Below, piece after piece: positions 1 to 64,000 of a DNA stretch of 64,000 nt. How positions within the stretch are numbered: the first letter of the stretch is position 1; each line of letters opens with the position of its first letter. The position numbers and the translations under genes are program-made. This stretch comes from Clostridiales bacterium (lineage in GTDB: Bacteria > Bacillota > Clostridia > Christensenellales > UBA3700): NCBI GenBank assembly GCA_014799575.1, contig JAAVHS010000015.1, positions 65,820 to 129,819 on the forward strand, written 5' to 3'. The notes under the pieces were generated by a model. That model was not told where the DNA came from. It did no database searches and saw only the letters and a list, made by a program, of their open reading frames with translations.

Positions 1-699
1 AGCGGCAAGTTGTTTGTCGGAAAGTTCGAGAATATTTCTTCCGCCTTGATAATCGGCAAGCGACGAGAAATCAAACTTGATTTCGCCCAGCAAATCGTCG
101 AAAGCGGAATTTCCCGTACCCGTCTCGCCCGCAGGCGGTTCTTGCGTATTGTCCTCTCCTTCGATTCCCAACTCTTCGTCGCTCAAAGGCTCGTCGCTTT
201 CAACGACCGCGCCGTCGGCGTAGGTGTATACGTAGACGTAGTCATAGCCGTAAGTGCCTCTACTGCTCATGACGACTTCGCCGCCCTGCTCGCCCGTGGA
301 CGAGTCAGACCCCATGACCTTTCCTAGAATTTTCATTACGTCCAAATCAAAGCTCTCGTCAAGGAACATTTTGTTTTTGACGTTGGAATAAAAACCCGTC
401 AAATCCTCTTCGCCGTAAGCGTTGGTGACAATGGCTTTTTCGTCGGCTTTTTTCACGCCCTTGAAAATAGTAAATACGTCTTTGAAAGGTACTCCCGCTT
501 CAATTCCTATATTTTCGTCCCATACGCGCTCGGCAGCCTTGTAAACGCTCACGTTGATTCCGACGAGAACGCCGACAAAAGCCAATACGACAACCAAAGC
601 GACAATTCTACCTGCCGTCCTTAGTTTTCGCTTCTTTTTAATGGCTTTTTCGTCTCTTTCTATATCGAGTTTTTTAATTTCCCTTTCTCTCTTGGACAT
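1..699 (-). CDS. hypothetical membrane-anchored protein (C-terminus cut by window start)
   Basis: Not in the ORF track, since it has no stop in the window. The reverse frame is open from ATG at 699 down to position 1: MSKRERELKKLDIERDEKAIKKKRKLRTAGRIVALVVVLAFVGVLVGINV... This gives a basic N-terminus, one hydrophobic helix, then a D/E/Y-rich region. The + strand ORFs 10..327 and 554..748 are antisense shadows of it. Confidence 0.6.
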   Translation of the reverse strand, partial: MSKREREIKKLDIERDEKAIKKKRKLRTAGRIVALVVVLAFVGVLVGINVSVYKAAERVWDENIGIEAGVPFKDVFTIFKGVKKADEKAIVTNAYGEEDLTGFYSNVKNKMFLDESFDLDVMKILGKVMGSDSSTGEQGGEVVMSSRGTYGYDYVYVYTYADGAVVESDEPLSDEELGIEGEDNTQEPPAGETGTGNSAFDDLLGEIKFDFSSLADYQGGRNILELSDKQLAA

Positions 700-934
700 A
701 ACTCACCCGAAATTATTATACCACTTAGAATTTATTTTGTACATATAATATTTATATAATATTATCCGCTCCCCCAAAAAGCAACCCATTTTCTAAAAAT
801 TCCACTGTAAATATTTGCTATTTGCTCTATACTTTGAATTAAAAACGTCTCTTACTTCTTCAATAATATCAAAAGTATTGCAAAAAATACTGAATTGATA
901 TATAATAATTAAGTATTGAAAAAATTCAAAAGAT

Positions 935-2338
935 ATGAGAGACCAAATACGTTTGGGCGAGTCGATACTGTCTCGCACTCAGAAAAATAAAATATTCAAA
1001 AACTTCACAACGGCAAGAATTTTGTTGTTGAGTTCTTTTGTTCTCATACTTATCGGTACGCTTCTACTTATGCTCCCCTTTGCTTCCAAAAGCGGAAAGA
1101 GCATTGGATTTATGGACGCGTTTTTTACCGCAACCGCCGCAACTTGCGTGGTTGGTATGACGGTCGCGCCGACTGCGGCTACTTTCTCTGTATTCGGACA
1201 AATCGTAATTCTTTTTCTAGTTCAAATCGGCGGAATAGGCTTCATGACCTTTACCTCGTTTTTCTATTCGATGTTGGGACGCAAACTCTCTTTGAAGAGA
1301 AGATTGAGTATGAGCGAGGATATGTCCCAGACAACGAGCGTGGAAAAACTCAAAAATATCGCAATCAAAATCGTGCTTTTGGCGTTCGGAATGGAATTTT
1401 TGGGTTCAATATTCCTCACGATAGGTTTTTGCATATCGGGATATTCTTTCGGCATTGCGCTTTGGTACGGCATATTCCACAGCATATCGGCTTTTTGCAA
1501 CGCAGGTATTGACGTCGTAAGCGTAACGGGAAATTCTCTCGCAGCGTTCAGCAACAACTATCTGATTCTCGTCACTATCGCGCTATTGACAGGCGTGGGC
1601 GGTCTTGGATTTATCGTGCTTGTGGATATATCCGAACACAAGCGTTTTTCCAAATGGTCTTTGCATACTAAAATAGTCATTGTGATGACCTTGATACTCA
1701 CTTTCGGCGGAGCGTTTTTATTCTGGATTGCAGAGCGCAAAAATCCCGCGACAATCGGCAATATGCCCCTCTTTACTCAATGGGTCAACTGCTACTTCCA
1801 ATCGGTGGCTTGCCGCTCGGTAGGCTTTACGAGTTTTGACATAATAAAGACGACTGATTTATCGAAGACTGTATCTATGCTTTTGATGTTCATCGGCGCA
1901 GCGCCCGGCTCGACCGGCGGCGGTATTAAGGTGACGACAATATATATACTCTTCGCGCACGTCGTCGCTACTTTGCAAGAAAAGAAAGAGTACGTCGTCG
2001 ACAAAAGGGCGATTGGCTCTCATACTTTGGCAAAAGCGATAAGTTCTTTAATGCTCGCAATGATAGTACTTTCTATAAGTTCGCTTATTATATTCATTGC
2101 AGAAAACAACAGATCCGAGACGACTTTCCCTCAACTGATTTTCGAACAGGTCGGCGCGTACTCGACTTGCGGTATGTCTTTGGGCATCACGTCGTCGCTG
2201 TCGACTGTCAGTAAGTTGGTAATAATAATCGATATGTACCTCGGACGTATAGGCGCGTTTACGTTCTTTATGTCCTTTGCGAAATCAAGAAAGAATAGCA
2301 CGAAAATAAAATACCCCGAGGCAAATATAAACGTATAA
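935..2338 (+). CDS. ktrB: TrkH/KtrB-family potassium uptake membrane subunit
   Basis: 467-aa polytopic membrane protein with repeated pore-loop glycine motifs (SAFCNAGID, PGSTGGGIKVTT). Followed directly by a TrkA/KtrA-type gene. Confidence 0.85.
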   Translation: MRDQIRLGESILSRTQKNKIFKNFTTARILLLSSFVLILIGTLLLMLPFASKSGKSIGFMDAFFTATAATCVVGMTVAPTAATFSVFGQIVILFLVQIGGIGFMTFTSFFYSMLGRKLSLKRRLSMSEDMSQTTSVEKLKNIAIKIVLLAFGMEFLGSIFLTIGFCISGYSFGIALWYGIFHSISAFCNAGIDVVSVTGNSLAAFSNNYLILVTIALLTGVGGLGFIVLVDISEHKRFSKWSLHTKIVIVMTLILTFGGAFLFWIAERKNPATIGNMPLFTQWVNCYFQSVACRSVGFTSFDIIKTTDLSKTVSMLLMFIGAAPGSTGGGIKVTTIYILFAHVVATLQEKKEYVVDKRAIGSHTLAKAISSLMLAMIVLSISSLIIFIAENNRSETTFPQLIFEQVGAYSTCGMSLGITSSLSTVSKLVIIIDMYLGRIGAFTFFMSFAKSRKNSTKIKYPEANINV

Positions 2339-2363
2339 CTACCCCGATACAAGGAGAAAAAAT

Positions 2364-3053
2364 ATGAAAAAATTCAAACACTATAAAAAACAGCAATTCG
2401 CCGTACTCGGCTTGGGCAGATTCGGTATGGAAATCACCAAAGCGCTCTACAACTACGGCTACGAAGTATTGGCGGTAGACACCAACGAAGAAAAAATCAA
2501 CGAAGTGTCGAGTTTCTGCACGCACTCAATCGTCGCAGACGTGTCCGAAGAAAGCACGCTCAAATCATTGGGAATTGAGAGTTTCGACACCGTAATTATC
2601 GCTATCGGCAGCAATATGCAAGCCTCGATAATTACCGCCCTCACTTGCAAGGAAATGGGCGTACCCAACATAATTGCAAAAGCGCACAATGAAAAACATG
2701 GCAAAGTGCTTTCCAAAATCGGCGTAAACGACGTTATCTACCCCGAAGCGGCAATGGCGACCAAAGTCGCGACTATGCTTGTCAATCCGAATATTCAAAA
2801 CCACATGGAAATCGTGTCGGGCTATTCGATAGCCGAAATAAATATCTCCGACAAATGGGTCAACAAAAACCTCGGCGAACTTGCTCTTAGAAATCAATAC
2901 GCAGTCAACGTCTTGATTATCATCCGCGCAAACGACGAATTGATTACCACCCCGTACGGCGACACCGTGCTAAAAGAAGACGACATTTTGGTAGTCGGCG
3001 GAAGTAACGAAGATATTGAAAGTTTGAGCTTTGCCGTAAGGACGAAACGCTGA
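2364..3053 (+). CDS. ktrA: TrkA/KtrA-family K+ uptake peripheral NAD-binding (RCK) subunit
   Basis: 229 aa. Rossmann motif VLGLGRFG at the N-terminus and a TrkA-C-like C-terminal half. AAGGAGA SD upstream; lies 25 nt after the ktrB-like gene. Confidence 0.85.
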   Translation: MKKFKHYKKQQFAVLGLGRFGMEITKALYNYGYEVLAVDTNEEKINEVSSFCTHSIVADVSEESTLKSLGIESFDTVIIAIGSNMQASIITALTCKEMGVPNIIAKAHNEKHGKVLSKIGVNDVIYPEAAMATKVATMLVNPNIQNHMEIVSGYSIAEINISDKWVNKNLGELALRNQYAVNVLIIIRANDELITTPYGDTVLKEDDILVVGGSNEDIESLSFAVRTKR

Positions 3054-3671
3054 TTAAATAGAATTTTCTCTTTGCAATTTACTGAATTCGCAACCGCAAT
3101 AATTTTGGCGGTATAAGTTGTATTCCTTGGACAGTTCTACGGAACGGGCGTATCCGCCCTTTTTCTTGAAATCGTTGGGAAGATGCTTTACTTTCTTGCC
3201 CTTTGCAAGCGCTTCCCCTATCGTATTGAGTTTCTCGCAATTCTTGTAAGGGCTGATAGAGAGCGTGGAACAATAATAATCATATCCCTTTTCTTCTGCA
3301 TAATCGCATGCTTTTGCAAGTCTTAGCGCGTAACATATCGGACATCTATCGCCCCCTTCGGGACAATCTTCATAGCCCTTTACTTTGCTTGAAAAATCTT
3401 CTTTGCAATACGTCGGGCAAATTATATCAATCCCCAAATTCATCTCTTTGACAAGCCTTCGAAGTTCGGCGTATCTCTTGTCAAATTCCTCTTTGTCGGT
3501 AATATTGGGATTGTAAAAAAATAGCGTTATATCAAAATAATCTTTGAGATATTCCAAGCAATAACTACTGCAAGGCGCGCAACAAGCGTGCAAAAGCAAT
3601 CTAGGCTTTTTGCCGTCCAAGGAAGCAATCAAATTATCGAGTTCTTTCTGATAATTACGCTTGCTGTCCAT
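3054..3671 (-). CDS. queH: epoxyqueuosine reductase QueH (DUF208)
   Basis: Signature LLLHACCAPCSS, CPICYALR and YRQNYCGCEFS cysteine motifs; 205 aa. Confidence 0.9.
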   Translation of the reverse strand: MDSKRNYQKELDNLIASLDGKKPRLLLHACCAPCSSYCLEYLKDYFDITLFFYNPNITDKEEFDKRYAELRRLVKEMNLGIDIICPTYCKEDFSSKVKGYEDCPEGGDRCPICYALRLAKACDYAEEKGYDYYCSTLSISPYKNCEKLNTIGEALAKGKKVKHLPNDFKKKGGYARSVELSKEYNLYRQNYCGCEFSKLQRENSI

Positions 3672-4941
3672 TGTTTTCCTTCGTGTCGCTTTCCTCTACG
3701 ACGCCTTTGACAATCGTAGGCTCTTTCGGCTCGTCTTGTTTATTCTCGCTTTCTTCAACGTCAGGCGGAAGGAATGACGTTTCCAGCAATTCCATAATAA
3801 AGCTGAACGTATACTCTTCGCTCTCGTCAGTATGCATACTGATTACCGAAGAAGCGATATCTACCAAATCTTCTCTCTTTACGCCCAAATCGCTGAGGTT
3901 GTCAACGTAGTCGACGTAATTCTTCAATCTCTTGTAATAATTCTTTACCGATTCGGCAATAGCGTTGTTACCCTCTTTTGCGCTTTTGAGTATCAAATAG
4001 ACGTTGTCGCCCAAAAGATTGATGATATTGTCTACGTCCAAATCGGGATTCCATTTTCTCATTGAAATGTAATTCAAAAACAATATCATAAATATATTGC
4101 CGTAGTTGGCTCTGTATCTATCGCTCATTCTGTCGGAAAGTTCGGACAAAATATCCTTAGGCTTTTGCCAATAAGCGTAACCCGCCAAAATGGATGCGAA
4201 CAATACTCTGAATCTAAAACTCTTTATACCGTTTTGCAAAATACACTTCTTGAGATTTTCCGTCAACATCTTTATCGAAGTAACGGCGTATACCTCTTGC
4301 AGCGGCGTATTTTCGCTTTCGGACGTCAAACTCATTATAGCCATAGCCAAAGCGTGCAATCCCGACGTGGCGATTGACTTTGGCGGCATAGTATCCGTCA
4401 TAATTGGGTCTATTACTATCAAATTAGTCTGCGCAAACGAAGTGTTGAACTCGAAAATATCGTTGTGTTCAACGTCGTAAATACGCACGAAATTGCTCGC
4501 TTCCACGCCAGACGAAAGGTTGGTCGGTACGACAATAAGCGGAACTCTGACGGACGATATATTGTTGACGGTAAAGTTGCGGTAGTTGGAAATAAGCGAT
4601 ATTCCGTCTTTGAGCATAATCTTGACGGCTTTTGCAACGGCGACTGCGCTTTTCTTGCCAAGTACGATAATGGAATCGCACTCGCTTGCCTTATAGGCGC
4701 GCAAAGTCTTCTCGCAGTCCTCGACGGTGGCAATATCGCCAAATCGTTTGAGTTGTTCGACGACGTTGACTTCTTTGTTGAACTGTCTTAACATATCTTT
4801 GAGCTGTCCCACTCTATCGCTCATCTCGTCGCATATAAGCAATACGCGTCTTGCGCCAAGGTTGTTGATTTCCTTGACCGAACGTCTCAACGCCTTTTCG
4901 CCTACGACGAATTTTATATCTCTTTCAAAATTATATTCCAT
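3655..4941 (-). CDS. iron-containing alcohol dehydrogenase-fold protein, degenerate cofactor motifs
   Basis: 428 aa. Fe-ADH-like layout (ARRVLLICDE, IIVLGKKSAVAVAKAVK where GGGSxxDxAK is expected, SGLHALAMAIMS where DALTHAIE is expected). Acidic C-terminal tail. The 3' end overlaps the queH start by 17 nt. Confidence 0.6.
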   Translation of the reverse strand: MEYNFERDIKFVVGEKALRRSVKEINNLGARRVLLICDEMSDRVGQLKDMLRQFNKEVNVVEQLKRFGDIATVEDCEKTLRAYKASECDSIIVLGKKSAVAVAKAVKIMLKDGISLISNYRNFTVNNISSVRVPLIVVPTNLSSGVEASNFVRIYDVEHNDIFEFNTSFAQTNLIVIDPIMTDTMPPKSIATSGLHALAMAIMSLTSESENTPLQEVYAVTSIKMLTENLKKCILQNGIKSFRFRVLFASILAGYAYWQKPKDILSELSDRMSDRYRANYGNIFMILFLNYISMRKWNPDLDVDNIINLLGDNVYLILKSAKEGNNAIAESVKNYYKRLKNYVDYVDNLSDLGVKREDLVDIASSVISMHTDESEEYTFSFIMELLETSFLPPDVEESENKQDEPKEPTIVKGVVEESDTKENNGQQA

Positions 4942-4952
4942 AGTCCACTACC

Positions 4953-6176
4953 TCAAAGCAACGTCTTGAATACTGCCGAGTTGAATTTTCTGGGGTTGTT
5001 GAGCACGTTGACGTTGAAGGCCATTGCGCTGACAACCGCTTGCTTTTCTTCGTCGCTCAATTGGATTTCCTTAGAGTTGAAATACATCCTGTCTAATAAA
5101 TCTATAAAGTCGAGCGACAACTTGATAAATTGCGTATGCCTTTCCTCTTGCTTACATTCCGAATATATCTGCCAACCTATGAATGCAAGCAGACAGCGCG
5201 CGTATTTTTCCTTGCACGCGTCTTTGTTGTAATCGAATGCCGCTTTTATCGCCTTTGGCAAAGCGACGTAATATTCCACGCCTTTGACGTCGGCGATAGC
5301 CTGCGCCGCGCACTGTATCAATCCAAGACCGCTGCTGTCCGTGCCCTTGGAAAGATACGCGCCTCTTATTTCCATCTTGCGACATCTCTCGACCGTAGGT
5401 TCTTCAAGCAGACTCAACGCCTTGTTTTTCAATCCCGTGAGCGCAACTTTGCAAAATCCGTCGCTGATTGCCGACGTCTGTAATTCGATATAGTTGTCGT
5501 AAATCTTTTTTGCGAACGGCTCTGTCGGCGGAGGCGTAGCGCCCGTCACGGTAAATCCGTCTACCGCTCTAGCGAAAATTTCCAGCACTCCGTAAGCCGA
5601 CCTTTTCTTGTCCATAGTCGCGATAAGTTCCCCGTCCACAAGACAGTAGTCCGGCGAAAGCAAGCCGTCGATTATATTTCGACTAATTCCCTTTTCTTTG
5701 TCGAAAATTACCGCTGTGGAATTGGTTTCGTTGCCCGAACCGAATTGAGCGGGAATTGCGACGAAGGGCGTGTATATGATTTCTCTCGCTTCCATAGACG
5801 ACGAGTAGAATTTTTTGAAGTCTTTTACTTGCGTGGCAATCATGAGTTTGAGCGCTTTTGTATAGTCAATCAACTTGCCGTTGCCTATAACGACGATCGA
5901 ATCGCAGTTGTTGGACATAAAGACGAAATAGAGGTCTTTGAGTATTTCGTCGCCGTCCGTCAAGTCATTGCCCAAGTATACCGCGCCGATTGAAAGTCTC
6001 GATTGTTTTTCCACTGATTTTTTAATCTTTTCAATATATCCGCAATCGCTCGATTGAGCGTCGCTTACAAGCAAAATGCGCGAAGCGTTGAGACCCAACA
6101 AAATCGTAGGCAATTCCTCAATCGAATTTTTTGAATCTATAATCTTCGTGCCGTTGGAAAATTCATTGTAGTTCAT
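4953..6176 (-). CDS. iron-containing alcohol dehydrogenase-fold protein, degenerate cofactor motifs (paralogue)
   Basis: 407 aa. Same layout (SRILLVSDAQ, IVVIGNGKLIDYTKALK). Sits in tandem with the previous gene. Confidence 0.6.
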   Translation of the reverse strand: MNYNEFSNGTKIIDSKNSIEELPTILLGLNASRILLVSDAQSSDCGYIEKIKKSVEKQSRLSIGAVYLGNDLTDGDEILKDLYFVFMSNNCDSIVVIGNGKLIDYTKALKLMIATQVKDFKKFYSSSMEAREIIYTPFVAIPAQFGSGNETNSTAVIFDKEKGISRNIIDGLLSPDYCLVDGELIATMDKKRSAYGVLEIFARAVDGFTVTGATPPPTEPFAKKIYDNYIELQTSAISDGFCKVALTGLKNKALSLLEEPTVERCRKMEIRGAYLSKGTDSSGLGLIQCAAQAIADVKGVEYYVALPKAIKAAFDYNKDACKEKYARCLLAFIGWQIYSECKQEERHTQFIKLSLDFIDLLDRMYFNSKEIQLSDEEKQAVVSAMAFNVNVLNNPRKFNSAVFKTLL

Positions 6177-6257
6177 TTGATACCTCTTTTTGAAAGTATA
6201 TCACATACAATATCTAAAAATCTATAACCTTATCTAAATTTTACATTATAAAACACA

Positions 6258-7067
6258 CTAGCCGTTAAGCTTTTTTTCTTGGTCTTTTTTTATCTTCTGC
6301 CCTATCCAATAAAAGACGCCCATCTCCAAGTCTTTGCCCTCGATTTCAATACCCTTGCGCTCTTTGCGCTCGTAATACTTTTTGTTGACGAAATAGAACG
6401 CGCAAAGCAATCCGATTGCCAAAAGTCCTATGCCGAGAGCGGTAATTACTCTCAAAGCCATAGTTATCTTTTCGGCAGGCATGACGTAACTCAAAATCAT
6501 ACCCGTGACTATATGATAAATTATCATCTCATCTCTCTCGTCGTAATCGGGATAGATAATTCTGTTGTATACCATAATGGAAAACAAGACCATAATCGCT
6601 ATTCCCACGATAGGTACCCATATATTTTTGATTGAATACTTGTCTATATCAAAGAGAAGCAAACAACCCGTGAAAAAGAGTAATTCGTGCTGAACTACGC
6701 CCAAAACTATGTAATACACGCTGTCCGAGTTGTTGACGAAAGTGTCGGGCGAAAAAATCGCCGTAACGATATAACCTATACCCGAAAGCAATGAGCATAT
6801 GCCTGCAAACGGACGCATTTGCTTGACGCCGAAGCAGACTGCCACGCCTACGATGAAATAAGATATGTGAGAAAACTCGACGGGATATTTCGGTATTCCC
6901 GCAATTCGATAATAGATAAATTCGCAAATCTTGTATGACAAAAGCACTGTCGATACGGCGAAAAGAACTTTCAACGCTATTTTACGGTTGTTGCGCATAC
7001 GCACGGTCAAAAAAATCGACGTAGCGCAAATAAACGCTATTATTAAAGATAGCCACCAGTATTTCAA
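6258..7067 (-). CDS. integral membrane protein, function unknown
   Basis: 269 aa with about 8 hydrophobic helices and a basic C-terminal tail. No catalytic motif recognised. Confidence 0.65.
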   Translation of the reverse strand: MKYWWLSLIIAFICATSIFLTVRMRNNRKIALKVLFAVSTVLLSYKICEFIYYRIAGIPKYPVEFSHISYFIVGVAVCFGVKQMRPFAGICSLLSGIGYIVTAIFSPDTFVNNSDSVYYIVLGVVQHELLFFTGCLLLFDIDKYSIKNIWVPIVGIAIMVLFSIMVYNRIIYPDYDERDEMIIYHIVTGMILSYVMPAEKITMALRVITALGIGLLAIGLLCAFYFVNKKYYERKERKGIEIEGKDLEMGVFYWIGQKIKKDQEKKLNG

Positions 7068-7088
7068 CGTATTTCCCCCACTATAATT

Positions 7089-10000
7089 TTAATATCCGCG
7101 TCTACGACGTTTTTCTCTGTAATCTGCGATTGCCGCTCCTATAAGAACAATGAATATTACGCCCGGAATAATGAGCGCGTAATACAATACGCCCGTGACC
7201 GACTGAATTTCTTCGTCTTCTACAGGAATATATGATATATAGTCAAAGTTGATGACGTCTTCTTTGCTTGCCGGCATTGCCTTTATTGAGTGTTCCATAG
7301 ACGTATCGAAGTCTATTGCAAACAACAACTGATCCGTCGCAGTAGTTTCGCTGTACAAATCAATCGTAGTGGTGTACTTTCCGTCAATGTAGATTTCCAT
7401 CTTGCCGTACTTCGCATCCTTTACGCCGTAAAGACAGATTTGTCTTGCCTTTGCGGTAAAGGAGAATATCGAATTGGTATTGACGCTTTCGCTTATACTT
7501 CCGTTTACGCTGACGTATTCGGTTACGTTCGACCAACCGCCAATATACGCGAGCATTGACGATGTATTCGGCACGATTCTGCTCTCTTCAAAGAACTGAC
7601 CTATTCTCAAATCGTTGATGTGACAAGCAAAGCTATTTTCGTCAGAAATAATAATTTTGACGTATCTGTCTGTCACGCTGTTGAAAAGGAAATAGTTGTC
7701 GCCCGACTCTAATTTGTTGTCTCCGCTTCTGAGTTCGCCGTCTCTACGCGCTCTGATTTCTATTTTGGTTTGAGTAGCAAAAGTTTCGTCATCTGATACG
7801 TATATCTCTACCGTTTTGCCCAAAGTTTCGTTCCTTACGTTGAGTAGCACGTATTCAAGACGCAAAGACTTCTTCAAGTCAAGCACGAATTCAAAGTTAT
7901 TCGAACTATTTCTCGCGCTGTAATAACTACCTGTCGAGAGCGAGTCAATAGCGTACTCGATATCTCTTGTCGCCACAGCGGTAGGATAGGATATAAAGTT
8001 TTCGGCTTTCAATTCGTGAGTCTGATAGAATTCGTCTTTAAAACCGTATCCCATAGGATAAATTACTGGCGGTTCAAACTCGACTATATCGCTTGTTTTA
8101 AGTCCTCTGTATATCAAATAATCTTCGTCGATTATTTCGGCTTGTAAGCCGTAATCGTTTCTATCTTCGACGTCTTCGTCCTGAACGTATCTTATGCCCA
8201 GCTTTGCGTCGCATTCGCCCTTCGTGGAAAGAAGATAGAGTTTGTATTCATAAATCTTGTCCTCTTCCAAAACTATATCGTAAGACTGATAACGCGTGAA
8301 ATCATGTACGGGAATCGTACTGTTGAACACGGTATTCATATATTTTTGTATGCCGAATTCAACGCGACAAATACCGTGATTGCTCAAATATATTCTATAC
8401 TTTCCGCTCTTTGGCACGTTAATGCAACCTTCCGCAACCGTCAATACGTATACGCTTGGGTCAGGTTCTATATCGGTACGTCTTCTTACGCCCGCAAAGT
8501 CAATACTTCCGACGTAATCGGGCGTTCTCTTTTGATACGACGCCACAGCCTCGTCCAAAGCGGTCGACGTGTTGTCAAACTTCCAGTCCTCGTAAATTTT
8601 ATAAGTCGCAACGGTGATTTTCGCATTTATTTTTCCATACAGTACCGCGCTGTTTTCTCCGTTGCGCAAATTCAAATAGAAATCATCCGTCAACTTGTCC
8701 GAACTCGGAGTATAGTAATATACGCCCTCTTCTTCCGACCAAAGTCTGCTGTCGCCGTCCAAACCGACGATAGTCCACTCTTCGTCAGCCAACGTCACGA
8801 TATTGTTTGCGAAATCAAAAGTAGCAGTCTCGCCCATAGGTACGGTATATCCCATACTGTACGCTTCGCTATTGCCGACGGTAAACTTTGTCTGAACGGG
8901 TATATAAGCCAAATTTCCCGCCATCTTCTTCTTCGCATCATCGGAAAGCATAAGTCCGAATTTCTCGCAATACATGCTCATATCAGCTCCCAACTCTTCG
9001 CTGATGTTGAGCGCCAACATATCGTTGGAAGTATTGGCGGTATCATCCGACAACGCTTTGCCGTAAGCGATAATTATGTTTATAGTCTTATCAAGACCGA
9101 AAGAATGCATTATATTGATAAAAAACGCTCTCATCAAATCTCTGTCGCTATACAAGTCGCGACCTTCTTCGAGAAGTTGCAACGTGCGTTCAAGACAAGT
9201 GTACGGATTGACGAGCCATTTCCAATCGCTTTCGATAGCGACGTCAAAGTGCGTCATTACGACGTTGTCTATACTGCAAAGGATATCCTCTATCATAGTT
9301 TCCGCAGCAGAAGAGGAAAAGTTCTCGGATACGCTGACCTTATGCGCGCTTATTGCATAGAGCAAATCCCACGCCTCGCCTTTGATAAGTCTGTCATATT
9401 TGAGAAAACTTTCAAAATGGGACTTGTCCGCGACCACGGCTTTTCTATCTTCGTCATATTTCAATTCATCGAAATTGCCGAACACCACGCTTGAAGTGTA
9501 TTCGTTGCTATTGCTTGGAATTTCCAAAGTATTGTTGAAGAAAGACACTGCCGATTGCCACCAAGACAAGGATTTGTACATATCGTCTCTTATCACGCAC
9601 TCTTTGTCTTCATTGTAAAGAATATCGGTAGGGACGTAAAATCTTGTGTTGACGCAGTCCAAAATAGCGTAATGTCCGCCGCCGCTCTCAATTTGCTTTA
9701 CGTCGTCGCGACCGAGTCTGTAATACGGAATTACGATACCGCCTTCTATAGTCATGTTAAATGAGCTGACCGCCTCGCTGGTTCTGTCCACCAAGATTTC
9801 GACTATTCCGCCCAATGGCGCGTCGGTAGATCTAATCGTTGTTCTTACGTTGGAAATTCTTCGCGTCACTCTAATACCCGAAGTGAAATTGTTGACAAGC
9901 ACGCTGTATCCCGATTGAACAATCGTATTAGATACCTCGATTGTCAAAGACTCGCCTGCTGGCAAATAGATACCCGTGATGTGATATCCGCTCAATCTTG

Positions 10001-10220
10001 CGTCTACGTTAATCTTTGCGCGCACTCTGCGTTGGTCTTTATACTCCTGCGCAGTCGTCGGAGCGACGTGAGATTCAAGAATTTCAATACCGTCGCCGAA
10101 GCGCGATACTACGAAATCTTGAGTTTCGATTTGGTTTTGGCTTTTCGTGCATGCCGTAAGGCATACGCTGAAAATCACCGCAACTATCGCTATGACAATT
10201 ATAAGTCTTGTCTTTCTCAT
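7089..10220 (-). CDS. large cell-surface lipoprotein with C-terminal membrane anchor
   Basis: Start moved to ATG 10220 (GGAGAG SD). MRKTRLIIVIAIVAVIFSVCLTAC is a signal peptide with lipobox LTAC. About 1000 aa are extracellular, including a discoidin-like segment (FEFVLDLKKSLRLEYVLLNV). C-terminal TM helix plus RRRRGY. No HExxH motif seen. Confidence 0.75.
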   Translation of the reverse strand: MRKTRLIIVIAIVAVIFSVCLTACTKSQNQIETQDFVVSRFGDGIEILESHVAPTTAQEYKDQRRVRAKINVDARLSGYHITGIYLPAGESLTIEVSNTIVQSGYSVLVNNFTSGIRVTRRISNVRTTIRSTDAPLGGIVEILVDRTSEAVSSFNMTIEGGIVIPYYRLGRDDVKQIESGGGHYAILDCVNTRFYVPTDILYNEDKECVIRDDMYKSLSWWQSAVSFFNNTLEIPSNSNEYTSSVVFGNFDELKYDEDRKAVVADKSHFESFLKYDRLIKGEAWDLLYAISAHKVSVSENFSSSAAETMIEDILCSIDNVVMTHFDVAIESDWKWLVNPYTCLERTLQLLEEGRDLYSDRDLMRAFFINIMHSFGLDKTINIIIAYGKALSDDTANTSNDMLALNISEELGADMSMYCEKFGLMLSDDAKKKMAGNLAYIPVQTKFTVGNSEAYSMGYTVPMGETATFDFANNIVTLADEEWTIVGLDGDSRLWSEEEGVYYYTPSSDKLTDDFYLNLRNGENSAVLYGKINAKITVATYKIYEDWKFDNTSTALDEAVASYQKRTPDYVGSIDFAGVRRRTDIEPDPSVYVLTVAEGCINVPKSGKYRIYLSNHGICRVEFGIQKYMNTVFNSTIPVHDFTRYQSYDIVLEEDKIYEYKLYLLSTKGECDAKLGIRYVQDEDVEDRNDYGLQAEIIDEDYLIYRGLKTSDIVEFEPPVIYPMGYGFKDEFYQTHELKAENFISYPTAVATRDIEYAIDSLSTGSYYSARNSSNNFEFVLDLKKSLRLEYVLLNVRNETLGKTVEIYVSDDETFATQTKIEIRARRDGELRSGDNKLESGDNYFLFNSVTDRYVKIIISDENSFACHINDLRIGQFFEESRIVPNTSSMLAYIGGWSNVTEYVSVNGSISESVNTNSIFSFTAKARQICLYGVKDAKYGKMEIYIDGKYTTTIDLYSETTATDQLLFAIDFDTSMEHSIKAMPASKEDVINFDYISYIPVEDEEIQSVTGVLYYALIIPGVIFIVLIGAAIADYREKRRRRGY

Positions 10221-10340
10221 CTTCTCTCCTTGCAACAAAATAGACATATTCAAGATAATTTTACTACAAAAAATATAAAATGACAATTAAATATAAAATA
10301 ATTATTATATAAAACGCATATTTTAATGCGCAAAACATAC

Positions 10341-10367
10341 AAAAAGTCGACGGCAACCGCCGTCGAC
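10341..10367 (-). terminator. intrinsic terminator after hpf
   Basis: GTCGACGG-caac-CCGTCGAC hairpin followed by a T-run on the minus strand. Confidence 0.7.
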
Positions 10368-10392
10368 CTAATCAAATTAGAATAAATTCTGC

Positions 10393-10917
10393 TTAATAGT
10401 CAAGTTCGATACAACCCAAGTTGCCCGCTTTTCTCTTATAGAGAACGTTGACCTTGCCCGTCTTGTCGTTGAGGAAGATAAAGAAGTCGTGGTCTACGAG
10501 TTCCATCTCCTCGACAGCCTCTTGCAAATCAATCTTTTTGAGCGACATAGACTTCGTACGAATAATCTCCATCTTATTCTGCTCGGCTTGCGGATACATA
10601 CTTCCCTCGTCAAGCGCGCTCTTTCTGAGTTTACCGAGTTTCGTGCGGTGCTTTCTAATCTGTCCTTCGATTTTCGGCAACGCAATATCTATATTGTTGA
10701 ACATATTTTCCGACGCGACTTCGCTTCTTACCATATTATTTCCAAAGAATATCGTAATTTCCATTACGTATTTGTCCTTTCCGCCCGTCTCTTTTAAGAA
10801 GATTTTCGCAAGGGCGTCGTCCTCAAAGTACCTCGAAAACTTTTCCATCTTTTGGTTGATGATGTCTTTCAAATGGTCAGTCAGTTTGTAATTTTTCGCA
10901 ATTATTTCAATTCTCAT
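10393..10917 (-). CDS. hpf: ribosome hibernation promoting factor (long HPF)
   Basis: 174 aa. The MRIEIIAKNYKLTDHLKDIINQKMEKFSRYF N-terminal S30AE domain plus a C-terminal dimerisation domain is typical of Firmicute long HPF. Confidence 0.9.
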   Translation of the reverse strand: MRIEIIAKNYKLTDHLKDIINQKMEKFSRYFEDDALAKIFLKETGGKDKYVMEITIFFGNNMVRSEVASENMFNNIDIALPKIEGQIRKHRTKLGKLRKSALDEGSMYPQAEQNKMEIIRTKSMSLKKIDLQEAVEEMELVDHDFFIFLNDKTGKVNVLYKRKAGNLGCIELDY

Positions 10918-11144
10918 AATAATTGTCCCCCATATATTTTTTTCGAAAACCCAAACAGGTCTTCAAACTTTTATTGTCTTAATTATATCACATTAAAAAA
11001 ACAAATAAAAGATGCTTTTGAAAATTTGACGAAATTTTTATGTTATAACAAAATAAAACGCAATCTATATATGTATCTACAACTATTGCAAAGGTTTTGT
11101 AGCCGTGATATAATATATTAAATCAGCGTTGTTAAGAGGTCTTT

Positions 11145-12863
11145 ATGAACGATTTGAAAACTCCTTGGTCGAATAAAGTAGATACGACTGCTTACCCGCG
11201 TCCTCAGATGTACCGTAAAAGTTATCACTCTCTTGACGGCTCGTGGCAATACAAAATTATAAAAGGTAATTTAGACAGTTCCGCCGACGGATTGTTCGAC
11301 GGCGTTATAAGAGTGCCGTTCTCACCCGAGTGTCTTCTCTCCGGAATAGATAAATCTCGATTGACAAACGGTTTTCTCCAACCCGACGAAGTGTTGATCT
11401 ACCGTCGCAGTTTTCCTCTACACGAAAAAGATAAAACGGCAATTTTGCACTTCGGCGCAGTTGACTATGAGTGCAAAGTTTTGCTCAACGGCAATCTTGT
11501 GGGGAGTCATATAGGCGGATATACCGCCTTCGAGTGGGACGTAAGCGAGTTTCTCAAAGAGAAAAATATTCTCGAAGTTTTCGTCGTTGACCCTTCCGAC
11601 AGCCAGCCGATAAGCAGGGGCAAACAGAAGATGGAACACGGCGGAATATGGTATACCCCCACGTCCGGAATATGGCAAAGCGTATGGATAGAATACACGC
11701 CAAAGACGTATATCAAATCCCTCAAAATCACTCCTAATCTCGATGAAAAATTCGTCAGTATCACGGTGAATACCAACGTCCCATGCGAATCTAATATTGT
11801 CCTCAACGGCAAGAGATATCCCACTGAAAACGGCGTTGCGCATGTTCCTATTCCCGAACCGCGCGAATGGTCTCCTGAAGATCCGTATTTATATTTCTTC
11901 GACGCGGTGTGCGGAGAGGACAAAGTGCACAGTTATTTTGCAATGCGTAAGTTCTCAATCGGAAAACGCCAAGACGGCAAGCCGTGCTTTATGCTCAACA
12001 ACAAACCTTATTTTATGAGCGGTATGCTCGACCAAGGATATTGGTCGGACGGACTTTATACAGCCCCAAGCGACGAGGCGCTGATATACGACATCAAACT
12101 TGCAAAAGCTTGCGGATTCAATACTTTGCGTAAACATATAAAAGTCGAACCTATGCGCTGGTATTACCACTGCGACAGACTCGGTATGATAGTATGGCAA
12201 GACTTTATCAACGGCGGTAAAGATAAAAGTAAAGCCGCTATGCTTTTGCTCGCCTACATAAGGAAGAGAGTAAAGGACAACCACTACGGCTTTTACGGTC
12301 GAGATGACGAAATCGGAAAGCAGCTCTATTACAAGGAAATGGACGAAATTGTAGCGCAGCTCTACAACTGCCCCAGCATTGCGCTGTGGACGCCTTTCAA
12401 CGAAGGCTGGGGGCAATTCGATTCCATCAAAGTGAGTCAATATCTAAAGAGTCTCGACAACACGCGCCTAGTAGACCACGCAAGCGGTTGGGCGGATCAC
12501 GGCGGAGATATAAAAAGCATTCACAGATATATCCCCAATTTGAAGATACCGCGCAATGAAAAACGTCCCGTTGCTTTGACGGAATTCGGCGGATACTCTA
12601 TGAATATCCAAGAACATTCGCAACTTGAAAAAGTCTTTGGATATGAGAATTTTAATGACCAAAAATCTCTTGACGAAGCGCTTGAAAAATTGTGGACAAA
12701 CGAGATAATACCCGCTAAAGCGGACGGTCTTTGCGCATCCATATACACGCAAGTCAGCGACGTGCAGGACGAAATAAACGGTATAGTCACATATGACCGC
12801 CAAGTAGTCAAAGTAGACGTCAATGCGCTTAAAGCCCTCAATGACGAACTCATAAATCAATAA
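11145..12863 (+). CDS. glycoside hydrolase family 2 protein
   Basis: 572 aa. GH2 sugar-binding block (LHFGAVDYECKVLLNGNLVGSHIGGYTAFEWDV) and TIM-barrel block with WTPFNEGWGQ. Confidence 0.8.
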   Translation: MNDLKTPWSNKVDTTAYPRPQMYRKSYHSLDGSWQYKIIKGNLDSSADGLFDGVIRVPFSPECLLSGIDKSRLTNGFLQPDEVLIYRRSFPLHEKDKTAILHFGAVDYECKVLLNGNLVGSHIGGYTAFEWDVSEFLKEKNILEVFVVDPSDSQPISRGKQKMEHGGIWYTPTSGIWQSVWIEYTPKTYIKSLKITPNLDEKFVSITVNTNVPCESNIVLNGKRYPTENGVAHVPIPEPREWSPEDPYLYFFDAVCGEDKVHSYFAMRKFSIGKRQDGKPCFMLNNKPYFMSGMLDQGYWSDGLYTAPSDEALIYDIKLAKACGFNTLRKHIKVEPMRWYYHCDRLGMIVWQDFINGGKDKSKAAMLLLAYIRKRVKDNHYGFYGRDDEIGKQLYYKEMDEIVAQLYNCPSIALWTPFNEGWGQFDSIKVSQYLKSLDNTRLVDHASGWADHGGDIKSIHRYIPNLKIPRNEKRPVALTEFGGYSMNIQEHSQLEKVFGYENFNDQKSLDEALEKLWTNEIIPAKADGLCASIYTQVSDVQDEINGIVTYDRQVVKVDVNALKALNDELINQ

Positions 12864-12918
12864 ATAACAAAAAGACCTTGTTTTCACGTCGATAAACTTT
12901 ACTAACGCACTTTATTTA

Positions 12919-14325
12919 TCAGCCATTTTCTTTCAAATAATTATACGCCTTCATTTTAGTTTTTGCCTGCAAGCATAGCACATTAGATTTTTTCATAAAG
13001 CCGTTTTCGAGATATCCCATACCGGGGCAAAAACTGCAGAATTTACAATATTCTTCCTTATAACATTCGCTATAATCCGCTACGCAAAGTTGTTGCCATT
13101 GATACAGTTTGCTTGACTGAACTTTCTCCATAGCCGCCTGCCAAATCTCTTTTACTGAATTTTTATTCAAACTGCCAACTGAATATGGCATAGAAACACA
13201 AATTACCACTTCTCCTTTCGGACTGACACACAGCCCCGTAAATCCGCCCAAGCAAGGAGAATCGTTTTCCCTCGCCTTATAATCAACCGGAACAAAATCT
13301 TTGCTGATGGCAAGTGGAGATTCGGGATCAATGTACAACTTAAACAGCGATTCCTCATCCAATGCATACTGCAACGTCTTTTTGTCTCCCTCGATTGTTG
13401 GGATCAATGATATGTCGGCAATCGACGTCGCGCTAATCTTCTTCGCCATATTTTTAACTTTAATACAGTCAAAGCAGTTAAAATTGAGCAAGAAGTTCTT
13501 AATCTGCACGTTTACGTTATCCTCTCGCAAGCGATAAATTAATGACATAGTCTTATCAAACGATCCCTTAACGCAAGTCACCCGTTCGTGCGTTTTACTG
13601 TCAGTGCTATAAAGGCTGATGCCTATTCGGTAAGGATATTGTTCCAATACGGCGCGATACAAATTCTCATTACTTGAAAGCAACTGCCCATTTGTAAATA
13701 TTTCTACTGAAATATGCTTGTTTCTTGCATATTCAACAAGTTCTAGAAAATGACTGTGTAAAGTGGCTTCACCGCCCGAAAACGTTATGCGAAAACAGCC
13801 TGCCTCGTAAGCGTCGTCAATCGCCTTTTTGCATTGCGCAAAGTCAAGTTCGATATTCGCCATATCCTTAGGATTGTAGCAATGTACGCACTTCAAGTTG
13901 CAACGATATGTCAGTTCAAAAAAGAGAGAAAACATAAACTTTTTCTGATAAATCCAAGTTTGCATTTCCTCAATAAACGCAGCCTCTGTGTCCCCTCTCG
14001 CATCATCGTCAAGCGGCTCAAACAACGCTTCTTGCCTATAAGTTTCGCCGTCCTGTAAAAATACAATTAGTTCTTGCTGCGCAAGCTCGTCTAAAAATCC
14101 TTTTACTTGATCTGCAACGCCATTCTTTTGCGCCCACGCCTCAAATTCCGTATACTCTATATTATCAAGCAACAATTTCCACATATCGCTTGCCAACCCC
14201 TCTAAAAGTACGTATTCATGTCGTTTTTCGTTGGAGATATACGTACGACTGTCTTCGCTCCCAAACAGGTAGGTATGGCACGATATCCATTTTGGAACTA
14301 TTATTTTGTGATTATTGTATTTCAT
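12919..14325 (-). CDS. radical SAM/SPASM peptide-modifying enzyme with N-terminal PqqD-like (RRE) region
   Basis: CNLKCVHC (CxxxCxxC) radical-SAM cluster motif. Cys-rich C-terminal SPASM-type segment (CLGGFTGLCVSPKGEVVIC, CKFCSFCPG). The 4-nt overlap with the upstream gene indicates operon coupling. Confidence 0.85.
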   Translation of the reverse strand: MKYNNHKIIVPKWISCHTYLFGSEDSRTYISNEKRHEYVLLEGLASDMWKLLLDNIEYTEFEAWAQKNGVADQVKGFLDELAQQELIVFLQDGETYRQEALFEPLDDDARGDTEAAFIEEMQTWIYQKKFMFSLFFELTYRCNLKCVHCYNPKDMANIELDFAQCKKAIDDAYEAGCFRITFSGGEATLHSHFLELVEYARNKHISVEIFTNGQLLSSNENLYRAVLEQYPYRIGISLYSTDSKTHERVTCVKGSFDKTMSLIYRLREDNVNVQIKNFLLNFNCFDCIKVKNMAKKISATSIADISLIPTIEGDKKTLQYALDEESLFKLYIDPESPLAISKDFVPVDYKARENDSPCLGGFTGLCVSPKGEVVICVSMPYSVGSLNKNSVKEIWQAAMEKVQSSKLYQWQQLCVADYSECYKEEYCKFCSFCPGMGYLENGFMKKSNVLCLQAKTKMKAYNYLKENG

Positions 14326-15221
14326 ATTATAAATTCTTCTCTCCTAAGCATTTTTTGAACGTCAACGCTTTGATTAACAAAATCCGGATTGACGGTAGCG
14401 TAAGAGTCTATAAACTCCTTATATATGTCAAATAGATTGTATTCCCGTTGCAAAAGCGCTGCAAGTTGCAAACAGACTTCTGCGCCATATAACAATTCTT
14501 TTTCCTTGCGTTCTTCTCTGATTTCTAAGCCGTACGTACCGTCAAATAACTTTATTCCGTGGGCTGTAACCCATTCGTAATCTATGACTTCAGCGAGAAG
14601 CGTCACGTTGCCGTAATCAAGCGTGTCATTAATGAAAGCGTGCTTATGCAACGTAGCAACGCGCAACGCAAGCGTTTGTATAAACTTTTGCAAATACGTT
14701 TCAGACGAAATTCCCCAATAACGACAGCATTGTTCAACGGCAATCCGCTTTTTCTCGTCAGTAAAGTACATTAAATCAGCCACACGACATGGACATTTGA
14801 CCTGCGTATACAATAGGCACGGATCAACGGCTGTTCCATTTTTGAATTTAACGTCAGTTAAACAACAGTACTTTCTCGGTAAATCATAATCCGAAAGCCG
14901 TTTGTAGTATAACACCTTAGGAAAATCATCGGAAAAATCCTCGATTGCGCGACTGACAGCAAGTTCTCTTTCCGCCGACATAGACGGATATAGTCCAAAT
15001 ATTAATTCTTCGTCCTTTTGAGAAAGATAGACATGAGGACCGCCATAATTCCAGCCCCCTCCTTTAACGGAAATCCAGTCAAAATCTCCCCTTCTCACGG
15101 CAATCGCCCGTCCGTGAAAGGGGGAAATATGCAATGAAAATGTATTTTCATAAGAAAAACCGTCGGGCAAAAAAATCCGCCCAACGGCTTCATCATTGAA
15201 AACTTGAAACGTTTTCAGCAT
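14322..15221 (-). CDS. hypothetical protein co-transcribed with peptide precursor and rSAM enzyme
   Basis: 299 aa with no motif recognised. Its ATG overlaps the stop of the 33-aa peptide ORF (TGATG), and its stop overlaps the rSAM gene start. Confidence 0.7.
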   Translation of the reverse strand: MLKTFQVFNDEAVGRIFLPDGFSYENTFSLHISPFHGRAIAVRRGDFDWISVKGGGWNYGGPHVYLSQKDEELIFGLYPSMSAERELAVSRAIEDFSDDFPKVLYYKRLSDYDLPRKYCCLTDVKFKNGTAVDPCLLYTQVKCPCRVADLMYFTDEKKRIAVEQCCRYWGISSETYLQKFIQTLALRVATLHKHAFINDTLDYGNVTLLAEVIDYEWVTAHGIKLFDGTYGLEIREERKEKELLYGAEVCLQLAALLQREYNLFDIYKEFIDSYATVNPDFVNQSVDVQKMLRREEFII

Positions 15222-15322
15222 CAGCCCATTTTTGCGCTAATGCCACAAGAATAGTCACTCTGCTTGCCGCAACCGGACATATTAGCAGTAGACTGACCAA
15301 CGACTTTCGTAATTCTAAGCAT
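15221..15322 (-). CDS. candidate RiPP precursor peptide (33 aa)
   Basis: Absent from the ORF track. GGAGGT SD lies 7 nt before ATG 15322. Translation: MLRITKVVGQSTANMSGCGKQSDYSCGISAKMG, with two Cys in the C-terminal half. Its stop overlaps the start of the next gene. Confidence 0.6.
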   Translation of the reverse strand: MLRITKVVGQSTANMSGCGKQSDYSCGISAKMG

Positions 15323-15356
15323 AACTCATACCTCCTTATAGTATAAATGTGGGATT

Positions 15357-15431
15357 ATGTATCATCCTATCATTGTCAATATACCATATTTGGGATGATG
15401 TGTCAACCAAAAGAATAATGTATCATCCTAT
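15357..15431. promoter_or_regulatory. repeated operator-like words between RiPP operon and divergent XRE regulator
   Basis: A perfect 14-nt direct repeat ATGTATCATCCTAT occurs at 15357-15370 and 15418-15431. The inverted half-site GGGATGATG sits at 15392-15400. Confidence 0.5.
15378..15406 (-). promoter_or_regulatory. sigma-A-type promoter of peptide/rSAM operon
   Basis: On the minus strand: TTGACA, 17 nt, TATATT. The spacer contains the GGATGAT operator word. Confidence 0.5.
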
Positions 15432-15477
15432 TTTTTATTCAATAGTGACTTAAACTAATTATATGGGAGATAAATTT

Positions 15478-15735
15478 ATGGAAACACCGAAAACTATTAA
15501 CGAAGCAATAGTATGCCGTATAAATCAATTATTAAATGGACCGATTCAAACACAATACGCATTAGCAGAAATTAGCGGCATTCCTTATCCAACTATTAAA
15601 AGCATAATGCAAAGACGTACCAAAGGTATCACCTTAAAGACTATTATAATGTTGGCTCACGGATTTAATATGAGCGTAAGTGAGTTTCTTAACGATGAAT
15701 ACTTCAATTATGAATTACTAGATCTTGAATCTTAG
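15478..15735 (+). CDS. XRE-family helix-turn-helix transcriptional regulator
   Basis: Start set at ATG 15478 (GGGAGA SD 7 nt upstream). HTH segment: TQYALAEISGIPYPTIKSIMQRR. Divergent from the RiPP-type operon. Confidence 0.75.
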   Translation: METPKTINEAIVCRINQLLNGPIQTQYALAEISGIPYPTIKSIMQRRTKGITLKTIIMLAHGFNMSVSEFLNDEYFNYELLDLES

Positions 15736-15768
15736 ATAAACAAGGCAATATATGATTAAACATAGAAA

Positions 15769-15796
15769 AAGACCCTTTTCAAGCGAAAAGGGTCTT
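15769..15796. terminator. bidirectional intrinsic terminator
   Basis: AAGACCCTTTTC-aagc-GAAAAGGGTCTT hairpin between the convergent XRE gene and rpsR. Confidence 0.7.
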
Positions 15797-15822
15797 AGTA
15801 TCGTTGTTGTTTAATTCGTCAA

Positions 15823-16083
15823 TTATTCTGCAACGTAAGGAAGCAAAGCCATTTCTCTTGCTCTCTTGATTGCTTCGGTGACTACTCTTTGGTGCTTTGC
15901 GCATACGCCGCTCATTCTTCTTGGAACGATTTTGCCCTTTTCGGTAACGTACTTGCGAAGTTTTGCCACATCCTTATAATCTACCGTATCAATTTTATCA
16001 ACGCAGAAAACGCATACTTTTTTACGCGACATCGGCTTTTTGCCGTTTGGGCGCTTAACTACTTTTTCTTCACTCATTGTCAT
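15823..16083 (-). CDS. rpsR: 30S ribosomal protein S18
   Basis: 86 aa. [46 protein letters not shown] is typical S18. Confidence 0.95.
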
Positions 16084-16092
16084 ATCTCCTTA

Positions 16093-16497
16093 TTAGAATG
16101 GTAATTCTTCTTCGACAGGGGTAAGACCGCTATTGCTTACCGATTGTCTTTTCTCAGTTTCCTGAGGTGCTCCCTCGTCTGTTCTTGCTCCGGATGGAAG
16201 GAATTCTACTTCGTCTGCGACGATATCGAACGCAGTGCGCTTAGAACCGTCCTGAGCGTCGTATTGACGCGTCTGGATAGAACCGCTTACGCAAACTTTT
16301 CTGCCTTTTGTCAAAATCTTTGCGCAATTCTCCGCCAAGCCTCTCCAACAAACTACGTTGAAATAATCTACTTCGTTGTTTTCTCTGCTGAATCTGCGGT
16401 TGACTGCCAAAGAAAATCTGCAATATGCAACTCCGCTTTGCGTAGTGCCAGACTCTGGGTCTCTCGTAAGGTTGCCTATCAAAAATACTTTATTCAT
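16093..16497 (-). CDS. ssb: single-stranded DNA-binding protein
   Basis: OB-fold N-terminus MNKVFLIGNLTRDPE and acidic C-terminal tip EEELPF. Sits in the rpsF-ssb-rpsR arrangement. Confidence 0.95.
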   Translation of the reverse strand: MNKVFLIGNLTRDPESGTTQSGVAYCRFSLAVNRRFSRENNEVDYFNVVCWRGLAENCAKILTKGRKVCVSGSIQTRQYDAQDGSKRTAFDIVADEVEFLPSGARTDEGAPQETEKRQSVSNSGLTPVEEELPF

Positions 16498-16510
16498 ACT
16501 TCTTTGCTCC

Positions 16511-16792
16511 TTACTTCTTGATAATCATGCTTCTGACGAGTTCGTCAGTGATACGGTTGAATCTCTTGATTTCTTCCGGAACGTTGGCTGGAGCTGAGAA
16601 GTTTACCAAAACGTAATAGCCCTCAGTCTTGTAGTCGATAGGATATGCGAATTTCTTCGTACCCCACTTGTCGGTGTTTTCTATTACACCGCCGTTGGAA
16701 GTTATTACAGCTTCCATTTTGTCAACTACTTCTTGTTTTGCCTCGTCGGAAATATCGTTTTTCACGATATACAACAATTCGTACTTGTTCAT
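16511..16792 (-). CDS. rpsF: 30S ribosomal protein S6
   Basis: 93 aa; MNKYELLYIVKNDISDEA is a typical S6 N-terminus. First gene of rpsF-ssb-rpsR. Confidence 0.95.
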   Translation of the reverse strand: MNKYELLYIVKNDISDEAKQEVVDKMEAVITSNGGVIENTDKWGTKKFAYPIDYKTEGYYVLVNFSAPANVPEEIKRFNRITDELVRSMIIKK

Positions 16793-16959
16793 TTTATACC
16801 TCCTTTTGGTCTAATGGTTCAAACTTAAACGTTTGAACAAGGGTGAATATCCTCTCTTTTAAGAAAAGATACATAAGAATAATATCACAACAAATTTAAG
16901 TTGTAAAGAAAAAACAACGACTTTTCGCGCGAATTTATAAAATTTAATTATACGCGATA

Positions 16960-18399
16960 CTATTTTCTTAGCAATTCAATAGAAAAATCCAATCTTCTCA
17001 TACTCTCTTGCTTGCCGAGAAGTTCAGCCATTTCCGTCGCTCCGCCGGGGGTGCTTGCCACGCCCGTCAACGCTAAACGCAAAGGTAAGAATACTTGTCC
17101 GCTCTTGCAAGCAAGTTTTTCGGCAAGTCCGGAAAGTCTTTCTTTAAGTGCTTCGTCAGTCCAATTTTCAAAGTCTTTTAATTCGTCTTTAATAGCCTTT
17201 AAGTTGGTAAGTGCAATTTCCTTTGTTATCTTCATCTTCTTGTGCTCGAACATCGTCGTATCATACTCGCCGAACTCTTCGAGGAAGTTGACTTTCTCGG
17301 GAATTTCGCTCAAAATTTCCACTCTTGGAATCAAGAGTTTTGCAAGCGCGCGATAGTCGTATTTGTCCTTTACCTTGCTCTTGTCAAAATACGGCTTTGC
17401 GACTTCGACGAATTCGTCTACGCTCATCGCTTTGATATACTCGCCGTTGAGCCATCTCATTTTGGCTTCGTCGAAAATGCTCGGCGATTTGGATATGCCG
17501 TCAACGTCGAACTGCTCGACAAGTTGCTCCATCGACAACTTCTCGTCATTGCCCTTGGGCGACCAGCCTAAAAGCGCAATATAATTTACAATGGCTTTTG
17601 GCAAATATCCCTTGTCGAGAAAATCCTCGAAATTTGCGTCGCCGTATCTTTTAGACAGTTTTCTTTGAGCGTCCTTCATTATCGGCGAAAGGTGCATATA
17701 ATGCGGTCTTTCCCATCCGAAAGCGTCGTACATAAGATTGTATTTGGGCGTGGAAGAGAGATATTCTACGCCTCTGATTACGTAATTGATTGCCATCAAA
17801 TGGTCGTCCACCACGTTGGCGAAATTATAGGTCGGCATTCCGTCCGACTTAATCAAGATGTTGTCTTCCATATCCTCGTTGGGTACGCTGATATGTCCGA
17901 ATACCATATCTTCGTATTCGCTCACGCCGCTTGCGGGGATATTCTGTCTGATGACGTACGGCTCGCCCGCGTCAAGTCTTGCCTTGACCTCTTCTTTGGA
18001 AAGCGAAAGACAGTGCTTGTCATATTTGGCTACGCCGTTGCCGTCTTTGAGCGTATCGAGTCTTTCTTTCGTACAAAAGCAGTAGTACGCTCCGCCCTTG
18101 TCTACCAACTCTTTTGCATAGTCGAGATAGAGCGATTTTCGTTCGCTTTGAATATACGGACCGTATCCGCCGTCCTTGTCCGGACCTTCGTCGTGATTGA
18201 TGCCCGCTTTTTTGAGCGTATTGTAAATCACGTCGACCGCGCCTTCTACGTACCTTTCTTGATCCGTATCCTCTATTCTTAGCACGAAAGTGCCGTCGTT
18301 TTTCTTAGCGTAAAGATAGGCGTAAAGACACGTCCTCAAATTGCCTATATGCATAAATCCCGTGGGGCTGGGCGCAAATCTCGTTCTTACTTTGTCCAT
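16960..18399 (-). CDS. gltX: glutamate--tRNA ligase
   Basis: Start moved to ATG 18399 (MDKVRTRFAPSPTGFMHIGNLRT). HIGN and KLSKR class-I motifs; 479 aa. The longer track ORF (to 18876) is an unsupported N-terminal extension that overlaps the divergent dipeptidase gene. Confidence 0.92.
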   Translation of the reverse strand: MDKVRTRFAPSPTGFMHIGNLRTCLYAYLYAKKNDGTFVLRIEDTDQERYVEGAVDVIYNTLKKAGINHDEGPDKDGGYGPYIQSERKSLYLDYAKELVDKGGAYYCFCTKERLDTLKDGNGVAKYDKHCLSLSKEEVKARLDAGEPYVIRQNIPASGVSEYEDMVFGHISVPNEDMEDNILIKSDGMPTYNFANVVDDHLMAINYVIRGVEYLSSTPKYNLMYDAFGWERPHYMHLSPIMKDAQRKLSKRYGDANFEDFLDKGYLPKAIVNYIALLGWSPKGNDEKLSMEQLVEQFDVDGISKSPSIFDEAKMRWLNGEYIKAMSVDEFVEVAKPYFDKSKVKDKYDYRALAKLLIPRVEILSEIPEKVNFLEEFGEYDTTMFEHKKMKITKEIALTNLKAIKDELKDFENWTDEALKERLSGLAEKLACKSGQVFLPLRLALTGVASTPGGATEMAELLGKQESMRRLDFSIELLRK

Positions 18400-18516
18400 A
18401 ACGAATTCCTTATGAAAAAATTTTCTTGTATTTCGAGTAATAATATAACATATTTTTCGCAAATTGTGTATAATATTTATACAATAATTCAAAAAAGTTT
18501 GCGGAGAAAATATTCG

Positions 18517-19818
18517 ATGAAAGATTTTTTTCAAAATATGGTCGAAAAGACTATGCAACTGATTGCCATTGACAGCGTTCAAGGCGAACCCTGTCCCGCA
18601 TCCCCGTTCGGCGAAGGCGTGGCAAAATGCCTTGATTTCGTATGCGATACGGCAAAGGGATTCGGAATGAGCGTCAACAACGAAGACGGCTATTACTGCA
18701 CTTGCGATATTGGCGAGGGCGAAACTTTCGGAATACTCGGTCACGTAGACGTAGTGCCTTACGACGACGATTGGACGGCGAATCCACTCGGAGAAATCAA
18801 GGACGGTACGATATTCGGCAGAGGCATACTCGACGACAAAGGTCCTATGATGTGCTGTCTTTTCGCGGTGGGACAACTGTTAGACGAGGGCTATAAACCC
18901 AACTGCAAAATACGCTTTATTTTCGGCGGAAACGAAGAGAGCGGTTGGAAGTGTATAGATCATTACAACGAAGTGGACGTAATGCCCGAAAAAGGCTTTT
19001 CGCCCGACGGCGACTTCCCTGTCATCAACTGCGAAAAAGGTCTTGTCGGCTATGAGATATTCATAGATACTCCGCCAAAAATGCTTTCGCTGAGCGGCGG
19101 TAGCAGAGTCAATATCGTAATGGCAAAGTGCAGCTGCGTAATAGACGGCGAACTTGACTGCGAAACGAGTGACAAGGACTTGCAAATAGAGGTCAAAGAC
19201 GGTAAGACTTATATCACTGCTTTCGGCAAACCTGCGCACGCTTCCACGCCGAGCGAGGGCGACAACGCGCTGTGGAAAATACTCGAATACCTGTCCGATA
19301 AACTCGGCGGCGAATATACGGTACTGCGCGACAGACTTTGCCACAACGACGGTAGCGGAGCGAACGTAAAACTTTGCGACGAAAAGAGCGGGAAACTCAC
19401 TTTCAACGTGGGAGTCGCCGACACCGATACGAAGAGCGGAAAAATACGTCTTTTAATCGATATCCGCCACCCCGTGACGTATACAAAAGAAGATATACTA
19501 GAAAGACTTAAAAAATCGCTCGACACGCAGGACGCTAAGGTACGCAATTTCCACGACCCGCTGTACGTAGAAAAGGACAATAGTCTTGTGCAAAGTTTGC
19601 TCAGCGCGTACAACGAAATCACGGGCGAAAATCTCTCGCCTATCACGATTGGCGGCGGCACTTACGCAAGAGCGCTCAAATGCGGAGTGGCTTTCGGACC
19701 GATTTTCCCAGGCTCGGAAAGCACGATACACCAAAAGGACGAAAGAGTGTCTATTGACGTATTCAAGAAGATGTACGAGATATATTATCACGCAATCAAG
19801 AAATTGTTGTTTACCTAA
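18517..19818 (+). CDS. M20-family dipeptidase (PepV/Sapep-like)
   Basis: Start set at ATG 18517 (GGAG SD). HVDVVPYDDDWTANPLGEIKDGTIFGRGILDDKGP is the M20 metal-binding block. Confidence 0.85.
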   Translation: MKDFFQNMVEKTMQLIAIDSVQGEPCPASPFGEGVAKCLDFVCDTAKGFGMSVNNEDGYYCTCDIGEGETFGILGHVDVVPYDDDWTANPLGEIKDGTIFGRGILDDKGPMMCCLFAVGQLLDEGYKPNCKIRFIFGGNEESGWKCIDHYNEVDVMPEKGFSPDGDFPVINCEKGLVGYEIFIDTPPKMLSLSGGSRVNIVMAKCSCVIDGELDCETSDKDLQIEVKDGKTYITAFGKPAHASTPSEGDNALWKILEYLSDKLGGEYTVLRDRLCHNDGSGANVKLCDEKSGKLTFNVGVADTDTKSGKIRLLIDIRHPVTYTKEDILERLKKSLDTQDAKVRNFHDPLYVEKDNSLVQSLLSAYNEITGENLSPITIGGGTYARALKCGVAFGPIFPGSESTIHQKDERVSIDVFKKMYEIYYHAIKKLLFT

Positions 19819-19883
19819 TCTGGTTTTTATGGTATAATGTACCCGTCGGAAAACTCCGACGGGTATTTATTTTGAGGTAAACA

Positions 19884-21038
19884 ATGAGAATTGATTTGAA
19901 CGAGAACACGCAGAAAATACTCAAAGAAAAGTTCGAGCAAAGAGACGAATTGCTCTTTGAATACGCCACGAAAGACGGCGACTCGATACGCAAAAACGAC
20001 TATGCGCCGAGGCTTTTCAGAAGACAGTTCATACGCGACTGCGAAGTGGTAATCAATCTACCTCTTTTCAATAGATACGCGGGCAAGACGCAAGTCTTTT
20101 CTCTTAAAGACAACGACGATATTTCCACCCGCGCTTACCACGTGCAACTCGTCTCGCGTGTGGCGCGTACGATAGGCTCGGCTCTATCTCTCAACTGCGA
20201 CCTTATCGAAGCAATTGCGCTTGCGCACGATTTGGGTCACTGCCCTTTCGGACACTTGGGTGAAAAACTTCTCGACAACGTAGCACAGCAATACGGATAT
20301 AGATTTTTCCACCACGTTCAAGGCGCAAGATATCTCAACAATATCGTCAAGAGCGACATATCCTTGCAAGTGGTCGACGGCGTGCTCTGTCACAACGGCG
20401 AAAAGGTATTGCAACGCTACGCGCCCAATGAGAACTCCTGCAAGAGTTTTGACGACTTGCAAGACAAGTTGAATTTGGCGTATAAAGGAAAACTCAACGA
20501 CGACAATCTTATGGCAAGCACTTTGGAAGGTTGTTTGGTGCGTATTTGCGACGTAATCGCATATATCGGAAAGGATAGACAGGACGCGGAGAAACTCAAA
20601 CAAGTGGGTTTCGACGCTTACGACGACAATCCGCTCGGCAAATTAAATCACGAGATTATCGGCAACGTCAGCGCGGATATTATCAACAATTCAATAGGCA
20701 AAAGACAAATAGCGATGAGCGACTGCGTGTATCAAGAACTTTGCAAATTGCTCAGCGACAACTATAAGAAAATATACGCCATATCGAGTATAAACGGCTA
20801 CACAAAAGACGATTTGCAAAAGATAATCAACGACGTCTTCGAACTTGTCTACTCCGACCTCAAAATAGACAGAAAACTTATCGATAAATACTACCGTCCG
20901 CATATATACGCCAACGCGCAAAAGGTCGACGAATATTTCCTAGAAAATCGCGACTACCCCGAACGTGTGGCGATTGATATGATCGCAAGTATGTCGGATA
21001 ATTATCTGCTTAAATTCTACAAAGAACATTGTAAATAA
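19884..21038 (+). CDS. HD-domain dNTP triphosphohydrolase-like protein (dGTPase family)
   Basis: RAYHVQLVSRVARTIG...IALAHDLGHCPFGH HD motif; 384 aa. Confidence 0.8.
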   Translation: MRIDLNENTQKILKEKFEQRDELLFEYATKDGDSIRKNDYAPRLFRRQFIRDCEVVINLPLFNRYAGKTQVFSLKDNDDISTRAYHVQLVSRVARTIGSALSLNCDLIEAIALAHDLGHCPFGHLGEKLLDNVAQQYGYRFFHHVQGARYLNNIVKSDISLQVVDGVLCHNGEKVLQRYAPNENSCKSFDDLQDKLNLAYKGKLNDDNLMASTLEGCLVRICDVIAYIGKDRQDAEKLKQVGFDAYDDNPLGKLNHEIIGNVSADIINNSIGKRQIAMSDCVYQELCKLLSDNYKKIYAISSINGYTKDDLQKIINDVFELVYSDLKIDRKLIDKYYRPHIYANAQKVDEYFLENRDYPERVAIDMIASMSDNYLLKFYKEHCK

Positions 21039-21057
21039 ACTTTATAAGACGTAACAA

Positions 21058-21084
21058 AAATCCGCCGTGAAATACGGCGGATTT
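21058..21084. terminator. bidirectional intrinsic terminator
   Basis: AAATCCGCCGT-gaaat-ACGGCGGATTT hairpin between convergent genes. Confidence 0.7.
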
Positions 21085-21097
21085 CTTCTTTGTTTCG

Positions 21098-23722
21098 CTA
21101 TTCAGTTCGCAAGGCGACTACCGGATCTCGCTTCGCCGCAATTCTTGCAGGAATCAGTCCTGCGATTGACGTAAGCGCGATACTCAAAAGTATCATCAAT
21201 ACGCCGTGCAATGGATTGAGCGCACATATACCCGTAATCGACTCTTCAAAGTGCTGTATAATCAAGTTGATAGGAATACTCAAAATATACGTCACTATTA
21301 CGCCGATAAGTCCTGCGGTAAAGCCTATGATTACCGTCTCGGCGTTGAAGATATTCGACACGTCTTTTTTCCTTGCGCCGAGCGATCTCAAAATACCGAT
21401 TTCTTTGGTACGCTCTACTACCGAAACGTAAGTGATAATACCTATCATTATCGAGGATACAATAAGAGATACGGACGAGAAACATACTAGCGCAATCGTG
21501 ATTATTCTAATGATTTGATTCATCATTCCGATAAATATCGCCGCGCTGTCGGTATATTTGATTTGGCTGTTCTTATGCTCCGTGTTCCACGCTTTTAAGT
21601 CGCCTATAATAATCTCTTTATTATCGAAGTTGCTCGAATAGATACTGATAGCGGTCGGCACGTTGCTTCCGCCCAAAGACTGCAAAACGCTATTGTACGT
21701 CTTTACTGCGCTTCCGCCCATCATTATGCTCATCATATCGTCGGGATTTATTTCCGAGCTATCGTTGCTTGCGGAAAACGGCTCGCCCGTGAGTACGTTG
21801 TAGTCGGGATGCTCTTTTTGGAATTTGACTATTTCGCTGTCCTGCGCGTCTTTACGCATAAGGTCGGTAAGCGCTTGCGTATAAGCGATACCCGTTCCCA
21901 AAGGCGTATACTCGCTACCTTCCTTTGGTCTTAAAATACCCACGACGGACAACTTGTATACTCCGTCATCTGAGCCTAGGTTTTTAATTTGGTCGTAGTC
22001 GTATTCCTCGAAATATTCTACGCCGGCATTGTCCATTGTCTTGTAATATCTTGCATTGTTATTAGGAACGATAAAAGTTACGCCCTCTTTACCTTTTTCG
22101 GGATTGCCGATAATGGCTTCGAATTTCTGTCCGCTTGCGACCAATCCGTCCACGCCGATATACTCGTCGAGTTTGCTTTCAAAACCCATACCGCTGAAAT
22201 AGGTGGAAAGGATTGTGTTGGTACTGTCGACGACAAGCGCGACTTCCGTTGCGCCCTCGGGAAATTTTCCGCCGATTACGTCGTACGCGCTTTCTATATA
22301 CGTTCTATCGCCCACCATTTCCTGCCAGTTGACAGAGCCTTTGCTCATATCCGTCATCGTAGTCTTGCCCACGTCCTTTCCTTTCGAGTTGTAGACTGTA
22401 TAGTCAAGACCGTAATTGTAATATACGCTGTCGACGTAGCCGTTTTCTTGCCAACCGACTTTTTTACCGTCAATATACGCGATGTATTCTTCGCTGATAT
22501 TGTTTGGCTTTATCAATTCCGAAAGAACTGTCGCAAGGTTGTATGAATTGACGAACTTAGTGTCCGGATATTTTTTGTCCGACGAGCCCGACATCGCGGA
22601 CATATACGTCGTCATCATACTTTCCATACTCATCGTATTGCTCGTAATAGTAATCGGATAGCCCGAAAGCATTGTCTTTTGCATTCTGTCTACGTATGCC
22701 GAAAATCCGTTGGAAATCGCTAGCACGAGCGCGACGCCGATAATACCTATACTGCCTGCAAACGCCGTCATAAACGTCCTGCCTTTCTTAGTCATAAGGT
22801 TGGTAAACGACAACTTGATCGCGGATAGGAATGACATAGAAGTCTTGTTGAGTTTCTCCTTTCTCTCCTTCTTCGCCTTGCGCATTTGGAACTCAGTCTT
22901 TTGCGCGCGGACTTTTTTCTTCTTGCCCTTGCCGTCCTCGTCGCAAGTGATTTCTTCCGCGACTATATTTTCGCATACTTCTTCTACCTTATCTTGCTCT
23001 ATCGTACGGAAACTTGCTACCTCTTCCTCAACAGGTTGAGAATGATACGGATTGGTATCGTCGACGACTTCGCCGTCTTTTAAGCGCACGATACGGTTGG
23101 AATACTGCTCGGCAAGTTCAGGGTTGTGCGTGACCATTATTATCAACTTGTCGTGAGAAATCTCCTTGAGTATCTCCATAATCTGCACGCTTGTAGTACT
23201 GTCCAACGCGCCAGTCGGTTCGTCCGCCAAAATTATGCTCGGATTGTTGATAAGCGCTCTTGCGATAGACACTCTTTGCATTTGACCGCCCGAGAGTTGA
23301 TTTGGCTTTTTGTGCATATGCTCTTTAAGTCCGACCTCTTCAAGCGCCTTGATTGCCCTCTCTCTTCTCTCGGCTTTGCTTACGCCTGCGAGCAAGAGCG
23401 ACATCTCGACGTTGGTCAAAATATCTATATGAGTGATGAGGTTGTAACTTTGGAAGATAAAGCCTATACGTATATTTCTGTACGCGTCCCAATCTACGTC
23501 CGCGTAATGCTGAGTGGAAATGCCGTCAATGGAAAGGTCGCCCGACGTGTATCTGTCAAGACCGCCTATGATGTTGAGCATAGTCGTCTTTCCGCAACCC
23601 GACGGTCCGAGAATTGATACGAATTCGCTTTGTCTGAATTCGAGATTTATGCCTTTGAGCGCAGGTACTTTCTCCCCGCCGCTTAGCACGTAGTCTTTTT
23701 TAATATCGGTAAGTTTAAGCAT
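21098..23722 (-). CDS. ABC transporter, fused ATP-binding and FtsX/MacB-type permease
   Basis: Start moved to ATG 23722 (GGAGGGG SD; MLKLTDIKKDY). Walker A GPSGCGKTT, signature LSGGQMQR, Walker B ILADEPTGALD. C-terminal FtsX-type TM bundle. Confidence 0.88.
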   Translation of the reverse strand: MLKLTDIKKDYVLSGGEKVPALKGINLEFRQSEFVSILGPSGCGKTTMLNIIGGLDRYTSGDLSIDGISTQHYADVDWDAYRNIRIGFIFQSYNLITHIDILTNVEMSLLLAGVSKAERRERAIKALEEVGLKEHMHKKPNQLSGGQMQRVSIARALINNPSIILADEPTGALDSTTSVQIMEILKEISHDKLIIMVTHNPELAEQYSNRIVRLKDGEVVDDTNPYHSQPVEEEVASFRTIEQDKVEEVCENIVAEEITCDEDGKGKKKKVRAQKTEFQMRKAKKERKEKLNKTSMSFLSAIKLSFTNLMTKKGRTFMTAFAGSIGIIGVALVLAISNGFSAYVDRMQKTMLSGYPITITSNTMSMESMMTTYMSAMSGSSDKKYPDTKFVNSYNLATVLSELIKPNNISEEYIAYIDGKKVGWQENGYVDSVYYNYGLDYTVYNSKGKDVGKTTMTDMSKGSVNWQEMVGDRTYIESAYDVIGGKFPEGATEVALVVDSTNTILSTYFSGMGFESKLDEYIGVDGLVASGQKFEAIIGNPEKGKEGVTFIVPNNNARYYKTMDNAGVEYFEEYDYDQIKNLGSDDGVYKLSVVGILRPKEGSEYTPLGTGIAYTQALTDLMRKDAQDSEIVKFQKEHPDYNVLTGEPFSASNDSSEINPDDMMSIMMGGSAVKTYNSVLQSLGGSNVPTAISIYSSNFDNKEIIIGDLKAWNTEHKNSQIKYTDSAAIFIGMMNQIIRIITIALVCFSSVSLIVSSIMIGIITYVSVVERTKEIGILRSLGARKKDVSNIFNAETVIIGFTAGLIGVIVTYILSIPINLIIQHFEESITGICALNPLHGVLMILLSIALTSIAGLIPARIAAKRDPVVALRTE

Positions 23723-23950
23723 ATCCCCTCCAACTATCACGCCTTATATTATATACGATTTACAACACTAGCGTGTGATATACGTATAATTACGTCTTAA
23801 TAATTGAGTGAATATATTTTATTCTTTTTTTAAGTGAAAATCAAGAAAAAATCTCGCTCCCACATCAAGTTTTATCTAATCTTTACATAGCGAGCATACT
23901 TACTCAATTGTTGTCGATAATTTAAGTATTCTTTTATTTGAGGTGATTGT

Positions 23951-24091
23951 ATGAAAAAGAAAAAATTAAAAGACGAATTCAAATCCAAACGCAAAAAAAT
24001 GTCCAGTGACTTCGACGTCAACGGCGCGTACACCGGTACGCCGTCATTCGACAAAGACGAAGTCCCCGTCCAAGACGTGGACGACTTGTAA
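23951..24091 (+). CDS. small hypothetical protein (46 aa)
   Basis: Not in the ORF track. GAGGTGA SD 6 nt before the ATG. Translation: MKKKKLKDEFKSKRKKMSSDFDVNGAYTGTPSFDKDEVPVQDVDDL. Confidence 0.4.
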   Translation: MKKKKLKDEFKSKRKKMSSDFDVNGAYTGTPSFDKDEVPVQDVDDL

Positions 24092-24140
24092 TCGACTTCA
24101 AATGGGCAAAATTTAGAATATATATTCCATTTGAACGCGA

Positions 24141-24193
24141 ATTTTGGTAATTTTGTACAAAATGTAGGAGATTTTGGTAATTTTGTACAAAAT
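24141..24193. promoter_or_regulatory. tandem operator-like repeat containing a perfect palindrome
   Basis: The 23-nt word ATTTTGGTAATTTTGTACAAAAT occurs twice, 30 bp apart (24141-24163 and 24171-24193). Each copy contains the 12-nt palindrome TTTTGTACAAAA. Confidence 0.5.
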
Positions 24194-24305
24194 TATCTAA
24201 AAACACTTGAATTCATTAAATAAATGTGCTAATCTTGTTACTACAAAAGACGAAAATTGTATTTTCAATTCAAAAATCCCACATAAAAACACCACTTAGG
24301 AGATT

Positions 24306-24689
24306 ATGCACATGCCGACCTCTATTCGCCCTAATTATCATTTTATGGCAAAACTTGCAAAAAACAGAATGTTGCATTCGCAAAACAACCCGAATTCGTA
24401 CGACAACCGTACAAATTCCTCTATTGATTTGGATTTTTATTATAAAGTGGCGACTATTCTACTCTCCGACGAAAAGATATACAATCCTATTTCTAGGTTA
24501 ATCGGCAAAGACTTAGAACAAATCCCCAACTCAAGCGAAAAGACGCGCGCCGTACTTCAAATGGCGAACAAATACGACGAAGCGAGAACGGTTCTCAAAA
24601 AAGACCTTTTGCAAGCCGTGAAAGAAAACCGTAAATTTCAAATTCGAGATATATCCGTAGACCCGACGGAAGTACTTTGCAAATTTTAA
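24306..24689 (+). CDS. hypothetical protein
   Basis: 127-aa ORF. The AGGAGA SD fits the second ATG (24312) better. Followed by a strong terminator. No motif recognised. Confidence 0.55.
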   Translation: MHMPTSIRPNYHFMAKLAKNRMLHSQNNPNSYDNRTNSSIDLDFYYKVATILLSDEKIYNPISRLIGKDLEQIPNSSEKTRAVLQMANKYDEARTVLKKDLLQAVKENRKFQIRDISVDPTEVLCKF

Positions 24690-24694
24690 TTATG

Positions 24695-24721
24695 AAAAAA
24701 GCCTTCAACGAAGGCTTTTTT
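24695..24721. terminator. bidirectional intrinsic terminator
   Basis: AAAAAA-GCCTTC-aac-GAAGGC-TTTTTT, shared by the 24306 ORF and cysS. Confidence 0.75.
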
Positions 24722-24729
24722 GTTTTCTA

Positions 24730-26121
24730 TCAGTTTTTCGATGAGATTGTGTAGCCGTCTTTGGTGTCCATTACGGTATATCCCAAATCAGACAACTTCC
24801 CTCTCAATTCGTCCGCCAAAGCAAAGTCCTTGCGCTTTTTCGCCTCGTATCTTTCCTCGGCGATTTTGCGAATTTCCTCGGGGACTTGTTCTTGCTCTTC
24901 TTTGGAAGGTTGCGCCTTGTCGAAGTCAAGACCCAAAACCTTGTCGAATTGCAACGCAAGATCGTATATCGCCTTGCTCTTCGGCTCTTTAATCATAGTC
25001 CACACTACGCCCAAAGCGAGCGGTATATTCAAATCGTCGTTGACTGCTTCGTCGAACTGCTTTTTGTATTCAGCCAACTTCTCTTGCTCGATTGTATTCT
25101 TTCCCACTTTGTGTTGATACAGTGAATTGAGCAATCTTGCGTAAGAAGTCTTTGCGCCGTCCATACCCTCGAAAGTGAAGTTGAGTTTCTTTCTATAATG
25201 CGCGTTGAGACAGAAATATCTGTAATCAAGCGCGTTGTAGCCCTTTTCTTCAAGTTGGCTTATTCTATATACGTTGCCGAGCGACTTGGACATCTTGCCG
25301 TTGTTGACAAGCATAAATTCGCTGTGTACCCAGTAATTGACCGTCTTCTTGCCCTCGAGAGCTTCGTTTTGCGCAATCTCGTTCTCATGGTGAACGGGGA
25401 TAGCGTCTACGCCGCCCGTGTGAATATCAAAATGAGAACCAAGATATTTTCTGCTCATAGTCGAGCACTCGATATGCCAACCGGGATAACCCATACCCCA
25501 CGGACTTTGCCATTGCATTATATGTTGCGGTTCGGCCTTCTTCCATACCGCGAAATCGGCAGGATGACGCTTTTGAGAATTGACCTCTACTCTTGCGCCC
25601 GCTTGTTGGTCTTCAAGGCTCAATCGAGAGAGTTTGCCATACTCGGGAAATTTGGATATATCGTAATAGATTCCGTCGTCTATCTCGTAGGCGTAACCCT
25701 TGTCGATAAGCGTTTGCACGTCCTTTATCATCTCTTGTATATGGTCGGTCGCTCTGCAAACTACTTCGGGCTTTGAGATATTAAGTTTCTTGAAATCGTC
25801 GAAGAAATAGTTCATATAGAATTCGGCAATTTCCCACGGCGTTTTTTTCTGTTCTCTCGCCGCCTTAGCCATTTTGTCCTCGCCCTCGTCGCCGTCGGAA
25901 AGCAAGTGACCTACGTCGGTGATGTTCATTACGCCTTTGAGTTTGTAGCCGTCGTATTTCAACGTCCTACGGAATATATCCATAAAGATGTACGTTCTCA
26001 AATTGCCTATGTGCGCGTAAGAGTACACAGTCGGTCCGCAACTGTACATTGTGACTTTGCCCTCTTTAAGAGGTACGAATTCTTCTTTCTTTCTTGTCAA
26101 CGTATTATAAATTTTCAACAT
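24730..26121 (-). CDS. cysS: cysteine--tRNA ligase
   Basis: 463 aa; HIGNLRTYIFMD and KMSKSLGN class-I motifs. Confidence 0.95.
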   Translation of the reverse strand: MLKIYNTLTRKKEEFVPLKEGKVTMYSCGPTVYSYAHIGNLRTYIFMDIFRRTLKYDGYKLKGVMNITDVGHLLSDGDEGEDKMAKAAREQKKTPWEIAEFYMNYFFDDFKKLNISKPEVVCRATDHIQEMIKDVQTLIDKGYAYEIDDGIYYDISKFPEYGKLSRLSLEDQQAGARVEVNSQKRHPADFAVWKKAEPQHIMQWQSPWGMGYPGWHIECSTMSRKYLGSHFDIHTGGVDAIPVHHENEIAQNEALEGKKTVNYWVHSEFMLVNNGKMSKSLGNVYRISQLEEKGYNALDYRYFCLNAHYRKKLNFTFEGMDGAKTSYARLLNSLYQHKVGKNTIEQEKLAEYKKQFDEAVNDDLNIPLALGVVWTMIKEPKSKAIYDLALQFDKVLGLDFDKAQPSKEEQEQVPEEIRKIAEERYEAKKRKDFALADELRGKLSDLGYTVMDTKDGYTISSKN

Positions 26122-26134
26122 ATTCGCTCCGCTT

Positions 26135-26884
26135 CTATTGCTCTTTTTTATTCAAATTTTCTTTGTTGTTGTCTATGCTGTTTTCAAGTTCTACGATTTC
26201 ACGCTCGATTGCGTTGTCCTCTATTCCGTCAACGGAATTTTCCTGCGTGATAGAATACTTGCACGACTTTATTTTGAGCGTCTCTTCGAGTTTCTCGATT
26301 CTTCGATTGAGTCTTGCGAACTCTTCGAGTATCGGGTCGGGAAGTTTTTGGTCGATATCGTCTACTCTCATATCGTTGAGTTTGACCACTCTACCCGGGA
26401 CGCCGACTACCGTCGAATGAGGCGGCACGTCTTTGAGTACGACGCTTCCCGCGCCAATCTTCGAATCGTGACCGACTACGATAGGTCCAAGCACTTTCGC
26501 GCCCGCCGAAATCATCACGTTGTCCTCAATCGTCGGATGACGCTTGCCCGTGTCCTTACCCGTTCCGCCGAGCGTAACGCCTTGATAAATCAATACGTTT
26601 GCGCCGATTTCAACGGTTTCGCCGATTACTACGCCTACGCCGTGGTCTATGAATACTCCGCCTGCAATCTTCGCCGCGGGGTGAATGTCTATGCCGGTCT
26701 TTCTCCTCGTACCGCTTGCGATAAGCTTTGCAAAATACTTCATTTTGTGATTGTAAAACCAATGCGCAAAACGATGTCTATACAACGCCTTAAATCCGCC
26801 GTACGTAAAGAATATTTCGAATTTATTTCTTGCCGCGGGGTCTTTTTCGAGCGCCGCTTGCAAGTCCATTTTAATCTTTCCCAT
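26135..26884 (-). CDS. cysE: serine O-acetyltransferase with C-terminal extension
   Basis: Start moved to ATG 26884 (AGAGGT SD; MGKIKMDLQAALEKDPAARN). Hexapeptide-repeat block GIDIHPAAKIAGGVFIDHGVGVVIGETVEIG. Lies upstream of cysS as in the Firmicute cysES operon. Confidence 0.9.
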   Translation of the reverse strand: MGKIKMDLQAALEKDPAARNKFEIFFTYGGFKALYRHRFAHWFYNHKMKYFAKLIASGTRRKTGIDIHPAAKIAGGVFIDHGVGVVIGETVEIGANVLIYQGVTLGGTGKDTGKRHPTIEDNVMISAGAKVLGPIVVGHDSKIGAGSVVLKDVPPHSTVVGVPGRVVKLNDMRVDDIDQKLPDPILEEFARLNRRIEKLEETLKIKSCKYSITQENSVDGIEDNAIEREIVELENSIDNNKENLNKKEQ

Positions 26885-26901
26885 TTTTACCTCTATATAA
26901 T

Positions 26902-27128
26902 AAAAAAAGTAACCGTCTTTCAAAGACGATTACTCGCGGTTCCACTTTGATTGAACGGCAATCTACCGTCCCTCTCTTTAGGTCTTAACGCGACCCCTAC
27001 GCGCAGTATTTCCCCTGCGGGCAAACAATCCGCACTTCGCCGTTATTTCTCGAAGAGGCTTTCAGCCGACGACCTCTTTCTCTGCGCCGAACGTCACGGT
27101 TACTCTTGACTGTTTATCGCCGTATTAC
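26902..27128 (-). promoter_or_regulatory. T-box riboswitch leader of cysE-cysS (probable Cys specifier)
   Basis: On the minus strand: an AGAGA/GA-motif stem I region and a UGC triplet at 27032-27034. The T-box sequence AAUCAAAGUGGAACCGCGAG is at 26935-26952. It overlaps the terminator GTAATCGTCTTTGAAAGACGGTTAC+T7 just before the cysE SD. Confidence 0.8.
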
Positions 27129-27134
27129 GATAGT

Positions 27135-27163
27135 ATTATATGCAATATCGGCGATTTTGTCAA
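27135..27163 (-). promoter_or_regulatory. consensus sigma-A promoter for T-box/cysES
   Basis: On the minus strand: TTGACA, 17 nt, TATAAT. Confidence 0.7.
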
Positions 27164-27183
27164 CTAAAAAACTCTTACGCTTT

Positions 27184-28815
27184 TTACAATTTATCTTCTT
27201 CCTCTTCCTCGTTTATATTACGCGCAATATTTTCCGCCGCGTCTTCAAAACCTCTCTCAATCGGGTCGCCCGAAATTTCCGGAGGAAGCGTAGACGTGTC
27301 GCCCTGTCCGTCGACAGTCGCTTCTGCGCCCTCTTCAGCGCTTATACGCTCCGCGCGCATTATTTCAAGTTGCGCGTTGATTTCTTCTCTTCTCTTTTTG
27401 GTAAGTTTGTAACCAATCAAAGGCAAGAGCGAGAGACAGTAGAATATACCCGCAAACAACGTGTAGAAGAATACGAGTTTGATTTTCGTAGATTCGGTCT
27501 GAATATCCGAGCCTTGTTGATATCCGCATACTCTAAGCAAGATTACCGGAGTGAGGACGCCGGTGATTACGCCGAGTATAGTCGACACTATCGTTGACGA
27601 GAAATTGAGAGTCTGCTCCAACCTCTTTCCGCCTGTCTGCAACTCGATTTCGTTGAGCACGTCTCCCTTGAATATATTGGGAATAATATTCGACGCGCCG
27701 AATTGCAAACCTATCAAGAATAGACTTATTACAAACAATACCTGCCATACTACGCTACCCGTCTTGAAATAGATGAGAGCAATAAAGAATGCAAGCGCGT
27801 TGGCGACGAGAGAATATACGCTGAAAATTGCGTTGACCTTAATAACGTCGATCTTCTTCATCATCTTTTGCACTATCAACATACTGACTACCGTACCGAT
27901 ACCGGTTGGCAAGCCTATGAGCAAGAATTTATCCGTACCGCCAAGCAATGCTCCAGCGACGAATATACCGAAGCCCGTACCGACTTTTCTTATATCGCGA
28001 ATGGAATTGGAAAGCGTCAAGAACCAGAAATTCTTGTTTTTAACGACGTCACCCATGCCGTTGATTGGCGATTCCTTCTTCTTGACGTACGGCACACGCT
28101 CTTTGACTTTGAGCATAGAATTGATTGTCGTCACCGCGTAAAGCACCGAACATAGCGCCATAGCGATAATATACATGGTGTTTTTATTGAAATAGCCGCT
28201 GACCTTATTGCCGTCTTCGTCAGTCTTTATCAAGAAGAATCCGAGCACCAAGATTATTACGAGCGGCGCGGAATTCATTATAGACGAGAAAAAACTCGAC
28301 AGGGATAGGAGCGAGTTTCGCTCACTCTCGTTTGGCGTCATAACCAAAGCGGTAGTATTTGCCGTCTCTGTAAGAGTAAACAACGTATTGAATAAAATAT
28401 TGACTCCCACGACATAAATCATTGCGTACCAAGCGTTCGCATTTTTGAACGGCGTATAGAACATTAAAAATCCTACCAAAGCCATAGGTATCGTGCACGC
28501 CAAAACTATCGGACGGAACTTTCCTCGCTTGCTGTGGAAATTGTCAATAAAACTCATTATGAAAAAGCCCGTTACAAAACCCATGATAGTGGTGATAACG
28601 TTCATTATACTTTGATTTGCTTCACTGAGCAAAAGTATGTTGTTGATATAGTCAGAACGGTATGAGAAAATCATACCCGTGAACATCGAATAGAAGCCTA
28701 TGCCGATAACGTAAGAAAAAAGTTCGTATTTTGAAATGTGCTTCTTGTTCGCGTCAATACTTTCGACGGTAAGCGGCGTTTCCTCTTCGCCGATTGAAAG
28801 TTTCTTTTTTGCCAT
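27184..28815 (-). CDS. MFS/GPH-family transporter with acidic C-terminal tail
   Basis: Start set at ATG 28815. About 12 TM helices. The C-terminal cytoplasmic tail ends NINEEEEEDKL. Confidence 0.75.
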   Translation of the reverse strand: MAKKKLSIGEEETPLTVESIDANKKHISKYELFSYVIGIGFYSMFTGMIFSYRSDYINNILLLSEANQSIMNVITTIMGFVTGFFIMSFIDNFHSKRGKFRPIVLACTIPMALVGFLMFYTPFKNANAWYAMIYVVGVNILFNTLFTLTETANTTALVMTPNESERNSLLSLSSFFSSIMNSAPLVIILVLGFFLIKTDEDGNKVSGYFNKNTMYIIAMALCSVLYAVTTINSMLKVKERVPYVKKKESPINGMGDVVKNKNFWFLTLSNSIRDIRKVGTGFGIFVAGALLGGTDKFLLIGLPTGIGTVVSMLIVQKMMKKIDVIKVNAIFSVYSLVANALAFFIALIYFKTGSVVWQVLFVISLFLIGLQFGASNIIPNIFKGDVLNEIELQTGGKRLEQTLNFSSTIVSTILGVITGVLTPVILLRVCGYQQGSDIQTESTKIKLVFFYTLFAGIFYCLSLLPLIGYKLTKKRREEINAQLEIMRAERISAEEGAEATVDGQGDTSTLPPEISGDPIERGFEDAAENIARNINEEEEEDKL

Positions 28816-29077
28816 TTTCCCCCCTACCAACTTTTCAATTTCAAATTACGTCCAATCAAAAAGTCGTTGCAAAAACTAAATCCTTATTAAGTATATCATA
28901 GCTTTTATAGCAAAATCAAGATTGAATTACGCCACCCGACAAATTGATACGTTTTCAATCAAATCGTATATTTTTCGACATTATCCAATGAAGTGTTGGA
29001 TTTAAGTTGAATTACGCAGAATTATCGAGTATATAAAAAACTTTTTGGGGCAATACTTCTTCACGGAGGTAACGAAA

Positions 29078-29662
29078 ATGAAATTAAAAGACAGTCAAAC
29101 TTACAAAAACCTAGCAAGAGCGTTCGCCGGCGAATGTCAGGCGCGCACAAGATACGAATTTATCGAATACGGCGCAAGAGAACAAGGCTACAAGGCTTTG
29201 GCGGATATCATCGACAAAATCGCTTATCAAGAATTTACACACTCGAGAATGATATATAGTTTTATCCAGTCCGCTGACGAGAAGACTATTGACAATATCG
29301 AAATCTGCGCGGGCTATCCGTTCAGAGAAAAGTGGGATTTGGAAAGCAATCTTAAATTCGCCGCGGAAGACGAAGGCGTCGAAGCCGACGAACTCTACCC
29401 CGAATTCGCAAAAGTAGCGGAACAAGAAGGCTTCAAAGACATAGCCGCTCTATTCAGAAATCTCATCAAAATCGAGATTGCGCATAAAAACGAATTTACC
29501 CGTCTTTACAAACTCTTCAAGGAAGGCAAACTCTATAAGACCGACGCGCCGGTAATTTGGAAATGCCCCGACTGCGGTTACGAAGCCACGTCCAAAGAAG
29601 CGTTCCAGACCTGCCCCGTTTGTCAGGCTAAGCAAGGCGTCGTAAGAATCAAAGAAGCGTAA
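29078..29662 (+). CDS. rbr: rubrerythrin
   Basis: Start at ATG 29078 (GGAGGT SD). Ferritin-like diiron ExxH motifs (QARTRYEF, EFTHSRM, EIAHKNEF). C-terminal rubredoxin CPDCG...CPVCQ. Confidence 0.9.
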   Translation: MKLKDSQTYKNLARAFAGECQARTRYEFIEYGAREQGYKALADIIDKIAYQEFTHSRMIYSFIQSADEKTIDNIEICAGYPFREKWDLESNLKFAAEDEGVEADELYPEFAKVAEQEGFKDIAALFRNLIKIEIAHKNEFTRLYKLFKEGKLYKTDAPVIWKCPDCGYEATSKEAFQTCPVCQAKQGVVRIKEA

Positions 29663-29770
29663 AAAGCGTATTGACAATATACCTTTACAACGATATAATA
29701 AAAATGCAAAGACAATCTCGCAAATCCCTGCGGGATTGTTTTCGTAAACAACATTTATCGAGGTGGAAAT

Positions 29771-30385
29771 ATGACGGAAAGAGAAAAGATGCTCGCAGGA
29801 AAACTTTACAACCCTACGGATAGCGAACTTGTCGCGCTAAGACGAAAAGTAAGACAAGCGTGCGTGGAATACAACCGCTCAAACGAAGACGAAGAGCAAA
29901 AACGCTACGACTTACTCCACTCGATTCTCAAAAGCCACAAAAAGGACTTCTATTTCGAGCCTGATATTCGCTTTGACTATGGTTGCAACACTTCAATCGG
30001 CGAAAACTTTTACGCCAACTACAACAGCGTAATTCTCGACGTCGCGCCAGTCACAATCGGCGACAATGTAATGTTCGGCGCAAACGTCACTATTGCAACT
30101 CCCGTTCATCCATTGCTTGCCGACGAGAGAGCCATTCAGCAATACCCCGACGGCGTTTACGACCTTGAATACGCAAAGCCAATCACTATCGAAGACGGAG
30201 TTTGGCTCGCAAGCGGAGTCATAGTCAACGGCGGAGTTACGATAGGCAAAAATTCAGTTATCGCAAGCGGTAGCGTAGTCACGAGAGATATTCCCGAAGG
30301 CGTAATCGCCGCAGGCGTTCCCTGCCGGGTAATCAGAAAACTTACCCCGCAAGATTCGGTAAAATTAAAAAAGGAATTGTTCTAA
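29771..30385 (+). CDS. sugar (maltose/galactoside-type) O-acetyltransferase
   Basis: MTEREKMLAGKLYNPTDSELVALRR N-terminal Mac domain plus left-handed beta-helix hexapeptide repeats. Confidence 0.85.
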   Translation: MTEREKMLAGKLYNPTDSELVALRRKVRQACVEYNRSNEDEEQKRYDLLHSILKSHKKDFYFEPDIRFDYGCNTSIGENFYANYNSVILDVAPVTIGDNVMFGANVTIATPVHPLLADERAIQQYPDGVYDLEYAKPITIEDGVWLASGVIVNGGVTIGKNSVIASGSVVTRDIPEGVIAAGVPCRVIRKLTPQDSVKLKKELF

Positions 30386-30407
30386 AAACGATTTTTCCTG
30401 AATCTTC

Positions 30408-31361
30408 TCAAATCACGTTTAGCATAAGCGCCATTATCGGCAAAGTCGCAATCGACGACATTGTGCCGAGCAGCACCGTATTCGCGGCGACGTCTTGACC
30501 TTCGCCGAGAAGTTCGGCATAGTTCTGCACTACCGACGCGACGGGACACGAACACATAATATACATACAACATTTAAGTTCCGTATCCACTTTGAAAATT
30601 GATAAAATCGCCAATACGAAAAGCGGGAATATGAATTGATTTATCACAACCGAAACGTATTGCAACCAGTTGGTAAACAGACTTTTGACTTTAATCGTCG
30701 CAAGTCGCATACCCATTACCAACATACAAAGAGGCGTCGTCATTTTGCCAAGCACGGAAATCATATTGCCGATTTGTCCCAACACTTCTCCGTTCTCGCT
30801 GCCTATCTTGAAGCCCGTTAAGAAAAACGGCAATGAAATCGCGATTGAAATCGTCGCGGGATTGATAAGAATCTTTTTTATATTTATATACTTCTTGTCG
30901 CGTGTTATGATTGTAGATACCAACGTCCAGCCGAGCAAACTCATTGAGAGAAAATACATCATTGAGTAAGCCGCTACGTTGGGCGAATCGGGAAAGATTG
31001 CTTCCAAGAGTGGCACGCCCAAAAACGAGCAGTTGGACAGCGTTGTCGCTATCGTCGCGATACGGTATCTTATGTCGCTTTGTTTCTTACGGAATATAAG
31101 ATAAAATATACCTATAAAAATCAACTGAGCGATTGTTATTATAGCCAAAAATATAAGAAGGTTTATACCCAACTCTTTGGAAAAATTCGCTTTGTTGAAC
31201 GAATACAAAGTGAGCGCGGGCTGGCATACGAACATGAGCACTTTGGAAAAAGCCGAGATATTGTCCGATTTGACAAACTTCACTTTTACCAAAATATATC
31301 CGGGTACGGCGTAAGCCAACATTATACCCACCATTATCAAAGTAGTCTTGAATTCCTGCAT
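30408..31361 (-). CDS. AEC (auxin efflux carrier) family permease
   Basis: 317 aa with 10 hydrophobic helices; typical AEC layout. Confidence 0.75.
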   Translation of the reverse strand: MQEFKTTLIMVGIMLAYAVPGYILVKVKFVKSDNISAFSKVLMFVCQPALTLYSFNKANFSKELGINLLIFLAIITIAQLIFIGIFYLIFRKKQSDIRYRIATIATTLSNCSFLGVPLLEAIFPDSPNVAAYSMMYFLSMSLLGWTLVSTIITRDKKYINIKKILINPATISIAISLPFFLTGFKIGSENGEVLGQIGNMISVLGKMTTPLCMLVMGMRLATIKVKSLFTNWLQYVSVVINQFIFPLFVLAILSIFKVDTELKCCMYIMCSCPVASVVQNYAELLGEGQDVAANTVLLGTMSSIATLPIMALMLNVI

Positions 31362-31414
31362 CTCAATCTCCGCCTAAGATTATACAACTTCTTCCGCAAA
31401 AGTCAACAAAATTA

Positions 31415-31732
31415 TTATAAATCTTTCATTTGTTTCATTATATCTATTATAAGTCGCTTTTGCTCGTGCGTTAAGTTGTCGTATCTGCCGATAAGCTCGG
31501 AATACTCCTCGCCTATTTCCGAACCGTGCATCTCTTCATTGATGCCCAAAAGAAAATCTGCCGACACCATATAGTACTTGCTCAATGCGATTATTCCGTC
31601 GCAAGTGGGTTTTGCAATTCCTCTTTCCCACTGACAAATCGTCGCTTGACCTATGCCGAGTTGTTTCGCCAACTCGCTTTGACTGATTTTGCTTGCTTTT
31701 CTGATACTTTTGAGTATGTCCTTAATTTCCAT
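31415..31732 (-). CDS. XRE-family HTH transcriptional regulator
   Basis: Start moved to ATG 31732. The segment ISQSELAKQLGIGQATICQWERG is the HTH. Confidence 0.8.
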   Translation of the reverse strand: MEIKDILKSIRKASKISQSELAKQLGIGQATICQWERGIAKPTCDGIIALSKYYMVSADFLLGINEEMHGSEIGEEYSELIGRYDNLTHEQKRLIIDIMKQMKDL

Positions 31733-31914
31733 AAATCCATTATAACACACCTTAAAAAATTGTAAAAACGATTTTCTACAAAATTTTTATCGTCTTTGCA
31801 ATAATTTTCGCAATTTTTTCTCAAAAACGGCAATTTTCGATTGTCCGTTACATTGAAAGAATATTTGCGACATAATAAAATGTAGATACTTAAAAAAATT
31901 TGTGGAGGAACAGT

Positions 31915-32703
31915 ATGAAAAAGATTAAACTCATGGTCATTGACGACAGCGAAGAGTTTATCGCCAACGTGAAAGAAAGTTATTTTGAGGACGAAGAAGT
32001 TGAAGTTATAGCGTCGGCGCGCGACGGCTTGGACGCTATACATAAAATCGAAACCTACAATCCCGACGTCGTCATTCTTGATTTGATTATGCCCGAGGTC
32101 GACGGCTTCGGCGTACTCTCAAATATAGATTACAGCAAAATGACAAAGAAACCCAACTTTATTATCGCATCGCAACTTATAGGCGAAAACTTCATAAACA
32201 AAGCGATTATGCTCGGCGCGAGTTATTATCTCGTCAAGCCTGTAAATATGCAAGTGCTCAAAGACCGCGTCAAGGAATTCGGCGGACTTCCGGTAGCCAA
32301 TAAACCTGCCGAACTCGACGACCGCCTTATCCAACAAGCGGTCAAACGCTCTCAACGCAATCTTGACGAAAAACTTGCCAATATCTTTATTTCCGTTGGA
32401 ATTCCTGCGCATATCAAGGGTTATCAGTTTTTGAGAGAAGCAATCAAAATGGCAATCGACAGCCCCGAAATTATCAACAGTATCACCAAAAAACTCTATC
32501 CGTCAATCGCGGACAAGTTCGATACTTCACCTTCCAAAGTCGAAAGAGCGATTAGACACGCTATCGAAGTCGCTTGGAATAGAGGTAAAATAGAAAACAT
32601 CAACACAATTTTCGGCATTAAAATCTATACCGCCAACGACAAACCTACCAACGGCGAATTCATTGCCCTTCTCGCTGATAAAATGATTATGGAAGGCGCT
32701 TAA
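31915..32703 (+). CDS. spo0A: sporulation master regulator Spo0A
   Basis: Start at ATG 31915 (GGAGGA SD). Receiver domain (VIDDSEEF, DVVILDLIMPEVDG) plus the Spo0A-specific C-terminal block GIPAHIKGYQFLREAIKMA...SKVERAIRHAIEVAWNRG. Confidence 0.95.
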   Translation: MKKIKLMVIDDSEEFIANVKESYFEDEEVEVIASARDGLDAIHKIETYNPDVVILDLIMPEVDGFGVLSNIDYSKMTKKPNFIIASQLIGENFINKAIMLGASYYLVKPVNMQVLKDRVKEFGGLPVANKPAELDDRLIQQAVKRSQRNLDEKLANIFISVGIPAHIKGYQFLREAIKMAIDSPEIINSITKKLYPSIADKFDTSPSKVERAIRHAIEVAWNRGKIENINTIFGIKIYTANDKPTNGEFIALLADKMIMEGA

Positions 32704-32889
32704 TACTATTTAGACTTTTACAACCCCAATACACCCTGAAAATCGGCAAATCTCGCGAGGGATTTGTCGATTTTTTCGCAGTTGAAATTTTTTTGAAATT
32801 TTTTTAGAAAAAGTGTTTACAAATCTTATTTTTATGCATATAATACTAAACATTGAATACATAACTTTTTCTATTGACTAGGAGGGATT

Positions 32890-33411
32890 ATGGGAAAATA
32901 TATTAAGTGTCCTAGATGCGAACTCAACTGGATTCTCGAAGAAGACGAATATTGCGACGTATGCAAGGCAGAACTCGGCGTCGAAGGCTTTACTTTGCTT
33001 GAAGACGAAGACGAGGATATGCTCTGTCCTGTCTGCGGCGTCAATTATATTGAACACGGCGAAAGAATGTGCGCCGAATGCAGAAGCAAGCAAAAAGACG
33101 ACGCTACTTTCGAGAGCGATTCAAATACTCGCGAGGAAGAACAAAGCGAAGTCGAAGTTATCTCTTTTGACGAACTCGAGCAAGAAGAATCCGAAGACAA
33201 ATTCGATATCTACGACGACTCTTTCGATGACCCTGACGGCTTTGCCGACAGCGAATTTGTCAGCGATGAGGACGAAGAAGAGGATGAAGAGGAAGAAGAG
33301 ACCGTTTCCGAAGACGACGACTTTGAAGACGATTTCAACTACGACATCGACGGCGTCGACACGTCCGACCTCGATGACGAGGATGAAGAGGACGAGGACG
33401 ACGATATCTAA
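32890..33411 (+). CDS. zinc-ribbon protein with long poly-acidic tail
   Basis: Two CxxC...CxxC pairs (CPRC..CDVC, CPVC..CAEC) are followed by about 100 aa that are almost entirely D/E. TTTACA-17-TATAAT promoter and GGAGGG SD upstream. Confidence 0.7.
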   Translation: MGKYIKCPRCELNWILEEDEYCDVCKAELGVEGFTLLEDEDEDMLCPVCGVNYIEHGERMCAECRSKQKDDATFESDSNTREEEQSEVEVISFDELEQEESEDKFDIYDDSFDDPDGFADSEFVSDEDEEEDEEEEETVSEDDDFEDDFNYDIDGVDTSDLDDEDEEDEDDDI

Positions 33412-33432
33412 TCCCCCTCAACTCAAAATCAT

Positions 33433-33461
33433 TTGACAGCAACTCCTCTGTCTGCTATAAT
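33433..33461 (+). promoter_or_regulatory. perfect consensus sigma-A promoter upstream of tRNA region
   Basis: TTGACA (33433-33438), 17 nt, TATAAT (33456-33461). Confidence 0.7.
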
Positions 33462-33517
33462 ATCAAATACAAACAAATACGGATACGGCGTCCACAAACG
33501 CCCTATCCCACCAATAC

Positions 33518-33567
33518 GGAAGCGTATCGAAGTGGTCATAACGAGGTGGTCTTGAAAGGCATTTGAT
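33518..33567 (+). pseudogene. duplicated 5' half of tRNA-Ser (fragment)
   Basis: 33518-33557 is identical to the first 40 nt of the intact tRNA at 33786 (acceptor 5' arm through the anticodon loop CTTGAAA). Similarity decays over the next ~10 nt. No T-arm or 3' acceptor strand follows. Confidence 0.8.
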
Positions 33568-33785
33568 ATCAAAGGGACAAACCTTCAAAATCAATCTACA
33601 AGCCACCGCTGACAACTTGAGGACTTCCCCAAAACGTCAGATTTGTGTCGATAGGCAAACTGCCCTTAGCAACAAATCGACAAGCCCAAAGCAGTCAAAG
33701 AATTCTACACGGCAACCGCCCAAACGTAGGATTCCACAAAAAAATCTACAAAATATTTTTTTTCAAAAAACTTAATAATCAATCT

Positions 33786-33874
33786 GGAAGCGTATCGAAG
33801 TGGTCATAACGAGGTGGTCTTGAAAACCATTTGGGTGCAAGCCCACGGGGGTTCGAATCCCTCCGCTTCCGCCA
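33786..33874 (+). tRNA. tRNA-Ser (anticodon UGA), CCA encoded
   Basis: Cloverleaf by eye: acceptor GGAAGCG/CGCTTCC, anticodon stem GTGGT/ACCAT, loop CTTGAAA (UGA). Long variable arm, T-loop GGTTCGAATCC, discriminator G plus CCA. A hairpin plus T-run follows at 33882-33925. Confidence 0.93.
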
Positions 33875-34051
33875 TAACAAGCCTAAAACGAACCACTATT
33901 TAAGTGTCAAGTTTTAGGTTTTTTCTTTATCATTTTTCAAAGGCGGTTATGCAGCAAAAGTCCAATAATCTGGACAACATATACTTGAAAAAAATATTTA
34001 CTTTTGATAGAATATTGTTATACGCAATTTCATTAACATAGGACAAACAAT

Positions 34052-35872
34052 ATGAAATATAAAAACAATATCCAATTATCACAAGAACAAAGGTTATTTA
34101 TTTCCGAAGCAAAAAACGGAAATAATATTTTAGTTGATGCTTGTATCGGTAGCGGAAAAACTACTGCGATACAATATTTATGCGATGAAATGCCCAGTAC
34201 CCTCAACATTTTATATCTTACATACAATAAACTATTAAAAATTGATGCAAAATCAAAAATCAGCAGTTCAAATACTACTGTTACTAATTATCATGGTTTT
34301 GCATATTCTGCTCTGAAAGATGCAGGTATAAAAACCGGCGTTCCCGACTTGATACAAAGATTTAATAAAGAAAAACCAACTATACGCATTTATGATGTAC
34401 TTATAATTGACGAATACCAAGATATAGAGCAAGAACTAGCAGAAATGCTTGAATATATCAAATCCACAAATCCAAAAATGCAAATCATAGCCGTCGGAGA
34501 TATGGAACAAAAAATATATGATAAAACAACTCTTAATGTTCCTAAATTTATTAGTGGCTTTTTGGGGGAACATTTAACTCTAAAGTTTACTCTTTGTTTT
34601 AGACTTTCCGAAAATATTGCAAGTAAGTTAGGTCGTATTTGGAAAAAAGAAATTATTGGGGTAAATAATAATTGTATAGTTGAGGAAATGGATGTTGAGT
34701 CGGTAGTTAACTTTTTGGCGCAACAAAAGACCGAGGATATTCTATGTCTTGGTGCAAGAACTGGCAATTTAGCAAATGTCTTAAATAAATTGGAGTATCT
34801 TTATCCGCATAAATTTAATAAATACACAGTTTACGCTACAATTGCAGATAATAATTCTGACGGCGCAACCAAGCCGACAGATACTTCTGCTATTTTCACA
34901 ACTTATGATAGTAGTAAAGGCTTGGAACGAAAAATATGTGTTGTATTCGATTTTACGGAAAGCTATTGGAGAGTTAGAATTGATAAACCTCAGCAATCTT
35001 ATGAAATTTTGCGAAATATATTTTGCGTTGCCGCAAGTAGAGGGAAAGAACATATTATTTTTGTTAATGAAAAGGAAGCTATGCTTTCAGAAGAAACTCT
35101 ATCGTCAAAAGTTATTTCTAATGTAAACTTTAGTAATGTTGCTATTTCATCCATGTTTGATTTCAAATACAAAGAGAGCGTTGAGCGTAGTTACTCTTTA
35201 CTGCAAATAAATAAAAAATCTTCGAACGATGAATCTGAAATTGCAATAAAAAATCACGATGGTTTAATAGACATTTCTCCTTGCATTGGCATTTATCAAG
35301 AAGCGGTATATTTTAATCAATATGATATTGATAAAGAAATCGAACAATATTTTTCTATCCATCCCGATTTAAAATTTTTGTATAACAAAAGAGTGAAAAA
35401 TTATTCGCTTGATGAAAAGATTTTGTTTTTAGTATCATTAGATACTAAACAAGATAGATATAGAAAACAAGTCCAAACGCCATTTGTGAGTAAAGAGGAA
35501 AATCAACAAATTGTAAAACGCTTAAAGTCGTTATTGAATAGTAATGAAAAAGTACAAGTACCATGCGTTATTGATTTCTCAAATGCAACAAATGAAAAAG
35601 TTATATTCTCGGCGGAAGGATTAGCAGATGTTGTAAAAGATAATATAGTATATGAGTTGAAATTTGTATCTGAATTATCTCATGAAGATTTTTTACAATG
35701 CGCTTGCTATATGGTTGCGTTAAAACTAGAAACTGGAATACTATGGAACACACGCAAAAATGAAATTTATGAAATTAAAATCCCAAATAGAAATCTTTTT
35801 ATGGATAGCGTAATAAATACCATAACGAAAGGTGTGTTTGATAAGTATTTTGAGCTGAAAGTAAATAACTAA
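34052..35872 (+). CDS. UvrD/Rep-type SF1 helicase fused to C-terminal PD-(D/E)xK-like nuclease domain
   Basis: Walker A CIGSGKTT, motif II IIDEYQD, motif III AVGDMEQKIY, motif V TYDSSKGLE, motif VI VAASRGKEH. The C-terminus has DVVKDNIVYELKF...CACYMVAL (D...ExK pattern). Own TTGAAA-17-TAGAAT promoter at 33985-34013. Confidence 0.8.
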   Translation: MKYKNNIQLSQEQRLFISEAKNGNNILVDACIGSGKTTAIQYLCDEMPSTLNILYLTYNKLLKIDAKSKISSSNTTVTNYHGFAYSALKDAGIKTGVPDLIQRFNKEKPTIRIYDVLIIDEYQDIEQELAEMLEYIKSTNPKMQIIAVGDMEQKIYDKTTLNVPKFISGFLGEHLTLKFTLCFRLSENIASKLGRIWKKEIIGVNNNCIVEEMDVESVVNFLAQQKTEDILCLGARTGNLANVLNKLEYLYPHKFNKYTVYATIADNNSDGATKPTDTSAIFTTYDSSKGLERKICVVFDFTESYWRVRIDKPQQSYEILRNIFCVAASRGKEHIIFVNEKEAMLSEETLSSKVISNVNFSNVAISSMFDFKYKESVERSYSLLQINKKSSNDESEIAIKNHDGLIDISPCIGIYQEAVYFNQYDIDKEIEQYFSIHPDLKFLYNKRVKNYSLDEKILFLVSLDTKQDRYRKQVQTPFVSKEENQQIVKRLKSLLNSNEKVQVPCVIDFSNATNEKVIFSAEGLADVVKDNIVYELKFVSELSHEDFLQCACYMVALKLETGILWNTRKNEIYEIKIPNRNLFMDSVINTITKGVFDKYFELKVNN

Positions 35873-35930
35873 AAATTCGTTTAGTGCTATATCCTGCCAT
35901 TTAGCCGACGAATATCTAGTCGGCAAACAT

Positions 35931-35959
35931 AAAAGTGAGATGGAAATCATCTCACTTTT
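35931..35959 (+). terminator. intrinsic terminator after helicase-nuclease gene
   Basis: AAAAGTGAGATG-gaaat-CATCTCACTTTT 12-bp stem followed by a T-rich tract. Confidence 0.75.
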
Positions 35960-36081
35960 ATCATTTTATGTATCAATACTACCCCACTATATCATTTTCA
36001 TCCGCAAAACTCATCTTAACTCAAAGCATTGAGTTATCATTTAAACTGTGCTATACTTGATGTGGTATAGGAGTTAATAAA

Positions 36082-37260
36082 ATGTTTAACATGTCTCAAT
36101 TTCAAAATTCTATGGATTCTTTTATTAGAGAAAATGATAAATCTTTACGTCGCATATTTAGTGGGAAAATCAAAGGAAATTTTCTTACTGCAATAAAAAA
36201 TAGTGTCAGACAAATGTTAGGTCCTGATATCTTTAGATATTATGATATGCAAATCACGAATGAGAAATTAGTATCAACCGGCTTTGAAGAACCAGATTTT
36301 GATATTTGTCATCATATTGTCGGTATACATAGATCAAACTTAATTTTCAATACAGAGGAAGAACGATTAAAAAAAGAGAAAAGTGAAGACTATAAAAACA
36401 CATTAGTAAATGATGTTATTACCAATATTAAGTTAAGACAATATGGCAGTGTTTTCTTCCAAAAGCAAGTTGTTAGCCGTGGAGAAAATTTCAACTATTA
36501 TCCTATCCCTTATGACTTGTTTGTTTTATGCGTTAGAATGAATGACTTGCTTTCTAAATGCAATGACAACGTATATATTTCATTGATAGCTGCTATAGTT
36601 AACAAGGGGTTAGCTGCATTAACTTTGCTTGAAGGCAATTTCTTCGATTGCGCTTATCCAATCTGTCGTGGAATTACCGAATTATATTTAAAATTACTTA
36701 TACTCTTAGATAACCCAAATACAGTGGAACATTTCTTGAAATTTAATGAATATGATTTATTAAAATCTTGCTGCGAACAAAAATATTCAACTGAATTTAA
36801 TAATGCTTATAATAATCGCATAAATAAAAACCATAAGAGCAAGTCTGAATTCTTGCATTTCGGTTGGCTAGATACAATAGACGATTATCATTCAGATAAT
36901 ATTAGACCATATTCTATAGGTGGAATAATCTCCTACTTAAAAACAAAATGCGATCAAGAAGAACAGATAAATACTTTTGACGAAATAGAGACATTGTATA
37001 AGATGTGTCACGGATATACTCACGGTAGTGTCGTTCGCTCAAAGTATCCACTACTACATTATTTTGAAATATCACTTATGTTATATTATACTATTTATCA
37101 TACTTATATAATTCTATGCGATTATCTAAAAGTCGATACTGTTATAAATGATATTGATATTCTAAAAAAGATTGCAAAAGATGTCGCGCAACTATATACC
37201 CAATATTATGCTCGCAGTACTGAAAATTTCGAATTATATGATAAATTAAATAAACTATAA
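36082..37260 (+). CDS. hypothetical protein (orphan, island-borne)
   Basis: 392 aa, predicted mostly helical, no motif recognised. Own TTGAGT-17-TATACT promoter and GGAG SD. Confidence 0.7.
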   Translation: MFNMSQFQNSMDSFIRENDKSLRRIFSGKIKGNFLTAIKNSVRQMLGPDIFRYYDMQITNEKLVSTGFEEPDFDICHHIVGIHRSNLIFNTEEERLKKEKSEDYKNTLVNDVITNIKLRQYGSVFFQKQVVSRGENFNYYPIPYDLFVLCVRMNDLLSKCNDNVYISLIAAIVNKGLAALTLLEGNFFDCAYPICRGITELYLKLLILLDNPNTVEHFLKFNEYDLLKSCCEQKYSTEFNNAYNNRINKNHKSKSEFLHFGWLDTIDDYHSDNIRPYSIGGIISYLKTKCDQEEQINTFDEIETLYKMCHGYTHGSVVRSKYPLLHYFEISLMLYYTIYHTYIILCDYLKVDTVINDIDILKKIAKDVAQLYTQYYARSTENFELYDKLNKL

Positions 37261-37333
37261 GTAAAACATATGGAATTATACTAATAACACCAATGTATAT
37301 TTTGTACTCGCATGAATGGTATTTCAATTAACC

Positions 37334-37362
37334 TTGACTTAAATTTTAAAATTTGATAGAAT
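37334..37362 (+). promoter_or_regulatory. sigma-A-type promoter of HNH/P-loop gene
   Basis: TTGACT, 17 nt, TAGAAT, about 45 nt before ATG 37406. Confidence 0.55.
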
Positions 37363-37405
37363 GTTTACAAATATTTAGATCACATGTTTTAGAACGGAGT
37401 TACTC

Positions 37406-40033
37406 ATGCTTAAGAAAAATAGAGTTACTATTCCCAAAAATATAGCTGATGAGGTAATGTTTATTCATAATAACACTTGTTGTGTATGCCGAGAGGCTTA
37501 TAAAGCCACTCAGATTCATCATATTGATGAAAATCCCGCTAATAACGACATAAATAACCTTGCAGTTTTATGCCTTGAGTGTCATAACCAAACGCAAATA
37601 ACTGGCGGTTTCGGCAGGCATCTTAATGCTAGTCAAGTCATTAAATATCGGAATCAATGGCTGGAAATTGTAAAAGAACGTAATCATAACTTAACTTTAA
37701 CTACTTTTCCTGCCGAAAAATCTCCCTCAAATTGTTGGGAAAAAATTGATTATACAAATCAATGTGGCATAGAAAATGCAATTGCTGGATTAGGATTAAA
37801 CCAAAATAGCGTAATTAGCTGTCCAAAATTACCAATTTTTAATGAAGCTTACATTAATGTAAATACACTTCACTTCGTAAGCATTATAGGAGAATCTGGC
37901 TCTGGGAAATCTTTAACTGCCTTCCAAATTGCTTACGAATTTTACAAGAATGGATATGATATATTTTTATATATTGGCGGTGATCCAGCAGAATTACCGA
38001 GCAACTCCCCTGCCTTATACATTATTGATAATGCTCATCTATATCAATCATTAGTAAATAGACTCAAAACAAAAGTTAACAAAAATGTTAAATTGATATG
38101 TGTCTATACCGATTCCGCAAATGTACAAGAACGAGGTATAAGAATAACAGCTAAACAAGCCGTAGATGTTTTATACGATTATTACAAAACTAATGCGAAA
38201 TTGATTATACCCGTCATAAAGTCCATTAATCGCAGATTCGGCACTGATTTTGGAGATATTTCTTATGCAAATTTAATTGCGCGAGCAAGACTTCAAAAAA
38301 GTCCATATTATTTCAACTACATAATTCGAGGCGCTGCCGATTATATTAAAGACAAAATTTCAACTTACAAAGAAGACGAAGTTAGCGAAATTCTAACCAT
38401 TATAGCCATCCATCAAATTTTAAATGCTGATGATTATTTGTCTGTAGAAAAAATTAATGAATTAATCTCACCGCAATTACTTTCCGACGACTTTGAAACA
38501 AAATTAGTGTTCAATGATAAAGTACTTGTTAGAAATAAAATAGGATTCAAGTTTTCACATATACATACGGCTATCAATTATCTAAACTGTTATATTGCAA
38601 ATTCCTTTGATAATCAAACTTTTGCCAATAGAACATTTTGGTACTATTTTAATAACAATTCTTATTCCATGCAAGGTTTTTTGTGGCTAGTTAATAATTT
38701 GCCATTCGGCGGAGTTAATTATAAAACAAATAGACAAAATTTAGGTCTATTTACGACTGAAGAAATAGAAACAATTTATGATAAATTGCAAGAAAGAAAA
38801 AATGAAACTTATTTTCTTGGCGTTATTGAAAAAATCGAACATTATTTAAAAAGTAAGAACATTAATGATAATATCGACGAATATATCGAGATAATCAACT
38901 CATGTCAAGTTATTGATTTGCCAAGCGTTGGGGGGTTTCTCAATATGCAAATTAATAAGGGGAAAGATGATGACTATTTTACTCTTAAAAAAATCCATGA
39001 TAATATTAATTATTCAAGAATATTAAAACTGTTTAATGCGGCCACTTCTGAAGATTTAATCTATTTTGTTCGTTTTTTTGATAGACTATCCTATAATTTT
39101 AATGGGTGGAACAAAAAAGTAACTAAATATTTGGATATAGATGGATTTACTTTAAAAATAAAAAATATTTCACTAGATTATCTTTATTCAATAACTAGCA
39201 TAGCCGCAACCTTTAGTTCATGCGATAAAAACTTAATTGAAATTAAGGACGCTTGTATTAATAAAATACTTCTCTATCTAAACCAAAATCCGTTTGAAAC
39301 TTGGCAGCAAATTGATGATCACACATTTTTTCAACTTTGGGGGTATCAATCATTTTTTGATAGAATTGTTACGAAATCACTAAACGATAAAATTATGAGA
39401 GCAAGATTTGCTGAATCTATAGACGCAAATATATTAGCAAGTCAAGTCTCATCCAATGTTTTATATCATTGGCAATCGATATCTCAATTGTTCGAGATAA
39501 TATATAGATTTGATAAAAACAAATATTATCAAACAACTAATAAAATCAACTTAAACAAACTCGCTATACAATTGCGTGAACTTTGGGGCACTGAGCAAGA
39601 GTTTGAGTTTTTAGATGTTCTCTATCATGATAGTAAAGCAATTAAAAAACTCATTATTCTTTGTGAAGCGGATATTAAAGAAATAACTCCAGCTATTTTA
39701 TACTTTTCTGTGGAAAGTGCAATTTACCTTCATAAAAAAGGAAAAATTTTTAATTTTAAATATTTTAGAAATGACCACATTTTGTCTTTAGGATTATTAA
39801 AACTTGTAAAAAGAGATAAATCCTTGGGCATTCGTCTTATTGTAGAAAACAAGGAAAACTTAATTAAATTTATCAAAGGACATATTTATGGTTTTGAGGA
39901 CAGCGATATTAAACTAAAAAAATTCATACATAAGTCGTTGAATGAAATTAAAGATGATTTATACCAATCTAACTTAACTACAGAAGAATTGGATACGCTA
40001 TTAGATCTAAGAAATTACAATCTAGCAAAATAG
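37406..40033 (+). CDS. HNH endonuclease fused to P-loop NTPase (STAND/AAA-like) with long helical C-terminal region
   Basis: HNH: CCVCREAYKATQIHHIDENPANNDINNLAVLCLECHNQ (aa 25-61). Walker A IIGESGSGKS (aa 160-169). Walker B-like ALYIIDNAH. About 650 aa of N/K/I/Y-rich helical sequence follow. Confidence 0.8.
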   Translation: MLKKNRVTIPKNIADEVMFIHNNTCCVCREAYKATQIHHIDENPANNDINNLAVLCLECHNQTQITGGFGRHLNASQVIKYRNQWLEIVKERNHNLTLTTFPAEKSPSNCWEKIDYTNQCGIENAIAGLGLNQNSVISCPKLPIFNEAYINVNTLHFVSIIGESGSGKSLTAFQIAYEFYKNGYDIFLYIGGDPAELPSNSPALYIIDNAHLYQSLVNRLKTKVNKNVKLICVYTDSANVQERGIRITAKQAVDVLYDYYKTNAKLIIPVIKSINRRFGTDFGDISYANLIARARLQKSPYYFNYIIRGAADYIKDKISTYKEDEVSEILTIIAIHQILNADDYLSVEKINELISPQLLSDDFETKLVFNDKVLVRNKIGFKFSHIHTAINYLNCYIANSFDNQTFANRTFWYYFNNNSYSMQGFLWLVNNLPFGGVNYKTNRQNLGLFTTEEIETIYDKLQERKNETYFLGVIEKIEHYLKSKNINDNIDEYIEIINSCQVIDLPSVGGFLNMQINKGKDDDYFTLKKIHDNINYSRILKLFNAATSEDLIYFVRFFDRLSYNFNGWNKKVTKYLDIDGFTLKIKNISLDYLYSITSIAATFSSCDKNLIEIKDACINKILLYLNQNPFETWQQIDDHTFFQLWGYQSFFDRIVTKSLNDKIMRARFAESIDANILASQVSSNVLYHWQSISQLFEIIYRFDKNKYYQTTNKINLNKLAIQLRELWGTEQEFEFLDVLYHDSKAIKKLIILCEADIKEITPAILYFSVESAIYLHKKGKIFNFKYFRNDHILSLGLLKLVKRDKSLGIRLIVENKENLIKFIKGHIYGFEDSDIKLKKFIHKSLNEIKDDLYQSNLTTEELDTLLDLRNYNLAK

Positions 40034-40077
40034 TAATAAACAATCTCCTAACTTAAGTAATAGCCTCTGGTATTGTA

Positions 40078-40587
40078 TTATGGCTCAATAATAGTTATTT
40101 TTAATCCTTTATTGCGTGCATAATCTATTGTCGATTTCGTACCGCCCGCTGCACCGCTATATAATGCTATCATCATAGAAGAATTATCTACCATAAATCT
40201 ATTCCGTTCAAGCATACATTCTGCGCCGATATATTCATCATAAATACAACGGACACAATCCAACTGTCTTATCAGTTTTCTATAACGTTGTCTATCTTGC
40301 ACTTGCCACTTAATATCTTGCGTCCTACAAGGCAATACTCCAACAATATTAATATCATTATATTTCTCTTTTAACTCTAATATCGTTTCAACACAAATCA
40401 AATCAAAACCTAGTGCCATGCCACTATAAAAAGTTTCGTAGCCATTATTGATTGCCTTTTCTATTTCAATACGCAAATTGTCCTTCATTTTTAGGCAACG
40501 CTCATCATTCTCATTAAATCCCCAAATAAGTTTCTGATTCCTATGACCTGTAAAACATACGCTTTTCGACTTTACTAACTTTAACAT
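40078..40587 (-). CDS. SLOG-fold DUF1273 (YpsA-like) protein
   Basis: Start moved to ATG 40587 (MLKLVKSKSVCFTGHRNQKL...). FTGHR, YSGMALGFD and GGTKSTIDYA blocks are typical of the DUF1273/YpsA family. The TTG-initiated 21-codon extension in the track overlaps a structured RNA element. Confidence 0.8.
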   Translation of the reverse strand: MLKLVKSKSVCFTGHRNQKLIWGFNENDERCLKMKDNLRIEIEKAINNGYETFYSGMALGFDLICVETILELKEKYNDINIVGVLPCRTQDIKWQVQDRQRYRKLIRQLDCVRCIYDEYIGAECMLERNRFMVDNSSMMIALYSGAAGGTKSTIDYARNKGLKITIIEP

Positions 40588-40594
40588 AAAAAGA

Positions 40595-40781
40595 TGCCGC
40601 CCCTTGCGGAACGGCACCGTAGAATACCGTCCCTTTGGTTGCGACGCCAAATAAACCTTTTTCCGTGGAAATCAGTCTGGAACAGGTATTGCTACCAATG
40701 TTAGATAGATTTCCACGTATAGCGAAACTATACCCCTACTTTCTAGGAATTGCAAAAGGTTTATTTAATTTGACGTCGCAA
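40595..40781 (-). promoter_or_regulatory. structured 5' leader (riboswitch/attenuator-like) ending in a terminator that abuts the SLOG start codon
   Basis: Read on the minus strand. A long outer helix pairs 40754-40781 with 40639-40661. It encloses hairpins CCUA-GAAAG-UAGG, GUAUAG-UUUCG-CUAUAC, a 10-bp stem CGUGGAAAUC/GAUUUCCACG and GGUA-GCAA-UACC. Next comes the possible antiterminator GGGACGG...CCGUUCC. Last is the terminator UGCCGUUCC-GCAA-GGGGCGGCA+UCUUUUUAUG (40595-40616). Confidence 0.55.
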
Positions 40782-40785
40782 GATT

Positions 40786-40814
40786 ATTTTAACACCTCTT
40801 GACAAAAATATCAA
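40786..40814 (-). promoter_or_regulatory. sigma-A-type promoter driving the structured leader
   Basis: On the minus strand: TTGATA (40809-40814), 17 nt, TAAAAT (40786-40791). The predicted TSS falls at the 5' edge of the outer helix. Confidence 0.55.
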
Positions 40815-40855
40815 GAGTAATCTAAAAGAAACGACAATTACTTTGTTTTAATTCT

Positions 40856-42508
40856 TTACATCTCCAAATCTTTTTTCCTTGCTGCTCTCCTTTCCATATA
40901 TTCCAAATAATCAAGATACTCGTCATAGTCATCGAAACCTAGTTTCGCCATTTCTTCTTTGGCTTTCTTATATTCCGCAATAGAATTGTCCAAATCTTCC
41001 AAAATTTCGTCTTGACTCATTCTACTAGCCTTTTCAAGTATTTCTTTGACGTTAGGTTTAATCTCGTCCGTAGCCGCCTCTACGGGCTCAGGATTGACTT
41101 GTGCTTGTGTCTGCACTTGCGCTGGGACTTTCCCTTGCGCTTGTTCGTGTTCAGCGCCTCTAAAAATGTTAGACAACAATGCTTTCGTTTCATATTGGTC
41201 TTGTTCGTCATGCTCCATCATTTCGCCGCCGAACGCATTAGTGAGTGTATTCGCCACATTGAGTTTTGACGAATAGTTCAAATGGCTATAAATATCTGCC
41301 GTCGTGCTTATAGCCGAATGACCTAACCACTCTTGAATTTCTTTCATACTCACACCGCACGCAAGCAAGAGACTTGCGCAACTGTGCCTAAGTTCGTGGA
41401 ATCTTATTTTCGGCAACTCATTCTGCGTAAGAAAATTTTGGAAATGACAAGTTAGCGTATTAGGATTTACTATCATTCCTATCTCATCAACCCAAACATA
41501 GTCTATATATTCTTGATTATAATACTTGCCGAACTCAGCCTTATTCTTGTCTTGTTCTGCTTTTAATTTTAGCAACGCTTCTTTTATTTCGGGTATCAAC
41601 GGCATTGTTCTCTTGCTTGCAGCATTTTTCATCACGTCCTTTTTTACAAGTACCGTTTTGTTGTTTACACTTGCTTGAACTATAGATGAATTGAGCGTGA
41701 GTTTGTTGTTATCAAAGTCTATCGAACTCCACCTCATACCGCAAAGCTCACTACGACGCAAACCGTAGAACGCAGTCATCTTATACATCAATTCATACTT
41801 ATCTCCTTTCAATTTTTCAAACAAAACTTTCAACTGTTTTAAGTCATAATACTTGGCTTCGTATTTTGGGCTTTTGGGCTTCTCTACCTTTGACGCTGGA
41901 TTTACTTGAATCCTATCCGTTCTATATGCAATCTCCAATGCTCTCCGAATAATAACGTGAGCGTGCGTACAAGACTGAACACTCTTGCCATTATCTATCA
42001 GCCATGCATAATATGTTTGTATGTCCATCGGACTTATGCCTTGCAAAGTTATTCCTCTGTCATTAAAATACGGAGCAATTTGTTTTATCTTGGCCTTGTA
42101 TGATGAATATGTACTAATCTGCAAATTAGTTTTCGCCATCTCAATCCACTGCGCTAGATAATCGCCAAACAACATATCTTCGCCCATATATTGTCTCGCT
42201 TGATACATATAACCCGATTGCAGCATAGGTTGTCCTTGCATCATGTATGTAGGTTGCGGTTGCCACATATTCTGCGGCTTTCGAGATTTAGGCATTTTAA
42301 TCTTACGCGTACCATTCTTCTTGACAAGTTCTTCTACTTGCGGATCAAAGTTCGCAACAATATCACGCATCAACTCTTCGGCTATTCTCTTATTATTTTT
42401 CACAGGCAAACCCGTTGCCTTCCATTTTTGTTTATTCTTTCCTTGTGAATCTTGATATGATATGACTACGTAATATCTTCCATTCTTAACTACTAATCTT
42501 CCAGTCAT
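40856..42508 (-). CDS. int: tyrosine recombinase/integrase (Tn916/phage-type) with unusual insertions
   Basis: N-terminal arm-binding-type region: MTGRLVVKNGRYYVVISYQDSQGKNKQKWKATGL. Catalytic region: HELRHSCASLLLACG...LGHSAISTTADIYSHL. At 550 aa it carries a Q/P/M-rich insert and an acidic C-terminal extension of about 130 aa. Confidence 0.9.
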   Translation of the reverse strand: MTGRLVVKNGRYYVVISYQDSQGKNKQKWKATGLPVKNNKRIAEELMRDIVANFDPQVEELVKKNGTRKIKMPKSRKPQNMWQPQPTYMMQGQPMLQSGYMYQARQYMGEDMLFGDYLAQWIEMAKTNLQISTYSSYKAKIKQIAPYFNDRGITLQGISPMDIQTYYAWLIDNGKSVQSCTHAHVIIRRALEIAYRTDRIQVNPASKVEKPKSPKYEAKYYDLKQLKVLFEKLKGDKYELMYKMTAFYGLRRSELCGMRWSSIDFDNNKLTLNSSIVQASVNNKTVLVKKDVMKNAASKRTMPLIPEIKEALLKLKAEQDKNKAEFGKYYNQEYIDYVWVDEIGMIVNPNTLTCHFQNFLTQNELPKIRFHELRHSCASLLLACGVSMKEIQEWLGHSAISTTADIYSHLNYSSKLNVANTLTNAFGGEMMEHDEQDQYETKALLSNIFRGAEHEQAQGKVPAQVQTQAQVNPEPVEAATDEIKPNVKEILEKASRMSQDEILEDLDNSIAEYKKAKEEMAKLGFDDYDEYLDYLEYMERRAARKKDLEM

Positions 42509-42693
42509 TATGCTGCCTCCTCATTTATAAATTCGATTACGTTTCGCTTTGCGATGATATATCTGCGGCCTACTTTGCGTGATTTAATCTCACCGCTGCG
42601 GACAAGTCTATATGCAAGCACTTGTCCAATGTGCAACATCTCCGACACTTGCTCAACACTTACAACGTCGGGATAGTCTTTAAATACTTCCAT
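42508..42693 (-). CDS. xis: excisionase-family DNA-binding protein
   Basis: 61 aa. VSVEQVSEMLHIGQVLAYRLVRSGEIKSRKVGRRYIIAKRNV is a MerR/Xis-type winged HTH. GGAGGA SD; its stop overlaps the int start. Confidence 0.85.
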   Translation of the reverse strand: MEVFKDYPDVVSVEQVSEMLHIGQVLAYRLVRSGEIKSRKVGRRYIIAKRNVIEFINEEAA

Positions 42694-43103
42694 TTATTTT
42701 CCTCCATTTTATATGTCTTTTTTGGTTCTCCCAGAACTAAGGCGGGTATCCCGCTTCCGTAGTTTTTTGAAGTAGACGAAATCGTCTTGTGACGGCAAAT
42801 TGAGTCTACTCCTTATCCTGCTCGCCTTTTGGGCAGTTTTAGCCTTATATATTCTACATTTCACTCCTCCTCTATTCTCTACATTTTCTTCTTTTTGGGG
42901 GTCTTTTGCTGTCTCTTTCTTTATGGACATTTTGGGTAATTCTTAGGAACGTACAATTAGTTCATTATTCATCTATTTCCCTACATACCTTATTCACTAA
43001 TTAACCCAATTACTTTGTCCCTCACTATTAATGGACACTTATTGTTGATTTTTCGGGGTGCATAAATGAAATTCGTTTAACATTTTTTGAAAGCATTATA
43101 TTG

Positions 43104-43594
43104 CACCATTCACTTATTAGAGAAAATCAGGCACTTAGTCCACGATACTTTGCAAAATTTTTTTAGATATTTTTTCTCAATTAAAAACACCTCCCACTTA
43201 TAAGAGAAAAATCGATACTTTCTCACCCTGTTTTTTCAAAACTTTTTTGATCTTTTCGAAAAATTTTATTATCCACCACTATTAAAGTTCAAAAACAGCC
43301 AAAAGTTAAGGCTAACTTTGAAAATTTTTTCACAATGTTTTACTTTCATAGTTAACATAAGCCTCCACTTATTAGAGAAAATTTAGGGGGTACTTGACGG
43401 TCTGGAACGAAAGTTTTGATAAACATATTTTGCTACTGAAAATATCTCTCCCCACTTATAAGAGAAAAATCAGCATTTTGTTAGGGTGTTTTTGAAAAAG
43501 TTTTTTACATTTTGAAAATTTCCCAATTGCTCATACTATAAAAGTCCCCAATTAGCCAATAATTAAGTCTATCTTTGGAGATTTTTTCACAAAG
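43104..43594. repeat. noncoding degenerate repeat array (2 x ~256 bp, each with two CACTTAT(T/A)AGAGAAAA(A)T words)
   Basis: The core word occurs at 43111-43127, 43195-43212, 43366-43382 and 43453-43470, giving spacings of 84/171/87 and a superunit period of 255-258. Both superunits end in ATTTTTTCACAA. No ORF of 60 aa or more exists on either strand across 42931-43653. Confidence 0.75.
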
Positions 43595-43602
43595 CCATGT
43601 GC

Positions 43603-43635
43603 AAAAAAATGACGAGCACTATTTACTCGTCATTT
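43603..43635 (-). terminator. intrinsic terminator after lmuB-like gene
   Basis: AAATGACGAG-9 nt-CTCGTCATTT hairpin with a T7 run on the minus strand. Confidence 0.7.
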
Positions 43636-43653
43636 CTATACAATAATTTTATA

Positions 43654-45111
43654 TTAGTCCAATAAAGATTGTTTATTGAATAATGTTCCATCCATTGGAA
43701 TTATTTTAATATCTTCAAATATTTCATGATAATCATTGATAGAAGCTATGAACACCTGGTGATCAGCAAAATCTCGTTTAATGATAGTTAACATAGTTCT
43801 AATAGTCTCATCCTCTATCTCTCTTCCACTTGGTGAATCGCAAAATATTGGAAGTGGATATCCAACTTTCTCACTTAATAATTTAATATAAACTAGTTTA
43901 TGCATAAATACCATTTTATGTAGTACTGCACCTGATTTTGATTTTAACTTGTGCGTAAAAATATCTATTTTATACGCAGGAGAAAGCCCTAGCTCTAAAG
44001 TATACCCTTCAATTATTTTATACGCCTTATCAATCCAATCATTGGAGGCTTTTGTCCGTTTAAGTAATTGTTCATTGATAGCCTTTCTTTCTTTTTTCAA
44101 TTTATCAACTAAAGATTGGGCCTCTATTGTTCCTATTCTTTTAACATCGGCAAGTCGTCTAACCAAGTCCTCTTCCACATTAGGAATATTTTCAAAAGAA
44201 ATTTGTTTTCTTTGTGTAGATTCTATTTCTGCAATTCGCTGTTTTATTGCATTCTTTTCTGACACAAGTAAAAATTTCCGCGCCTCATTCGACTCGAATA
44301 CCTGCTGATAATTATATAAATTATGCCTAGTTACCTGAATAATCTCTTGATCTAGTGTTTGAATATATATTTTCTTTTTTTCAATGTAATCAACAAAATC
44401 CTTATTGCCTTTAATGATTTCATTAATTTCTTTCAGTTCTTCCTCAACAATAGATAATCTCTGTTTCTTCTCAAGCAACTCCCTTTCAAGTGTCTCTCCA
44501 TAAGTATCATAACTTACTTTTTTATTCACTTCTATATTAATAGCATCTTGATACTCCGCAATGTTAACCATAAATTTGTACTGCGCTATTTTCTTATCTA
44601 TCTCCCTCAATTTTGATTCAAGCATACGACTTTCTTCGCTATCATCATCATTTAATCCTCTAAAAAAGTCTTCTATTGAAAAACGATTAATTCCTATAAT
44701 AGTGCCTCTATTTAATAATGTCCATCCCTTTTCTTGATCAAAATATATTGTACCTAATAAATTATCGAGCAAATTGTGGTCCATAATATTAAAGAGCATA
44801 GCTCTAATTGCTAACTCATCTACTGGCAAGCCATAGTCAACATCATTTATAGTTATTAAAGAATCTTTTCGAACTATATTAAATTCCGAACCATTAACTA
44901 TAATTCTCATAACAAATTCAAAATCACTAAATTTAATAAGTTCGGTGTCTGGAACATTAAATCCTAGCGTGTATAGAAAAGCACGTATTAAAGTAGTCTT
45001 TCCAGTAGAATTAGTATTGCTATGGAAATTAAAAACTGATTTATCCTCATCTATTACAGTCTTAAAATTAAAAGATTGTTTGTGCCGAAGTTTAAAGTTT
45101 ATTATCTTCAT
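43654..45111 (-). CDS. SMC/Rad50-like ABC ATPase, LmuB-like (DUF3732-type layout)
   Basis: N-terminal Walker A NSTGKTTLIRAFLYTLGF, a long central coiled coil (E/K/I/L heptads), then a C-terminal LPIFCDSPSGREIEDE ... DHQVFIAS (Walker B/H-loop-like). The 4-nt overlap with the upstream Cap4-nuclease gene indicates coupling. Confidence 0.6.
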   Translation of the reverse strand: MKIINFKLRHKQSFNFKTVIDEDKSVFNFHSNTNSTGKTTLIRAFLYTLGFNVPDTELIKFSDFEFVMRIIVNGSEFNIVRKDSLITINDVDYGLPVDELAIRAMLFNIMDHNLLDNLLGTIYFDQEKGWTLLNRGTIIGINRFSIEDFFRGLNDDDSEESRMLESKLREIDKKIAQYKFMVNIAEYQDAINIEVNKKVSYDTYGETLERELLEKKQRLSIVEEELKEINEIIKGNKDFVDYIEKKKIYIQTLDQEIIQVTRHNLYNYQQVFESNEARKFLLVSEKNAIKQRIAEIESTQRKQISFENIPNVEEDLVRRLADVKRIGTIEAQSLVDKLKKERKAINEQLLKRTKASNDWIDKAYKIIEGYTLELGLSPAYKIDIFTHKLKSKSGAVLHKMVFMHKLVYIKLLSEKVGYPLPIFCDSPSGREIEDETIRTMLTIIKRDFADHQVFIASINDYHEIFEDIKIIPMDGTLFNKQSLLD

Positions 45112-46136
45112 TGTAAATTCGCCGCCTCTCGTACTTGTTCTATTTTTTTGTTTCTATTTATCATTGTTAATAGTGTTAATTTTACGACAGCTTGTCGAAC
45201 ATCGCTATCTTTAATTTCACTAAATGCATTTTCATATTTCTCCCAATTATCAATAACAAATTTGTATTTAAATTTAGTTCGTTCCTCAGAACTCAATAAT
45301 CTACGCTGTATGCTATATTCTGCTAGTGCCGGAGTTACAAAATCATATTCACAACACCGAGCAGTTATCAATTTAGTGTATTGTGAAGCAATTTCATCAT
45401 AATCTTCAAAGTCGCTAACTTTTTGAAATTCTTCTAATTTCACAGGATTATCAATTGCTAAAACTATAACGGGATACATTATCTCTTTTTTCTCTTTTGC
45501 AAAGCTCATTCCCTCTTTTGGCTTATCTGTGCAGTTAAGTGAGAATAAAGTATACCATTTATTCCAAAGCCGCTCAATATAAGAAGTATTACCTAAAGCA
45601 TCTTGTAAAAACTCTTTAATACTTTCTTTGATTGAGGCAAATTTATTATCACCTTCACCAAAGAATTTTAGAACATGAATATGAAACTTTTCTATCGGGA
45701 AATCATTCCCCACAATATCTTTCAATTTATTCTGGTCTTCCAATGGCAAACTTGAATAATCATATTGACTATCATAACTGGAATAAAATGGACTAATTTC
45801 TCTCGAGTTTGATAATGGATTTAATATATTAGTAATGTAAATTAATTGCACAAAATCAGAATTTTTCTTTACATCATCAGAGAGTGTTTCTAATGACTTT
45901 CTCAAATTATCATTTGCAGTATTCTGCTGATTCATCTGAGTTACAGACTTTGCTTGAGCATATATTTTCCCATTCGGCAAAGTGATCTCAATATCATCAT
46001 CTTTTCCTTCCATCTTTAACGCCGTAAACTCTTTGACATTCTCAAGCATTAACTTTATACCTGCCCCAACTTGAAATGCCCACCCAAAAGCAGATGCCGA
46101 TGCATTTCTATCTTTCTCTGATTTATCTGCCATCAT
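45108..46136 (-). CDS. Cap4-type (DUF4297) PD-(D/E)xK nuclease-domain protein, LmuA-like effector
   Basis: N-terminal SAFGWAFQVGAGIKLML...MEGKDDDIEITLPNGKIYAQAKSV matches the GFxYQ...D..E..QxK pattern of Cap4/DUF4297 nucleases. A C-terminal region of about 200 aa is unknown. Confidence 0.6.
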   Translation of the reverse strand: MMADKSEKDRNASASAFGWAFQVGAGIKLMLENVKEFTALKMEGKDDDIEITLPNGKIYAQAKSVTQMNQQNTANDNLRKSLETLSDDVKKNSDFVQLIYITNILNPLSNSREISPFYSSYDSQYDYSSLPLEDQNKLKDIVGNDFPIEKFHIHVLKFFGEGDNKFASIKESIKEFLQDALGNTSYIERLWNKWYTLFSLNCTDKPKEGMSFAKEKKEIMYPVIVLAIDNPVKLEEFQKVSDFEDYDEIASQYTKLITARCCEYDFVTPALAEYSIQRRLLSSEERTKFKYKFVIDNWEKYENAFSEIKDSDVRQAVVKLTLLTMINRNKKIEQVREAANLQ

Positions 46137-46158
46137 TTTATCTCCATTATTCGTATAA

Positions 46159-46416
46159 TTATTTATTCCAATTCATTTTCTCAGCAACAACTGTAAGACA
46201 TGCAAAGAACAGTTCTTGTTTATGCATATCGTCTACCTTTTCAGCAGCATCCAAATATTCTCTAAACTTATTAACTGTCTTCATTACTTCTAAACTTTGT
46301 TGCTGTTCATAGGCTCTAATTTGCGCCTGATAATCTATATAAACTTGCGGATTAATATATTGAGGATTATATGACCAACTAGCGAACTGCGGACAATTGT
46401 TATTATTGTAATACAT
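46159..46416 (-). CDS. small hypothetical protein, first gene of Lamassu-like operon
   Basis: 85 aa with a strong AAGGAGA SD 7 nt upstream. It ends 22 nt before the lmuA-like gene. N/Q/Y-rich N-terminus. Confidence 0.55.
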   Translation of the reverse strand: MYYNNNNCPQFASWSYNPQYINPQVYIDYQAQIRAYEQQQSLEVMKTVNKFREYLDAAEKVDDMHKQELFFACLTVVAEKMNWNK

Positions 46417-46541
46417 TTTTTGTCTCCTTATTATTTTATTGTTCCTACAATAAAAAACAACGTAACTATTACTATATAATTAAAGCATATCATATTTACC
46501 ATTTAATTTCAAGATTTAACTGCAAATGAAATTTTACTTAA

Positions 46542-46949
46542 TCATATCAGTTCTTTAATTTTATCTATTAACTTCTCTCTATTTTTATTTTTTAACTCAC
46601 ATTCCCAAATACGAATTACCTTCCAACCTTTGTTAGTTAAATAATATGTAATATCCTTATCATGTTTTTTGTTATAATCGCGCTTTCTATCCCAAAACTC
46701 GGAATTCTCTTTAGGTGTAACGTTCCTACAATCGTGGCCATGCCAAAAACATCCATCAACAAAAACTACAACCTTTTTCTTTGGAAATACAAAATCCGGT
46801 TTTCCAATCAGCGGATAAGTTCTACGCCAACCTATAATATGTAACTCTTTAAAAATCGTTATCATTCTCAATTCAGTCGTTTTTGTATTTCTACTTTTAA
46901 CGGCCTTCATAACTGAAGACCGTTTTTCTTTGCAAAAGATATCACTCAT
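46542..46949 (-). CDS. vsr: very short patch repair endonuclease (Vsr)
   Basis: Start set at ATG 46949 (AAAGGTG SD; MSDIFCKEKRSSVMKAVKSRNTKTTE). GKPDFVFPKKKVVVFVDGCFWHGHDC core motif. Confidence 0.9.
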   Translation of the reverse strand: MSDIFCKEKRSSVMKAVKSRNTKTTELRMITIFKELHIIGWRRTYPLIGKPDFVFPKKKVVVFVDGCFWHGHDCRNVTPKENSEFWDRKRDYNKKHDKDITYYLTNKGWKVIRIWECELKNKNREKLIDKIKELI

Positions 46950-47022
46950 AACTACACACCTTTTACCATCAATTTCCCCTATACGTCTATTTATCAAATA
47001 AAAAAATATTCTTTTTTTTCGC

Positions 47023-47751
47023 TTACTTACTCACTTCGATAAGTTTTTTAAGCGTTATGTCTCTTATATCTTCGGAATCAAGATAATCAAAACTGCTAAT
47101 CGCAGCATAATGATTCAATTCTTTTTTGCATTTTCTAAAATAGTCATTAATACCTTTTTTCGGTCCAATAATTTCTCTAAAGTCCTGAATTGCCAAAAGA
47201 ATTCCTTTCATTCTCTTAAAATTTGCTCTATTTAACGTATCAAGTAAATCTTTCCCCAACATTTGGTTTTCAAATAAAATATTTGTTAAATGATAAGGAT
47301 CTTTGCAGTTAGGATCATAAGTCAAATGAGCCCACCACCAAAGTCTCGACAAACCATTAAAATAATAGAGCCCCATCATACCATCCCCAGGAACAAAATA
47401 CCTTTGCTCGGGACTACTATCGCTCCAACGATATCTCATATATTTACGGCACTCTTCATCCATATGGCACATATATGCCCACATGTACTTATTCGTTGCT
47501 TGTAGAGGTGTAATTTTAAAAGCTTCATACAAATTTCTGGCATTGACAAAGTCATCTTCACTTTTATCTTTAGCCATCGAGTAATAAGGACTAAATTTAT
47601 TCACTTGTTGAGAAGATATACCATACCATTCGACTCCCTTATTAAAACATGTGGGCACCCAATTATCGGTTAATAGATATTTTTCTCTATTCTCATCGAC
47701 AGAGCTTAATAGTCTATCGTATGCGTCTTCCGTAAAAAAACCTAACAACAT
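47023..47751 (-). CDS. hypothetical protein, member of GHKL cassette
   Basis: 242 aa. Conserved-looking aromatic block YYFNGLSRLWWWAHLTYD. No catalytic motif recognised. Its start overlaps the stop of the upstream gene by 1 nt. Confidence 0.7.
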   Translation of the reverse strand: MLLGFFTEDAYDRLLSSVDENREKYLLTDNWVPTCFNKGVEWYGISSQQVNKFSPYYSMAKDKSEDDFVNARNLYEAFKITPLQATNKYMWAYMCHMDEECRKYMRYRWSDSSPEQRYFVPGDGMMGLYYFNGLSRLWWWAHLTYDPNCKDPYHLTNILFENQMLGKDLLDTLNRANFKRMKGILLAIQDFREIIGPKKGINDYFRKCKKELNHYAAISSFDYLDSEDIRDITLKKLIEVSK

Positions 47752-48686
47752 TAGTCAACACCTCCAGTATTTACATATTCACCATTGTTTGTTTCTTCAT
47801 CAATCGTGTTCTTCATACTTATCAAACCATCATATGCGATGCCACCCAGGAGTTTGTCAGCTAATTCCACATATGAACGATCGTCAAATCCTTCTTCCAA
47901 ATTAACGCCCATTCCCTGCAATTTATACTCAATAGCTTTGAACCACCTTTTCTCAGAATATCCACTGTCATCATTTTGATAGTGCTCATAAATTTTAGCA
48001 ATACCTTCCACCAATACGGGGTATACGACAATCCCGTTAAGATATCTATGTAAAGCCCCATTGTTAAAATCCTTGATATCATAAAAAAGTTGATTTAATC
48101 GTTCACTCAAGTAAACAACTATTTTTTCATCTATATCAAAATTCGCTTCAATCTCAGCTTCCGAATGTGTATTTTTTCTTATACTGAAAATAGAAGAAAT
48201 TGGCTTTTCTAACTCAGAGTCGTCAATAGGAATTGTTCTCATCTGACCTTGAGCCAACACATCGGCTTTTCTTACTGTAAAAGATATCTCCCTGAAATAT
48301 ATGTCGTTAAATTCTCCGTCGCAACGGAATGATTTAATGTCTTCTTTGGCAAGAATATATCCACAGAACTCAATATTCCTTTTTACGTCAAATTTCGGAA
48401 TTTTAATAACCTTTGTCAATTCCGCGGATTCAGTAGCATTAAACTCAAACGCTCTTCTATAAGATGCTGCGCTACTATAAATTAAAACGACAATCGCCGC
48501 TTTGCCCTGACGTATAAGTTCGGATAAACCATTGCATTTTAGTTCGCACTTGGCATTTATACATATATTATTCTCATCAACGATTATATCTTCTTCCTTA
48601 AAAGAAATATCAAAGGAACATCCGTCATTATAATCATCACCTTCAATAGAAAGCACCGGGTTAGGATAATCAATATTTAAACTCAT
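47751..48686 (-). CDS. hypothetical protein, member of GHKL cassette
   Basis: 311 aa, no motif recognised. Starts 1 nt after the GHKL ATPase stop. Confidence 0.7.
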   Translation of the reverse strand: MSLNIDYPNPVLSIEGDDYNDGCSFDISFKEEDIIVDENNICINAKCELKCNGLSELIRQGKAAIVVLIYSSAASYRRAFEFNATESAELTKVIKIPKFDVKRNIEFCGYILAKEDIKSFRCDGEFNDIYFREISFTVRKADVLAQGQMRTIPIDDSELEKPISSIFSIRKNTHSEAEIEANFDIDEKIVVYLSERLNQLFYDIKDFNNGALHRYLNGIVVYPVLVEGIAKIYEHYQNDDSGYSEKRWFKAIEYKLQGMGVNLEEGFDDRSYVELADKLLGGIAYDGLISMKNTIDEETNNGEYVNTGGVD

Positions 48687-48687
48687 T

Positions 48688-50685
48688 TTAAACTCCCTCT
48701 GAAAGAATTAATTTCACTCCCATTTTTTCTTTCTTTTCAAATATAATCATAAATTCTGCGGGATTATCTTTTTCTATTATCATTGGTCCCGCTTTCTTTC
48801 CATTGCAATTTACAGGCTTACCTTGATATGAAAATTTATTTATATTAAGAGTTTCCTTTTCCCCATCTTCACCCACAACAACACACTCCACAAAAAGCCG
48901 TTTGTAATCTTTTGCTGGAAATATAACCGCTTTGTATAATCCTATATTTGATTGTACTGGAAATGCTCTGCGCTTCGATAATTCTTTAATTGGTATGGTT
49001 CTATTTCCATTCCCTTCAACTACTCCCTTTTGTGTGGGTTTTGTTCCAGTTTGTACAATGGGATCTGGAGATTGCCCAGGATTCGGACCTGGCAATGGGC
49101 CTGGTCCTGGACCTGGATTAGGACCAGGTATAACATCTGGTATTGGTCCCATGTTTGATCCTTGATTGCCACCGTTATGAGACACTTCTTTTCCTTCATC
49201 TTCACGTCCCGGAACATCTGTTGACATAATTGTGTTTTTCTTAATTTTAGGTTTACCAATTTTGATTTTTACTTTAAGAATATCTTTTCCATTGCTATCT
49301 TCAGGAAGAGCGCCGTCTTCCGTATCAGCTAAGTATGCACTCATTCCAGGCGCATCTGTCGTATCACCGGCAGGACTTTCATATTGAGCCTTTAATATTC
49401 TCCAAAGTTCTTCATAAAGATCATCCAAAGCTTTTTTTGCATCATTGCGTTTTGATTTATTCGCCTCTCCCTTGATAAGTTTGTAATCCCAACGATTATG
49501 ACGCGGAGGTTCACATTCTCTCAATAGTTTTCCTAACTTCTCTCCTCTAACAATCATTATGGCTGCATAATGCTGAAACATGCGCTTAGACCCTTGCCCA
49601 ACCAACATTCCGTTAGAGCGGAAATTTGCAATAGTCCTTGCAAAAGAACTTTCAGCTTTAACATATATTTCAACTGCATCTTCTTCACCTAAAATTTCAA
49701 TTGACTTTTGATCGTCGGGAGTAGAAAAAGTTGAAAATAATTGGCGAGTAATCTCCAAATGACGATCGTTCTTAGAATATTCTTCAATAAACTCTGCGAC
49801 ACTTGTATCGTCAATACATTTCTTGTTTTGATTTTCATTCTTTATTTCTACAACGAGTCTTTTTTCGCGAATTGCAACAAAAAAATTTTTTATTACAGCT
49901 TTTGCTACATTATCTTGCCAATTGTCAGTTTCATTAAAGCCAACAATGATAACGTCTGTGCCATGTTCTTTTCTTACAAACAAATCCCTGAAATTATTAT
50001 CGTCTTCCTCGTAAATTGGCAACCATTCTTCTTTCTCATCATCATTTTTTTGATATCGTCCAATTCTTTGCGTTGGTTTACCCTCGTCATTCAAAAGAGT
50101 GGCAACTCGTCCTACGCCTACAAACGCTTTATTCTTGTTGACATCATAAGTGTTATAAAACACCATACTCAATGCAGAACAAGCAAATGGGGCATTTTTG
50201 CCAATACCAAAAGAACCTCCACTATTGTCATCGGATTTTACCGATATACCATCGGCACCAGTCAAAGCTTCCCATGGAGTATTTATGTTGTTGAGGTTAT
50301 GATTACCCAAAAGTCCTTTTGTATTATAATCACTTGCAACTAACACATTAACCTTATCCTTTCTCAATGTGTTTTCAGCTTCAGTTAAGAAACTTCCGAG
50401 TTTTGCATCAATATCTCCACCTACCGACCAAAACTCACGGCATCTTTCAAGACATTTTTTATATCCTAAAAATACGTCATACTTTTCGGTAGGAACAGTT
50501 TTTAATTCAAAAACAACCTTAACTGGTCCTTCAGCCTTATCATCGCGTGCATCCAAAGAATTTTGACAAATTTCACGTGCAAGATTATCAATTAATTCTT
50601 CGCCTTTAAATCCCTCAATGTCATTGTTCGTATATCCTTGTTTAGATCCACCAGATAACGGCGGAAATCTCCACGATATTTCCAT
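48688..50685 (-). CDS. GHKL-superfamily (MORC/Hsp90/MutL-like) ATPase with Pro/Gly-rich linker
   Basis: Start moved to ATG 50685 (AAGAGGA SD; MEISWRFPP). Bergerat-fold N box REICQNSLDA (Ex3Nx2D) and G box DDNSGGSFGIGKN. Linker GPIPDVIPGPNPGPGPGPLPGPNPGQSPDP precedes a C-terminal beta-rich domain of about 130 aa. Confidence 0.75.
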   Translation of the reverse strand: MEISWRFPPLSGGSKQGYTNNDIEGFKGEELIDNLAREICQNSLDARDDKAEGPVKVVFELKTVPTEKYDVFLGYKKCLERCREFWSVGGDIDAKLGSFLTEAENTLRKDKVNVLVASDYNTKGLLGNHNLNNINTPWEALTGADGISVKSDDNSGGSFGIGKNAPFACSALSMVFYNTYDVNKNKAFVGVGRVATLLNDEGKPTQRIGRYQKNDDEKEEWLPIYEEDDNNFRDLFVRKEHGTDVIIVGFNETDNWQDNVAKAVIKNFFVAIREKRLVVEIKNENQNKKCIDDTSVAEFIEEYSKNDRHLEITRQLFSTFSTPDDQKSIEILGEEDAVEIYVKAESSFARTIANFRSNGMLVGQGSKRMFQHYAAIMIVRGEKLGKLLRECEPPRHNRWDYKLIKGEANKSKRNDAKKALDDLYEELWRILKAQYESPAGDTTDAPGMSAYLADTEDGALPEDSNGKDILKVKIKIGKPKIKKNTIMSTDVPGREDEGKEVSHNGGNQGSNMGPIPDVIPGPNPGPGPGPLPGPNPGQSPDPIVQTGTKPTQKGVVEGNGNRTIPIKELSKRRAFPVQSNIGLYKAVIFPAKDYKRLFVECVVVGEDGEKETLNINKFSYQGKPVNCNGKKAGPMIIEKDNPAEFMIIFEKKEKMGVKLILSEGV

Positions 50686-50701
50686 AGTTAATCCTCTTAT
50701 G

Positions 50702-50920
50702 TTACAGTTTAAATTTTTCTTCATCAGAGCCTGTAGCCAAATACTTCATTTTAGCCGCTCTTAATTCTTTTTCTAATGTGTTAAAAATCTTATTAACATC
50801 TGCTTCCGTATAATCGTAATTTGCTTTATTTGAACAATTCCCCAATAATCTTAGCATGTCGATTATTTTATTGGTTCTGTTTTCTACGATTCTAACAAAT
50901 TTATCTCGTTTAGTTTCCAT
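50702..50920 (-). CDS. small hypothetical protein, first gene of GHKL cassette
   Basis: 72 aa from ATG 50920 (AGGAGA SD 9 nt upstream; METKRDKFVRIVENRTNKIIDML...). Helical. Ends 16 nt before the GHKL start. Confidence 0.6.
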   Translation of the reverse strand: METKRDKFVRIVENRTNKIIDMLRLLGNCSNKANYDYTEADVNKIFNTLEKELRAAKMKYLATGSDEEKFKL

Positions 50921-50952
50921 ATATTGCAATCTCCTAAAAATATTCTACGTAT

Positions 50953-50981
50953 ATATTACAATATCTAAACATGATTGTCAA
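50953..50981 (-). promoter_or_regulatory. sigma-A-type promoter of GHKL cassette
   Basis: On the minus strand: TTGACA (50976-50981), 17 nt, TAATAT (50953-50958). Lies in the 176-bp gap downstream of dcm. Confidence 0.55.
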
Positions 50982-51105
50982 TAGCAATTTGCAAGATTTT
51001 GAAAATGTTTTTCATATATTGCAATATTTGAAAAATGTAGTTGATTTTTAAAACAAAAAATGAACTTTTTACAGCTCATTTTGATTATAAGGTTGCCTTC
51101 GATTA

Positions 51106-52341
51106 TTAGTCTTCATCAACTAATAGATCGATAATTTTATTCGCAAACGCAATCGCCATTAATGGTGGAACCGCATTACCAACTTGTTTTACAACGTCCG
51201 ATCTATTTCCTTCGAAATAATACCAATCCGGAAAAGATTGTATTCTAGCGCCTTCTCTTGGCGTTAAAGCTCTATCCTGCTCATAATGAATGCATCGTAA
51301 ACCGGAAGGCGTAGCTAAATTGTTTGTTATTGTAGTAGATGGCTTATTTCGTTCTAGTCTCCCATACGTATTTCCATACCCTGATGTCAAGTAATATTTA
51401 CTATCAATTAATCCAGCAGCAACTTTGGCATTAAAATCGTCCTTTCCCTCACCTTCATTAACATTCTCTATTACAGTTCTAATTTTATCCCCATAAGTTC
51501 CACAAAAATGCACTGTAAGTTTATCGCAATCTCTACGCATAAGTTTTTGATAATCAGTCATAGGCGGCTTATCGTATTCCTCTATTGTTTGCCCTTCGCC
51601 AACCTCCGGCAAATCCGAAATTGCTTGATATACTGAAATAGTTTGCTTACCGTCACCTTTCGGATAATCCCACTCTATATTCAAGCCATCTCTTACGCCT
51701 ATAATGAAAACCCTTTCCCTGATTTGTGGAACTCCAAAATCCGTTGCTAGCATAGTTTTGGTACAAATCTTATACCCAATATCGTTAAACTTGCGTTGTA
51801 ACACGTCAATTACAAGATCACCATAATGATCCACTACAGGTTCTAATCGAGTAAATTCTTTGTCTCCTCTATGCTTTATAACTTCCTTTGTGACAACTTG
51901 TCCATTTTTATCAGTTTTATAAAAGATTTCTCTCATAGACAGAATACCTTTTACATTTTCAAATAAAAACATTTTCGGTTTAATCTTCTCGAGTAATCTT
52001 AAGTACTGATGCGACAATTTTGCTCTATCGTCATATTTTCTTTGACCAACGGTACTAAACGATTGACAAGGTGGACCGCCAATTATCACATCCACTTCCT
52101 CGCCTTTTAGCATTTCGTCAATTTTTTCATCTGTGATTGCACAAATATCACCCTCAATCATTGGGATATCACTGCCGTAGTTTTTCCTAAATGCCGCCGC
52201 CGCTTTTGGAGCAAATTCATTTGCAAACACAAATTGAACGTTATTTCTTTTAACAAAACGTTTGTTTATTAAGTCATAATAAAATCCAAAAGTTAAACCA
52301 CCAACTCCGGAAAACAAATCTACAATTTTACACTTTTTCAT
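51106..52341 (-). CDS. dcm: DNA (cytosine-5)-methyltransferase
   Basis: Motif I DLFSGVGGLTFGF, motif IV GGPPCQSFS, motif VI FENV, motif VIII QIRERVFIIG, motif X GNAVPP; 411 aa. Confidence 0.93.
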   Translation of the reverse strand: MKKCKIVDLFSGVGGLTFGFYYDLINKRFVKRNNVQFVFANEFAPKAAAAFRKNYGSDIPMIEGDICAITDEKIDEMLKGEEVDVIIGGPPCQSFSTVGQRKYDDRAKLSHQYLRLLEKIKPKMFLFENVKGILSMREIFYKTDKNGQVVTKEVIKHRGDKEFTRLEPVVDHYGDLVIDVLQRKFNDIGYKICTKTMLATDFGVPQIRERVFIIGVRDGLNIEWDYPKGDGKQTISVYQAISDLPEVGEGQTIEEYDKPPMTDYQKLMRRDCDKLTVHFCGTYGDKIRTVIENVNEGEGKDDFNAKVAAGLIDSKYYLTSGYGNTYGRLERNKPSTTITNNLATPSGLRCIHYEQDRALTPREGARIQSFPDWYYFEGNRSDVVKQVGNAVPPLMAIAFANKIIDLLVDED

Positions 52342-52527
52342 TTTTCTTTGCTCACTAAGTATTTATTTGGTTTATATGTCCATTTCTGTCTGCACATTAG
52401 CTCTAATAATCATAACATCTTATCATCAACTTTACTTTATATATGTGTATATTATAATTAAATATAAAGATTAAGTCAACTAAATGATTCTCTAATATAC
52501 CACACTAACCTTGATGATACATATTGA

Positions 52528-52920
52528 TTATTTATTAGGTCGCAACCTGTTTCTAAATAAACGAGACAATGTATTAACATTTAGTTCGCCGTCTTTGATT
52601 GACAGCACTTTTGTGCCATTCTCAACAAGAAAGCCTATCTCTTCCGTTATTTCTATTGATGAGTTGCCAAGCACAGCGAGTTCCATAATAAGTAATTCAT
52701 CAAATTCGTGGTATTTGGCTTGCAATCTTAAATTTTTATATGTGAGTGCGCCCATTGTTCCACTCTCCATATAAGTACGAACTACCGCAAGTCCGTTTGT
52801 TTTGACATAACAATCTAGTATATCATTTTGCTCTTGCAACTCTGAGTTATCACCCTTTGATGAACGGCAATACAATATTGCCCTATTCTTGCTTTCTTTA
52901 TTTAACACTTGATCATTCAT
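52528..52920 (-). CDS. serine recombinase (resolvase) catalytic-domain-only protein, possibly a remnant
   Basis: Start at ATG 52920 (GGGGGGAAGAG SD). RAILYCRSSKGDNSELQEQ resembles the resolvase active-site Ser block. There is no C-terminal HTH, and the usual DRLGR block reads LAVLGN. Confidence 0.55.
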   Translation of the reverse strand: MNDQVLNKESKNRAILYCRSSKGDNSELQEQNDILDCYVKTNGLAVVRTYMESGTMGALTYKNLRLQAKYHEFDELLIMELAVLGNSSIEITEEIGFLVENGTKVLSIKDGELNVNTLSRLFRNRLRPNK

Positions 52921-53092
52921 ATAATCTCTTCCCCCCTTATAAAATAAAAAAGAGTTTGACTGCCTCTGCAAATCAAACCCTCTCTGTTAACCGACGGATT
53001 AAATGATTTCCTATTCAACTACAATTATCCTAACATATTTATTCCGGTTTGTAAATTAAAATAGAAAAATTTTTATAATCATATAATTAATT

Positions 53093-54889
53093 CTATTTAT
53101 CTATCTCCCCAAGCACAACTCCACACTTTGGACATATACTTTTCAATTTCCAGCCTGTTACTTCTTCATCGAATCTAAACGATGAAACTGCATAAGGTCC
53201 CATAATTGTTTCATATTTCATCAACTGAAAATAATACGGTTTTTCTTTTACTGCATCAGTAATCGTTTTTTCATTTAACAATAAAGAATCGTCCACATAT
53301 TTTATCCACAATAAATTTTCCTCTTTACAGTTTGAACAGCTGGTCATTGATATTCTATGACCACATTCGTGGCAGTCTATATAGTCAGTTCCTTTGCGTA
53401 CTTTAGTTGAGCCACACAATGGACAGGTCGATGGCATAGTGCGGAAATCTTTATTGCGCAATATATGCGAATTGATAATTCTTTGTATATGTAAGAAATT
53501 GTATCGCAAATCTAATGGCGATAGGATTTGTATCCCCGTCTTATAATAAGACTTGTTTTCAATATCCTTCTCGTCCTTTGCATAATTATCGCCTATATTA
53601 AACAGCCTTCTATAAATCGTCTCGCCGAAATCATTTGATGCGCTACATGCGTTTATATCCAAAGATACAAAACAATACTTGCTCGTAACTTGGCTTCGTT
53701 TTTCTCTCTTAGACAGTGCGCTTATTATGTCGGTCGTTCTATCGTCTACTTGACTCCTGCTCATTCCTTCAAAATTGGTATAATCAGTATATATTTCAAA
53801 TACGTCATACTTATTCGCTTTCTCATCTATCAACAACGATAACACTACTTTATGTTCTTTGGGCACAAGACTTATTCTTATCTGCGTATCGCCCTTTATC
53901 CAAATCATATCGCCATTTATCGTAAGAACGTCATCGTCATAATTTATGATTGGATTATTGCGTTCTTCATAACCGCTGTTGTGCATAGATGCTATAACGT
54001 TGAAAACAACATAGGCATAATAATAGTTAGAATATTGCTTTTCCTCTTCTTCGTCAAAAGAATAATCTTCTTCTTGATGTACTGAATTCAAATACTCCCA
54101 CAACTTGTAGCAACGATTGTAATTTGCATCGAACATTATGATATTTGTTTTTTCGATAGGACTTTTAACCTTACGACACTTTCTCAACTTGCTGTAAAAA
54201 TCCGAATATCTTAAGTTAACGATTTTTCTTTCCAGAGCCCTGACTTCATCAAGTTCATCACGCATATGCGCAGTATATCCAGCAGCAACGCTTGAATTAT
54301 TATCTTTTGATAAAACTTTCAGCAATCTATCGCTGTTGGCCTGCATTCTGATGTAGTTATTCCTAGAATTGTCTAATACGCTCAAAATATTATTATCTTC
54401 GACTTGTCCATATAGATTTTCAAGTTTTATACGTCGAGCAGCCACGCTAAGTATTATTCTATCGATTAACGTTTTTACGAATCTATTTTCGTACAAATCA
54501 ATCGTTTCTTCGTTGATATCGGAAACAATATTCTTTGGTTTTACAGTCAAGAACGTACGCGCATACCAATCGTTACTATTCCTACCCAAATGCAGAATAG
54601 CGTTACTATTAATTCTTTTAGCCGTTTCAACTGGGACTTTCTCTTCGATTGACTTTATGAACGAACGCGGTTTCTCTACTATGCGTTGTATGTAAGGAAT
54701 CGCTTTTTTTATCTCCTTCACACAATCCTCATCAATAACCTTAGTTCCCTCTTCGTCATTAAATTGTAAGAGAATCTTCTTGGTAGAAAAGCCGTCTATT
54801 AATTCATCGATTCTTGCGCCATTAGGATAATACTCATAAAAGTCATCGAATACCCTATTAAACAAAAACTTTTCTTCTTCTAATCGCAT
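53093..54889 (-). CDS. McrC-like (DUF2357-type) partner protein with C-terminal zinc ribbons
   Basis: 598 aa, starting 3 nt after the McrB-like gene. DLYENRFVKTLIDRI block typical of DUF2357/McrC relatives. C-terminal CPLCGS..CHECGH, CSNC and CPKCG motifs. The nuclease motif is not clearly identifiable by eye. Confidence 0.6.
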   Translation of the reverse strand: MRLEEEKFLFNRVFDDFYEYYPNGARIDELIDGFSTKKILLQFNDEEGTKVIDEDCVKEIKKAIPYIQRIVEKPRSFIKSIEEKVPVETAKRINSNAILHLGRNSNDWYARTFLTVKPKNIVSDINEETIDLYENRFVKTLIDRIILSVAARRIKLENLYGQVEDNNILSVLDNSRNNYIRMQANSDRLLKVLSKDNNSSVAAGYTAHMRDELDEVRALERKIVNLRYSDFYSKLRKCRKVKSPIEKTNIIMFDANYNRCYKLWEYLNSVHQEEDYSFDEEEEKQYSNYYYAYVVFNVIASMHNSGYEERNNPIINYDDDVLTINGDMIWIKGDTQIRISLVPKEHKVVLSLLIDEKANKYDVFEIYTDYTNFEGMSRSQVDDRTTDIISALSKREKRSQVTSKYCFVSLDINACSASNDFGETIYRRLFNIGDNYAKDEKDIENKSYYKTGIQILSPLDLRYNFLHIQRIINSHILRNKDFRTMPSTCPLCGSTKVRKGTDYIDCHECGHRISMTSCSNCKEENLLWIKYVDDSLLLNEKTITDAVKEKPYYFQLMKYETIMGPYAVSSFRFDEEVTGWKLKSICPKCGVVLGEIDK

Positions 54890-54892
54890 ACC

Positions 54893-57106
54893 CTAAATCC
54901 TATCAATCATATTTTGAATGGCTTTTCTAGTCATTTTGAATTTATCATCTTTTTCCGATTTTCTCAAATCAGATAAAAACTCTTCCAATCCTTTCTTGGT
55001 AGATTCATCATAGAAGCCTTGAAGTTTGCGCAACACTTTCGTTACGAAAATTGTGTCAATTGCTTCTTCAATTTTACCACCACAAGTCACGTATGCCGGA
55101 ACAAACTTATAAATCTGTTTGCTAATACGATTGCCGAAGCTGATTTCAAAGTAAGTTTGCATACGCTCATCCAACCAATCCACATGGCCTTTTATTTCTT
55201 TTTTCATTTCCGGAGACAAACTGCTTGCATTTGTAAGCAAAACGTTGAGTTCCGCATAACTAACACCCCTTGGATAACTTGATTTATCCACTGAAAACTC
55301 TTCCTCTCTTTTATCGAACTCAAGAACTATTGCTCTATCGTACACTTTATCAGAAATGGCAAAAGTAGAATCGTCTTTATTTGCAGTACCTATAAACCAC
55401 GTATTATCTCCTATGGACAAATTGCCTTCAACAATATACTCCGGACAAACACCTCTTACGTCGCGTGATATCAAATTGACTTTACGATTTTCAGGTTTCT
55501 CTTCTTCCAATGCCGACAAGAAATCCGCGAAATAATACTCTATTCGAGACAAGTTCATTTCATCTAGCATGATTAAGTGCACGTTATTGCGATCTCTTGT
55601 TGCCCTATACAACGCCTCCAAGAACTTTGTTTCCTTATAGCGTTTTTCAAAATCATTATAGAAACCTAGTAAATCATTCCGATCTTTCCACGATGACTGC
55701 ACTTCGATTCTATCAGTTATAGACATCATATATTCGGCAAAGGCGTTTGGTAGACTTGATTTACCGGTACCGCTCATACCCTGCAAGATTATTATACGCG
55801 CTGCCGCCAATCCTGCAAAAAACGTCCTTATACTTTCCATCGAATAATATAGTGGATTATCATTCCTAGATGCTAGATAATTTCTAAAATCTTCGCATAT
55901 CTGTTTTAACGATCTACCAGTTCTTGGATAATCCGCAAGATTCTTCTCATCATCAATCGCGCTCAACGAGGCAAATACGTTGTCTTGACGACTATTATAA
56001 TTCTCCTGAATTCTATCCAATTCTCTTTGCAACTCAACGCGCTGCAATTCAAGAACCCTAATGAATCTTCTAGAATTCTCCAAATCATTGCGATATATAT
56101 CCAACTCAGCAAGTTTCCTATCCGTTTCTATTTTTTCTATCTTCAAATTTTTAAGTTCTTCAGCTATTTGTGAATTTTCATCTGCCGTCGTTCTCAAACG
56201 TACAATTTCATCATCTGCTGGCACTTTTGTCAATCTATCTCGAAGTTCCATATTTTCTTTTTCGAGACGATTACGCTCGTCAATCAACGCCGTTGGATTT
56301 TGACCGAATCTTTGAATTTGTCTATAATATTCTTCGTTTTCCGCTTTGCATTTTTTGTACGTTTCATCGAGAATTTGATTTTTCTGCTCCAATGAATCTA
56401 TTTTATGTTCGAGTTCCATCACGCGTTGTTTTCTTGCATCACTTTTCTCTAACTCTTGCATATAATAATCTTTATCGTCATTGCTTGAATTTAGTTCTCG
56501 TTCTTTCTTTTTAAGCTCCTTTACAAGTTCATCTTTTTCCTGTTCAAGCGACGCTATCGCAGAATTAAAACCTTTAATTTGCTCATCTACGTCTTTTAGC
56601 ACGTCCGTCTTATATGATTTCTTTTGGTTTTCCAACTCCAAAGAATCCTTTGTAAATTGTTCCATTTTGCTTGCTAATTCTTCATACTGCAAATCTAGAT
56701 TCTCTGTTTTTTGCTCTAATTCTTTTTGTTTAGCCTCCACGTCTTCTTTGACCAAGTGCGCTTGAGAAATAATTTTATCAGCCGCTATCTTGGCATCAGC
56801 TTCAGCTTCTTCTTTTACTTCTTTCTTATATTGACTCTGTACTTCGCCAATAGATTTCTCTACTTCTTTGTTTGCTTTCTCTATTATTTTTTTCTTTTCA
56901 GCCTCTCCTTCGTTAATTAAACGTTGCTTTTCTTCCTCGCCTTCTTGAATGAGTCTCTCCTTTTCCTTTTGGCCTTGTTCTCTTAATGCCTCTCTTTCCT
57001 CGGATGTCAACTCTACTTCTGGCTTAACTACCTTTACAGTTTCTTGCTTTACTGTCGGTTGAGGACGATTATTATTACTCTTATTGCCTTTATTTTTCTT
57101 TGCCAT
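54893..57106 (-). CDS. McrB-family AAA+ GTPase with ~400-aa N-terminal coiled coil
   Basis: Walker A GMSGTGKSS, Walker B/McrB block HLIMLDEMNLSRIEYYFADFLSALEE, FIGTANKDDSTFAISDKVYDRAIVLEF. The N-terminal K/E/Q/L heptad region runs from about aa 20 to 400. Confidence 0.8.
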   Translation of the reverse strand: MAKKNKGNKSNNNRPQPTVKQETVKVVKPEVELTSEEREALREQGQKEKERLIQEGEEEKQRLINEGEAEKKKIIEKANKEVEKSIGEVQSQYKKEVKEEAEADAKIAADKIISQAHLVKEDVEAKQKELEQKTENLDLQYEELASKMEQFTKDSLELENQKKSYKTDVLKDVDEQIKGFNSAIASLEQEKDELVKELKKKERELNSSNDDKDYYMQELEKSDARKQRVMELEHKIDSLEQKNQILDETYKKCKAENEEYYRQIQRFGQNPTALIDERNRLEKENMELRDRLTKVPADDEIVRLRTTADENSQIAEELKNLKIEKIETDRKLAELDIYRNDLENSRRFIRVLELQRVELQRELDRIQENYNSRQDNVFASLSAIDDEKNLADYPRTGRSLKQICEDFRNYLASRNDNPLYYSMESIRTFFAGLAAARIIILQGMSGTGKSSLPNAFAEYMMSITDRIEVQSSWKDRNDLLGFYNDFEKRYKETKFLEALYRATRDRNNVHLIMLDEMNLSRIEYYFADFLSALEEEKPENRKVNLISRDVRGVCPEYIVEGNLSIGDNTWFIGTANKDDSTFAISDKVYDRAIVLEFDKREEEFSVDKSSYPRGVSYAELNVLLTNASSLSPEMKKEIKGHVDWLDERMQTYFEISFGNRISKQIYKFVPAYVTCGGKIEEAIDTIFVTKVLRKLQGFYDESTKKGLEEFLSDLRKSEKDDKFKMTRKAIQNMIDRI

Positions 57107-57124
57107 TTGTATACTTCTCCTTTG

Positions 57125-58597
57125 TTATATAAGTTCTATAAATACTCTTGTTACGTTAAATAGTTTATCTACGTCAGCTTCATCGTAATAATACTTAACG
57201 GCTTGCTTATAATGACTGCCATTGTTTCTACTTTCATATAAATCAAACGCGTCTTCCGCGAATTCAAAATATAATTTCGAGTTATTACGCATCTTGGAAT
57301 TAGCCAAGAATAAACTTGCCAAATCCGCTTTAAAATGTTCCCATCCTCTTTGCCAATGTTTAAATATATCGTCTTTAAAAAATGGGCGGCCATTCACTCC
57401 TAGTTGTTTGCAAATATTTAATACTTCACTACAAAATTGTTTGTAATCAAAGTATTGCCTTCCTTGCAAATCCTTTCTATCTACAAACTGATGCATCAAG
57501 CACTCCAAATATCGTCCCAGTGAGTTATAATAACTTATATGTTTTGACGCAAATTCCTTATCTATCTCTATTAATAGCTTCTTCAAATCTTCATATTGCG
57601 TCGGTAGATGCTCGACCAATCTATAAACGTCACCAAATTTAGTTAACTGTTCGGCAACACCTTTTCGATAAATAAAGGTTTGCGTATCAGCCACTTTGGA
57701 TTCATGTTTAGCAATATTATGCTCCAACTCAAGTTTTTGCAAATATTTATCCAATTCTTCACTGACACTGCGAGCTTTTGCTAAGCGTTTATTCATCCAT
57801 TTCAACGTCACATTCGGGTCAAACGGTGTGTCTATAAACAAATTCTCTCCGTCCGTAAATACTGAGACTTCTAATTTGTATTCACATCTTACATTGTCTA
57901 AAAAATGTGCGCTAAAATTGTTAGTTGGATTTTTATCCTTCTCGGAGAAATCTTCATCAAAACTTGCAGTTTGTGGCATAAAATCAACTTCGGCATCTTC
58001 ATCGTAAAATTCCTCAGTTTCTTCTACTACATCATTATTATTAACGTTTATAGAACTCAGTCTATTAAACGTCAAATAAGCTTTTTTGATTTCATCTTGC
58101 GTAGGCTTATCCTTAATTCGCAATTTTAATTCAAGTTTCTCGCCTGAACTTGCATCTTTTAAATACTCATTATCTGTAAAGCATGGAACAATACCACCGC
58201 AAATTCCATCCTGAAAGACCCTTTGGACCGACACCTGAGAACTAAACAAATCCTCATATGTATCTAAAAATCCAAACGTCTCTTTGCTTAGATATGCATT
58301 GCTTCCACGTTGAACTTCATCTCTAACGATAAATTCTCTTTCTGCTTTAGAAATGATATTGTCAATAGTAACGTCGTCCAATAACGATGAAAACTTTTGC
58401 TTTATTATACGACGAACTTCGTCCTTTACCTCTTTAATATAACTTCTAGCATCCAATTTGCGTTCATCGTTTTGCTGAACTACTAACGACAAATACAGCC
58501 ACTCAAACAAATCTGTCCTAATTTGTTGTGGCATTAGCACGTCGTATCTTACGAACGGCCAAATGAAACTGCCAATGTATTTCCTACTTTCTTGCAT
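57125..58597 (-). CDS. hypothetical protein embedded in kinase-helicase-McrBC operon
   Basis: Start moved to ATG 58597 (AAGGAG SD 7 nt upstream; MQESRKYIGSFIWPF); 490 aa. No motif recognised. Confidence 0.7.
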   Translation of the reverse strand: MQESRKYIGSFIWPFVRYDVLMPQQIRTDLFEWLYLSLVVQQNDERKLDARSYIKEVKDEVRRIIKQKFSSLLDDVTIDNIISKAEREFIVRDEVQRGSNAYLSKETFGFLDTYEDLFSSQVSVQRVFQDGICGGIVPCFTDNEYLKDASSGEKLELKLRIKDKPTQDEIKKAYLTFNRLSSINVNNNDVVEETEEFYDEDAEVDFMPQTASFDEDFSEKDKNPTNNFSAHFLDNVRCEYKLEVSVFTDGENLFIDTPFDPNVTLKWMNKRLAKARSVSEELDKYLQKLELEHNIAKHESKVADTQTFIYRKGVAEQLTKFGDVYRLVEHLPTQYEDLKKLLIEIDKEFASKHISYYNSLGRYLECLMHQFVDRKDLQGRQYFDYKQFCSEVLNICKQLGVNGRPFFKDDIFKHWQRGWEHFKADLASLFLANSKMRNNSKLYFEFAEDAFDLYESRNNGSHYKQAVKYYYDEADVDKLFNVTRVFIELI

Positions 58598-58608
58598 ATT
58601 ATTCTCCT

Positions 58609-61600
58609 TTATTTTACCTTTGTTGCGCATCGGACGTAATTCTTAAATACGTCGTTTCTTGTCATAGTCTCCGCATCGCCGATTACGACTAACAACCTTC
58701 TTGCTCTTGATAATGCAACGTTGATTCTGCTCTTTGAGTAATGAATGAATCCAAGGCTCTTTTCAATATCTATCTCGCGATTACTTCTTGTCGTGGATAA
58801 TAAAACTATGTCAAACTCTTTTCCTTGATATGAGTCAACCGTATTGCATTCGATTTTTCTCAAATCCTCGTCGGGAAATTTGTCTTTTAAAAGTTTATTT
58901 ATCAATTCCACTTGCCCCTTATAGAAAGACATTATGCCTATTTTATAATCTCGACTTGAATTTTTGCGAACGATATCTTGCACAATCTCGATTACTTTAT
59001 CCGCTTCCGCCGGACGACTTAATTTATATGACGATTTCTCTTCCATTCCCTCAGTTATAGGCACGTCTTGCCATACCATGTTTTCTCCAGAGAAAATGTT
59101 AAAATCATTGATTTTTGATATCGTTGTTTGCCCGTTTTCAATACCGCCTTCTATTCTTTCTATTCCGTTTTCATCAATGATTTTTCTCTCATAAAATTGT
59201 TCACTGATAAATCCGCCAATCTTTGGATGCATACGATGTTGCTCTTGGATACGTATATGTCTACGAAACTTTAATTTGCGCTCATTCCAAGATTTTTCAA
59301 GGCTATCATACAATACTTGAAAAATGGATTTCGTCAATAGCGTTTCATCAAAGTTGCTATACTTTTCCTTTTCATTTTTGAATCTACGCACATAGTCGGT
59401 CTCTACGTAATGCGGCAACTGCATTTGATCTCCTACCATAATAACTCTAGTTCCCATAAGAACCGGAATCATAATATCCAAAGGATTAGCTCGCGCAGCC
59501 TCATCTATAATAACGTAATCATATTTATTGCCACTCAAATCAATCATACTGCTACTACGATCTGCTTGCGCGCAAGTGCTACCTATTACGTTAGTATATT
59601 TCATAATGATATCTCTAACGTTATCAGCGTCGCTCATTTTATACTTTAACGCTTCTATAATATCGTAAAAATCTTTCTTGCGATATTTAGCTACTTGACG
59701 AATTCTATTTAATAGAGAGTCGAATAGTTCTTTATACGTTGTTATCGCAAGCTCAAATTCATCTTTTTGCGGATCTATCTCACTCCTAATACTATCAACG
59801 TAGTTAAGATATTTTTTAAACGTACTCTCATCTCTTGTAGCAAACAACTCGTCTTTAAGCGCTTGATCAATTAATAGATAATTGTACCCGTATCGCTTGA
59901 TAACTCTTTGCAATTCATCCAACTGATATTCGCCGTCGTCTTCATAGAACGCATCTATATCCAAACGCTGTGAATTTAATTTTCGTTTGATAAAATCCAT
60001 TCCCTCGCGCTCATCTTCGTATGATACCCCACTATTACGAAGTTTTGCCTCAATTTGCGCAACTATATCTTTCACGTCATCCCACAGCCCCATGGTCATT
60101 ACGTAGCGAGTAATATTCTCTATCTTTTCTGCAATGATTTCTTGTGAATACTTTTTATCCACTATAGTCTGAACATCGAATATCAATTTTGTCAAGATAT
60201 CAGAAAATCTATCTTTTTGAGTCCGTTCATTTAGAATCCTATTGCATAAATCGAGAAAGCGTCCTTGGAAATCCTGAATATTCCTACGCATTTTCTCTTC
60301 ATTTTCAGCCCTTTCGTCTCTTGAATACTTTTCGCTTGTTACAAAAGGTGGTATTGAATTGCCGGATAGTTTGTCCACAACGTTATACAAAGCTTCGTGT
60401 TGCTCACTACTGACAAGTATCTTATAGTTCTTATTTCCCATTGCCCCTAGTCTTGCGATAATACCATTTATAAGTGTTGTCTTTCCCGTGCCCGGAGGTC
60501 CTTGTATCAATGCTATATCCGGAGTATTCAACGCTATAAACATCGCCTGTCTAAAATTCTCTTTCAATTCCACGTCGGTTCTACCAAACATTTTTTTAAG
60601 AACGTCATTTGTGATAGGTTCTACGTCAGATCCGGTCTGACTATCTTCCTCGCCTGCACTCAATCGCATTATCATATTTGACGTACTATTACTTTTTCTT
60701 TCTATTACCGACATGACGCTTTGGCGACGGCGTTCTTCTGTCTTTATATTTCTATCAGAAAGGATAACGTAACCAACCTCAGGTATAGCGACAGCTATCT
60801 CCGGATAATTAAATATTAATTCATTAGTATCAAACGACTCGTTGAGCGCTTTGCCTAATCTTATAGTTGCGCCCCTTGTTTTTTCTCTTTGCTCTATAAT
60901 TTCCTCTATATTCTTAAAACTATTTCCTGTTTCTGAAAATACTATATCGTACTCTTGCGAAGAAGCCTTTACTCTATCGCCAAACAATGGAAAGCTATCA
61001 ACGTTCTTTTCAAATTGCAATACTATTTCTTCACCTTCGTTTCGATATGACTTGTACTTTGCGTATCCCAATTCAACGACTTCATCGTGAAACACTTTAC
61101 TTTCAAAACTAATAAATTCTTGCCATGCTTTAAACAACTCGTTTGTATGAACTTCTGCAAGCGGTGCGTCATGTCCCTTTGTTTTTATTGCCTCGTCGAA
61201 AGTTACGAACTTAACGTGTCCGTATATTTGTATTATTCTATCTATACTATTATTAACTCTAATCTTGGTGAGCTTTTTGATCCTGTAAATTCCGGGCCTC
61301 TCTTTCTCAACGTTAGCGCGATATCTATTTCCATACATTTGGAAAGTCCTTATTGCGCTACCGCCTTGGTACTCAGCAATGAATACGCTTTTATTATTCA
61401 TAAACTCGTCTTGAAGAAATTTTATTTCATCGCCGCCAACTATTTCGCCCAATTCTTCAAATTGATTTTTAACCATTCTTTCCAAATAAAAGTGCATAGT
61501 TTCGCTTTCTAGGTCTATGCGTCGCACCCTAGAAAAAACGTAAAGCAATACTACCAAATGATTATTTACAACGTTGCATTCATAAATCGATTCGTTTTCC

Positions 61601-61797
61601 TCATCAGGAAAATCACTGAAATTTCGCACAACGAAATCCGATTCATCGTCAAGACTATTTAATTTATATTCTTTGCCATCGACAACGGCAAACAACGCCC
61701 CGCCTTTTTTCCGCAGTTTCTTAATTTGGTCAAGATTTACTTTTTCATCTATTGAAAAGTTGCCGGTTTGGCAAATATCTATTAAAAACTTATTCAT
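58609..61797 (-). CDS. Upf1/DNA2-like SF1 helicase (AAA_11/AAA_12 type) with ~420-aa unknown N-terminal region
   Basis: Walker A IQGPPGTGKTT, Walker B YVIIDEAARANP, VDSYQGKEFDIVLLS, INVALSRARRLLVVIGD; 1062 aa. The ATGA overlap with the PP2C gene indicates coupling. Confidence 0.85.
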   Translation of the reverse strand: MNKFLIDICQTGNFSIDEKVNLDQIKKLRKKGGALFAVVDGKEYKLNSLDDESDFVVRNFSDFPDEENESIYECNVVNNHLVVLLYVFSRVRRIDLESETMHFYLERMVKNQFEELGEIVGGDEIKFLQDEFMNNKSVFIAEYQGGSAIRTFQMYGNRYRANVEKERPGIYRIKKLTKIRVNNSIDRIIQIYGHVKFVTFDEAIKTKGHDAPLAEVHTNELFKAWQEFISFESKVFHDEVVELGYAKYKSYRNEGEEIVLQFEKNVDSFPLFGDRVKASSQEYDIVFSETGNSFKNIEEIIEQREKTRGATIRLGKALNESFDTNELIFNYPEIAVAIPEVGYVILSDRNIKTEERRRQSVMSVIERKSNSTSNMIMRLSAGEEDSQTGSDVEPITNDVLKKMFGRTDVELKENFRQAMFIALNTPDIALIQGPPGTGKTTLINGIIARLGAMGNKNYKILVSSEQHEALYNVVDKLSGNSIPPFVTSEKYSRDERAENEEKMRRNIQDFQGRFLDLCNRILNERTQKDRFSDILTKLIFDVQTIVDKKYSQEIIAEKIENITRYVMTMGLWDDVKDIVAQIEAKLRNSGVSYEDEREGMDFIKRKLNSQRLDIDAFYEDDGEYQLDELQRVIKRYGYNYLLIDQALKDELFATRDESTFKKYLNYVDSIRSEIDPQKDEFELAITTYKELFDSLLNRIRQVAKYRKKDFYDIIEALKYKMSDADNVRDIIMKYTNVIGSTCAQADRSSSMIDLSGNKYDYVIIDEAARANPLDIMIPVLMGTRVIMVGDQMQLPHYVETDYVRRFKNEKEKYSNFDETLLTKSIFQVLYDSLEKSWNERKLKFRRHIRIQEQHRMHPKIGGFISEQFYERKIIDENGIERIEGGIENGQTTISKINDFNIFSGENMVWQDVPITEGMEEKSSYKLSRPAEADKVIEIVQDIVRKNSSRDYKIGIMSFYKGQVELINKLLKDKFPDEDLRKIECNTVDSYQGKEFDIVLLSTTRSNREIDIEKSLGFIHYSKSRINVALSRARRLLVVIGDAETMTRNDVFKNYVRCATKVK

Positions 61798-62492
61798 TTA
61801 ATCCTCCCACAAAGAATGATCGTCTTATCGTCTTGATTTGTACTAATTGGCCAGTTTTCTATCATATGCTCCAAATCGTCTAAGAACTTTCTAGAATCAT
61901 TGTTAATTTCTAATAAACACTGCCCAAGAAAACTCTCAATTTGATCACTTGCCATATCCTCAGAAAATCCATCCGTAGCCAAAGACAGCAACTGAATTTC
62001 ATTATAAGGAATCCTTGCTATATGAAACTTATCTTCATATCCTACCGACATTACGCTATCGGTTTGATTTGAAAAGTTATTGCTAGTTTTAATCTCGAAA
62101 AACTTATTATCGACTATCCCTAATATCCAACCGTCGCCTATTCCACCGCATACAATCTCTTTGTCATCTACTACGATAAACTTAAAAGTCGTATCGCACG
62201 ATATCGGCTTTACTTGCAACTGACTAGCCCAAGCCTTTTTTATTATTATAGGAAATTCGTCGATAATACCATTGTTTACGATTATATCTCTGGCAACTCT
62301 ACATACTGTTTGCGATCCTATTTCAGAGTTAATTGCCGATCCCAAGCCATCCGCTGACAGACATATAATCTTTTCACCGTTTGCTTCTATGCAAAACGAA
62401 TCTTGATTTAATTCCTTCCCAGCTCCTTTTACCGAACAGCCTAAAATCGTATACTTACAACCGTTTAATTCTGCATTCAATATTTCTTTCAT
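61794..62492 (-). CDS. PP2C-family Ser/Thr protein phosphatase
   Basis: GAGKELNQDSF, LSADGLGSAINSEIGSQ, LATDGFSEDM and QDDKTIILCG blocks; 232 aa. Confidence 0.8.
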   Translation of the reverse strand: MKEILNAELNGCKYTILGCSVKGAGKELNQDSFCIEANGEKIICLSADGLGSAINSEIGSQTVCRVARDIIVNNGIIDEFPIIIKKAWASQLQVKPISCDTTFKFIVVDDKEIVCGGIGDGWILGIVDNKFFEIKTSNNFSNQTDSVMSVGYEDKFHIARIPYNEIQLLSLATDGFSEDMASDQIESFLGQCLLEINNDSRKFLDDLEHMIENWPISTNQDDKTIILCGRIK

Positions 62493-62493
62493 A

Positions 62494-64000
62494 TTATTTT
62501 CTCGATAACATTCCTATAGTTTCAATTTTCCCAACACGCGATTGCACAACGTCTAATAATATCGCGAATTTATCAAACGAGAACTCTTTTGCCTTTGTCA
62601 AATCGTCAATTGGAAACTTTGTTCCAGGCGATTTCCTGTCAATTAAGTTACATGATGGTATAATCGACTTATCAACTATTTGTACTCTAACAGTGCCTGA
62701 TATTTCGTCCATGAGTTGAATTTTAACAAAAGGGGTACTCCTTTTAGCCGTTCTCTCAAAATGCCTTAACTTTAAGTATTTCGGCTTATCCTCTTCCAAA
62801 ATCGCAGTTGATATCGGGATAAATCTATATCTCTCGCCAAATTCGGATAATGGTTCGCAATTGAGAATATTACTAATCAATTTGTTTCTATCAGCCTCAT
62901 TATATCCATTGAATATTTCTAGAACCACCCTGTTGCCAGTTTCTGCATCGCAATCCCAACAATGATTATCTGATTGAGGCGAATATACTAATTCAGCTCC
63001 GCAATTTTTGCACGTAGCAAGCATGTCCTGCGCCTCATCAAAAGCTTCGACAAACTCTATTGCAGTAGGTCTTAGATATGGATTGTTCTTTCCATCCACA
63101 AACGTCCTATAAAACAGATCTTTAATCTTGGGCGTAACAATTTTGCATTCGTCGAACAATTTCACAAAAGGTGTGCTTGATGCGTTGCTGCCATTCTTGT
63201 GAAGAACGTAATCCGTCTTACACTGCAATGCTGCCGACTCTTCTTCAGCTGTACCGTCTTCCACTGCGTCTCCAACAAACGGGTGCTGCAAGGTTAATAA
63301 TTGAAATACAATTATCGCCGCAGAGAAAACGTCACTTTCCGCAGACAACGCCCCACTTTGTGGCAATAGATTTTTATCAAACTCGCCATTAGCTAGTTTG
63401 CTGTTAACGTCGGCTAGTCCCAAATATATTTCCGGAGCCATATAACCTTGAGTGCCTACCACACTGAGGTAATTATCTCTTTTCCGACGCATATTATCCG
63501 TGTCGATAAAAACAAGACTGTTCTCCCTTTTGCCGACCATAACGTTATTCGGGGATAAGTCAGTAAACAATAGACCAGAGATATGGATTTGTTCAAGCGA
63601 GTTAAATAGATTGGATGCTATTTGCAAGCGCTTTTTAAGTTTGTAATTATCCTTGTACCAATCAACAAATTCTTCGCCCATTGGAAAAGTTATGTATTTC
63701 TTTAGACTATCACAATTATTTGCTCGATACATTATATATCCAACGTCGTCTCCTTCAAGGAGCGCCATAGGATATGCCATTTTCCCTTTAAGTACTTCGT
63801 TCGCCCCAACAGCGTTTTTAAGCCATTGCAGATGCTCTCGTAATTCTCGCTTAGCACTACTGCCCAATTTCGCAGTGTTGATTAACTTCACGACAAAATT
63901 CGGCATGTTATTTACAGCGAATACAGAGCCTTCTAAGCCTCCGCCTATCTTTTCACTAAGTTCATACTCATGTCCGTTGATAAGGACTTTATCTCCCGTA
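62494..64000 (-). CDS. Ser/Thr protein kinase with zinc ribbon and C-terminal extra domain (5' end beyond window)
   Basis: The frame stays open upstream of the track's ATG (63906) to the window edge. Codons 63907-63999 give GDKVLINGHEYELSEKIGGGLEGSVFAVNN, the Gly-rich loop, followed by VVKLI (the catalytic Lys). Also present: DLSPNNVMV, IDTDN, GTQGYMAPE and CKNCG..CWDC. Confidence 0.85.
   Translation of the reverse strand, partial: TGDKVLINGHEYELSEKIGGGLEGSVFAVNNMPNFVVKLINTAKLGSSAKRELREHLQWLKNAVGANEVLKGKMAYPMALLEGDDVGYIMYRANNCDSLKKYITFPMGEEFVDWYKDNYKLKKRLQIASNLFNSLEQIHISGLLFTDLSPNNVMVGKRENSLVFIDTDNMRRKRDNYLSVVGTQGYMAPEIYLGLADVNSKLANGEFDKNLLPQSGALSAESDVFSAAIIVFQLLTLQHPFVGDAVEDGTAEEESAALQCKTDYVLHKNGSNASSTPFVKLFDECKIVTPKIKDLFYRTFVDGKNNPYLRPTAIEFVEAFDEAQDMLATCKNCGAELVYSPQSDNHCWDCDAETGNRVVLEIFNGYNEADRNKLISNILNCEPLSEFGERYRFIPISTAILEEDKPKYLKLRHFERTAKRSTPFVKIQLMDEISGTVRVQIVDKSIIPSCNLIDRKSPGTKFPIDDLTKAKEFSFDKFAILLDVVQSRVGKIETIGMLSRK

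Follow-up and report, generated by a model that had tools for sequence, protein, structure and literature searches.

A structured RNA with three mutually exclusive pairings upstream of YpsA-type SLOG genes in gut Clostridia

A structured RNA of ~195 nt, equipped with its own promoter and a terminator/antiterminator switch, is encoded on the minus strand immediately 5′ of a YpsA-type SLOG gene in the 64,000-nucleotide stretch of DNA analysed here (the window). The promoter, the helices, three pairings that exclude one another and the association with the SLOG gene are all present, and ~36 distinct homologues are found in assemblies of gut Clostridia/Christensenellales, in at least two architectures that conserve the promoter, the outer helices and the terminator. 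In our judgement the element probably belongs to a leader or small RNA family not described before, and probably works as a three-layer attenuator (an anti-antiterminator termed M:P, an antiterminator and a terminator) placed before mobile-element YpsA/YoqJ-type SLOG genes.

When the whole window was scanned with Rfam 15 at the gathering threshold, only a tRNA-Ser was found and the element itself was unmatched. A permissive scan of 40400–41000 gave a top score of 20.6 bits, where the gathering score is 60, and a representative of subtype B (L032) scored at most 18.7 bits. These scans bear out an earlier note on this DNA, which could match the sequence to no riboswitch class that it considered. 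Neither the phage nor the plasmid collections contained a blastn match to the element, and a literature search for DUF1273, YpsA or SLOG combined with riboswitch or RNA motif found nothing relevant.

Promoter and structured domain

The promoter, outer helix, hairpins, terminator, U-tract and ATG are all present where the earlier note had placed them on the minus strand. The sigma-70-type promoter (40786–40814, minus strand) is near-consensus and consists of the −35 box TTGATA (40814–40809), a 17-nt spacer and a −10 box TAAAAT, which was found to be of the extended type (TGT-TAAAAT, 40794–40786). Transcription is predicted to start at ~40781–40779 on the same strand. By a strict pattern search, TTGAYA-17-TGn-TAnAAT occurs 4–6 nt ahead of the first helix in 29 of 31 full-length homologues; the remaining two (L100 and L102) have a similar promoter box by eye.

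Folding of 40580–40790 on the minus strand yields −80 kcal/mol with z = −8.4 against dinucleotide shuffles, with the helices as previously described, and the plus strand of the same region has z = −5.9. A 55-aa plus-strand ORF (40635–40802) was set aside as an artefact of mechanical ORF calling. The element had been called conspicuously GC-rich; it is enriched, but only modestly, with a GC content of 0.39 versus 0.30–0.36 in the flanks.

The structured domain occupies 40640–40780 of the minus strand in both MFE and centroid folds. It is closed by an outer helix of 22 bp, in which 40780–40754 pairs with 40661–40640 as 11 bp, a 5-nt bulge and another 11 bp. The proximal part, P1, joins 40780–40770 to 40650–40640, and P1′ joins 40764–40754 to 40661–40651, the bulge being on the 5′ strand. 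In the subtype-A consensus (RNAalifold, 9 sequences), which contains 14 compensatory pairs, this helix shows compensatory changes such as GCGACGUC/GGCGUCGC versus GCGAAUCC/GGAUUCGC. The hairpins that the note had counted inside the helix are present, but they are three branching stems and not four independent hairpins. P2 (CCUAG-AAAGU-AGG, 40735–40747, minus strand) is a C-rich/G-rich hairpin kept across subtype A, with compensatory changes at consensus pairs 38–41/67–70. P3 (GUAUAGU-UUC-GCUAUAC, 40717–40733, minus strand) is restricted to close relatives of the window and lies outside the subtype-A consensus. P4 (40665–40716, minus strand) is a long stem, GUGGAAAUC/GAUUUCCAC, with internal loops; the long enclosed stem CGUGGAAAUC/GAUUUCCACG terminates in the tip GGUA-GCAA-UACC. 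Consensus pairs 87–96/133–142 of P4 covary, and the tip pairs 109–112/117–120 are conserved.

Homologues were collected by a SLOG-guided search and by a SLOG-blind scan of DNA, with a single exact-pattern pass over each collection. Five of 27 metagenome pattern matches (L085, L086, L099, L101 and L103) proved to be chance matches in unrelated GC-rich DNA, and the scan of viral contigs gave one locus. In the covariance-model alignment 95.1% of the cells are paired and double changes occur in 21 of 37 pairs; the observed values were reached by 0 of 500 shuffles, and slid controls were 42–46% paired. Within subtype B, P1 has double changes in 5 of its 8 pairs and P2 in 10 of its 11. Lack of conservation of the helices in related loci had been named as evidence against a structured RNA; the ~36 distinct homologues instead show strong covariation.

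Terminator, antiterminator and the M:P pairing

The intrinsic terminator, GGUGCCGUUCC-GCAA-GGGGCGGCAUC, pairs 11 bp over 40618–40593 of the minus strand and, together with the U-tract at 40592–40588, spans 40588–40618. As the note had it, the SD-like AAGGGG (40605–40600) is inside the 3′ arm and the U-tract runs into the ATG. The terminator has a mean energy of −18.9 kcal/mol, and in subtype B it is 98% paired with double changes in 3 of 12 pairs.

The outer helix and the terminator are separated by a segment P (GGGACGGUAUUCUAC, 40619–40633, minus strand) that has two alternative partners. One is the 5′ arm of the terminator, with which P, providing the antiterminator 5′ arm and loop, forms an antiterminator of 11–13 bp. 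In the window this hairpin, GGGACGGUAUU-CUAC-GGUGCCGUUCC (40608–40633, minus strand), has 11 bp including G-U pairs and ~−15 kcal/mol, longer than noted earlier, and its mutual exclusion with the terminator is confirmed. Folding of truncated transcripts returns the antiterminator as the MFE structure when the transcript stops short of the terminator 3′ arm. Its mean energy is −13.9 kcal/mol (36 sequences), and in subtype B 96.6% of it is paired, with little covariation.

The other partner of P is module M (GUAGCAAUACCUGUUCC, 40679–40695, minus strand), in the distal half of P4 at the tip of the structured domain, for which we propose the role of an anti-antiterminator strand. M and P are complementary over 15 bp with two single-base bulges, and the mean energy of M:P is −18.1 kcal/mol. 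With RNAduplex the M site is the best partner of P in 32 of 32 sequences (−14 to −21 kcal/mol), and RNAalifold, applied to an unguided MAFFT alignment, picks M:P on its own. The pairing is 99.3% complete in subtype A; in subtype B, HX is 99.2% paired and HY has double changes in 4 of 6 pairs. Complementarity is retained in every instance, with compensatory changes between the subtypes and also in L008, L111, L113 and L115. For instance, HY in L111 is swapped for the unrelated complementary pair CAUUGUA/UACAAUG, an A-U pair became G-C in L008 and L113, and a U-to-G change in P of L115 is met by a C in M. Cognate M:P duplexes are better than non-cognate ones by 3 kcal/mol (permutation 0/5000). 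The support from covariation for the antiterminator and most of M:P is modest because these segments are so highly conserved.

The SLOG gene and its association with the RNA

The downstream gene (40078–40587, minus strand) encodes a 169-aa YpsA/YoqJ-type SLOG protein that matches Pfam PF06908 (E = 1.8e-28) and has B. subtilis YpsA (2NX2) as its closest solved structure. Alignment of 30 homologues sets the start at MLKLVKSKSVCFTGHR, that is, at the ATG at 40587 directly after the U-tract, and a 190-aa TTG-extended ORF was accordingly discarded as an artefact of mechanical ORF calling. No relatives of the protein were found in viral contigs.

Of 40 RNA instances, 33 are followed on the same strand by a SLOG gene, whose ATG adjoins the U-tract in the direct arrangement. 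The subfamilies linked to the RNA include ones related at the hhalign level only (90–94% probability). That a single RNA family is specifically coupled to several highly divergent SLOG subfamilies suggests that the two are functionally connected, be it by protein feedback, a shared nucleotide signal or an RNP. Among 80 SLOG loci, 66 are without such an RNA and have an XRE repressor instead; covariance model R1 found no additional, more divergent copies in these 66 loci and no second copy in the window. In ~9 loci the RNA and SLOG are separated by an HTH/XRE repressor gene of opposite orientation, and SLOG has its own operator-bearing promoter; the RNA there is therefore not a simple 5′ leader of SLOG. 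The RNA also persists in two loci that lost SLOG (L100 and L102).

Proposed control and alternative explanations

In the proposed mechanism a strong constitutive promoter would start transcription 1–3 nt ahead of the long covarying hairpin domain, after which P would be made and then the terminator, with the SD in its 3′ arm and the U-tract reaching the start codon. Pairing of P with the terminator 5′ arm would produce the antiterminator, giving read-through with the SD free. If M captures P, the M:P anti-antiterminator would allow the terminator to form and transcription would stop, and the SD on any read-through RNA would be masked whenever the terminator forms. In several divergent SLOG subfamilies the switch may in this way gate both read-through and access to the ribosome-binding site. 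A potentially toxic SLOG protein would be off by default, and on only if M is kept from P. We infer that transcription does terminate at this hairpin and that M pairs with P in vivo, whether in cis or from one molecule to another. As long as the hairpin domain of 22–29 bp is intact M and P are far apart, so that M:P in cis would be a strained pseudoknot, above all in subtype B; the pairing may thus be intermolecular or require partial unfolding. The controlling signal is more likely macromolecular than a metabolite, and candidates are the SLOG protein itself or terminated RNA copies acting in trans. The latter may act by kissing of the P3-loop GGUAGA with the antiterminator-loop UCUAC.

The earlier note read the region as a classic riboswitch with a closed aptamer. 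By that account the enclosed hairpins would form an aptamer whose binding of a small molecule, possibly a SLOG-related nucleotide derivative, decides between antiterminator and terminator. The element does have a conserved, covarying structured domain 5′ of a gene and an expression platform of mutually exclusive helices; the RNA is tied to one gene family across divergent SLOG subfamilies, as riboswitches typically are, and SLOG proteins are predicted nucleotide binders (PMC6459960). As in the Firmicute platforms of SAM-I/S-box and T-box leaders, the ORF under control is preceded by three mutually exclusive helices, the SD is sequestered in an intrinsic terminator followed by a U-tract, and the tie to one gene family is consistent. 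An anti-antiterminator comparable to M:P is used by riboswitches such as SAM-I. Unlike those systems, the element matches no Rfam model, and its anti-antiterminator strand is the tip module of a hairpin domain of 22–29 bp rather than the 3′ strand of a short P1. The enclosing helices, at ~−40 kcal/mol, are far too stable for ligand dependence. Nor do conserved ligand-pocket bases appear: in subtype B, 53 of 67 columns conserved at ≥90% fall in helices and the other 14 are mostly in the U-tract, the terminator loop and helix edges, which leaves only ~4–6 conserved unpaired bases in the sensor domain. No invariant unpaired or junction pocket nucleotides common to all members emerged from the subtype-B columns or from the comparison of subtypes. 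The distal architecture differs among subtype A, subtype B and the L096 variant, and the P-complementary module is the one part they share. Since the conserved part of the supposed aptamer is the module complementary to the expression platform, RNA-RNA logic is favored over a small-molecule pocket. A metabolite aptamer is not supported and we regard it as improbable; the element rather resembles an attenuator gated by RNA or protein.

Alternatively, the terminated RNA may itself be the regulator. Its near-consensus promoter and strong terminator should make the short RNA abundant, and termination would be forced when its distal loop or M kisses the antiterminator loop on a nascent copy or a related element. 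Terminated RNA would then accumulate, M would pair with P in trans, and SLOG would be read through only in a cell free of the RNA, for example one that a mobile element has newly entered. The P3 loop (GGUAGA) is complementary to the antiterminator loop (UUCUAC), with pairing that can extend into the neighbouring stems; M:P in cis is sterically awkward with the hairpin domain intact; and the RNA is kept as an independent gene, convergent with the XRE gene, in the ~9 loci mentioned above and also in the two SLOG-less ones. Plasmids pT181, pIP501 and pAMbeta1 have transcription attenuators driven by a countertranscript (antisense RNA). There, too, the leader belongs to a mobile element, the regulator is displayed on a long stable stem-loop, and RNA-RNA contact, probably loop-to-loop first, decides between pre-emptor/antiterminator and terminator. 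The element has the terminator, the competing helix and the complementarity between regulator and leader, but its complementary module is on the same strand of the same transcript, and it regulates a SLOG protein and not a replication initiator. An antisense promoter was searched for as a −35/−10 match on the opposite strand and found in 0 of 37 instances, with none on the plus strand within 40588–40814. Self-sensing alone leaves the specific association with SLOG unexplained, the paired copies within L020 and within L096 show no clear orthogonality, and both loops of subtype A are tetraloops, which are poor kissing partners. On balance we hold self-sensing through a distal loop or M to be unlikely, and give the same low weight to its consequence of read-through confined to RNA-free cells. 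If true, it would parallel plasmid countertranscript control on a single strand, as a new form of antisense-type control that needs no antisense gene. It would also imply that entry triggers a pulse of a SLOG protein that modulates cell division, and that related elements are cross-immune.

The order of promoter, RNA, terminator and ORF also resembles toxI/toxN, and more generally the type III loci ToxIN, CptIN and TenpIN, in which, on mobile elements or in defence islands, a promoter, a non-coding RNA and an intrinsic terminator come immediately before an ORF whose protein inhibits growth. By analogy the RNA would be an antitoxin that binds the SLOG protein and neutralises it, with the terminator setting the RNA:protein ratio. 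Overproduced YpsA is toxic (PMC6459960), and the RNA persists where it is separated from SLOG. Against this, TRF finds no tandem repeats in 40400–41000, and a tandem-repeat RNA antitoxin was rejected; the SLOG fold (PF06908, 2NX2) is not an endoribonuclease of the ToxN/AbiQ/CptN/TenpN type; and co-occurrence is not obligatory, given the 66 loci that use an XRE repressor instead. The conserved alternatives M:P, antiterminator and terminator would have no role in such a pair, which we consider very unlikely. Less probable still is a leader-peptide attenuator or a DNA-level element, be it a single-strand origin or an att site used by the neighbouring integrase. The −35 box lies 42 nt downstream of the end of the integrase gene and a partial copy in L096 adjoins a tRNA gene, yet the upstream integrase is restricted to close relatives of the window and, apart from chance 12-mers, no sequence of 40560–40900 recurs elsewhere in the window. 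Homologues are preceded by a variety of unrelated genes (Y-family polymerase/YolD, ABC-type ATPase, Fic and others), so the element is not the integrase att site that the note had offered as a way for its reading to fail. Conservation of promoter and U-tract, and a structure that is strand-specific because of its many G-U pairs, also count against a DNA-level element. As for a leader peptide, M, P and the two terminator arms do follow the 1:2/2:3/3:4 alternative pairing of trp-type four-segment attenuators, and a UUG or AUG codon often precedes GUAG in the module. In contrast to those attenuators, the element lacks a conserved leader peptide or SD, and its segment 1 is hidden in the distal end of a long hairpin; an AUG/GUG/UUG start is present in just 19 of 33 sequences and missing in 14, without an SD and inside a hairpin loop, and this candidate was rejected.

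The three-layer attenuator we prefer offers a concrete, testable way in which a YpsA/YoqJ-type SLOG protein can be held silent. Tight control of SLOG would be needed because overproduction of YpsA blocks cell division in B. subtilis (PMC6459960). For uncultured gut Clostridia/Christensenellales, in which few regulatory RNAs have been characterised so far, the element adds a new, strongly covarying family of structured RNAs. A functional link between this RNA and divergent SLOG subfamilies could help to show the role of the widespread, unexplained SLOG proteins of mobile elements.

The leader RNA and its surroundings

On the minus strand of the window, the structured leader RNA is preceded by a predicted promoter, a −35 TTGATA (40814–40809) separated by a 17-nt spacer from an extended −10 TGT-TAAAAT (40794–40786). 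About 5 nt after the −10 begins the outer helix P1/P1′, formed by 40780–40754 with 40661–40640 through 11 bp, a 5-nt bulge and another 11 bp. It encloses a small C/G hairpin (40747–40735), a 7-bp hairpin (40733–40717) and the long stem P4 (40716–40665) with the tip GGUA-GCAA-UACC. The pre-terminator segment GGGACGGUAUUCUAC (40633–40619) is followed by an 11-bp terminator with a GCAA cap (40618–40593) and the U-tract UUUUU (40592–40588), and then by the SLOG ATG at 40587. The promoter, outer helix, enclosed hairpins and abutting terminator of the earlier note are thus all read at 40814–40587. Folding of 40580–40790 yields −80 kcal/mol on the minus strand (z = −8.4 against 200 dinucleotide shuffles) and z = −5.9 on the opposite strand; the fold is specific to the minus strand, since several pairs are G-U.

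The ORF 3′ of the element encodes a 169-aa YpsA/YoqJ-type SLOG protein (Pfam PF06908, E = 1.8e-28), for which B. subtilis YpsA, 2NX2, is the nearest solved structure. With 30 homologues aligned, the start falls at ATG 40587, and the upstream TTG of the mechanically called ORF is ruled out.

An exact second copy of at least the initial 40 nt of the 5′ half of tRNA-Ser(UGA) (33786–33874) lies some 268 nt upstream, at 33518–33558. The GC content right after this tRNA gene is about 0.29, down from about 0.45, a drop that marks where a genomic island begins. The region 33900–64000 looks like a defence island, with a GajB-like UvrD helicase (34052–35872), DUF5677 (36082–37260), an HNH + STAND NTPase (37406–40033), a PDC-M46A/B candidate system (45108–46136 and 43654–45111), Vsr (46542–46997), a C5 cytosine methylase (51106–52341), a 1062-aa SF1 helicase (58609–61797), a protein kinase (62494–63906) and, within the same limits, DUF6339 and DUF2357. 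The tyrosine integrase in 40856–42693 is unusually long (550 aa), with a Q/P/M-rich insertion near residues 75–105 and an acidic C-terminal extension; the stop of a 61-aa HTH_17 excisionase-like gene 5′ of it overlaps its start.

Conservation and association with SLOG genes

A protein-guided scan, one genome per species, gave 80 SLOG loci, and in 14 of these iterated nhmmer placed the element 5′ of SLOG, with a second copy in locus L020. A SLOG-blind DNA pattern from the best-conserved block, ACGGTAT N0-3 TCTRYRGTGYCGTTC, matched one viral-contig and 27 metagenome loci (23 true instances, 5 chance matches). With L110–L115, added through look-ups of closer SLOG homologues, the total reached about 36 distinct element sequences, all from gut or rumen Clostridia/Christensenellales assemblies. 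The sequence TTGAYA-17-TGn-TAnAAT stands 4–6 nt 5′ of the first helix in 29 of the 31 full-length copies. By these alignments the element is conserved and is predicted to be transcribed from its own promoter.

Two main architectures were distinguished. Subtype A, comprising the window and eight others plus the variants L008 and L113, is laid out as P1, P1′, a P2 hairpin, P4 and the terminator, and 14 of its 54 consensus pairs carry compensatory changes. Subtype B (n = 21) has a P1 of 16–17 bp, a 5′-side bulge, a P2 of 12–13 bp and a distal loop containing the P3 hairpin GAGUAUAGU-AAUGGUAGA-ACUAUACUC. When a covariance model was trained on subtype B, it recovered all instances, the window element at 61.7 bits, and detected no further copy either in the 66 SLOG loci lacking the RNA or in the rest of the window. 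In its alignment, both sides have changed in 5 of 8 pairs of P1, 10 of 11 of P2, 3 of 6 of P3 and 3 of 12 of the terminator. Of the cells, 95.1% are paired, versus 42–46% with the partner strand slid, in an alignment fitted to the model and composed of mutually related sequences. Under the same fitting and relatedness, none of 500 shuffles matches any observed covariation measure; the helices therefore covary across homologous loci, the test for which the earlier note had called.

The genes upstream vary (xis-int, Y-family polymerase, ABC-type ATPase, Fic and others), xis-int being confined to the window and its close relatives. The Y-family polymerase is accompanied by a small ORF that we label YolD-like, with no Pfam hit. 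Because the upstream genes vary and 40560–40900 is repeated nowhere else in the window except for chance 12-mers, the possibility that the inverted repeats are the att site of the integrase was rejected. A tRNA gene in L096 (3749–3836) abuts a partial element copy with a different 5′ half (3834–4009), a complete copy lying at 4062–4227; from this layout, the RNA module may lie at the end by which some mobile elements integrate.

Of 40 instances, 33 have a SLOG gene downstream in the same orientation. Among the 23 true pattern matches it follows in 17; another two lie on contigs cut short, and near-identical relatives of these do have SLOG. The SLOG subfamilies behind the element are CFTGHR, CSCFGH, CAFFGHR and CCCTGHRP. 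Since these are divergent, two being linked to the family of the window only by hhalign at 90–94% probability, and each RNA subtype is found with more than one subfamily, the sequence comparisons argue that the coupling is functional and more than co-inheritance. The RNA is kept in L100 and L102 with SLOG reduced to four codons, and SLOG is absent nearby in L082 and L094. Some 800 nt past the L094 element, at the expected place of SLOG, lies a long non-coding stretch of G+C-rich hairpins with no Rfam match at the gathering threshold. Two diverged copies in L020 (239–420 and 1021–1185) flank one SLOG gene, and the second is immediately 5′ of a cupin/AraC-type regulator gene, the only case seen before a non-SLOG ORF.

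The terminator directly adjoins the SLOG ATG in arrangement I, that of the window. In arrangement II (about nine loci) an opposite-strand HTH/XRE repressor gene intervenes, whose stop codon overlaps the U-tract, and a separate promoter with a palindrome serves SLOG. The divergent XRE-operator arrangement is all that the 66 of 80 SLOG loci without the RNA have; it appears that SLOG can be controlled by either RNA or XRE, or by the two combined. This divergent layout without RNA is the commonest SLOG context in L005–L081. Repeated palindromes TAGACAATAA...CATTGTCG in divergent XRE-SLOG intergenic regions of L084, L088, L105 and L109 (e.g. 660–800 in L088 orientation) are probably operators of a two-HTH repressor. 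Metagenome contig L088 also carries, some 8 kb away from the element, OLE RNA (ornate large extremophilic) in full length at 11904–12479 (395 bits). In L004 (about 2594–2640) and L082 (about 2990–3035), a second hairpin, AAAAAUCCGUUCGC-AUUA-GCGAGCGGAUUU, flanked by A- and U-tracts, follows the terminator and looks like a bidirectional terminator shared with a convergent short HTH gene.

Competing helices

RNAalifold on an unguided MAFFT alignment of subtype B chose, instead of P1/P2, a long-range helix joining the distal interior (M) to the segment just 5′ of the terminator (P). The strands are GUAGAA-C-UAUACU ... AUCGC in M and GCGAU-GAAC-GGUAUAUUCUAC in P; the 12-bp part (HX) is 99.2% paired, and the 6-bp part (HY) has double changes in four pairs. 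Subtype A follows the same logic in a different register, GUAG(N)AAUACC(U)GUUCC pairing with GGRACGGUAUUCUAC over 15 bp (99.3% paired, invariant inside the subtype), and here a P shorter by 2 nt goes with an M shorter by the same length. Compensation is seen in L008 and L113, where AUGUAC/GUACAU replaces UAUAC/GUAUA, and in L115, where a U-to-G change in P is matched by C in M. HY is swapped for the unrelated complementary pair CAUUGUA/UACAAUG in L111 and lengthened to 7 bp in L107 (AUCGUUG/CAACGAU) and L095 (UCGUUA/UAACGA). When the hairpin domain was paired against P by RNAduplex, the homologous M site came out as best partner in all 32 sequences (−14 to −21 kcal/mol). Cognate M:P pairs average −18.0 kcal/mol versus −15.0 for non-cognate pairs (0 of 5000 permutations), a test that relatedness inflates somewhat.

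When transcripts are cut 5′ of the terminator 3′ arm, folding pairs P with the terminator 5′ arm, giving an antiterminator whose loop is CUAC on 11 bp in subtype A and AUUCUAYG on 9+4 bp in subtype B. It is 96.6–99.2% paired and covaries little because its bases serve two or three alternative partners. Mean energies over 36 sequences are −18.9 (terminator), −13.9 (antiterminator) and −18.1 kcal/mol (M:P). P and the terminator 5′ arm have two exclusive partners each, which bears out the earlier note's mutually exclusive helices, and M, P and the two terminator arms therefore form a 1:2/2:3/3:4 attenuator. The SD-like AAGGGG/AAGGGAG sits in the 3′ arm and the AUG is directly 3′ of the U-tract in every direct arrangement; the terminator is therefore predicted to block transcription and translation alike.

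Proposed control of the SLOG gene

The best-supported reading of these pairings is a three-layer attenuator that would hold SLOG off. Capture of P by M would let the terminator form; with M unavailable, P would form the antiterminator, giving read-through and a free SD. The riboswitch proposed in the earlier note is upheld in its exclusive terminator and antiterminator, but a metabolite aptamer controlling M is disfavored by the very long and stable P1/P2 helices, by distal architectures unlike between the subtypes, and by the placement of 53 of the 67 columns at least 90% conserved (subtype B) in helices, most others being U-tract, terminator loop or helix edges. No family in Rfam 15 matches the window element or a subtype-B representative, in agreement with the view that it belongs to no known riboswitch class, and among the papers searched none connects DUF1273/YpsA with an RNA motif. 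The logic resembles that of terminator/antiterminator/anti-antiterminator leaders and of plasmid countertranscript attenuators, although unlike the latter the element has no antisense promoter; antisense promoters and a conserved leader peptide were looked for in the instances, and tandem repeats in 40400–41000 of the window, and none was found. With no matching curated model, and with the anti-antiterminator strand carried on the end of a long hairpin, the family appears on sequence grounds to be new.

An intact hairpin domain would put M and P at opposite ends of a 60–80 Å rod. A cis M:P helix would need a sharp bend at the conserved 5′-side bulge, plausible in subtype A through folding back of P4; otherwise the pairing would be intermolecular. 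In such a trans version, the P3 loop GGUAGA would kiss the antiterminator loop UCUAC and pairing would then extend. In arrangement II a read-through transcript would run antisense to the XRE gene and carry SLOG in sense; the trans version would account for the persistence of the RNA there as a gene of its own. Feedback of the SLOG protein on the RNA is no less plausible and would account for the specificity for this gene. If the trans version is true, the abundant terminated RNA predicted here would be its own repressor. Tight control of SLOG by the attenuator would fit the finding that YpsA overproduction stops FtsZ assembly and cell division (PMC6459960).

Follow-up and report, generated by a model that had tools for sequence, protein, structure and literature searches.

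The window (the whole 64,000-nt stretch of Clostridiales DNA that was analysed) contains an intact copy of PDC-M33, which is organised as a four-gene operon, S72-A-B-C, with a strong promoter of its own. The PDC-M33 family has already been catalogued; new here are the GHKL fold of A, the fourth gene, S72, and the linkage to a cytosine methylase. We regard the cassette as a widespread anti-phage candidate.

Identity and layout of the cassette

The PADLOC HMMs PDC-M33A, B and C matched A, B and C near full length, with E-values of 1.3e-125, 1.5e-49 and 1.3e-38, respectively, the genes being co-directional, adjacent and in the order A-B-C. These matches, together with the same gene order in approximately 70 of 80 independent genomes, exclude a chance assembly of genes. 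The initial annotation had found no named system for the cassette, which is superseded by PDC-M33A/B/C and, for C, by the Pfam family DUF6339 (PF19866, 4e-38). PDC-M33 was assigned as a phage defence candidate by Payne et al. 2024 (bioRxiv 10.1101/2024.01.29.577857) through "guilt by embedding", i.e. from being embedded in other systems, and no published experiment on it was found in the literature. The window copy is a member, with all three proteins fitting the HMMs end to end; however, the PADLOC model comprises three genes and no annotation, and its definition includes neither S72 nor the GHKL fold of A, nor a near-obligate partnership with a methylase.

The six minus-strand ORFs and their operon layout were confirmed (Table 1), in the minus-strand order dcm, promoter, S72, A, B, C and vsr, and the length of A was corrected from 666 aa. 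As read from the sequence, the S72-A junction is a gap of 16 nt, the A-B junction a gap of 1 nt and the B-C junction a 1-nt overlap, and 73 nt separate C from the vsr ATG. Upstream of dcm, only a resolvase fragment was present. Restriction enzyme models from Pfam and PADLOC matched no gene between 46.5 and 52.4 kb of the window, so that no cognate endonuclease of a type II R-M system was recognised.

Table 1. Features of the PDC-M33 cassette and its flanking genes in the window.
Feature	Coordinates	Strand	Basis
vsr	ORF 46542-46997, likely ATG 46949, giving 135 aa (46542..46949)	(-)	Pfam Vsr, TIGR00632
C, 242 aa, DUF6339 protein	47023..47751	(-)	PF19866, PDC-M33C
B, 311 aa	47751..48686	(-)	PDC-M33B
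A, divergent GHKL ATPase, 665 aa from second ATG	48688..50685	(-)	PDC-M33A, AlphaFold/Foldseek
S72 (72-aa protein)	50702..50920	(-)	upstream of A in relatives
Promoter region of core operon, intergenic	50921..51105	(-)	sequence and comparison across loci
dcm, C5 cytosine DNA methyltransferase, 411 aa	51106..52341	(-)	PF00145, TIGR00675

The core promoter comprises a -35 box, TTGACA (50981-50976), and a -10 box, TAATAT (50958-50953), separated by a 17-nt spacer. On its own, it does not rise above chance in AT-rich DNA (30 promoter-like sites versus 28.5 expected), and what makes it credible is its conservation across related loci. Among 65 related loci, 91% have TTGACA upstream of the S72 gene, compared with 10% of control windows, and a conserved TATTGACAAAT...TATAAT context was present in 59 of 66 loci, approximately 62 nt ahead of the S72 start codon. 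The originally proposed TTGACA-17-TAATAT element is thus retained on comparative grounds. Palindromes ATTGCAAT were located at 51018-51025 and 50923-50930, the second of which overlaps the start codon, and palindromes with a TTGCAA core clustered 100-120 nt upstream in 22 of the 65 loci, compared with 12% of controls.

The dcm product matched PF00145 (5e-62) and TIGR00675, and its translation shows the FxGxG, PCQ, ENV, QxRxR and GNAVPP motifs; among solved structures, M.HaeIII and M.HhaI are its nearest relatives. The PADLOC DrmMII and DruM models also matched, as expected for any C5 methylase. Vsr, a single-domain protein for which PADLOC gave only the generic Vsr model, matched Pfam Vsr (8e-23) and scored 107 bits with TIGR00632 (cutoff 98). 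The two genes are predicted from sequence to constitute a Dcm-Vsr very-short-patch repair pair, in which Vsr would be the T:G mismatch endonuclease and repair partner of Dcm. In addition, dcm is probably the self-marking partner of the cassette. Assignment to Hhe was rejected, as this requires a Vsr domain fused to a helicase and the window Vsr stands alone.

The four core proteins

The AlphaFold model of A comprises a GHKL plus transducer module (residues 1-435, pLDDT above 90), a disordered Pro/Gly linker (approximately 437-568) and a C-terminal beta-sandwich (570-665). In a Foldseek search against the PDB, the 25 best matches, with E ≤ 1e-3, were all GHKL plus transducer modules (SMCHD1, Topo VI-B, GyrB, MORC4). 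The best match was SMCHD1 (7e-7, probability 1.00), with TM-scores being modest, at 0.36-0.48 relative to the targets. Bergerat motifs I-IV, namely the N box ExxxNxxD, G1 DxxxxG, G2 GxxGxG and GT, occur in order in A, which contains the strings REICQNSLDA and DDNSGGSFGIGKN, and residues E38, Q41, N42 and D45, D119, T122 and G124, G157, S158, G160 and G162, and G242 and D244 were invariant or nearly so across 36 sequences with identities as low as 25%, with the GT of motif IV corresponding to G242 (T243), followed by D244. No HMM recovered this relationship: window A did not match Pfam HATPase_c or HATPase_c_3, one of 36 diverse members matched HATPase_c_3 with an E-value of 0.043, PDB profile searches with A found no GHKL protein, and hhalign against E. 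coli MutL aligned only the N box (probability 2.5%). A is a GHKL ATPase, as originally proposed, according to its predicted structure and invariant motifs. The label "MORC-like" was too specific and was dropped, as SMCHD1, Topo VI-B and GyrB fit A no less well than MORC4, at rank 17 behind them, and the MORC-type Pfam model HATPase_c_3 gave no match. At 50% identity and E ≤ 1e-3, the family comprises 2,675 clusters; it is a large ATPase family, spread over many phyla, plasmids and a temperate phage, with no Pfam domain and no recognisable effector.

B was modelled (pLDDT 79) as an N-terminal beta-sandwich followed by a C-terminal helical bundle, a fold on account of which a role as nuclease was rejected. 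Its Foldseek matches were weak and Ig/FN3-like, none with E ≤ 1e-3, and no match was found among Pfam or PDB profiles; B is probably an adaptor or structural subunit. Remote-homology searches with C returned no matches. C diverges in step with the partner methylase to a degree not accounted for by A (partial Mantel r 0.36), and is a candidate effector or specificity subunit. No nuclease or other effector fold was recognised in S72, A or B.

S72 forms a fourth part of the core that the PADLOC model lacks. It immediately precedes A in 70 of 80 loci, was also found in phage and plasmid copies, and is the most conserved component, with a median pairwise identity of 64% versus 37% for A, 31% for B and 41% for C. 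S72 was considered as a candidate R-M controller (C) protein, a class of small HTH_3-type proteins that are encoded ahead of R and act on palindromic operators. Palindromes ATTGCAAT/TTTGCAAA are enriched upstream; searches with 20 homologues gave no Pfam or PDB match, HTH domains included; and in eight loci vsr is preceded by an HTH_3 gene distinct from S72.

Distribution and methylase linkage

The conserved gene order spans Clostridia, Negativicutes, Bacteroidota, Melainabacteria, Bacillales, Actinomycetota, Deinococcus and one methanogen, and the 311- and 242-aa genes accompany the ATPase in essentially every relative. Among the 49 loci with full flanks, 45 (92%) have a C5 methylase no more than 3 kb from the core, and 38 have one no more than 500 nt away, in varying positions and on either strand, which upholds the earlier description of a methylase-linked defence candidate. 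In some lineages, dcm lies inside the operon, as S72-Dcm-A-B-C-Vsr (L089) or Dcm-A-B-C (L075, L078). A recognisable restriction enzyme was found next door in only approximately 10-15 of 69 loci, so in most loci the core takes the place expected for the restriction gene. Both decayed copies (L020, L064) lack a nearby methylase, in favour of dependence on it; an intact-looking distant copy between queA and tgt (L080), with none within 8 kb, is an exception that speaks against this. Copies were also found on plasmids, in a temperate phage beside the integrase and in defence islands, a distribution that favours a candidate role in defence.

Proposed function and rival explanations

As the cassette almost always lies beside a cytosine methylase, it probably distinguishes self from foreign DNA by methylation, although no nuclease was recognised among its proteins, which counts against a restriction-like role. 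The explanation we favour, tentatively and at somewhat below even probability, is that PDC-M33 is a methylation-guarded, restriction-like module, in which Vsr serves Dcm as repair partner and is not an effector. The analysis established which proteins make up the cassette, the GHKL fold of A, the conservation of the four genes and their linkage to a methylase; from these we infer a defence function, dependence on methylation and each mechanistic step. Dcm would mark the host genome, and unmarked incoming DNA would be countered by a complex of S72, A, B and C working as a restriction-like module powered by ATP. In the presence of ATP, A would dimerise to clamp DNA, in the manner of GyrB, MutL and MORC, with B as adaptor and C as effector or reader, and Vsr would only repair T:G mismatches arising from 5mC deamination. 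A reading that we consider quite unlikely dispenses with nucleases altogether. Here, A would be an ATP-driven clamp like MORC and SMCHD1 of eukaryotes which, with B, C and the highly conserved S72, would entrap, compact or silence DNA without host cytosine methylation, making the cassette a prokaryotic machine for methylation-guided xenogeneic silencing in place of a restriction enzyme.

It is somewhat unlikely that the core is an independent defence that reads no methylation on target DNA and simply sits within R-M systems or is carried along with them, for example as a PrrC-like guard that fires when a phage inhibits the methylase or the R-M system. PDC-M33 was indeed discovered through such embedding, and complete type II R-M systems adjoin the core in several loci (HpaII, Sau3AI-like, LlaJI, NgoFVII and an Arthrobacter R-M-V), where under the favoured explanation it would be a second restriction arm; in the Priestia, Arthrobacter and HpaII loci they flank it. 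Partners also vary, comprising C5 type II, type I (HsdM/S in Ligilactobacillus) and AlwI-type systems, and one methylase can replace another: in L014, C shares 75% identity with its relatives and Dcm 25%. With so little change in A, B and C, such swaps sit poorly with a fixed sequence specificity. Moreover, a RecQ-like helicase module occupies the same Dcm...Vsr bracket in L021. However, the extent of methylase linkage across phyla exceeds what co-travel would produce, dcm forms part of the operon in some lineages, and most loci contain an orphan methylase, which leaves no restriction enzyme to guard.

The remaining explanations assign other roles to Vsr or to modified cytosine. Vsr, which the initial annotation had considered as a possible effector, is very unlikely to act as the nuclease effector, with A as a MutL-like GHKL ATPase recruiting or activating it. 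No other nuclease was recognised in the window, vsr and the end of C overlap in L089 and L092, and E. coli MutL reportedly has a functional interaction with Vsr, according to the reference list of PMC2292703; however, vsr goes with dcm and not with the core. Across the 49 loci, it was found in 33, on either side of the core, usually upstream of and overlapping dcm and sometimes on the other strand; it is missing from 13 of the 45 dcm-linked loci and from the Lactobacillales copies, and the window protein is a canonical Vsr above the TIGR00632 cutoff. There is only a slight chance that the cassette is instead a non-defence accessory for very-short-patch repair or other C5-methylase damage, carried with a mobile dcm-vsr pair and with A in the MutL role. 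The MutL-like fold of A and the tight linkage to both genes would fit this, but some copies have dcm without vsr or have N6/type I partners, the operon contains no MutS-like or excision function, and copies are located on plasmids, near the integrases of prophages and within defence islands. Equally improbable is a type IV-like module attacking hypermodified cytosine DNA that evades the neighbouring C5-based R-M system. Co-location with such systems, and the Mrr/McrBC-like genes near the core in some islands, would be in keeping with it, but no SRA, EVE, MBD or other reader fold was recognised in A or B, and operonic dcm and the decay of methylase-less copies fit methylase dependence better.

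BREX and class 2 DISARM are likewise multi-gene and ATPase-containing systems, in which a methylase marks self and foreign DNA is blocked by means other than simple cleavage; the BREX and DISARM core models of PADLOC matched none of A, B and C. Classical type II C5 R-M systems with Vsr (HpaII-type M-R-V) share the methylase and vsr genes, with the core at the position of the restriction gene and under its own promoter, but the cassette has four genes with an ATPase in place of one endonuclease, and some relatives additionally have R.HpaII, LlaJI, NgoFVII or Sau3AI-like enzymes. Iyer, Abhiman and Aravind 2008 (PMC2292703) predicted a role as R-M components for GHKL genes that adjoin cytosine methylases and Vsr, and their MORC/paraMORC group resembles A in placing GHKL plus S5/transducer ATPases in mobile operons, often with cytosine methylases and Vsr. 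Their usual partners, a superfamily II helicase or a recognisable nuclease, are nonetheless absent from the PDC-M33 operon. VcSduA (Shedu type I-D), an experimentally proven anti-phage protein, fuses a paraMORC3 GHKL ATPase, required for defence, to a DUF4263 nuclease (PMC12137116). All of this resides in one polypeptide, whose nuclease is of the PD-(D/E)xK type, whereas the cassette has neither DUF4263 nor a fusion but comprises three further proteins and has a partner methylase.

Should dependence on the methylase hold, PDC-M33 would represent a new multi-subunit, GHKL-driven R-M arm and would test the 2008 prediction of MutL/MORC-like ATPases in R-M systems. Experimental handles are provided by S72, which is more conserved than the enzymes, by the L014 methylase swap and by the dcm-containing operons. 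For annotation, A should carry the label GHKL ATPase, and the PDC-M33 model should be extended by the S72 gene.

Gene array and family assignment

The gene array on the minus strand, with its ORFs read directly in the sequence, agrees with the initial annotation: dcm (a C5 cytosine DNA methyltransferase gene), a core operon coding for a 72-aa protein, a GHKL ATPase (A), a 311-aa protein (B) and a 242-aa DUF6339 protein (C), and vsr (a T:G mismatch endonuclease gene). The same holds for the core junctions, which were read as 16 nt, 1 nt and a 1-nt overlap, followed by 73 nt before vsr. The region is a low-GC island (~30–36%, vs ~43% upstream).

A, B and C matched the PADLOC models PDC-M33A, B and C, respectively, and had no further match among the remaining PADLOC defence models. 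On these profile matches, the identity of the cassette as PDC-M33 can be taken as settled. Payne et al. 2024 (bioRxiv 10.1101/2024.01.29.577857) list this phage defence candidate in their supplement as cassette CAS_00129, with 98 occurrences and the status "assigned as candidate"; it is one of 145 candidates proposed because their homologues are embedded in systems of the BREX, DISARM or type I restriction-modification (R-M) kind. Full-text literature searches returned no experimental study of either PDC-M33 or DUF6339, and literature searches found no characterisation of GHKL combined with Vsr or a methyltransferase. In public plasmid and phage records, A and B are labelled "hypothetical protein" and C "DUF6339 family protein". 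The family is already catalogued and uncharacterised, and the cassette adds a variant to a class that was predicted long ago, the R-M-like systems with a GHKL component (PMC2292703). VcSduA, a fusion protein and the sole validated defence relative found, is unrelated to it (PMC12137116). What the present analysis contributes is a structural assignment of A, a fourth gene, figures for the linkage to the methylase, and a conserved promoter.

Features of the cassette and its surroundings (window positions)
Feature	Position	Strand	Description
tRNA-Ser	33786-33874	+	anticodon tga
Three low-GC genes	34052-40033	+	606-aa, 392-aa and 875-aa proteins; GC 27-31%
Tyrosine integrase	40856-42508	-	Phage_integrase 3.5e-21
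PDC-M46 pair	43654-46136	-	342 aa + 485 aa; PADLOC PDC-M46A/B 5.5e-73 and 4.5e-115
vsr	ATG 46949, stop 46542	-	canonical; TIGR00632 above cutoff
C	47023-47751	-	PDC-M33C 1.3e-38; Pfam DUF6339 4e-38
B	47751-48686	-	PDC-M33B 1.5e-49
A	48688-50685	-	665 aa counted from second ATG; PDC-M33A 1.3e-125
72-aa ORF	50702-50920	-	ATG start; AGGAG ribosome-binding site
dcm	51106-52341	-	all C5-methylase motifs; PF00145 5e-62
147-aa ORF	52528-52971	-	N-terminal resolvase domain only
McrBC-like pair	53093-57106	-	598 aa and 737 aa
Helicase, phosphatase and kinase block	57125-63906	-	four genes, all in one direction

Protein components

The family of A comprises 1,390 close matches and 2,675 clusters at 50% identity (E <= 1e-3), with a length of 620–680 aa in nearly all. 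Sequence methods failed to place it: no GHKL domain was found by Pfam in the window protein and 36 diverse members, no GHKL proteins were retrieved by PDB profile searches with two A alignments, and hhalign against genuine E. coli MutL aligned the N box only. The question was settled by structure prediction. AlphaFold models residues 1–435 with confidence, and Foldseek yielded 25 significant PDB matches, all of them GHKL+transducer modules, including SMCHD1, Topo VI-B, GyrB 43K, GRP94, ParE and MORC4. Across 36 sequences with identities as low as 25%, the Bergerat residues E38, Q41, N42, D45, D119, T122, G124, G157, S158, G160, G162, A165, G242 and D244 are invariant, as are K150, M360, E392, H396 and W399. 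A is thus a GHKL clamp-type ATPase. Of the earlier description as a "GHKL (MORC-like) ATPase", the GHKL part stands on the model and the Bergerat motifs; the MORC-specific part falls, as MORC4 is only one among the matches. Downstream, the model has a disordered Pro/Gly linker (residues 437–568) and a β-sandwich (570–665). The transducer domain ends in an invariant E-P-P-x-H-x-x-W loop (residues 392–399), which is not known from GyrB, MutL or MORC.

PDB profile searches and relaxed Pfam scans gave nothing significant for B, C or the 72-aa protein. The model of B (pLDDT 79) comprises a β-sandwich at residues 25–193 plus a helical bundle, with weak, Ig/FN3-like structure matches only, which ruled out a hidden nuclease. 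Few polar residues of B are conserved among distant orthologues, and its acidic patch DDSELEK is likewise unconserved there. The source names "Peptidase S74" and "LAGLIDADG-2", given in one MAG to homologues of B and C, respectively, were unsupported by the scans and disregarded. The 72-aa protein, which found no match anywhere in Pfam and PDB searches, is the most conserved part of the cassette, with a median pairwise identity of 64%; at the same loci, A, B and C have 37, 31 and 41%.

Linkage to the methylase and its interpretation

Relatives were sampled by a scan of one genome per species, which gave 167 loci, the best 80 of which were analysed; linkage was counted at the 49 loci whose flanks reach 3 kb or more in both directions. 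The order from the 72-aa gene through A, B and C is kept in ~70 of the 80. A C5 methylase lies within 3 kb of the core in 45/49 loci and within 500 nt in 38/49, and vsr within 3 kb in 33/49. Position and strand of both genes vary, the commonest layout being vsr and dcm ahead of the core; the window layout, in which the core lies between an upstream dcm and a downstream vsr, is in the minority. The methylase gene also occurs inside the operon, either between the small gene and A, with vsr at the end (IMG/VR contig L089, 6689-11924), or directly ahead of A-B-C without the small gene (L075, 2569-5618; L078, 5378-10002). Two decayed copies have no methylase nearby: L020, with A lacking its N-terminus and B split, and L064, reduced to a fragment of A. 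L080, a distant intact-looking copy between queA and tgt, has no methylase within 8 kb.

Linkage extends to distant hosts. The core adjoins dcm-vsr on a Deinococcus plasmid and a Sau3AI-like restriction enzyme plus dcm on a Priestia plasmid; on an Arthrobacter plasmid, the small gene, A, B, C and Shedu adjoin dcm, vsr and a restriction enzyme. A temperate [Clostridium] innocuum phage carries an integrase, then the core, then a C5 methylase, and in Ligilactobacillus megaplasmids HsdS-HsdM precede A-B-C as a type I partner. Few of the neighbours are recognisable restriction enzymes: at 69 loci, the 129 genes that flank the core most closely include six R.HpaII (eight loci with other evidence added), three Mrr, and two each of LlaJI, NgoFVII and HNH.

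A single-locus promoter scan of the window was not above chance, so only comparative evidence counts. TTGACA occurs in 91% of the upstream regions of core operons vs 10% of controls, and the consensus TATTGACAAAT...TATAAT with an A/T-rich upstream element is found at 59/66 loci; the core operon has a conserved promoter. Palindromes with a TTGCAA core cluster 100–120 nt upstream of the operon; in the window, ATTGCAAT is present in this zone and again across the start codon of the 72-aa gene.

The partner methylases form at least 12 clusters, mostly tracking the phylogeny of A. Once the others are controlled, C co-varies with Dcm (partial Mantel r 0.36, p 0.001, in a test prone to false positives on related sequences), and A and B show no co-variation with the methylase once C is controlled. 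At locus L014, A, B and C side with one clade (67, 60 and 75% identity), whereas Dcm is 79% identical to that of another clade and only 25% to that of the clade matching A, B and C (comparison with L005-like and L025-like loci). This is a natural methylase swap, in which C is still 75% identical to its relatives despite a different methylase family. The result for C as a putative matched specificity subunit is therefore mixed.

A defence role for the cassette is likely, given its mobility, island context and PADLOC prediction. The data favour a methylation-guarded, restriction-like module, in which Dcm would protect self DNA, because methylase linkage is tight, phylum-spanning and sometimes operonic, cognate restriction enzymes are rare, and two methylase-less copies are decayed. 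The weak points are that no effector was recognised in the cassette, that a complete R-M system is also present at some loci, and that methylases are interchangeable; they allow for an embedded independent or guard system instead, and for a nuclease-free, MORC-like clamp mechanism. Neighbourhood statistics count against a repair module without a defence function, which is downgraded. They also lower the standing of Vsr as an effector, as the initial annotation had considered: 13 loci have dcm without vsr, and, since vsr tracks dcm and not the core, Vsr is best read as a repair partner.

Three further observations concern individual neighbourhoods. At L021 (1860-12596), dcm and vsr form one bracket around two modules, of which one is the core operon and the other consists of the gene for a 1055-aa RecQ-like helicase plus two small genes. 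At eight loci (L005, L007, L009, L013, L015, L019, L023 and L070), a 121–138-aa HTH_3/HTH_31 protein is encoded immediately ahead of vsr-dcm, ~1.6 kb upstream of the core, and may be a true controller-type regulator of these modules. The L005 copy (641-5347) may be carried by a prophage or satellite, to judge from its flanking genes, which encode a phage capsid protein and a D5-type primase-helicase.

The surrounding island

The window island also holds PDC-M46, an McrBC-like pair, and a Mokosh-like helicase with kinase and phosphatase. The tRNA-Ser gene lies exactly where GC drops from ~43% to ~30% and likely marks both the left boundary of the island and the site where it integrated. Next come three genes with very low GC, which may constitute another defence module: on translation, the 606-aa protein, with Walker A motif DACIGSGKT, has a UvrD-like look, the 392-aa protein is next to it, and the 875-aa protein combines an N-terminal HNH-like HHID...CLECHN with a P-loop (GESGSGKS). 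The tyrosine integrase is located between two low-GC blocks, which suggests a composite island. The B component of PDC-M46 also resembles Lamassu LmuB.

Directly upstream of dcm, the 147-aa resolvase ORF is probably a recombinase remnant at the module junction. Within the McrBC-like pair, the 598-aa protein contains DUF2357 (McrC-type) and C-terminal Cys clusters, and its 737-aa partner, which has a match to PDC-M26A in its AAA region, also has a long coiled coil. In the last block, the 1062-aa SF1 helicase matches Mokosh MkoA at 5.9e-102; the other three genes encode an unknown protein of 501 aa, a PP2C phosphatase and a Ser/Thr kinase.

Follow-up and report, generated by a model that had tools for sequence, protein, structure and literature searches.

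CoCoNuT systems were defined computationally by Bell, Sahakyan, Makarova, Wolf and Koonin (eLife 2024; PMC11090510). Type I comprises CnuB and CnuC alone, with CnuA added in I-B, and has no helicase; what defines Types II and III-A is the presence of CnuH (a UPF1-like helicase), CnuE (the effector) and a TerY-P module (PMC11090510). TerY-P triads were first tied to tellurite resistance and have been proposed as metal-sensing switches (PMC11090510). A cloned 'CoCoNut Type II' from P. aeruginosa is among the systems that reportedly made PAO1 resistant to at least one phage (PMC12735699), so an initial annotation of the present locus was out of date in describing CoCoNuT as lacking experimental characterisation. 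Mokosh type I (Millman et al. 2022), which was experimentally validated in E. coli, consists of MkoA, an STK-helicase, and MkoB, a PLD nuclease; its defence requires both the helicase ATP-binding site and the nuclease active site (bioRxiv 10.1101/2022.05.11.491447).

The locus described here lies at the end of a 64,000-nt stretch of a Clostridiales bacterium contig (the window) and is very probably a Type II CoCoNuT, a class assignment made by architecture and homology. The initial annotation had proposed a CoCoNuT of Type I joined to a TerY-P module. The union with TerY-P is borne out by the domains present and by a complete vWA/kinase/PP2C triad; the subtype is not, as the helicase is absent from Type I (PMC11090510) and the locus fits Type II.

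Six tightly packed genes, all on the minus strand (as are the domains and motifs located below), were annotated in the window, and each ORF was confirmed: the Ser/Thr kinase (62494-64000, running past the window end), the PP2C phosphatase (61794-62492, 232 aa), CnuH (58609-61797, 1062 aa), CnuE (57125-58597, 490 aa), CnuB (54893-57106, 737 aa) and CnuC (53093-54889, 598 aa). The ORF coordinates reproduce exactly the reported junctions: a 1-nt gap, a 4-nt overlap of the PP2C gene with the CnuH start, and gaps of 11, 18 (cnuE/cnuB) and 3 nt (cnuB/cnuC). The CnuE ORF in full reaches 58630 (57125-58630) and would encode 501 aa, whereas a start at its second ATG (58597) gives 490 aa; the shorter form was accepted by homologue alignment, because most of 25 homologues are 485-505 aa long and align from that Met. 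All of the motifs quoted earlier were found, namely IGGGLEGSVF, VVKLI, DLSPNNVMV and GTQGYMAPE in the kinase, GMSGTGKSS and LDEMNLSRIEYYFADFLSALE in CnuB, and DLYENRFVK in CnuC. The six genes therefore stand, but a total of six does not: a 100%-identical public contig (L001) brings the operon to at least eight. Extension past position 64000, suggested as a way of finding a vWA/TerY gene, places a 234-aa vWA (TerY-like) gene directly upstream of the kinase and, upstream of that, a gene for an HTH protein of ~230 aa that heads the operon. These two genes and the first three kinase codons lie outside the window, the full-length kinase being 504 aa. The window thus holds the downstream six-eighths of an eight-gene operon transcribed in the order HTH protein, vWA, Ser/Thr kinase with zinc ribbon, PP2C, CnuH, CnuE, CnuB, CnuC.

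The Type II reference operons of Rhodoferax antarcticus (plasmid NZ_CP019242, 39.7-51.5 kb) and Deinococcus sp. AJ005 (p96k) have the same set of vWA, PP2C, STK with zinc ribbon, CnuH, CnuE, CnuB and CnuC, with similar sizes (CnuH ~1060-1110 aa, CnuE ~490 aa) and tight or overlapping junctions; their CnuB likewise combines a coiled coil with a GTPase, and their CnuC a DUF2357 domain with a zinc ribbon. By BLASTP, vWA, STK, PP2C, CnuH, CnuB and CnuC are homologous at 23-38% identity; CnuE has diverged past BLAST detection and is homologous by profile. The operons have their catalytic motifs in common, among them two unusual kinase motifs, DLSPxN and IDxDN, and the PADLOC signature is that of the Rhodoferax operon (MkoA plus PDC-M26A, and none for CnuC). 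In contrast to the vWA-PP2C-STK order of Rhodoferax, Deinococcus and P. aeruginosa, STK precedes PP2C here, and the leading gene encodes the HTH protein, whereas that of Rhodoferax encodes a sigma-54 regulator.

The kinase (Pkinase match, 3e-16) has a zinc ribbon, CKNC...CWDC, at 62950-63012, past which lies a further domain of ~150 aa; no Pfam match was found in the C-terminal 168 aa. Its Gly loop, Lys41, DLSPNN, IDTDN, APE and the CxxC...CxxC pair are kept in eight operons, Type II references included, as are the NQD, DGLGS, GDG, TDG and DDKT motifs of the phosphatase (PP2C_2 match, 4.5e-21) in eight operons; the vWA MIDAS site is also conserved. The same components (vWA with a MIDAS motif, PP2C, and a Ser/Thr kinase bearing a C-terminal appendage of nucleic-acid-binding type) make up the stand-alone TerY-P-type defence modules of Gao et al. 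(2020, as cited in PMC11090510) and the TerY-P triads of Anantharaman et al. (2012). At this locus the appendage is the zinc ribbon and ~150-aa domain in place of an OB fold, and the triad is embedded in a larger operon.

CnuH consists of an N-terminal region of ~412 aa (60562-61797) and a helicase core (58612-60561) in which ~320 aa separate Walker A (aa 433-440) from Walker B (aa 763-770), indicating a large insertion. Pfam matches are to AAA_11 (1.5e-29) and AAA_12 (6.5e-41), the best PDB matches are Sen1, SMUBP-2, UPF1 and DNA2, and the helicase motifs are conserved. Identity to the Rhodoferax CnuH is 29% over 718 aa, and the N-terminal region shows weak homology to the Type II references (hhalign E 0.0086, BLASTP E 2.4e-6). 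An SmpB-like domain is predicted in Type II CnuH (PMC11090510); SmpB-like and RelE-like domains are the expected content of the Type II N-terminus. In PADLOC, CnuH matches MkoA at 5.9e-102 over aa 106-1048, that is, the helicase and part of the N-terminal region (Rhodoferax CnuH: 1.1e-91), and the kinase matches the STK part of the MkoA models. Among the 12 members of alignment A4, three match the N-terminus of MkoB (~190 aa), down to 1.7e-7: the CnuE of Rhodoferax and two distant relatives of CnuE; for the window CnuE, PADLOC gave no MkoB match. This operon and Mokosh type I follow one logic, in which a kinase and a UPF1-like helicase are combined with an effector protein downstream. Here, however, the kinase is encoded separately, in the company of PP2C and vWA genes; the effector carries a HEPN-like domain instead of PLD; and a McrB/McrC-like pair is added. 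A search of the operon proteins against Pfam found no PLD nuclease domain, so the operon is not Mokosh as defined.

The 490-aa protein, which the initial annotation could not place in the CoCoNuT scheme, is CnuE, the predicted wHTH-HEPN effector, as judged by an N-terminal winged helix, an invariant Rx4H motif and a profile match to Type II CnuE. The winged-helix region (~58193-58597) is followed by a disordered acidic linker and a helical part, and then by an all-helical HEPN-like domain (~57128-57640) containing the Rx4H motif RNNGSH (aa 457-462; 57212-57229). Across 26 sequences, R457 and H462 of this motif do not vary. The AF2 model has a mean pLDDT of 76.5 (84-95 over most of aa 330-460), and its top Foldseek matches, all non-significant, are mostly winged-helix proteins plus the HEPN protein 2hsb. 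Members of the family give weak, sub-threshold matches to HEPN_Apea and HEPN_RiboL-PSP, and relatives match wHTH-PRTase_assc; no model in Pfam, PADLOC or NCBIfam reached threshold for CnuE itself. The C-terminus is accordingly predicted to be a HEPN domain on the basis of the invariant Rx4H, the helical structure and the sub-threshold profile matches. When compared by hhalign with an alignment that includes the CnuE proteins of Rhodoferax and Deinococcus, the profile matched at a probability of 99.7 over 431 columns (E 1.5e-25) and the RNxxxH motifs lined up, a full-length match that depends on intermediate sequences recruited by the query profile itself; directly against the Rhodoferax sequence, the profile aligned a 25-residue motif alone (E 5.7e-4, probability 30%).

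In CnuB, a basic tail at the N-terminus precedes a coiled coil (aa 31-395; 55922-57016) and a McrB-type GTPase domain (aa 396-737; 54896-55921). The annotated coiled coil is supported by heptad periodicity (z = 6.6 versus shuffles, with 2.4% Pro+Gly), which is not seen in the GTPase half (z = 0.4). Placement in the McrB family holds as well: the only PDB entry matched by the C-terminal domain profile is E. coli McrB (2.8e-8). Walker A (GMSGTGKS, 55757-55780), Walker B (LDEMN, 55553-55567) and the asparagine signature (GTANKDDS, 55367-55390) are shared with E. coli McrBC (PDB 6hz4, 6ut6) over ~170 aligned residues. Unlike McrB, which has a DNA-reader domain in the position of the coiled coil, CnuB has the signature N-x-D-D/E, whose first Asp is kept by 119 of the 120 homologues listed (N-x-D-D in 118, N-K-D-E in 1); NKDD can be read as NxD-D or NxxD, and HMMER aligns it gap-free to McrB NTAD. 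CnuB also matches PADLOC PDC-M26A (5.2e-40), and its GTPase is 38% identical to that of Rhodoferax CnuB.

CnuC was correctly described as DUF2357/McrC-like (DUF2357 match, 9.4e-12). Its DUF2357 region (~53990-54727) is a helical bundle interrupted by a long insertion helix. A nuclease-like alpha/beta domain occupies ~53450-53977, and the zinc ribbons at the C-terminus (53123-53425) are formed by CPLC, CHEC, CSNC and CPKC. The ribbons, two CPxC and two CxxC with all eight Cys invariant in 32 homologues, had been considered outside the CoCoNuT scheme, but are a described feature of Type II CnuC, which carries two to three CPxC motifs (PMC11090510). The AF2 model (pLDDT 80.4, pTM 0.80) and hhalign show no N-terminal Ig domain; a short helical N-terminus replaces the Ig-like sandwich of Type II CnuC, with ~50 N-terminal residues missing (hhalign to Rhodoferax CnuC: probability 98.2, offset ~53 aa). 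Fold matches of the alpha/beta domain are non-significant and include the PD-(D/E)xK folds Card1, MspJI, Cap4 and XisH. No invariant D...(D/E)xK was found in aa 300-480 across the 32 homologues: the acidic candidates vary (D355 in 20/32, D362 in 25/32, D411 in 15/32) and have no conserved lysine partner. CnuC thus shares the N-terminal DUF2357 domain of E. coli McrC, but has zinc ribbons and has lost any conserved PD-(D/E)xK motif, leaving the CnuBC pair without an effector of its own.

Five other independent loci (L002/L006, L003, L004/L005, L008 and L010) preserve both the eight genes and their order, and the hosts of this clade are uncultured gut Bacillota. Gene by gene, identity to the window proteins falls from 54-77% (L002) to 29-65% (L003), while the flanks are unrelated and the chromosomal neighbours differ at every locus. 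The eight genes are co-inherited as one cassette, and the kinase/PP2C and McrBC-like pairs are not fortuitous neighbours; they also occur together on the Rhodoferax and Deinococcus plasmids. The operon lies within a low-GC (30-37%) defence island that starts beside a tRNA-Ser gene. Also present there are PDC-M46, PDC-M33 accompanied by Dcm and Vsr, a UvrD-like helicase that carries a nuclease domain, an integrase and an HNH-STAND protein. A defence function of the operon is likely.

A rival reading divides the operon into a module resembling Mokosh, made up of the kinase, PP2C, the MkoA-like helicase and its partner, and a functionally uncoupled, separate McrBC-type Type IV enzyme. In its favour, PADLOC calls the helicase MkoA and the GTPase separately as the candidate PDC-M26A, the DefenseFinder calls given for the corresponding locus of P. 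aeruginosa are 'Mokosh' and 'Type IV RM (no nuclease)' (PMC12191111), and relatives of the GTPase at ~45% identity are found as simple two-gene McrB/DUF2357 pairs. Such a division is improbable given the conserved eight-gene order, whose divergence co-varies while the flanks differ, the association of the genes across phyla, the 18- and 3-nt cnuE/cnuB/cnuC junctions, a CnuC that has no conserved nuclease motif, and the missing PLD nuclease. Still less credible is conventional, modification-dependent Type IV restriction of DNA, in which CnuBC would translocate, CnuC would cut and the remaining genes would regulate. E. coli McrB as sole PDB relative of the GTPase domain, the DUF2357 domain, the PD-(D/E)xK folds among the CnuC matches and the nearby Dcm methyltransferase and Vsr favour it; however, the acidic positions of CnuC are unconserved, CnuB has a coiled coil in place of a modified-base reader, no nuclease-type motif of the operon other than the HEPN Rx4H is conserved, and Dcm and Vsr belong to the neighbouring PDC-M33 cluster.

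A housekeeping or stress-response role rather than an anti-phage one, either in RNA surveillance (with TerY-P gating the rescue of ribosomes or the quality control of RNA) or in metal-stress signalling, would accord with the tellurite and metal-sensing history of the triads, with the SmpB-like domain predicted in Type II CnuH and with the work of UPF1-family helicases in RNA surveillance. It is nevertheless very unlikely in view of a sporadic distribution: in a pattern scan, CnuE relatives were confirmed in 5 of 185,579 species-representative genomes, and they number 86 cluster representatives in 1.84 billion proteins. The changing chromosomal neighbours, the island rich in defence candidates beside a tRNA and an integrase, and the protection reported for a Type II system in P. 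aeruginosa also speak against it.

As a whole, the operon is probably best explained as a Type II CoCoNuT whose TerY-P module is complete, and for which we propose a mechanism after Bell et al. 2024 and by homology to Mokosh. CnuH, as an ATP-driven helicase, and CnuE, as a wHTH-HEPN RNase, would form a Mokosh-like helicase-effector pair that loads on phage-derived or aberrant RNA, or on RNA-protein complexes. The CnuB GTPase ring, which carries a coiled coil of ~365 aa, may serve together with the zinc-ribbon, nuclease-dead CnuC as a sensing or scaffolding motor linked to CnuH and CnuE by coiled-coil contacts, and the vWA/kinase/PP2C triad may set the activation threshold via reversible phosphorylation. 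Activation would lead to RNA cleavage by the CnuE HEPN domain, the single recognisable nuclease of the operon; this effector step is slightly more likely than not. As the system was described computationally in 2024, the locus represents a divergent gut-Clostridia CoCoNuT, not a new system, in which RNA cleavage may restrict phage transcripts or shut down translation in an abortive-infection manner.

The operon at 53093-64000 on the minus strand is, by its architecture, a Type II CoCoNuT associated with TerY-P genes, and it adds a new and divergent Bacillota member to a known family that has been defined computationally and hardly tested. The initial annotation had described it as a Type I CoCoNuT/TerY-P-like system: the kind of system was recognized correctly, but the subtype was not. 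Six co-directional ORFs lie on this strand, and all of the motifs originally quoted from them were recovered. They encode a Ser/Thr kinase (STK; from 62494 past the window end), a PP2C phosphatase (61794-62492, 232 aa), the UPF1-like helicase CnuH (58609-61797, 1062 aa), the predicted effector CnuE (57125-58630), the coiled-coil GTPase CnuB (54893-57106, 737 aa) and the DUF2357 protein CnuC (53093-54889, 598 aa). The CnuE ORF encodes 501 aa from its first ATG; this start was dropped in favour of the second methionine (ATG at 58597, giving 490 aa), which is the start of most homologues. The junctions recomputed from the ORF coordinates (a 1-nt gap, a 4-nt overlap, and gaps of 11, 18 and 3 nt) are those noted initially. 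Pfam matches were obtained to Pkinase (3e-16), PP2C_2 (4.5e-21), AAA_11 (1.5e-29), AAA_12 (6.5e-41) and DUF2357 (9.4e-12). Promoter and terminator scans gave counts within approximately 2 standard deviations of shuffled sequences and no terminator was called at the operon boundaries, so these scans are uninformative as to where the operon begins and ends.

An exact-sequence look-up of the PP2C protein retrieved a 4.6 kb public contig, L001, that matches the last 3455 nt of the window at 100% and extends 1178 nt beyond it. On this contig the kinase is full length (504 aa, only three codons being outside the window) and its start is overlapped by the gene for a 234-aa vWA protein with a DxSGS MIDAS motif (Pfam VWA, 8.6e-11). 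A vWA/TerY gene past position 64000, which the initial annotation had proposed to look for, is thus present directly upstream of the kinase, and the TerY-P triad (vWA, PP2C and an STK with a zinc ribbon) is complete. The vWA gene is preceded by an HTH gene, whose full-length orthologues are 226-238 aa in length and have sub-threshold N-terminal HTH matches. Together these two genes occupy L001:3-1171, with orthologues at L002:3199-4585, L003:3204-4593 and L004:3173-4594 in further operon loci, and the HTH gene heads the operon in all six loci of the gut-Clostridia clade. The kinase zinc ribbon (CxxC...CxxC) is conserved. The approximately 150 residues past this ribbon (62497-63000, minus strand) have no Pfam match and form a domain conserved in the clade; the kinase of the Rhodoferax antarcticus operon discussed below is likewise approximately 150 aa longer than the aligned kinase core.

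Five further loci (L002/L006, L003, L004/L005, L008 and L010) were found by looking up three CnuE homologues and by scanning species-representative genomes. Each carries the eight genes in identical order, with gene-by-gene identities to the window proteins that range from 54-77% (L002) down to 29-65% (L003). The flanks are different at every locus (e.g. NAD synthase and PLDc_2; pyruvate phosphate dikinase and a UvrD-like helicase; Eco57I and FeoAB). The same gene order within different flanks excludes a chance adjacency of the kinase/PP2C and McrBC-like pairs, a possibility raised at the outset: the two pairs are co-inherited in five further independent loci. The catalytic motifs of every enzyme are kept in all eight operons compared (including the plasmid references below). 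Domain identities, motif conservation and co-inheritance are matters of direct observation. The gut-Clostridia clade is rare. When 185,579 species-representative genomes were scanned with a CnuE pattern, relatives were confirmed in only 5, all of them uncultured gut Bacillota MAGs, and a CnuE profile search of 1.84 billion proteins recovered 86 cluster representatives. A further relative comes from a GenBank MAG, where the only annotation is "hypothetical" and "DUF2357 domain-containing".

CoCoNuTs of Types II and III carry CnuH and the downstream effector CnuE, and the TerY-P triad is usual in Types II and III-A without being core; terrabacterial Type II systems are mentioned by Bell et al. 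2024 (PMC11090510). Plasmid relatives of the GTPase were reached by tblastn of plasmids with the GTPase domain, and both of those with context inspected (38-41% identity) are located in canonical Type II operons. The operon on the Rhodoferax antarcticus plasmid NZ_CP019242 comprises a sigma-54 regulator, VWA, PP2C, kinase, a 1109-aa AAA protein, a 489-aa hypothetical protein, a 788-aa AAA ATPase and a 608-aa DUF2357 protein; Deinococcus sp. AJ005 p96k has the same set without the regulator. Identity between the window proteins and these references is 34-38% for vWA, 26-29% for STK, 24-26% for PP2C, 29% over approximately 700 aa for CnuH, 34-38% for CnuB and 23-24% over DUF2357 for CnuC (hhalign probability 98.2). 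Two unusual kinase motifs, DLSPxN and IDxDN, are common to the window clade and the plasmid references.

Type II CnuB proteins have a coiled coil alone before an NxD-type McrB GTPase (PMC11090510). When a profile built from 20 homologues of the CnuB C-terminal domain was searched against the PDB, the only matches were E. coli McrB chains (2.8e-8 to 6.1e-8), with Walker A, Walker B and the Asn signature in register, and the placement of the AAA+ protein in the McrB family was thereby upheld. A homologue profile was required for this result; the single sequence (phmmer) found only a coiled-coil fragment. The GTPase signature is GTANKDDS, with N-x-D-D in 118 of the 120 nearest homologues listed, N-K-D-E in one, and the first Asp in 119. 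It matches the Type II pattern of NxD followed by D or E; NKDD is also readable as NxxD, HMMER aligns it ungapped to McrB NTAD, and the string alone is not decisive. The long coiled coil suspected in 54893-57106 was found N-terminal to the GTPase: residues 31-395 have a heptad periodicity of z = 6.6 (by a crude in-house measure rather than a calibrated predictor), with 52% charged or Gln residues and 2.4% Pro+Gly. No CSD or YTH match to Pfam was observed in CnuB, only matches of coiled-coil type.

For CnuH, the Type II description includes a large insertion after Walker A and an N-terminal SmpB-like OB fold with a RelE-like (RTL) domain (PMC11090510). The closest PDB relatives of the window protein are Sen1, SMUBP-2, UPF1, NAM7 and DNA2. 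Its Walker A (aa 433-440) and Walker B (aa 763-770) motifs have approximately 320 residues between them, and the AAA_11 match covers 383 residues spread over approximately 250 profile positions; the spacing is consistent with the large helical insertion of Type II. The N-terminal 410 residues (approximately) have no Pfam match. They are collinear with the N-termini of the Rhodoferax and Deinococcus proteins, with weak similarity (BLASTP E 2.4e-6; hhalign E 0.0086, not significant).

Type II CnuE is described as combining a wHTH of elongated form with a coiled region and a single HEPN domain bearing an RxxxxH motif (PMC11090510). The 490-aa window protein gave no match in Pfam, PADLOC or NCBIfam, and initially could not be placed in the CoCoNuT scheme. 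Among 25 homologues, most of which are 485-505 aa in length, the invariant residues include R457 and H462, which make up a single Rx4H. In an AF2 model (mean pLDDT 76.5) an N-terminal beta-hairpin and helix lead into an acidic linker that is disordered; the C-terminal domain, which holds the Rx4H, is modelled with confidence as all-helical. A whole-model Foldseek search gave nothing significant, as was the case for CnuC, because both proteins are multi-domain; the top matches for CnuE, mostly winged-helix proteins and one archaeal HEPN protein, are taken as hints only. A CnuE profile had no meaningful match in the PDB. One family member matches HEPN_Apea (0.0038), and distant relatives recruited by the profile match wHTH-PRTase_assc (2.6e-5) and HEPN_RiboL-PSP/HEPN_Apea (approximately 0.03-0.04) at the expected ends.

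The window CnuE is undetectable by BLAST against the Rhodoferax and Deinococcus references, and hhalign of its profile with the single Rhodoferax CnuE aligns only a 25-residue stretch around a QDAIxGxxxPxF motif (E 5.7e-4). A joint alignment of distant representatives and the two plasmid CnuE proteins has WPxYxW, [FY][RQ]DA[IV]xGxx[IL]P, SPF and a C-terminal RNxxxH in common, and aligns with the window family over 431 columns (probability 99.7); this alignment includes sequences recruited by the query profile, and the hhalign E-value overstates their independence. The full-length profile match to Type II CnuE thus appears strong but is not independent. With a putative wHTH, a helical/coiled region and one HEPN-like domain with RxxxxH, the 490-aa protein fits Type II CnuE, no single test being at a curated threshold, and it belongs to a described part of the scheme after all.

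In Type II, CnuC begins with an Ig-like domain and also has DUF2357, a PD-(D/E)xK domain that is inactivated, and a zinc ribbon containing two to three CPxC motifs (PMC11090510). The DUF2357 match of the window protein is above the Pfam cut-off (9.4e-12) and hhalign aligns it to Rhodoferax CnuC (probability 98.2, E 3.7e-14), in agreement with its initial assignment as the McrC/DUF2357 partner. Its zinc-ribbon tail had initially been left unplaced in the scheme. The tail contains four Cys pairs (CPLC 489-492, CHEC 506-509, CSNC 518-521 and CPKC 586-589), all eight Cys are invariant in 32 homologues, and the two CPxC motifs match the zinc ribbon described for Type II. In an AF2 model (pLDDT 80, pTM 0.80) the N-terminus is helical and the DUF2357 bundle includes a helix of 45 residues; an alpha/beta domain and zinc ribbons rich in beta structure follow. 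No conserved D...(D/E)xK combination is present in aa 300-480 of the 32 homologues. The alpha/beta domain has structural matches to Card1, MspJI, Cap4 and XisH, all below significance; it fits a nuclease domain that is kept but catalytically inactivated, the fold assignment being only suggestive. The N-terminal Ig-like beta-sandwich is absent, as aa 1-75 are helical in the model, and the DUF2357 alignment begins at aa 55 in the window CnuC and at aa 108 in Rhodoferax CnuC (hhalign). This Ig-like domain has been described for Types I, II, III-B and III-C and is not a classification criterion (PMC11090510).

The window clade differs from the canonical operons in four respects. STK precedes PP2C, whereas the order is vWA, PP2C, STK in Rhodoferax, Deinococcus and P. 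aeruginosa CF040; an HTH protein heads the operon, in contrast to the sigma-54 regulator of Rhodoferax; CnuC has approximately 50 N-terminal residues fewer than Rhodoferax CnuC and no Ig-like sandwich; and CnuE is highly divergent from those described for Type II. These are sub-branch variations, not a new architecture. It is possible, although doubtful, that the gut-Clostridia clade is a distinct, streamlined Type II sub-type in which HTH stands in for sigma-54, the CnuC Ig-like domain has been shed and CnuE is unseen by defence-finder models. The route to activation would then differ, for example direct transcriptional derepression together with a phospho-switch instead of cyclic-nucleotide sensing, and the operon would be a compact eight-gene Gram-positive model for coupling a nuclease-dead McrBC motor to a helicase-HEPN RNase.

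Other assignments were considered and rejected on architectural grounds. Type I, named initially on a definition that included an Upf1-like helicase, shares the CnuB and CnuC pair (plus CnuA in I-B); that definition was mistaken, as Type I has no helicase and its CnuB carries a cold-shock-like (CSD-like OB) domain (PMC11090510). In the window CnuH and CnuE are present and CnuB is without a CSD. Type III-A shares CnuH, CnuE and the usual TerY-P triad, but its CnuC is fused to an Hsp70-like NBD/SBD and HEAT repeats with no zinc ribbon, and its CnuE has two HEPN domains (PMC11090510); the window CnuC, at 598 aa, has zinc ribbons and gave no Hsp70 match, and in the window CnuE a single Rx4H is conserved. 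In canonical McrBC Type IV restriction, McrB has an N-terminal modified-DNA reader and McrC an active PD-(D/E)xK nuclease; in the window a coiled coil is found instead of the reader domain and there is no conserved nuclease motif.

[quoted passage not shown] Using PADLOC, the window CnuH matches MkoA at 5.9e-102 (aa 106-1048) and the kinase matches the STK part of the MkoA models. In the Rhodoferax operon CnuH matches MkoA (1.1e-91), CnuB matches PDC-M26A (8.6e-36) and CnuE matches the N-terminal 190 residues (approximately) of MkoB (6.5e-7); in all, MkoB is matched by 3 of 12 distant CnuE relatives. The helicase is thus homologous, yet the kinase is a separate gene and no operon protein has a PLD match. 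Given the homology to MkoA and MkoB, the kinase-helicase-wHTH effector core of this Type II CoCoNuT is a split, HEPN-armed Mokosh relative joined to a nuclease-dead McrBC-like pair. Such a composition explains the piecemeal DefenseFinder calls for the equivalent locus of P. aeruginosa CF040: "Mokosh (no nuclease)", "Mokosh" and "Type IV RM (no nuclease)" (PMC12191111). The homology of the core to experimentally validated Mokosh is a concrete start for experiments.

The PADLOC search suggested in the initial annotation recognized only the helicase (MkoA) and the GTPase (candidate PDC-M26A) among the operon proteins; as a result, such loci are reported as incomplete Mokosh plus nuclease-less Type IV restriction, which exposes an annotation gap for Type II CoCoNuTs. 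No PADLOC-DB 2.0 model detects CnuC (window 53093-54889; loci L013 and L014), and CnuE (window 57125-58597; L013 and L014) is found only in some Proteobacterial members via the MkoB N-terminus. The nearest out-group GTPases (approximately 45% identity, 555-604 aa; contigs L011:10001-11815 and L012:10001-12978) have differing contexts: one belongs to a two-gene McrB/DUF2357 pair behind a WYL regulator, the other to a long operon that also encodes an ABC-type ATPase and several proteins lacking annotation. They represent further McrBC variants of the NxD clade in gut Bacillota.

GC content falls from 41-46% to 28-39% at approximately 34 kb, immediately past a tRNA-Ser(TGA) gene (33786-33874). 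The region 34000-64000, operon included, has the look of a genomic island associated with this tRNA and extending beyond the window; the tRNA-Ser 3' end (att) was not found repeated inside the window, the island running past 64000. This low-GC stretch is a typical tRNA-associated defence island. Its very low-GC part (34052-40650) contains defence-type genes: on the plus strand a UvrD-like helicase with a C-terminal PD-(D/E)xK domain and weak GajB matches, a DUF5677 protein and an 875-aa HNH plus STAND-type NTPase, followed by a YpsA SLOG protein on the minus strand. The remaining ORFs are also on the minus strand. A 550-aa ORF (40856-42508) midway along the island has tyrosine-recombinase-like C-terminal motifs, read from sequence alone, and beside it an intergenic region with imperfect direct repeats (43109-43592; two families of 56-58 nt, spaced 84 and approximately 257 nt) may mark a junction of two islands or a regulatory or att-like region. 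A PDC-M46 two-gene pair (43654-46136; PADLOC B 4.5e-115, A 5.5e-73) has no Pfam annotation and is a candidate defence system; its larger protein also matches Lamassu LmuB models. A Vsr-like endonuclease ORF (46542-46997), PDC-M33C/B/A (47023-50724; A 1.3e-125, C containing DUF6339) and a Dcm-type cytosine methyltransferase (51106-52341) are clustered and co-directional (46542-52341), and are possibly a methylation-linked candidate defence system. The CoCoNuT operon comes after these genes, and directly downstream of cnuC lies a 147-aa ORF (52528-52971) whose sole domain match is to the resolvase N-terminus (2.8e-7); it is probably a serine recombinase that has been truncated, left behind by mobile elements active at the edge of the operon.

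Few experiments bear on the family: a P. aeruginosa "CoCoNut Type II" cloned in pHERD20T is one of the systems reported to make PAO1 resistant to at least 1 of 15 phages (PMC12735699), and a literature search found no mechanistic study of CoCoNuTs. In the best-supported model, the HEPN domain of CnuE would be the effector RNase, since no other nuclease-type motif in the operon is conserved. The role of CnuH would be to bring CnuE to RNA or to activate it there, and that of CnuB and CnuC to sense or scaffold, driven by GTP, via the coiled coil and zinc ribbons; phosphorylation by TerY-P would control activation. In this model we infer complex formation, the RNA target, the trigger and what phosphorylation does. 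CoCoNuTs are among the largest predicted defence families with a mechanism not worked out, and have been proposed to restrict RNA rather than DNA with a repurposed McrBC motor. This locus is a compact, complete and clearly bounded Bacillota example, with all enzymatic motifs intact and the McrC nuclease demonstrably degenerate, and so gives a sharper form to the prediction of the HEPN protein as the only effector. It is not a surprise, but a clean candidate for mechanistic work.
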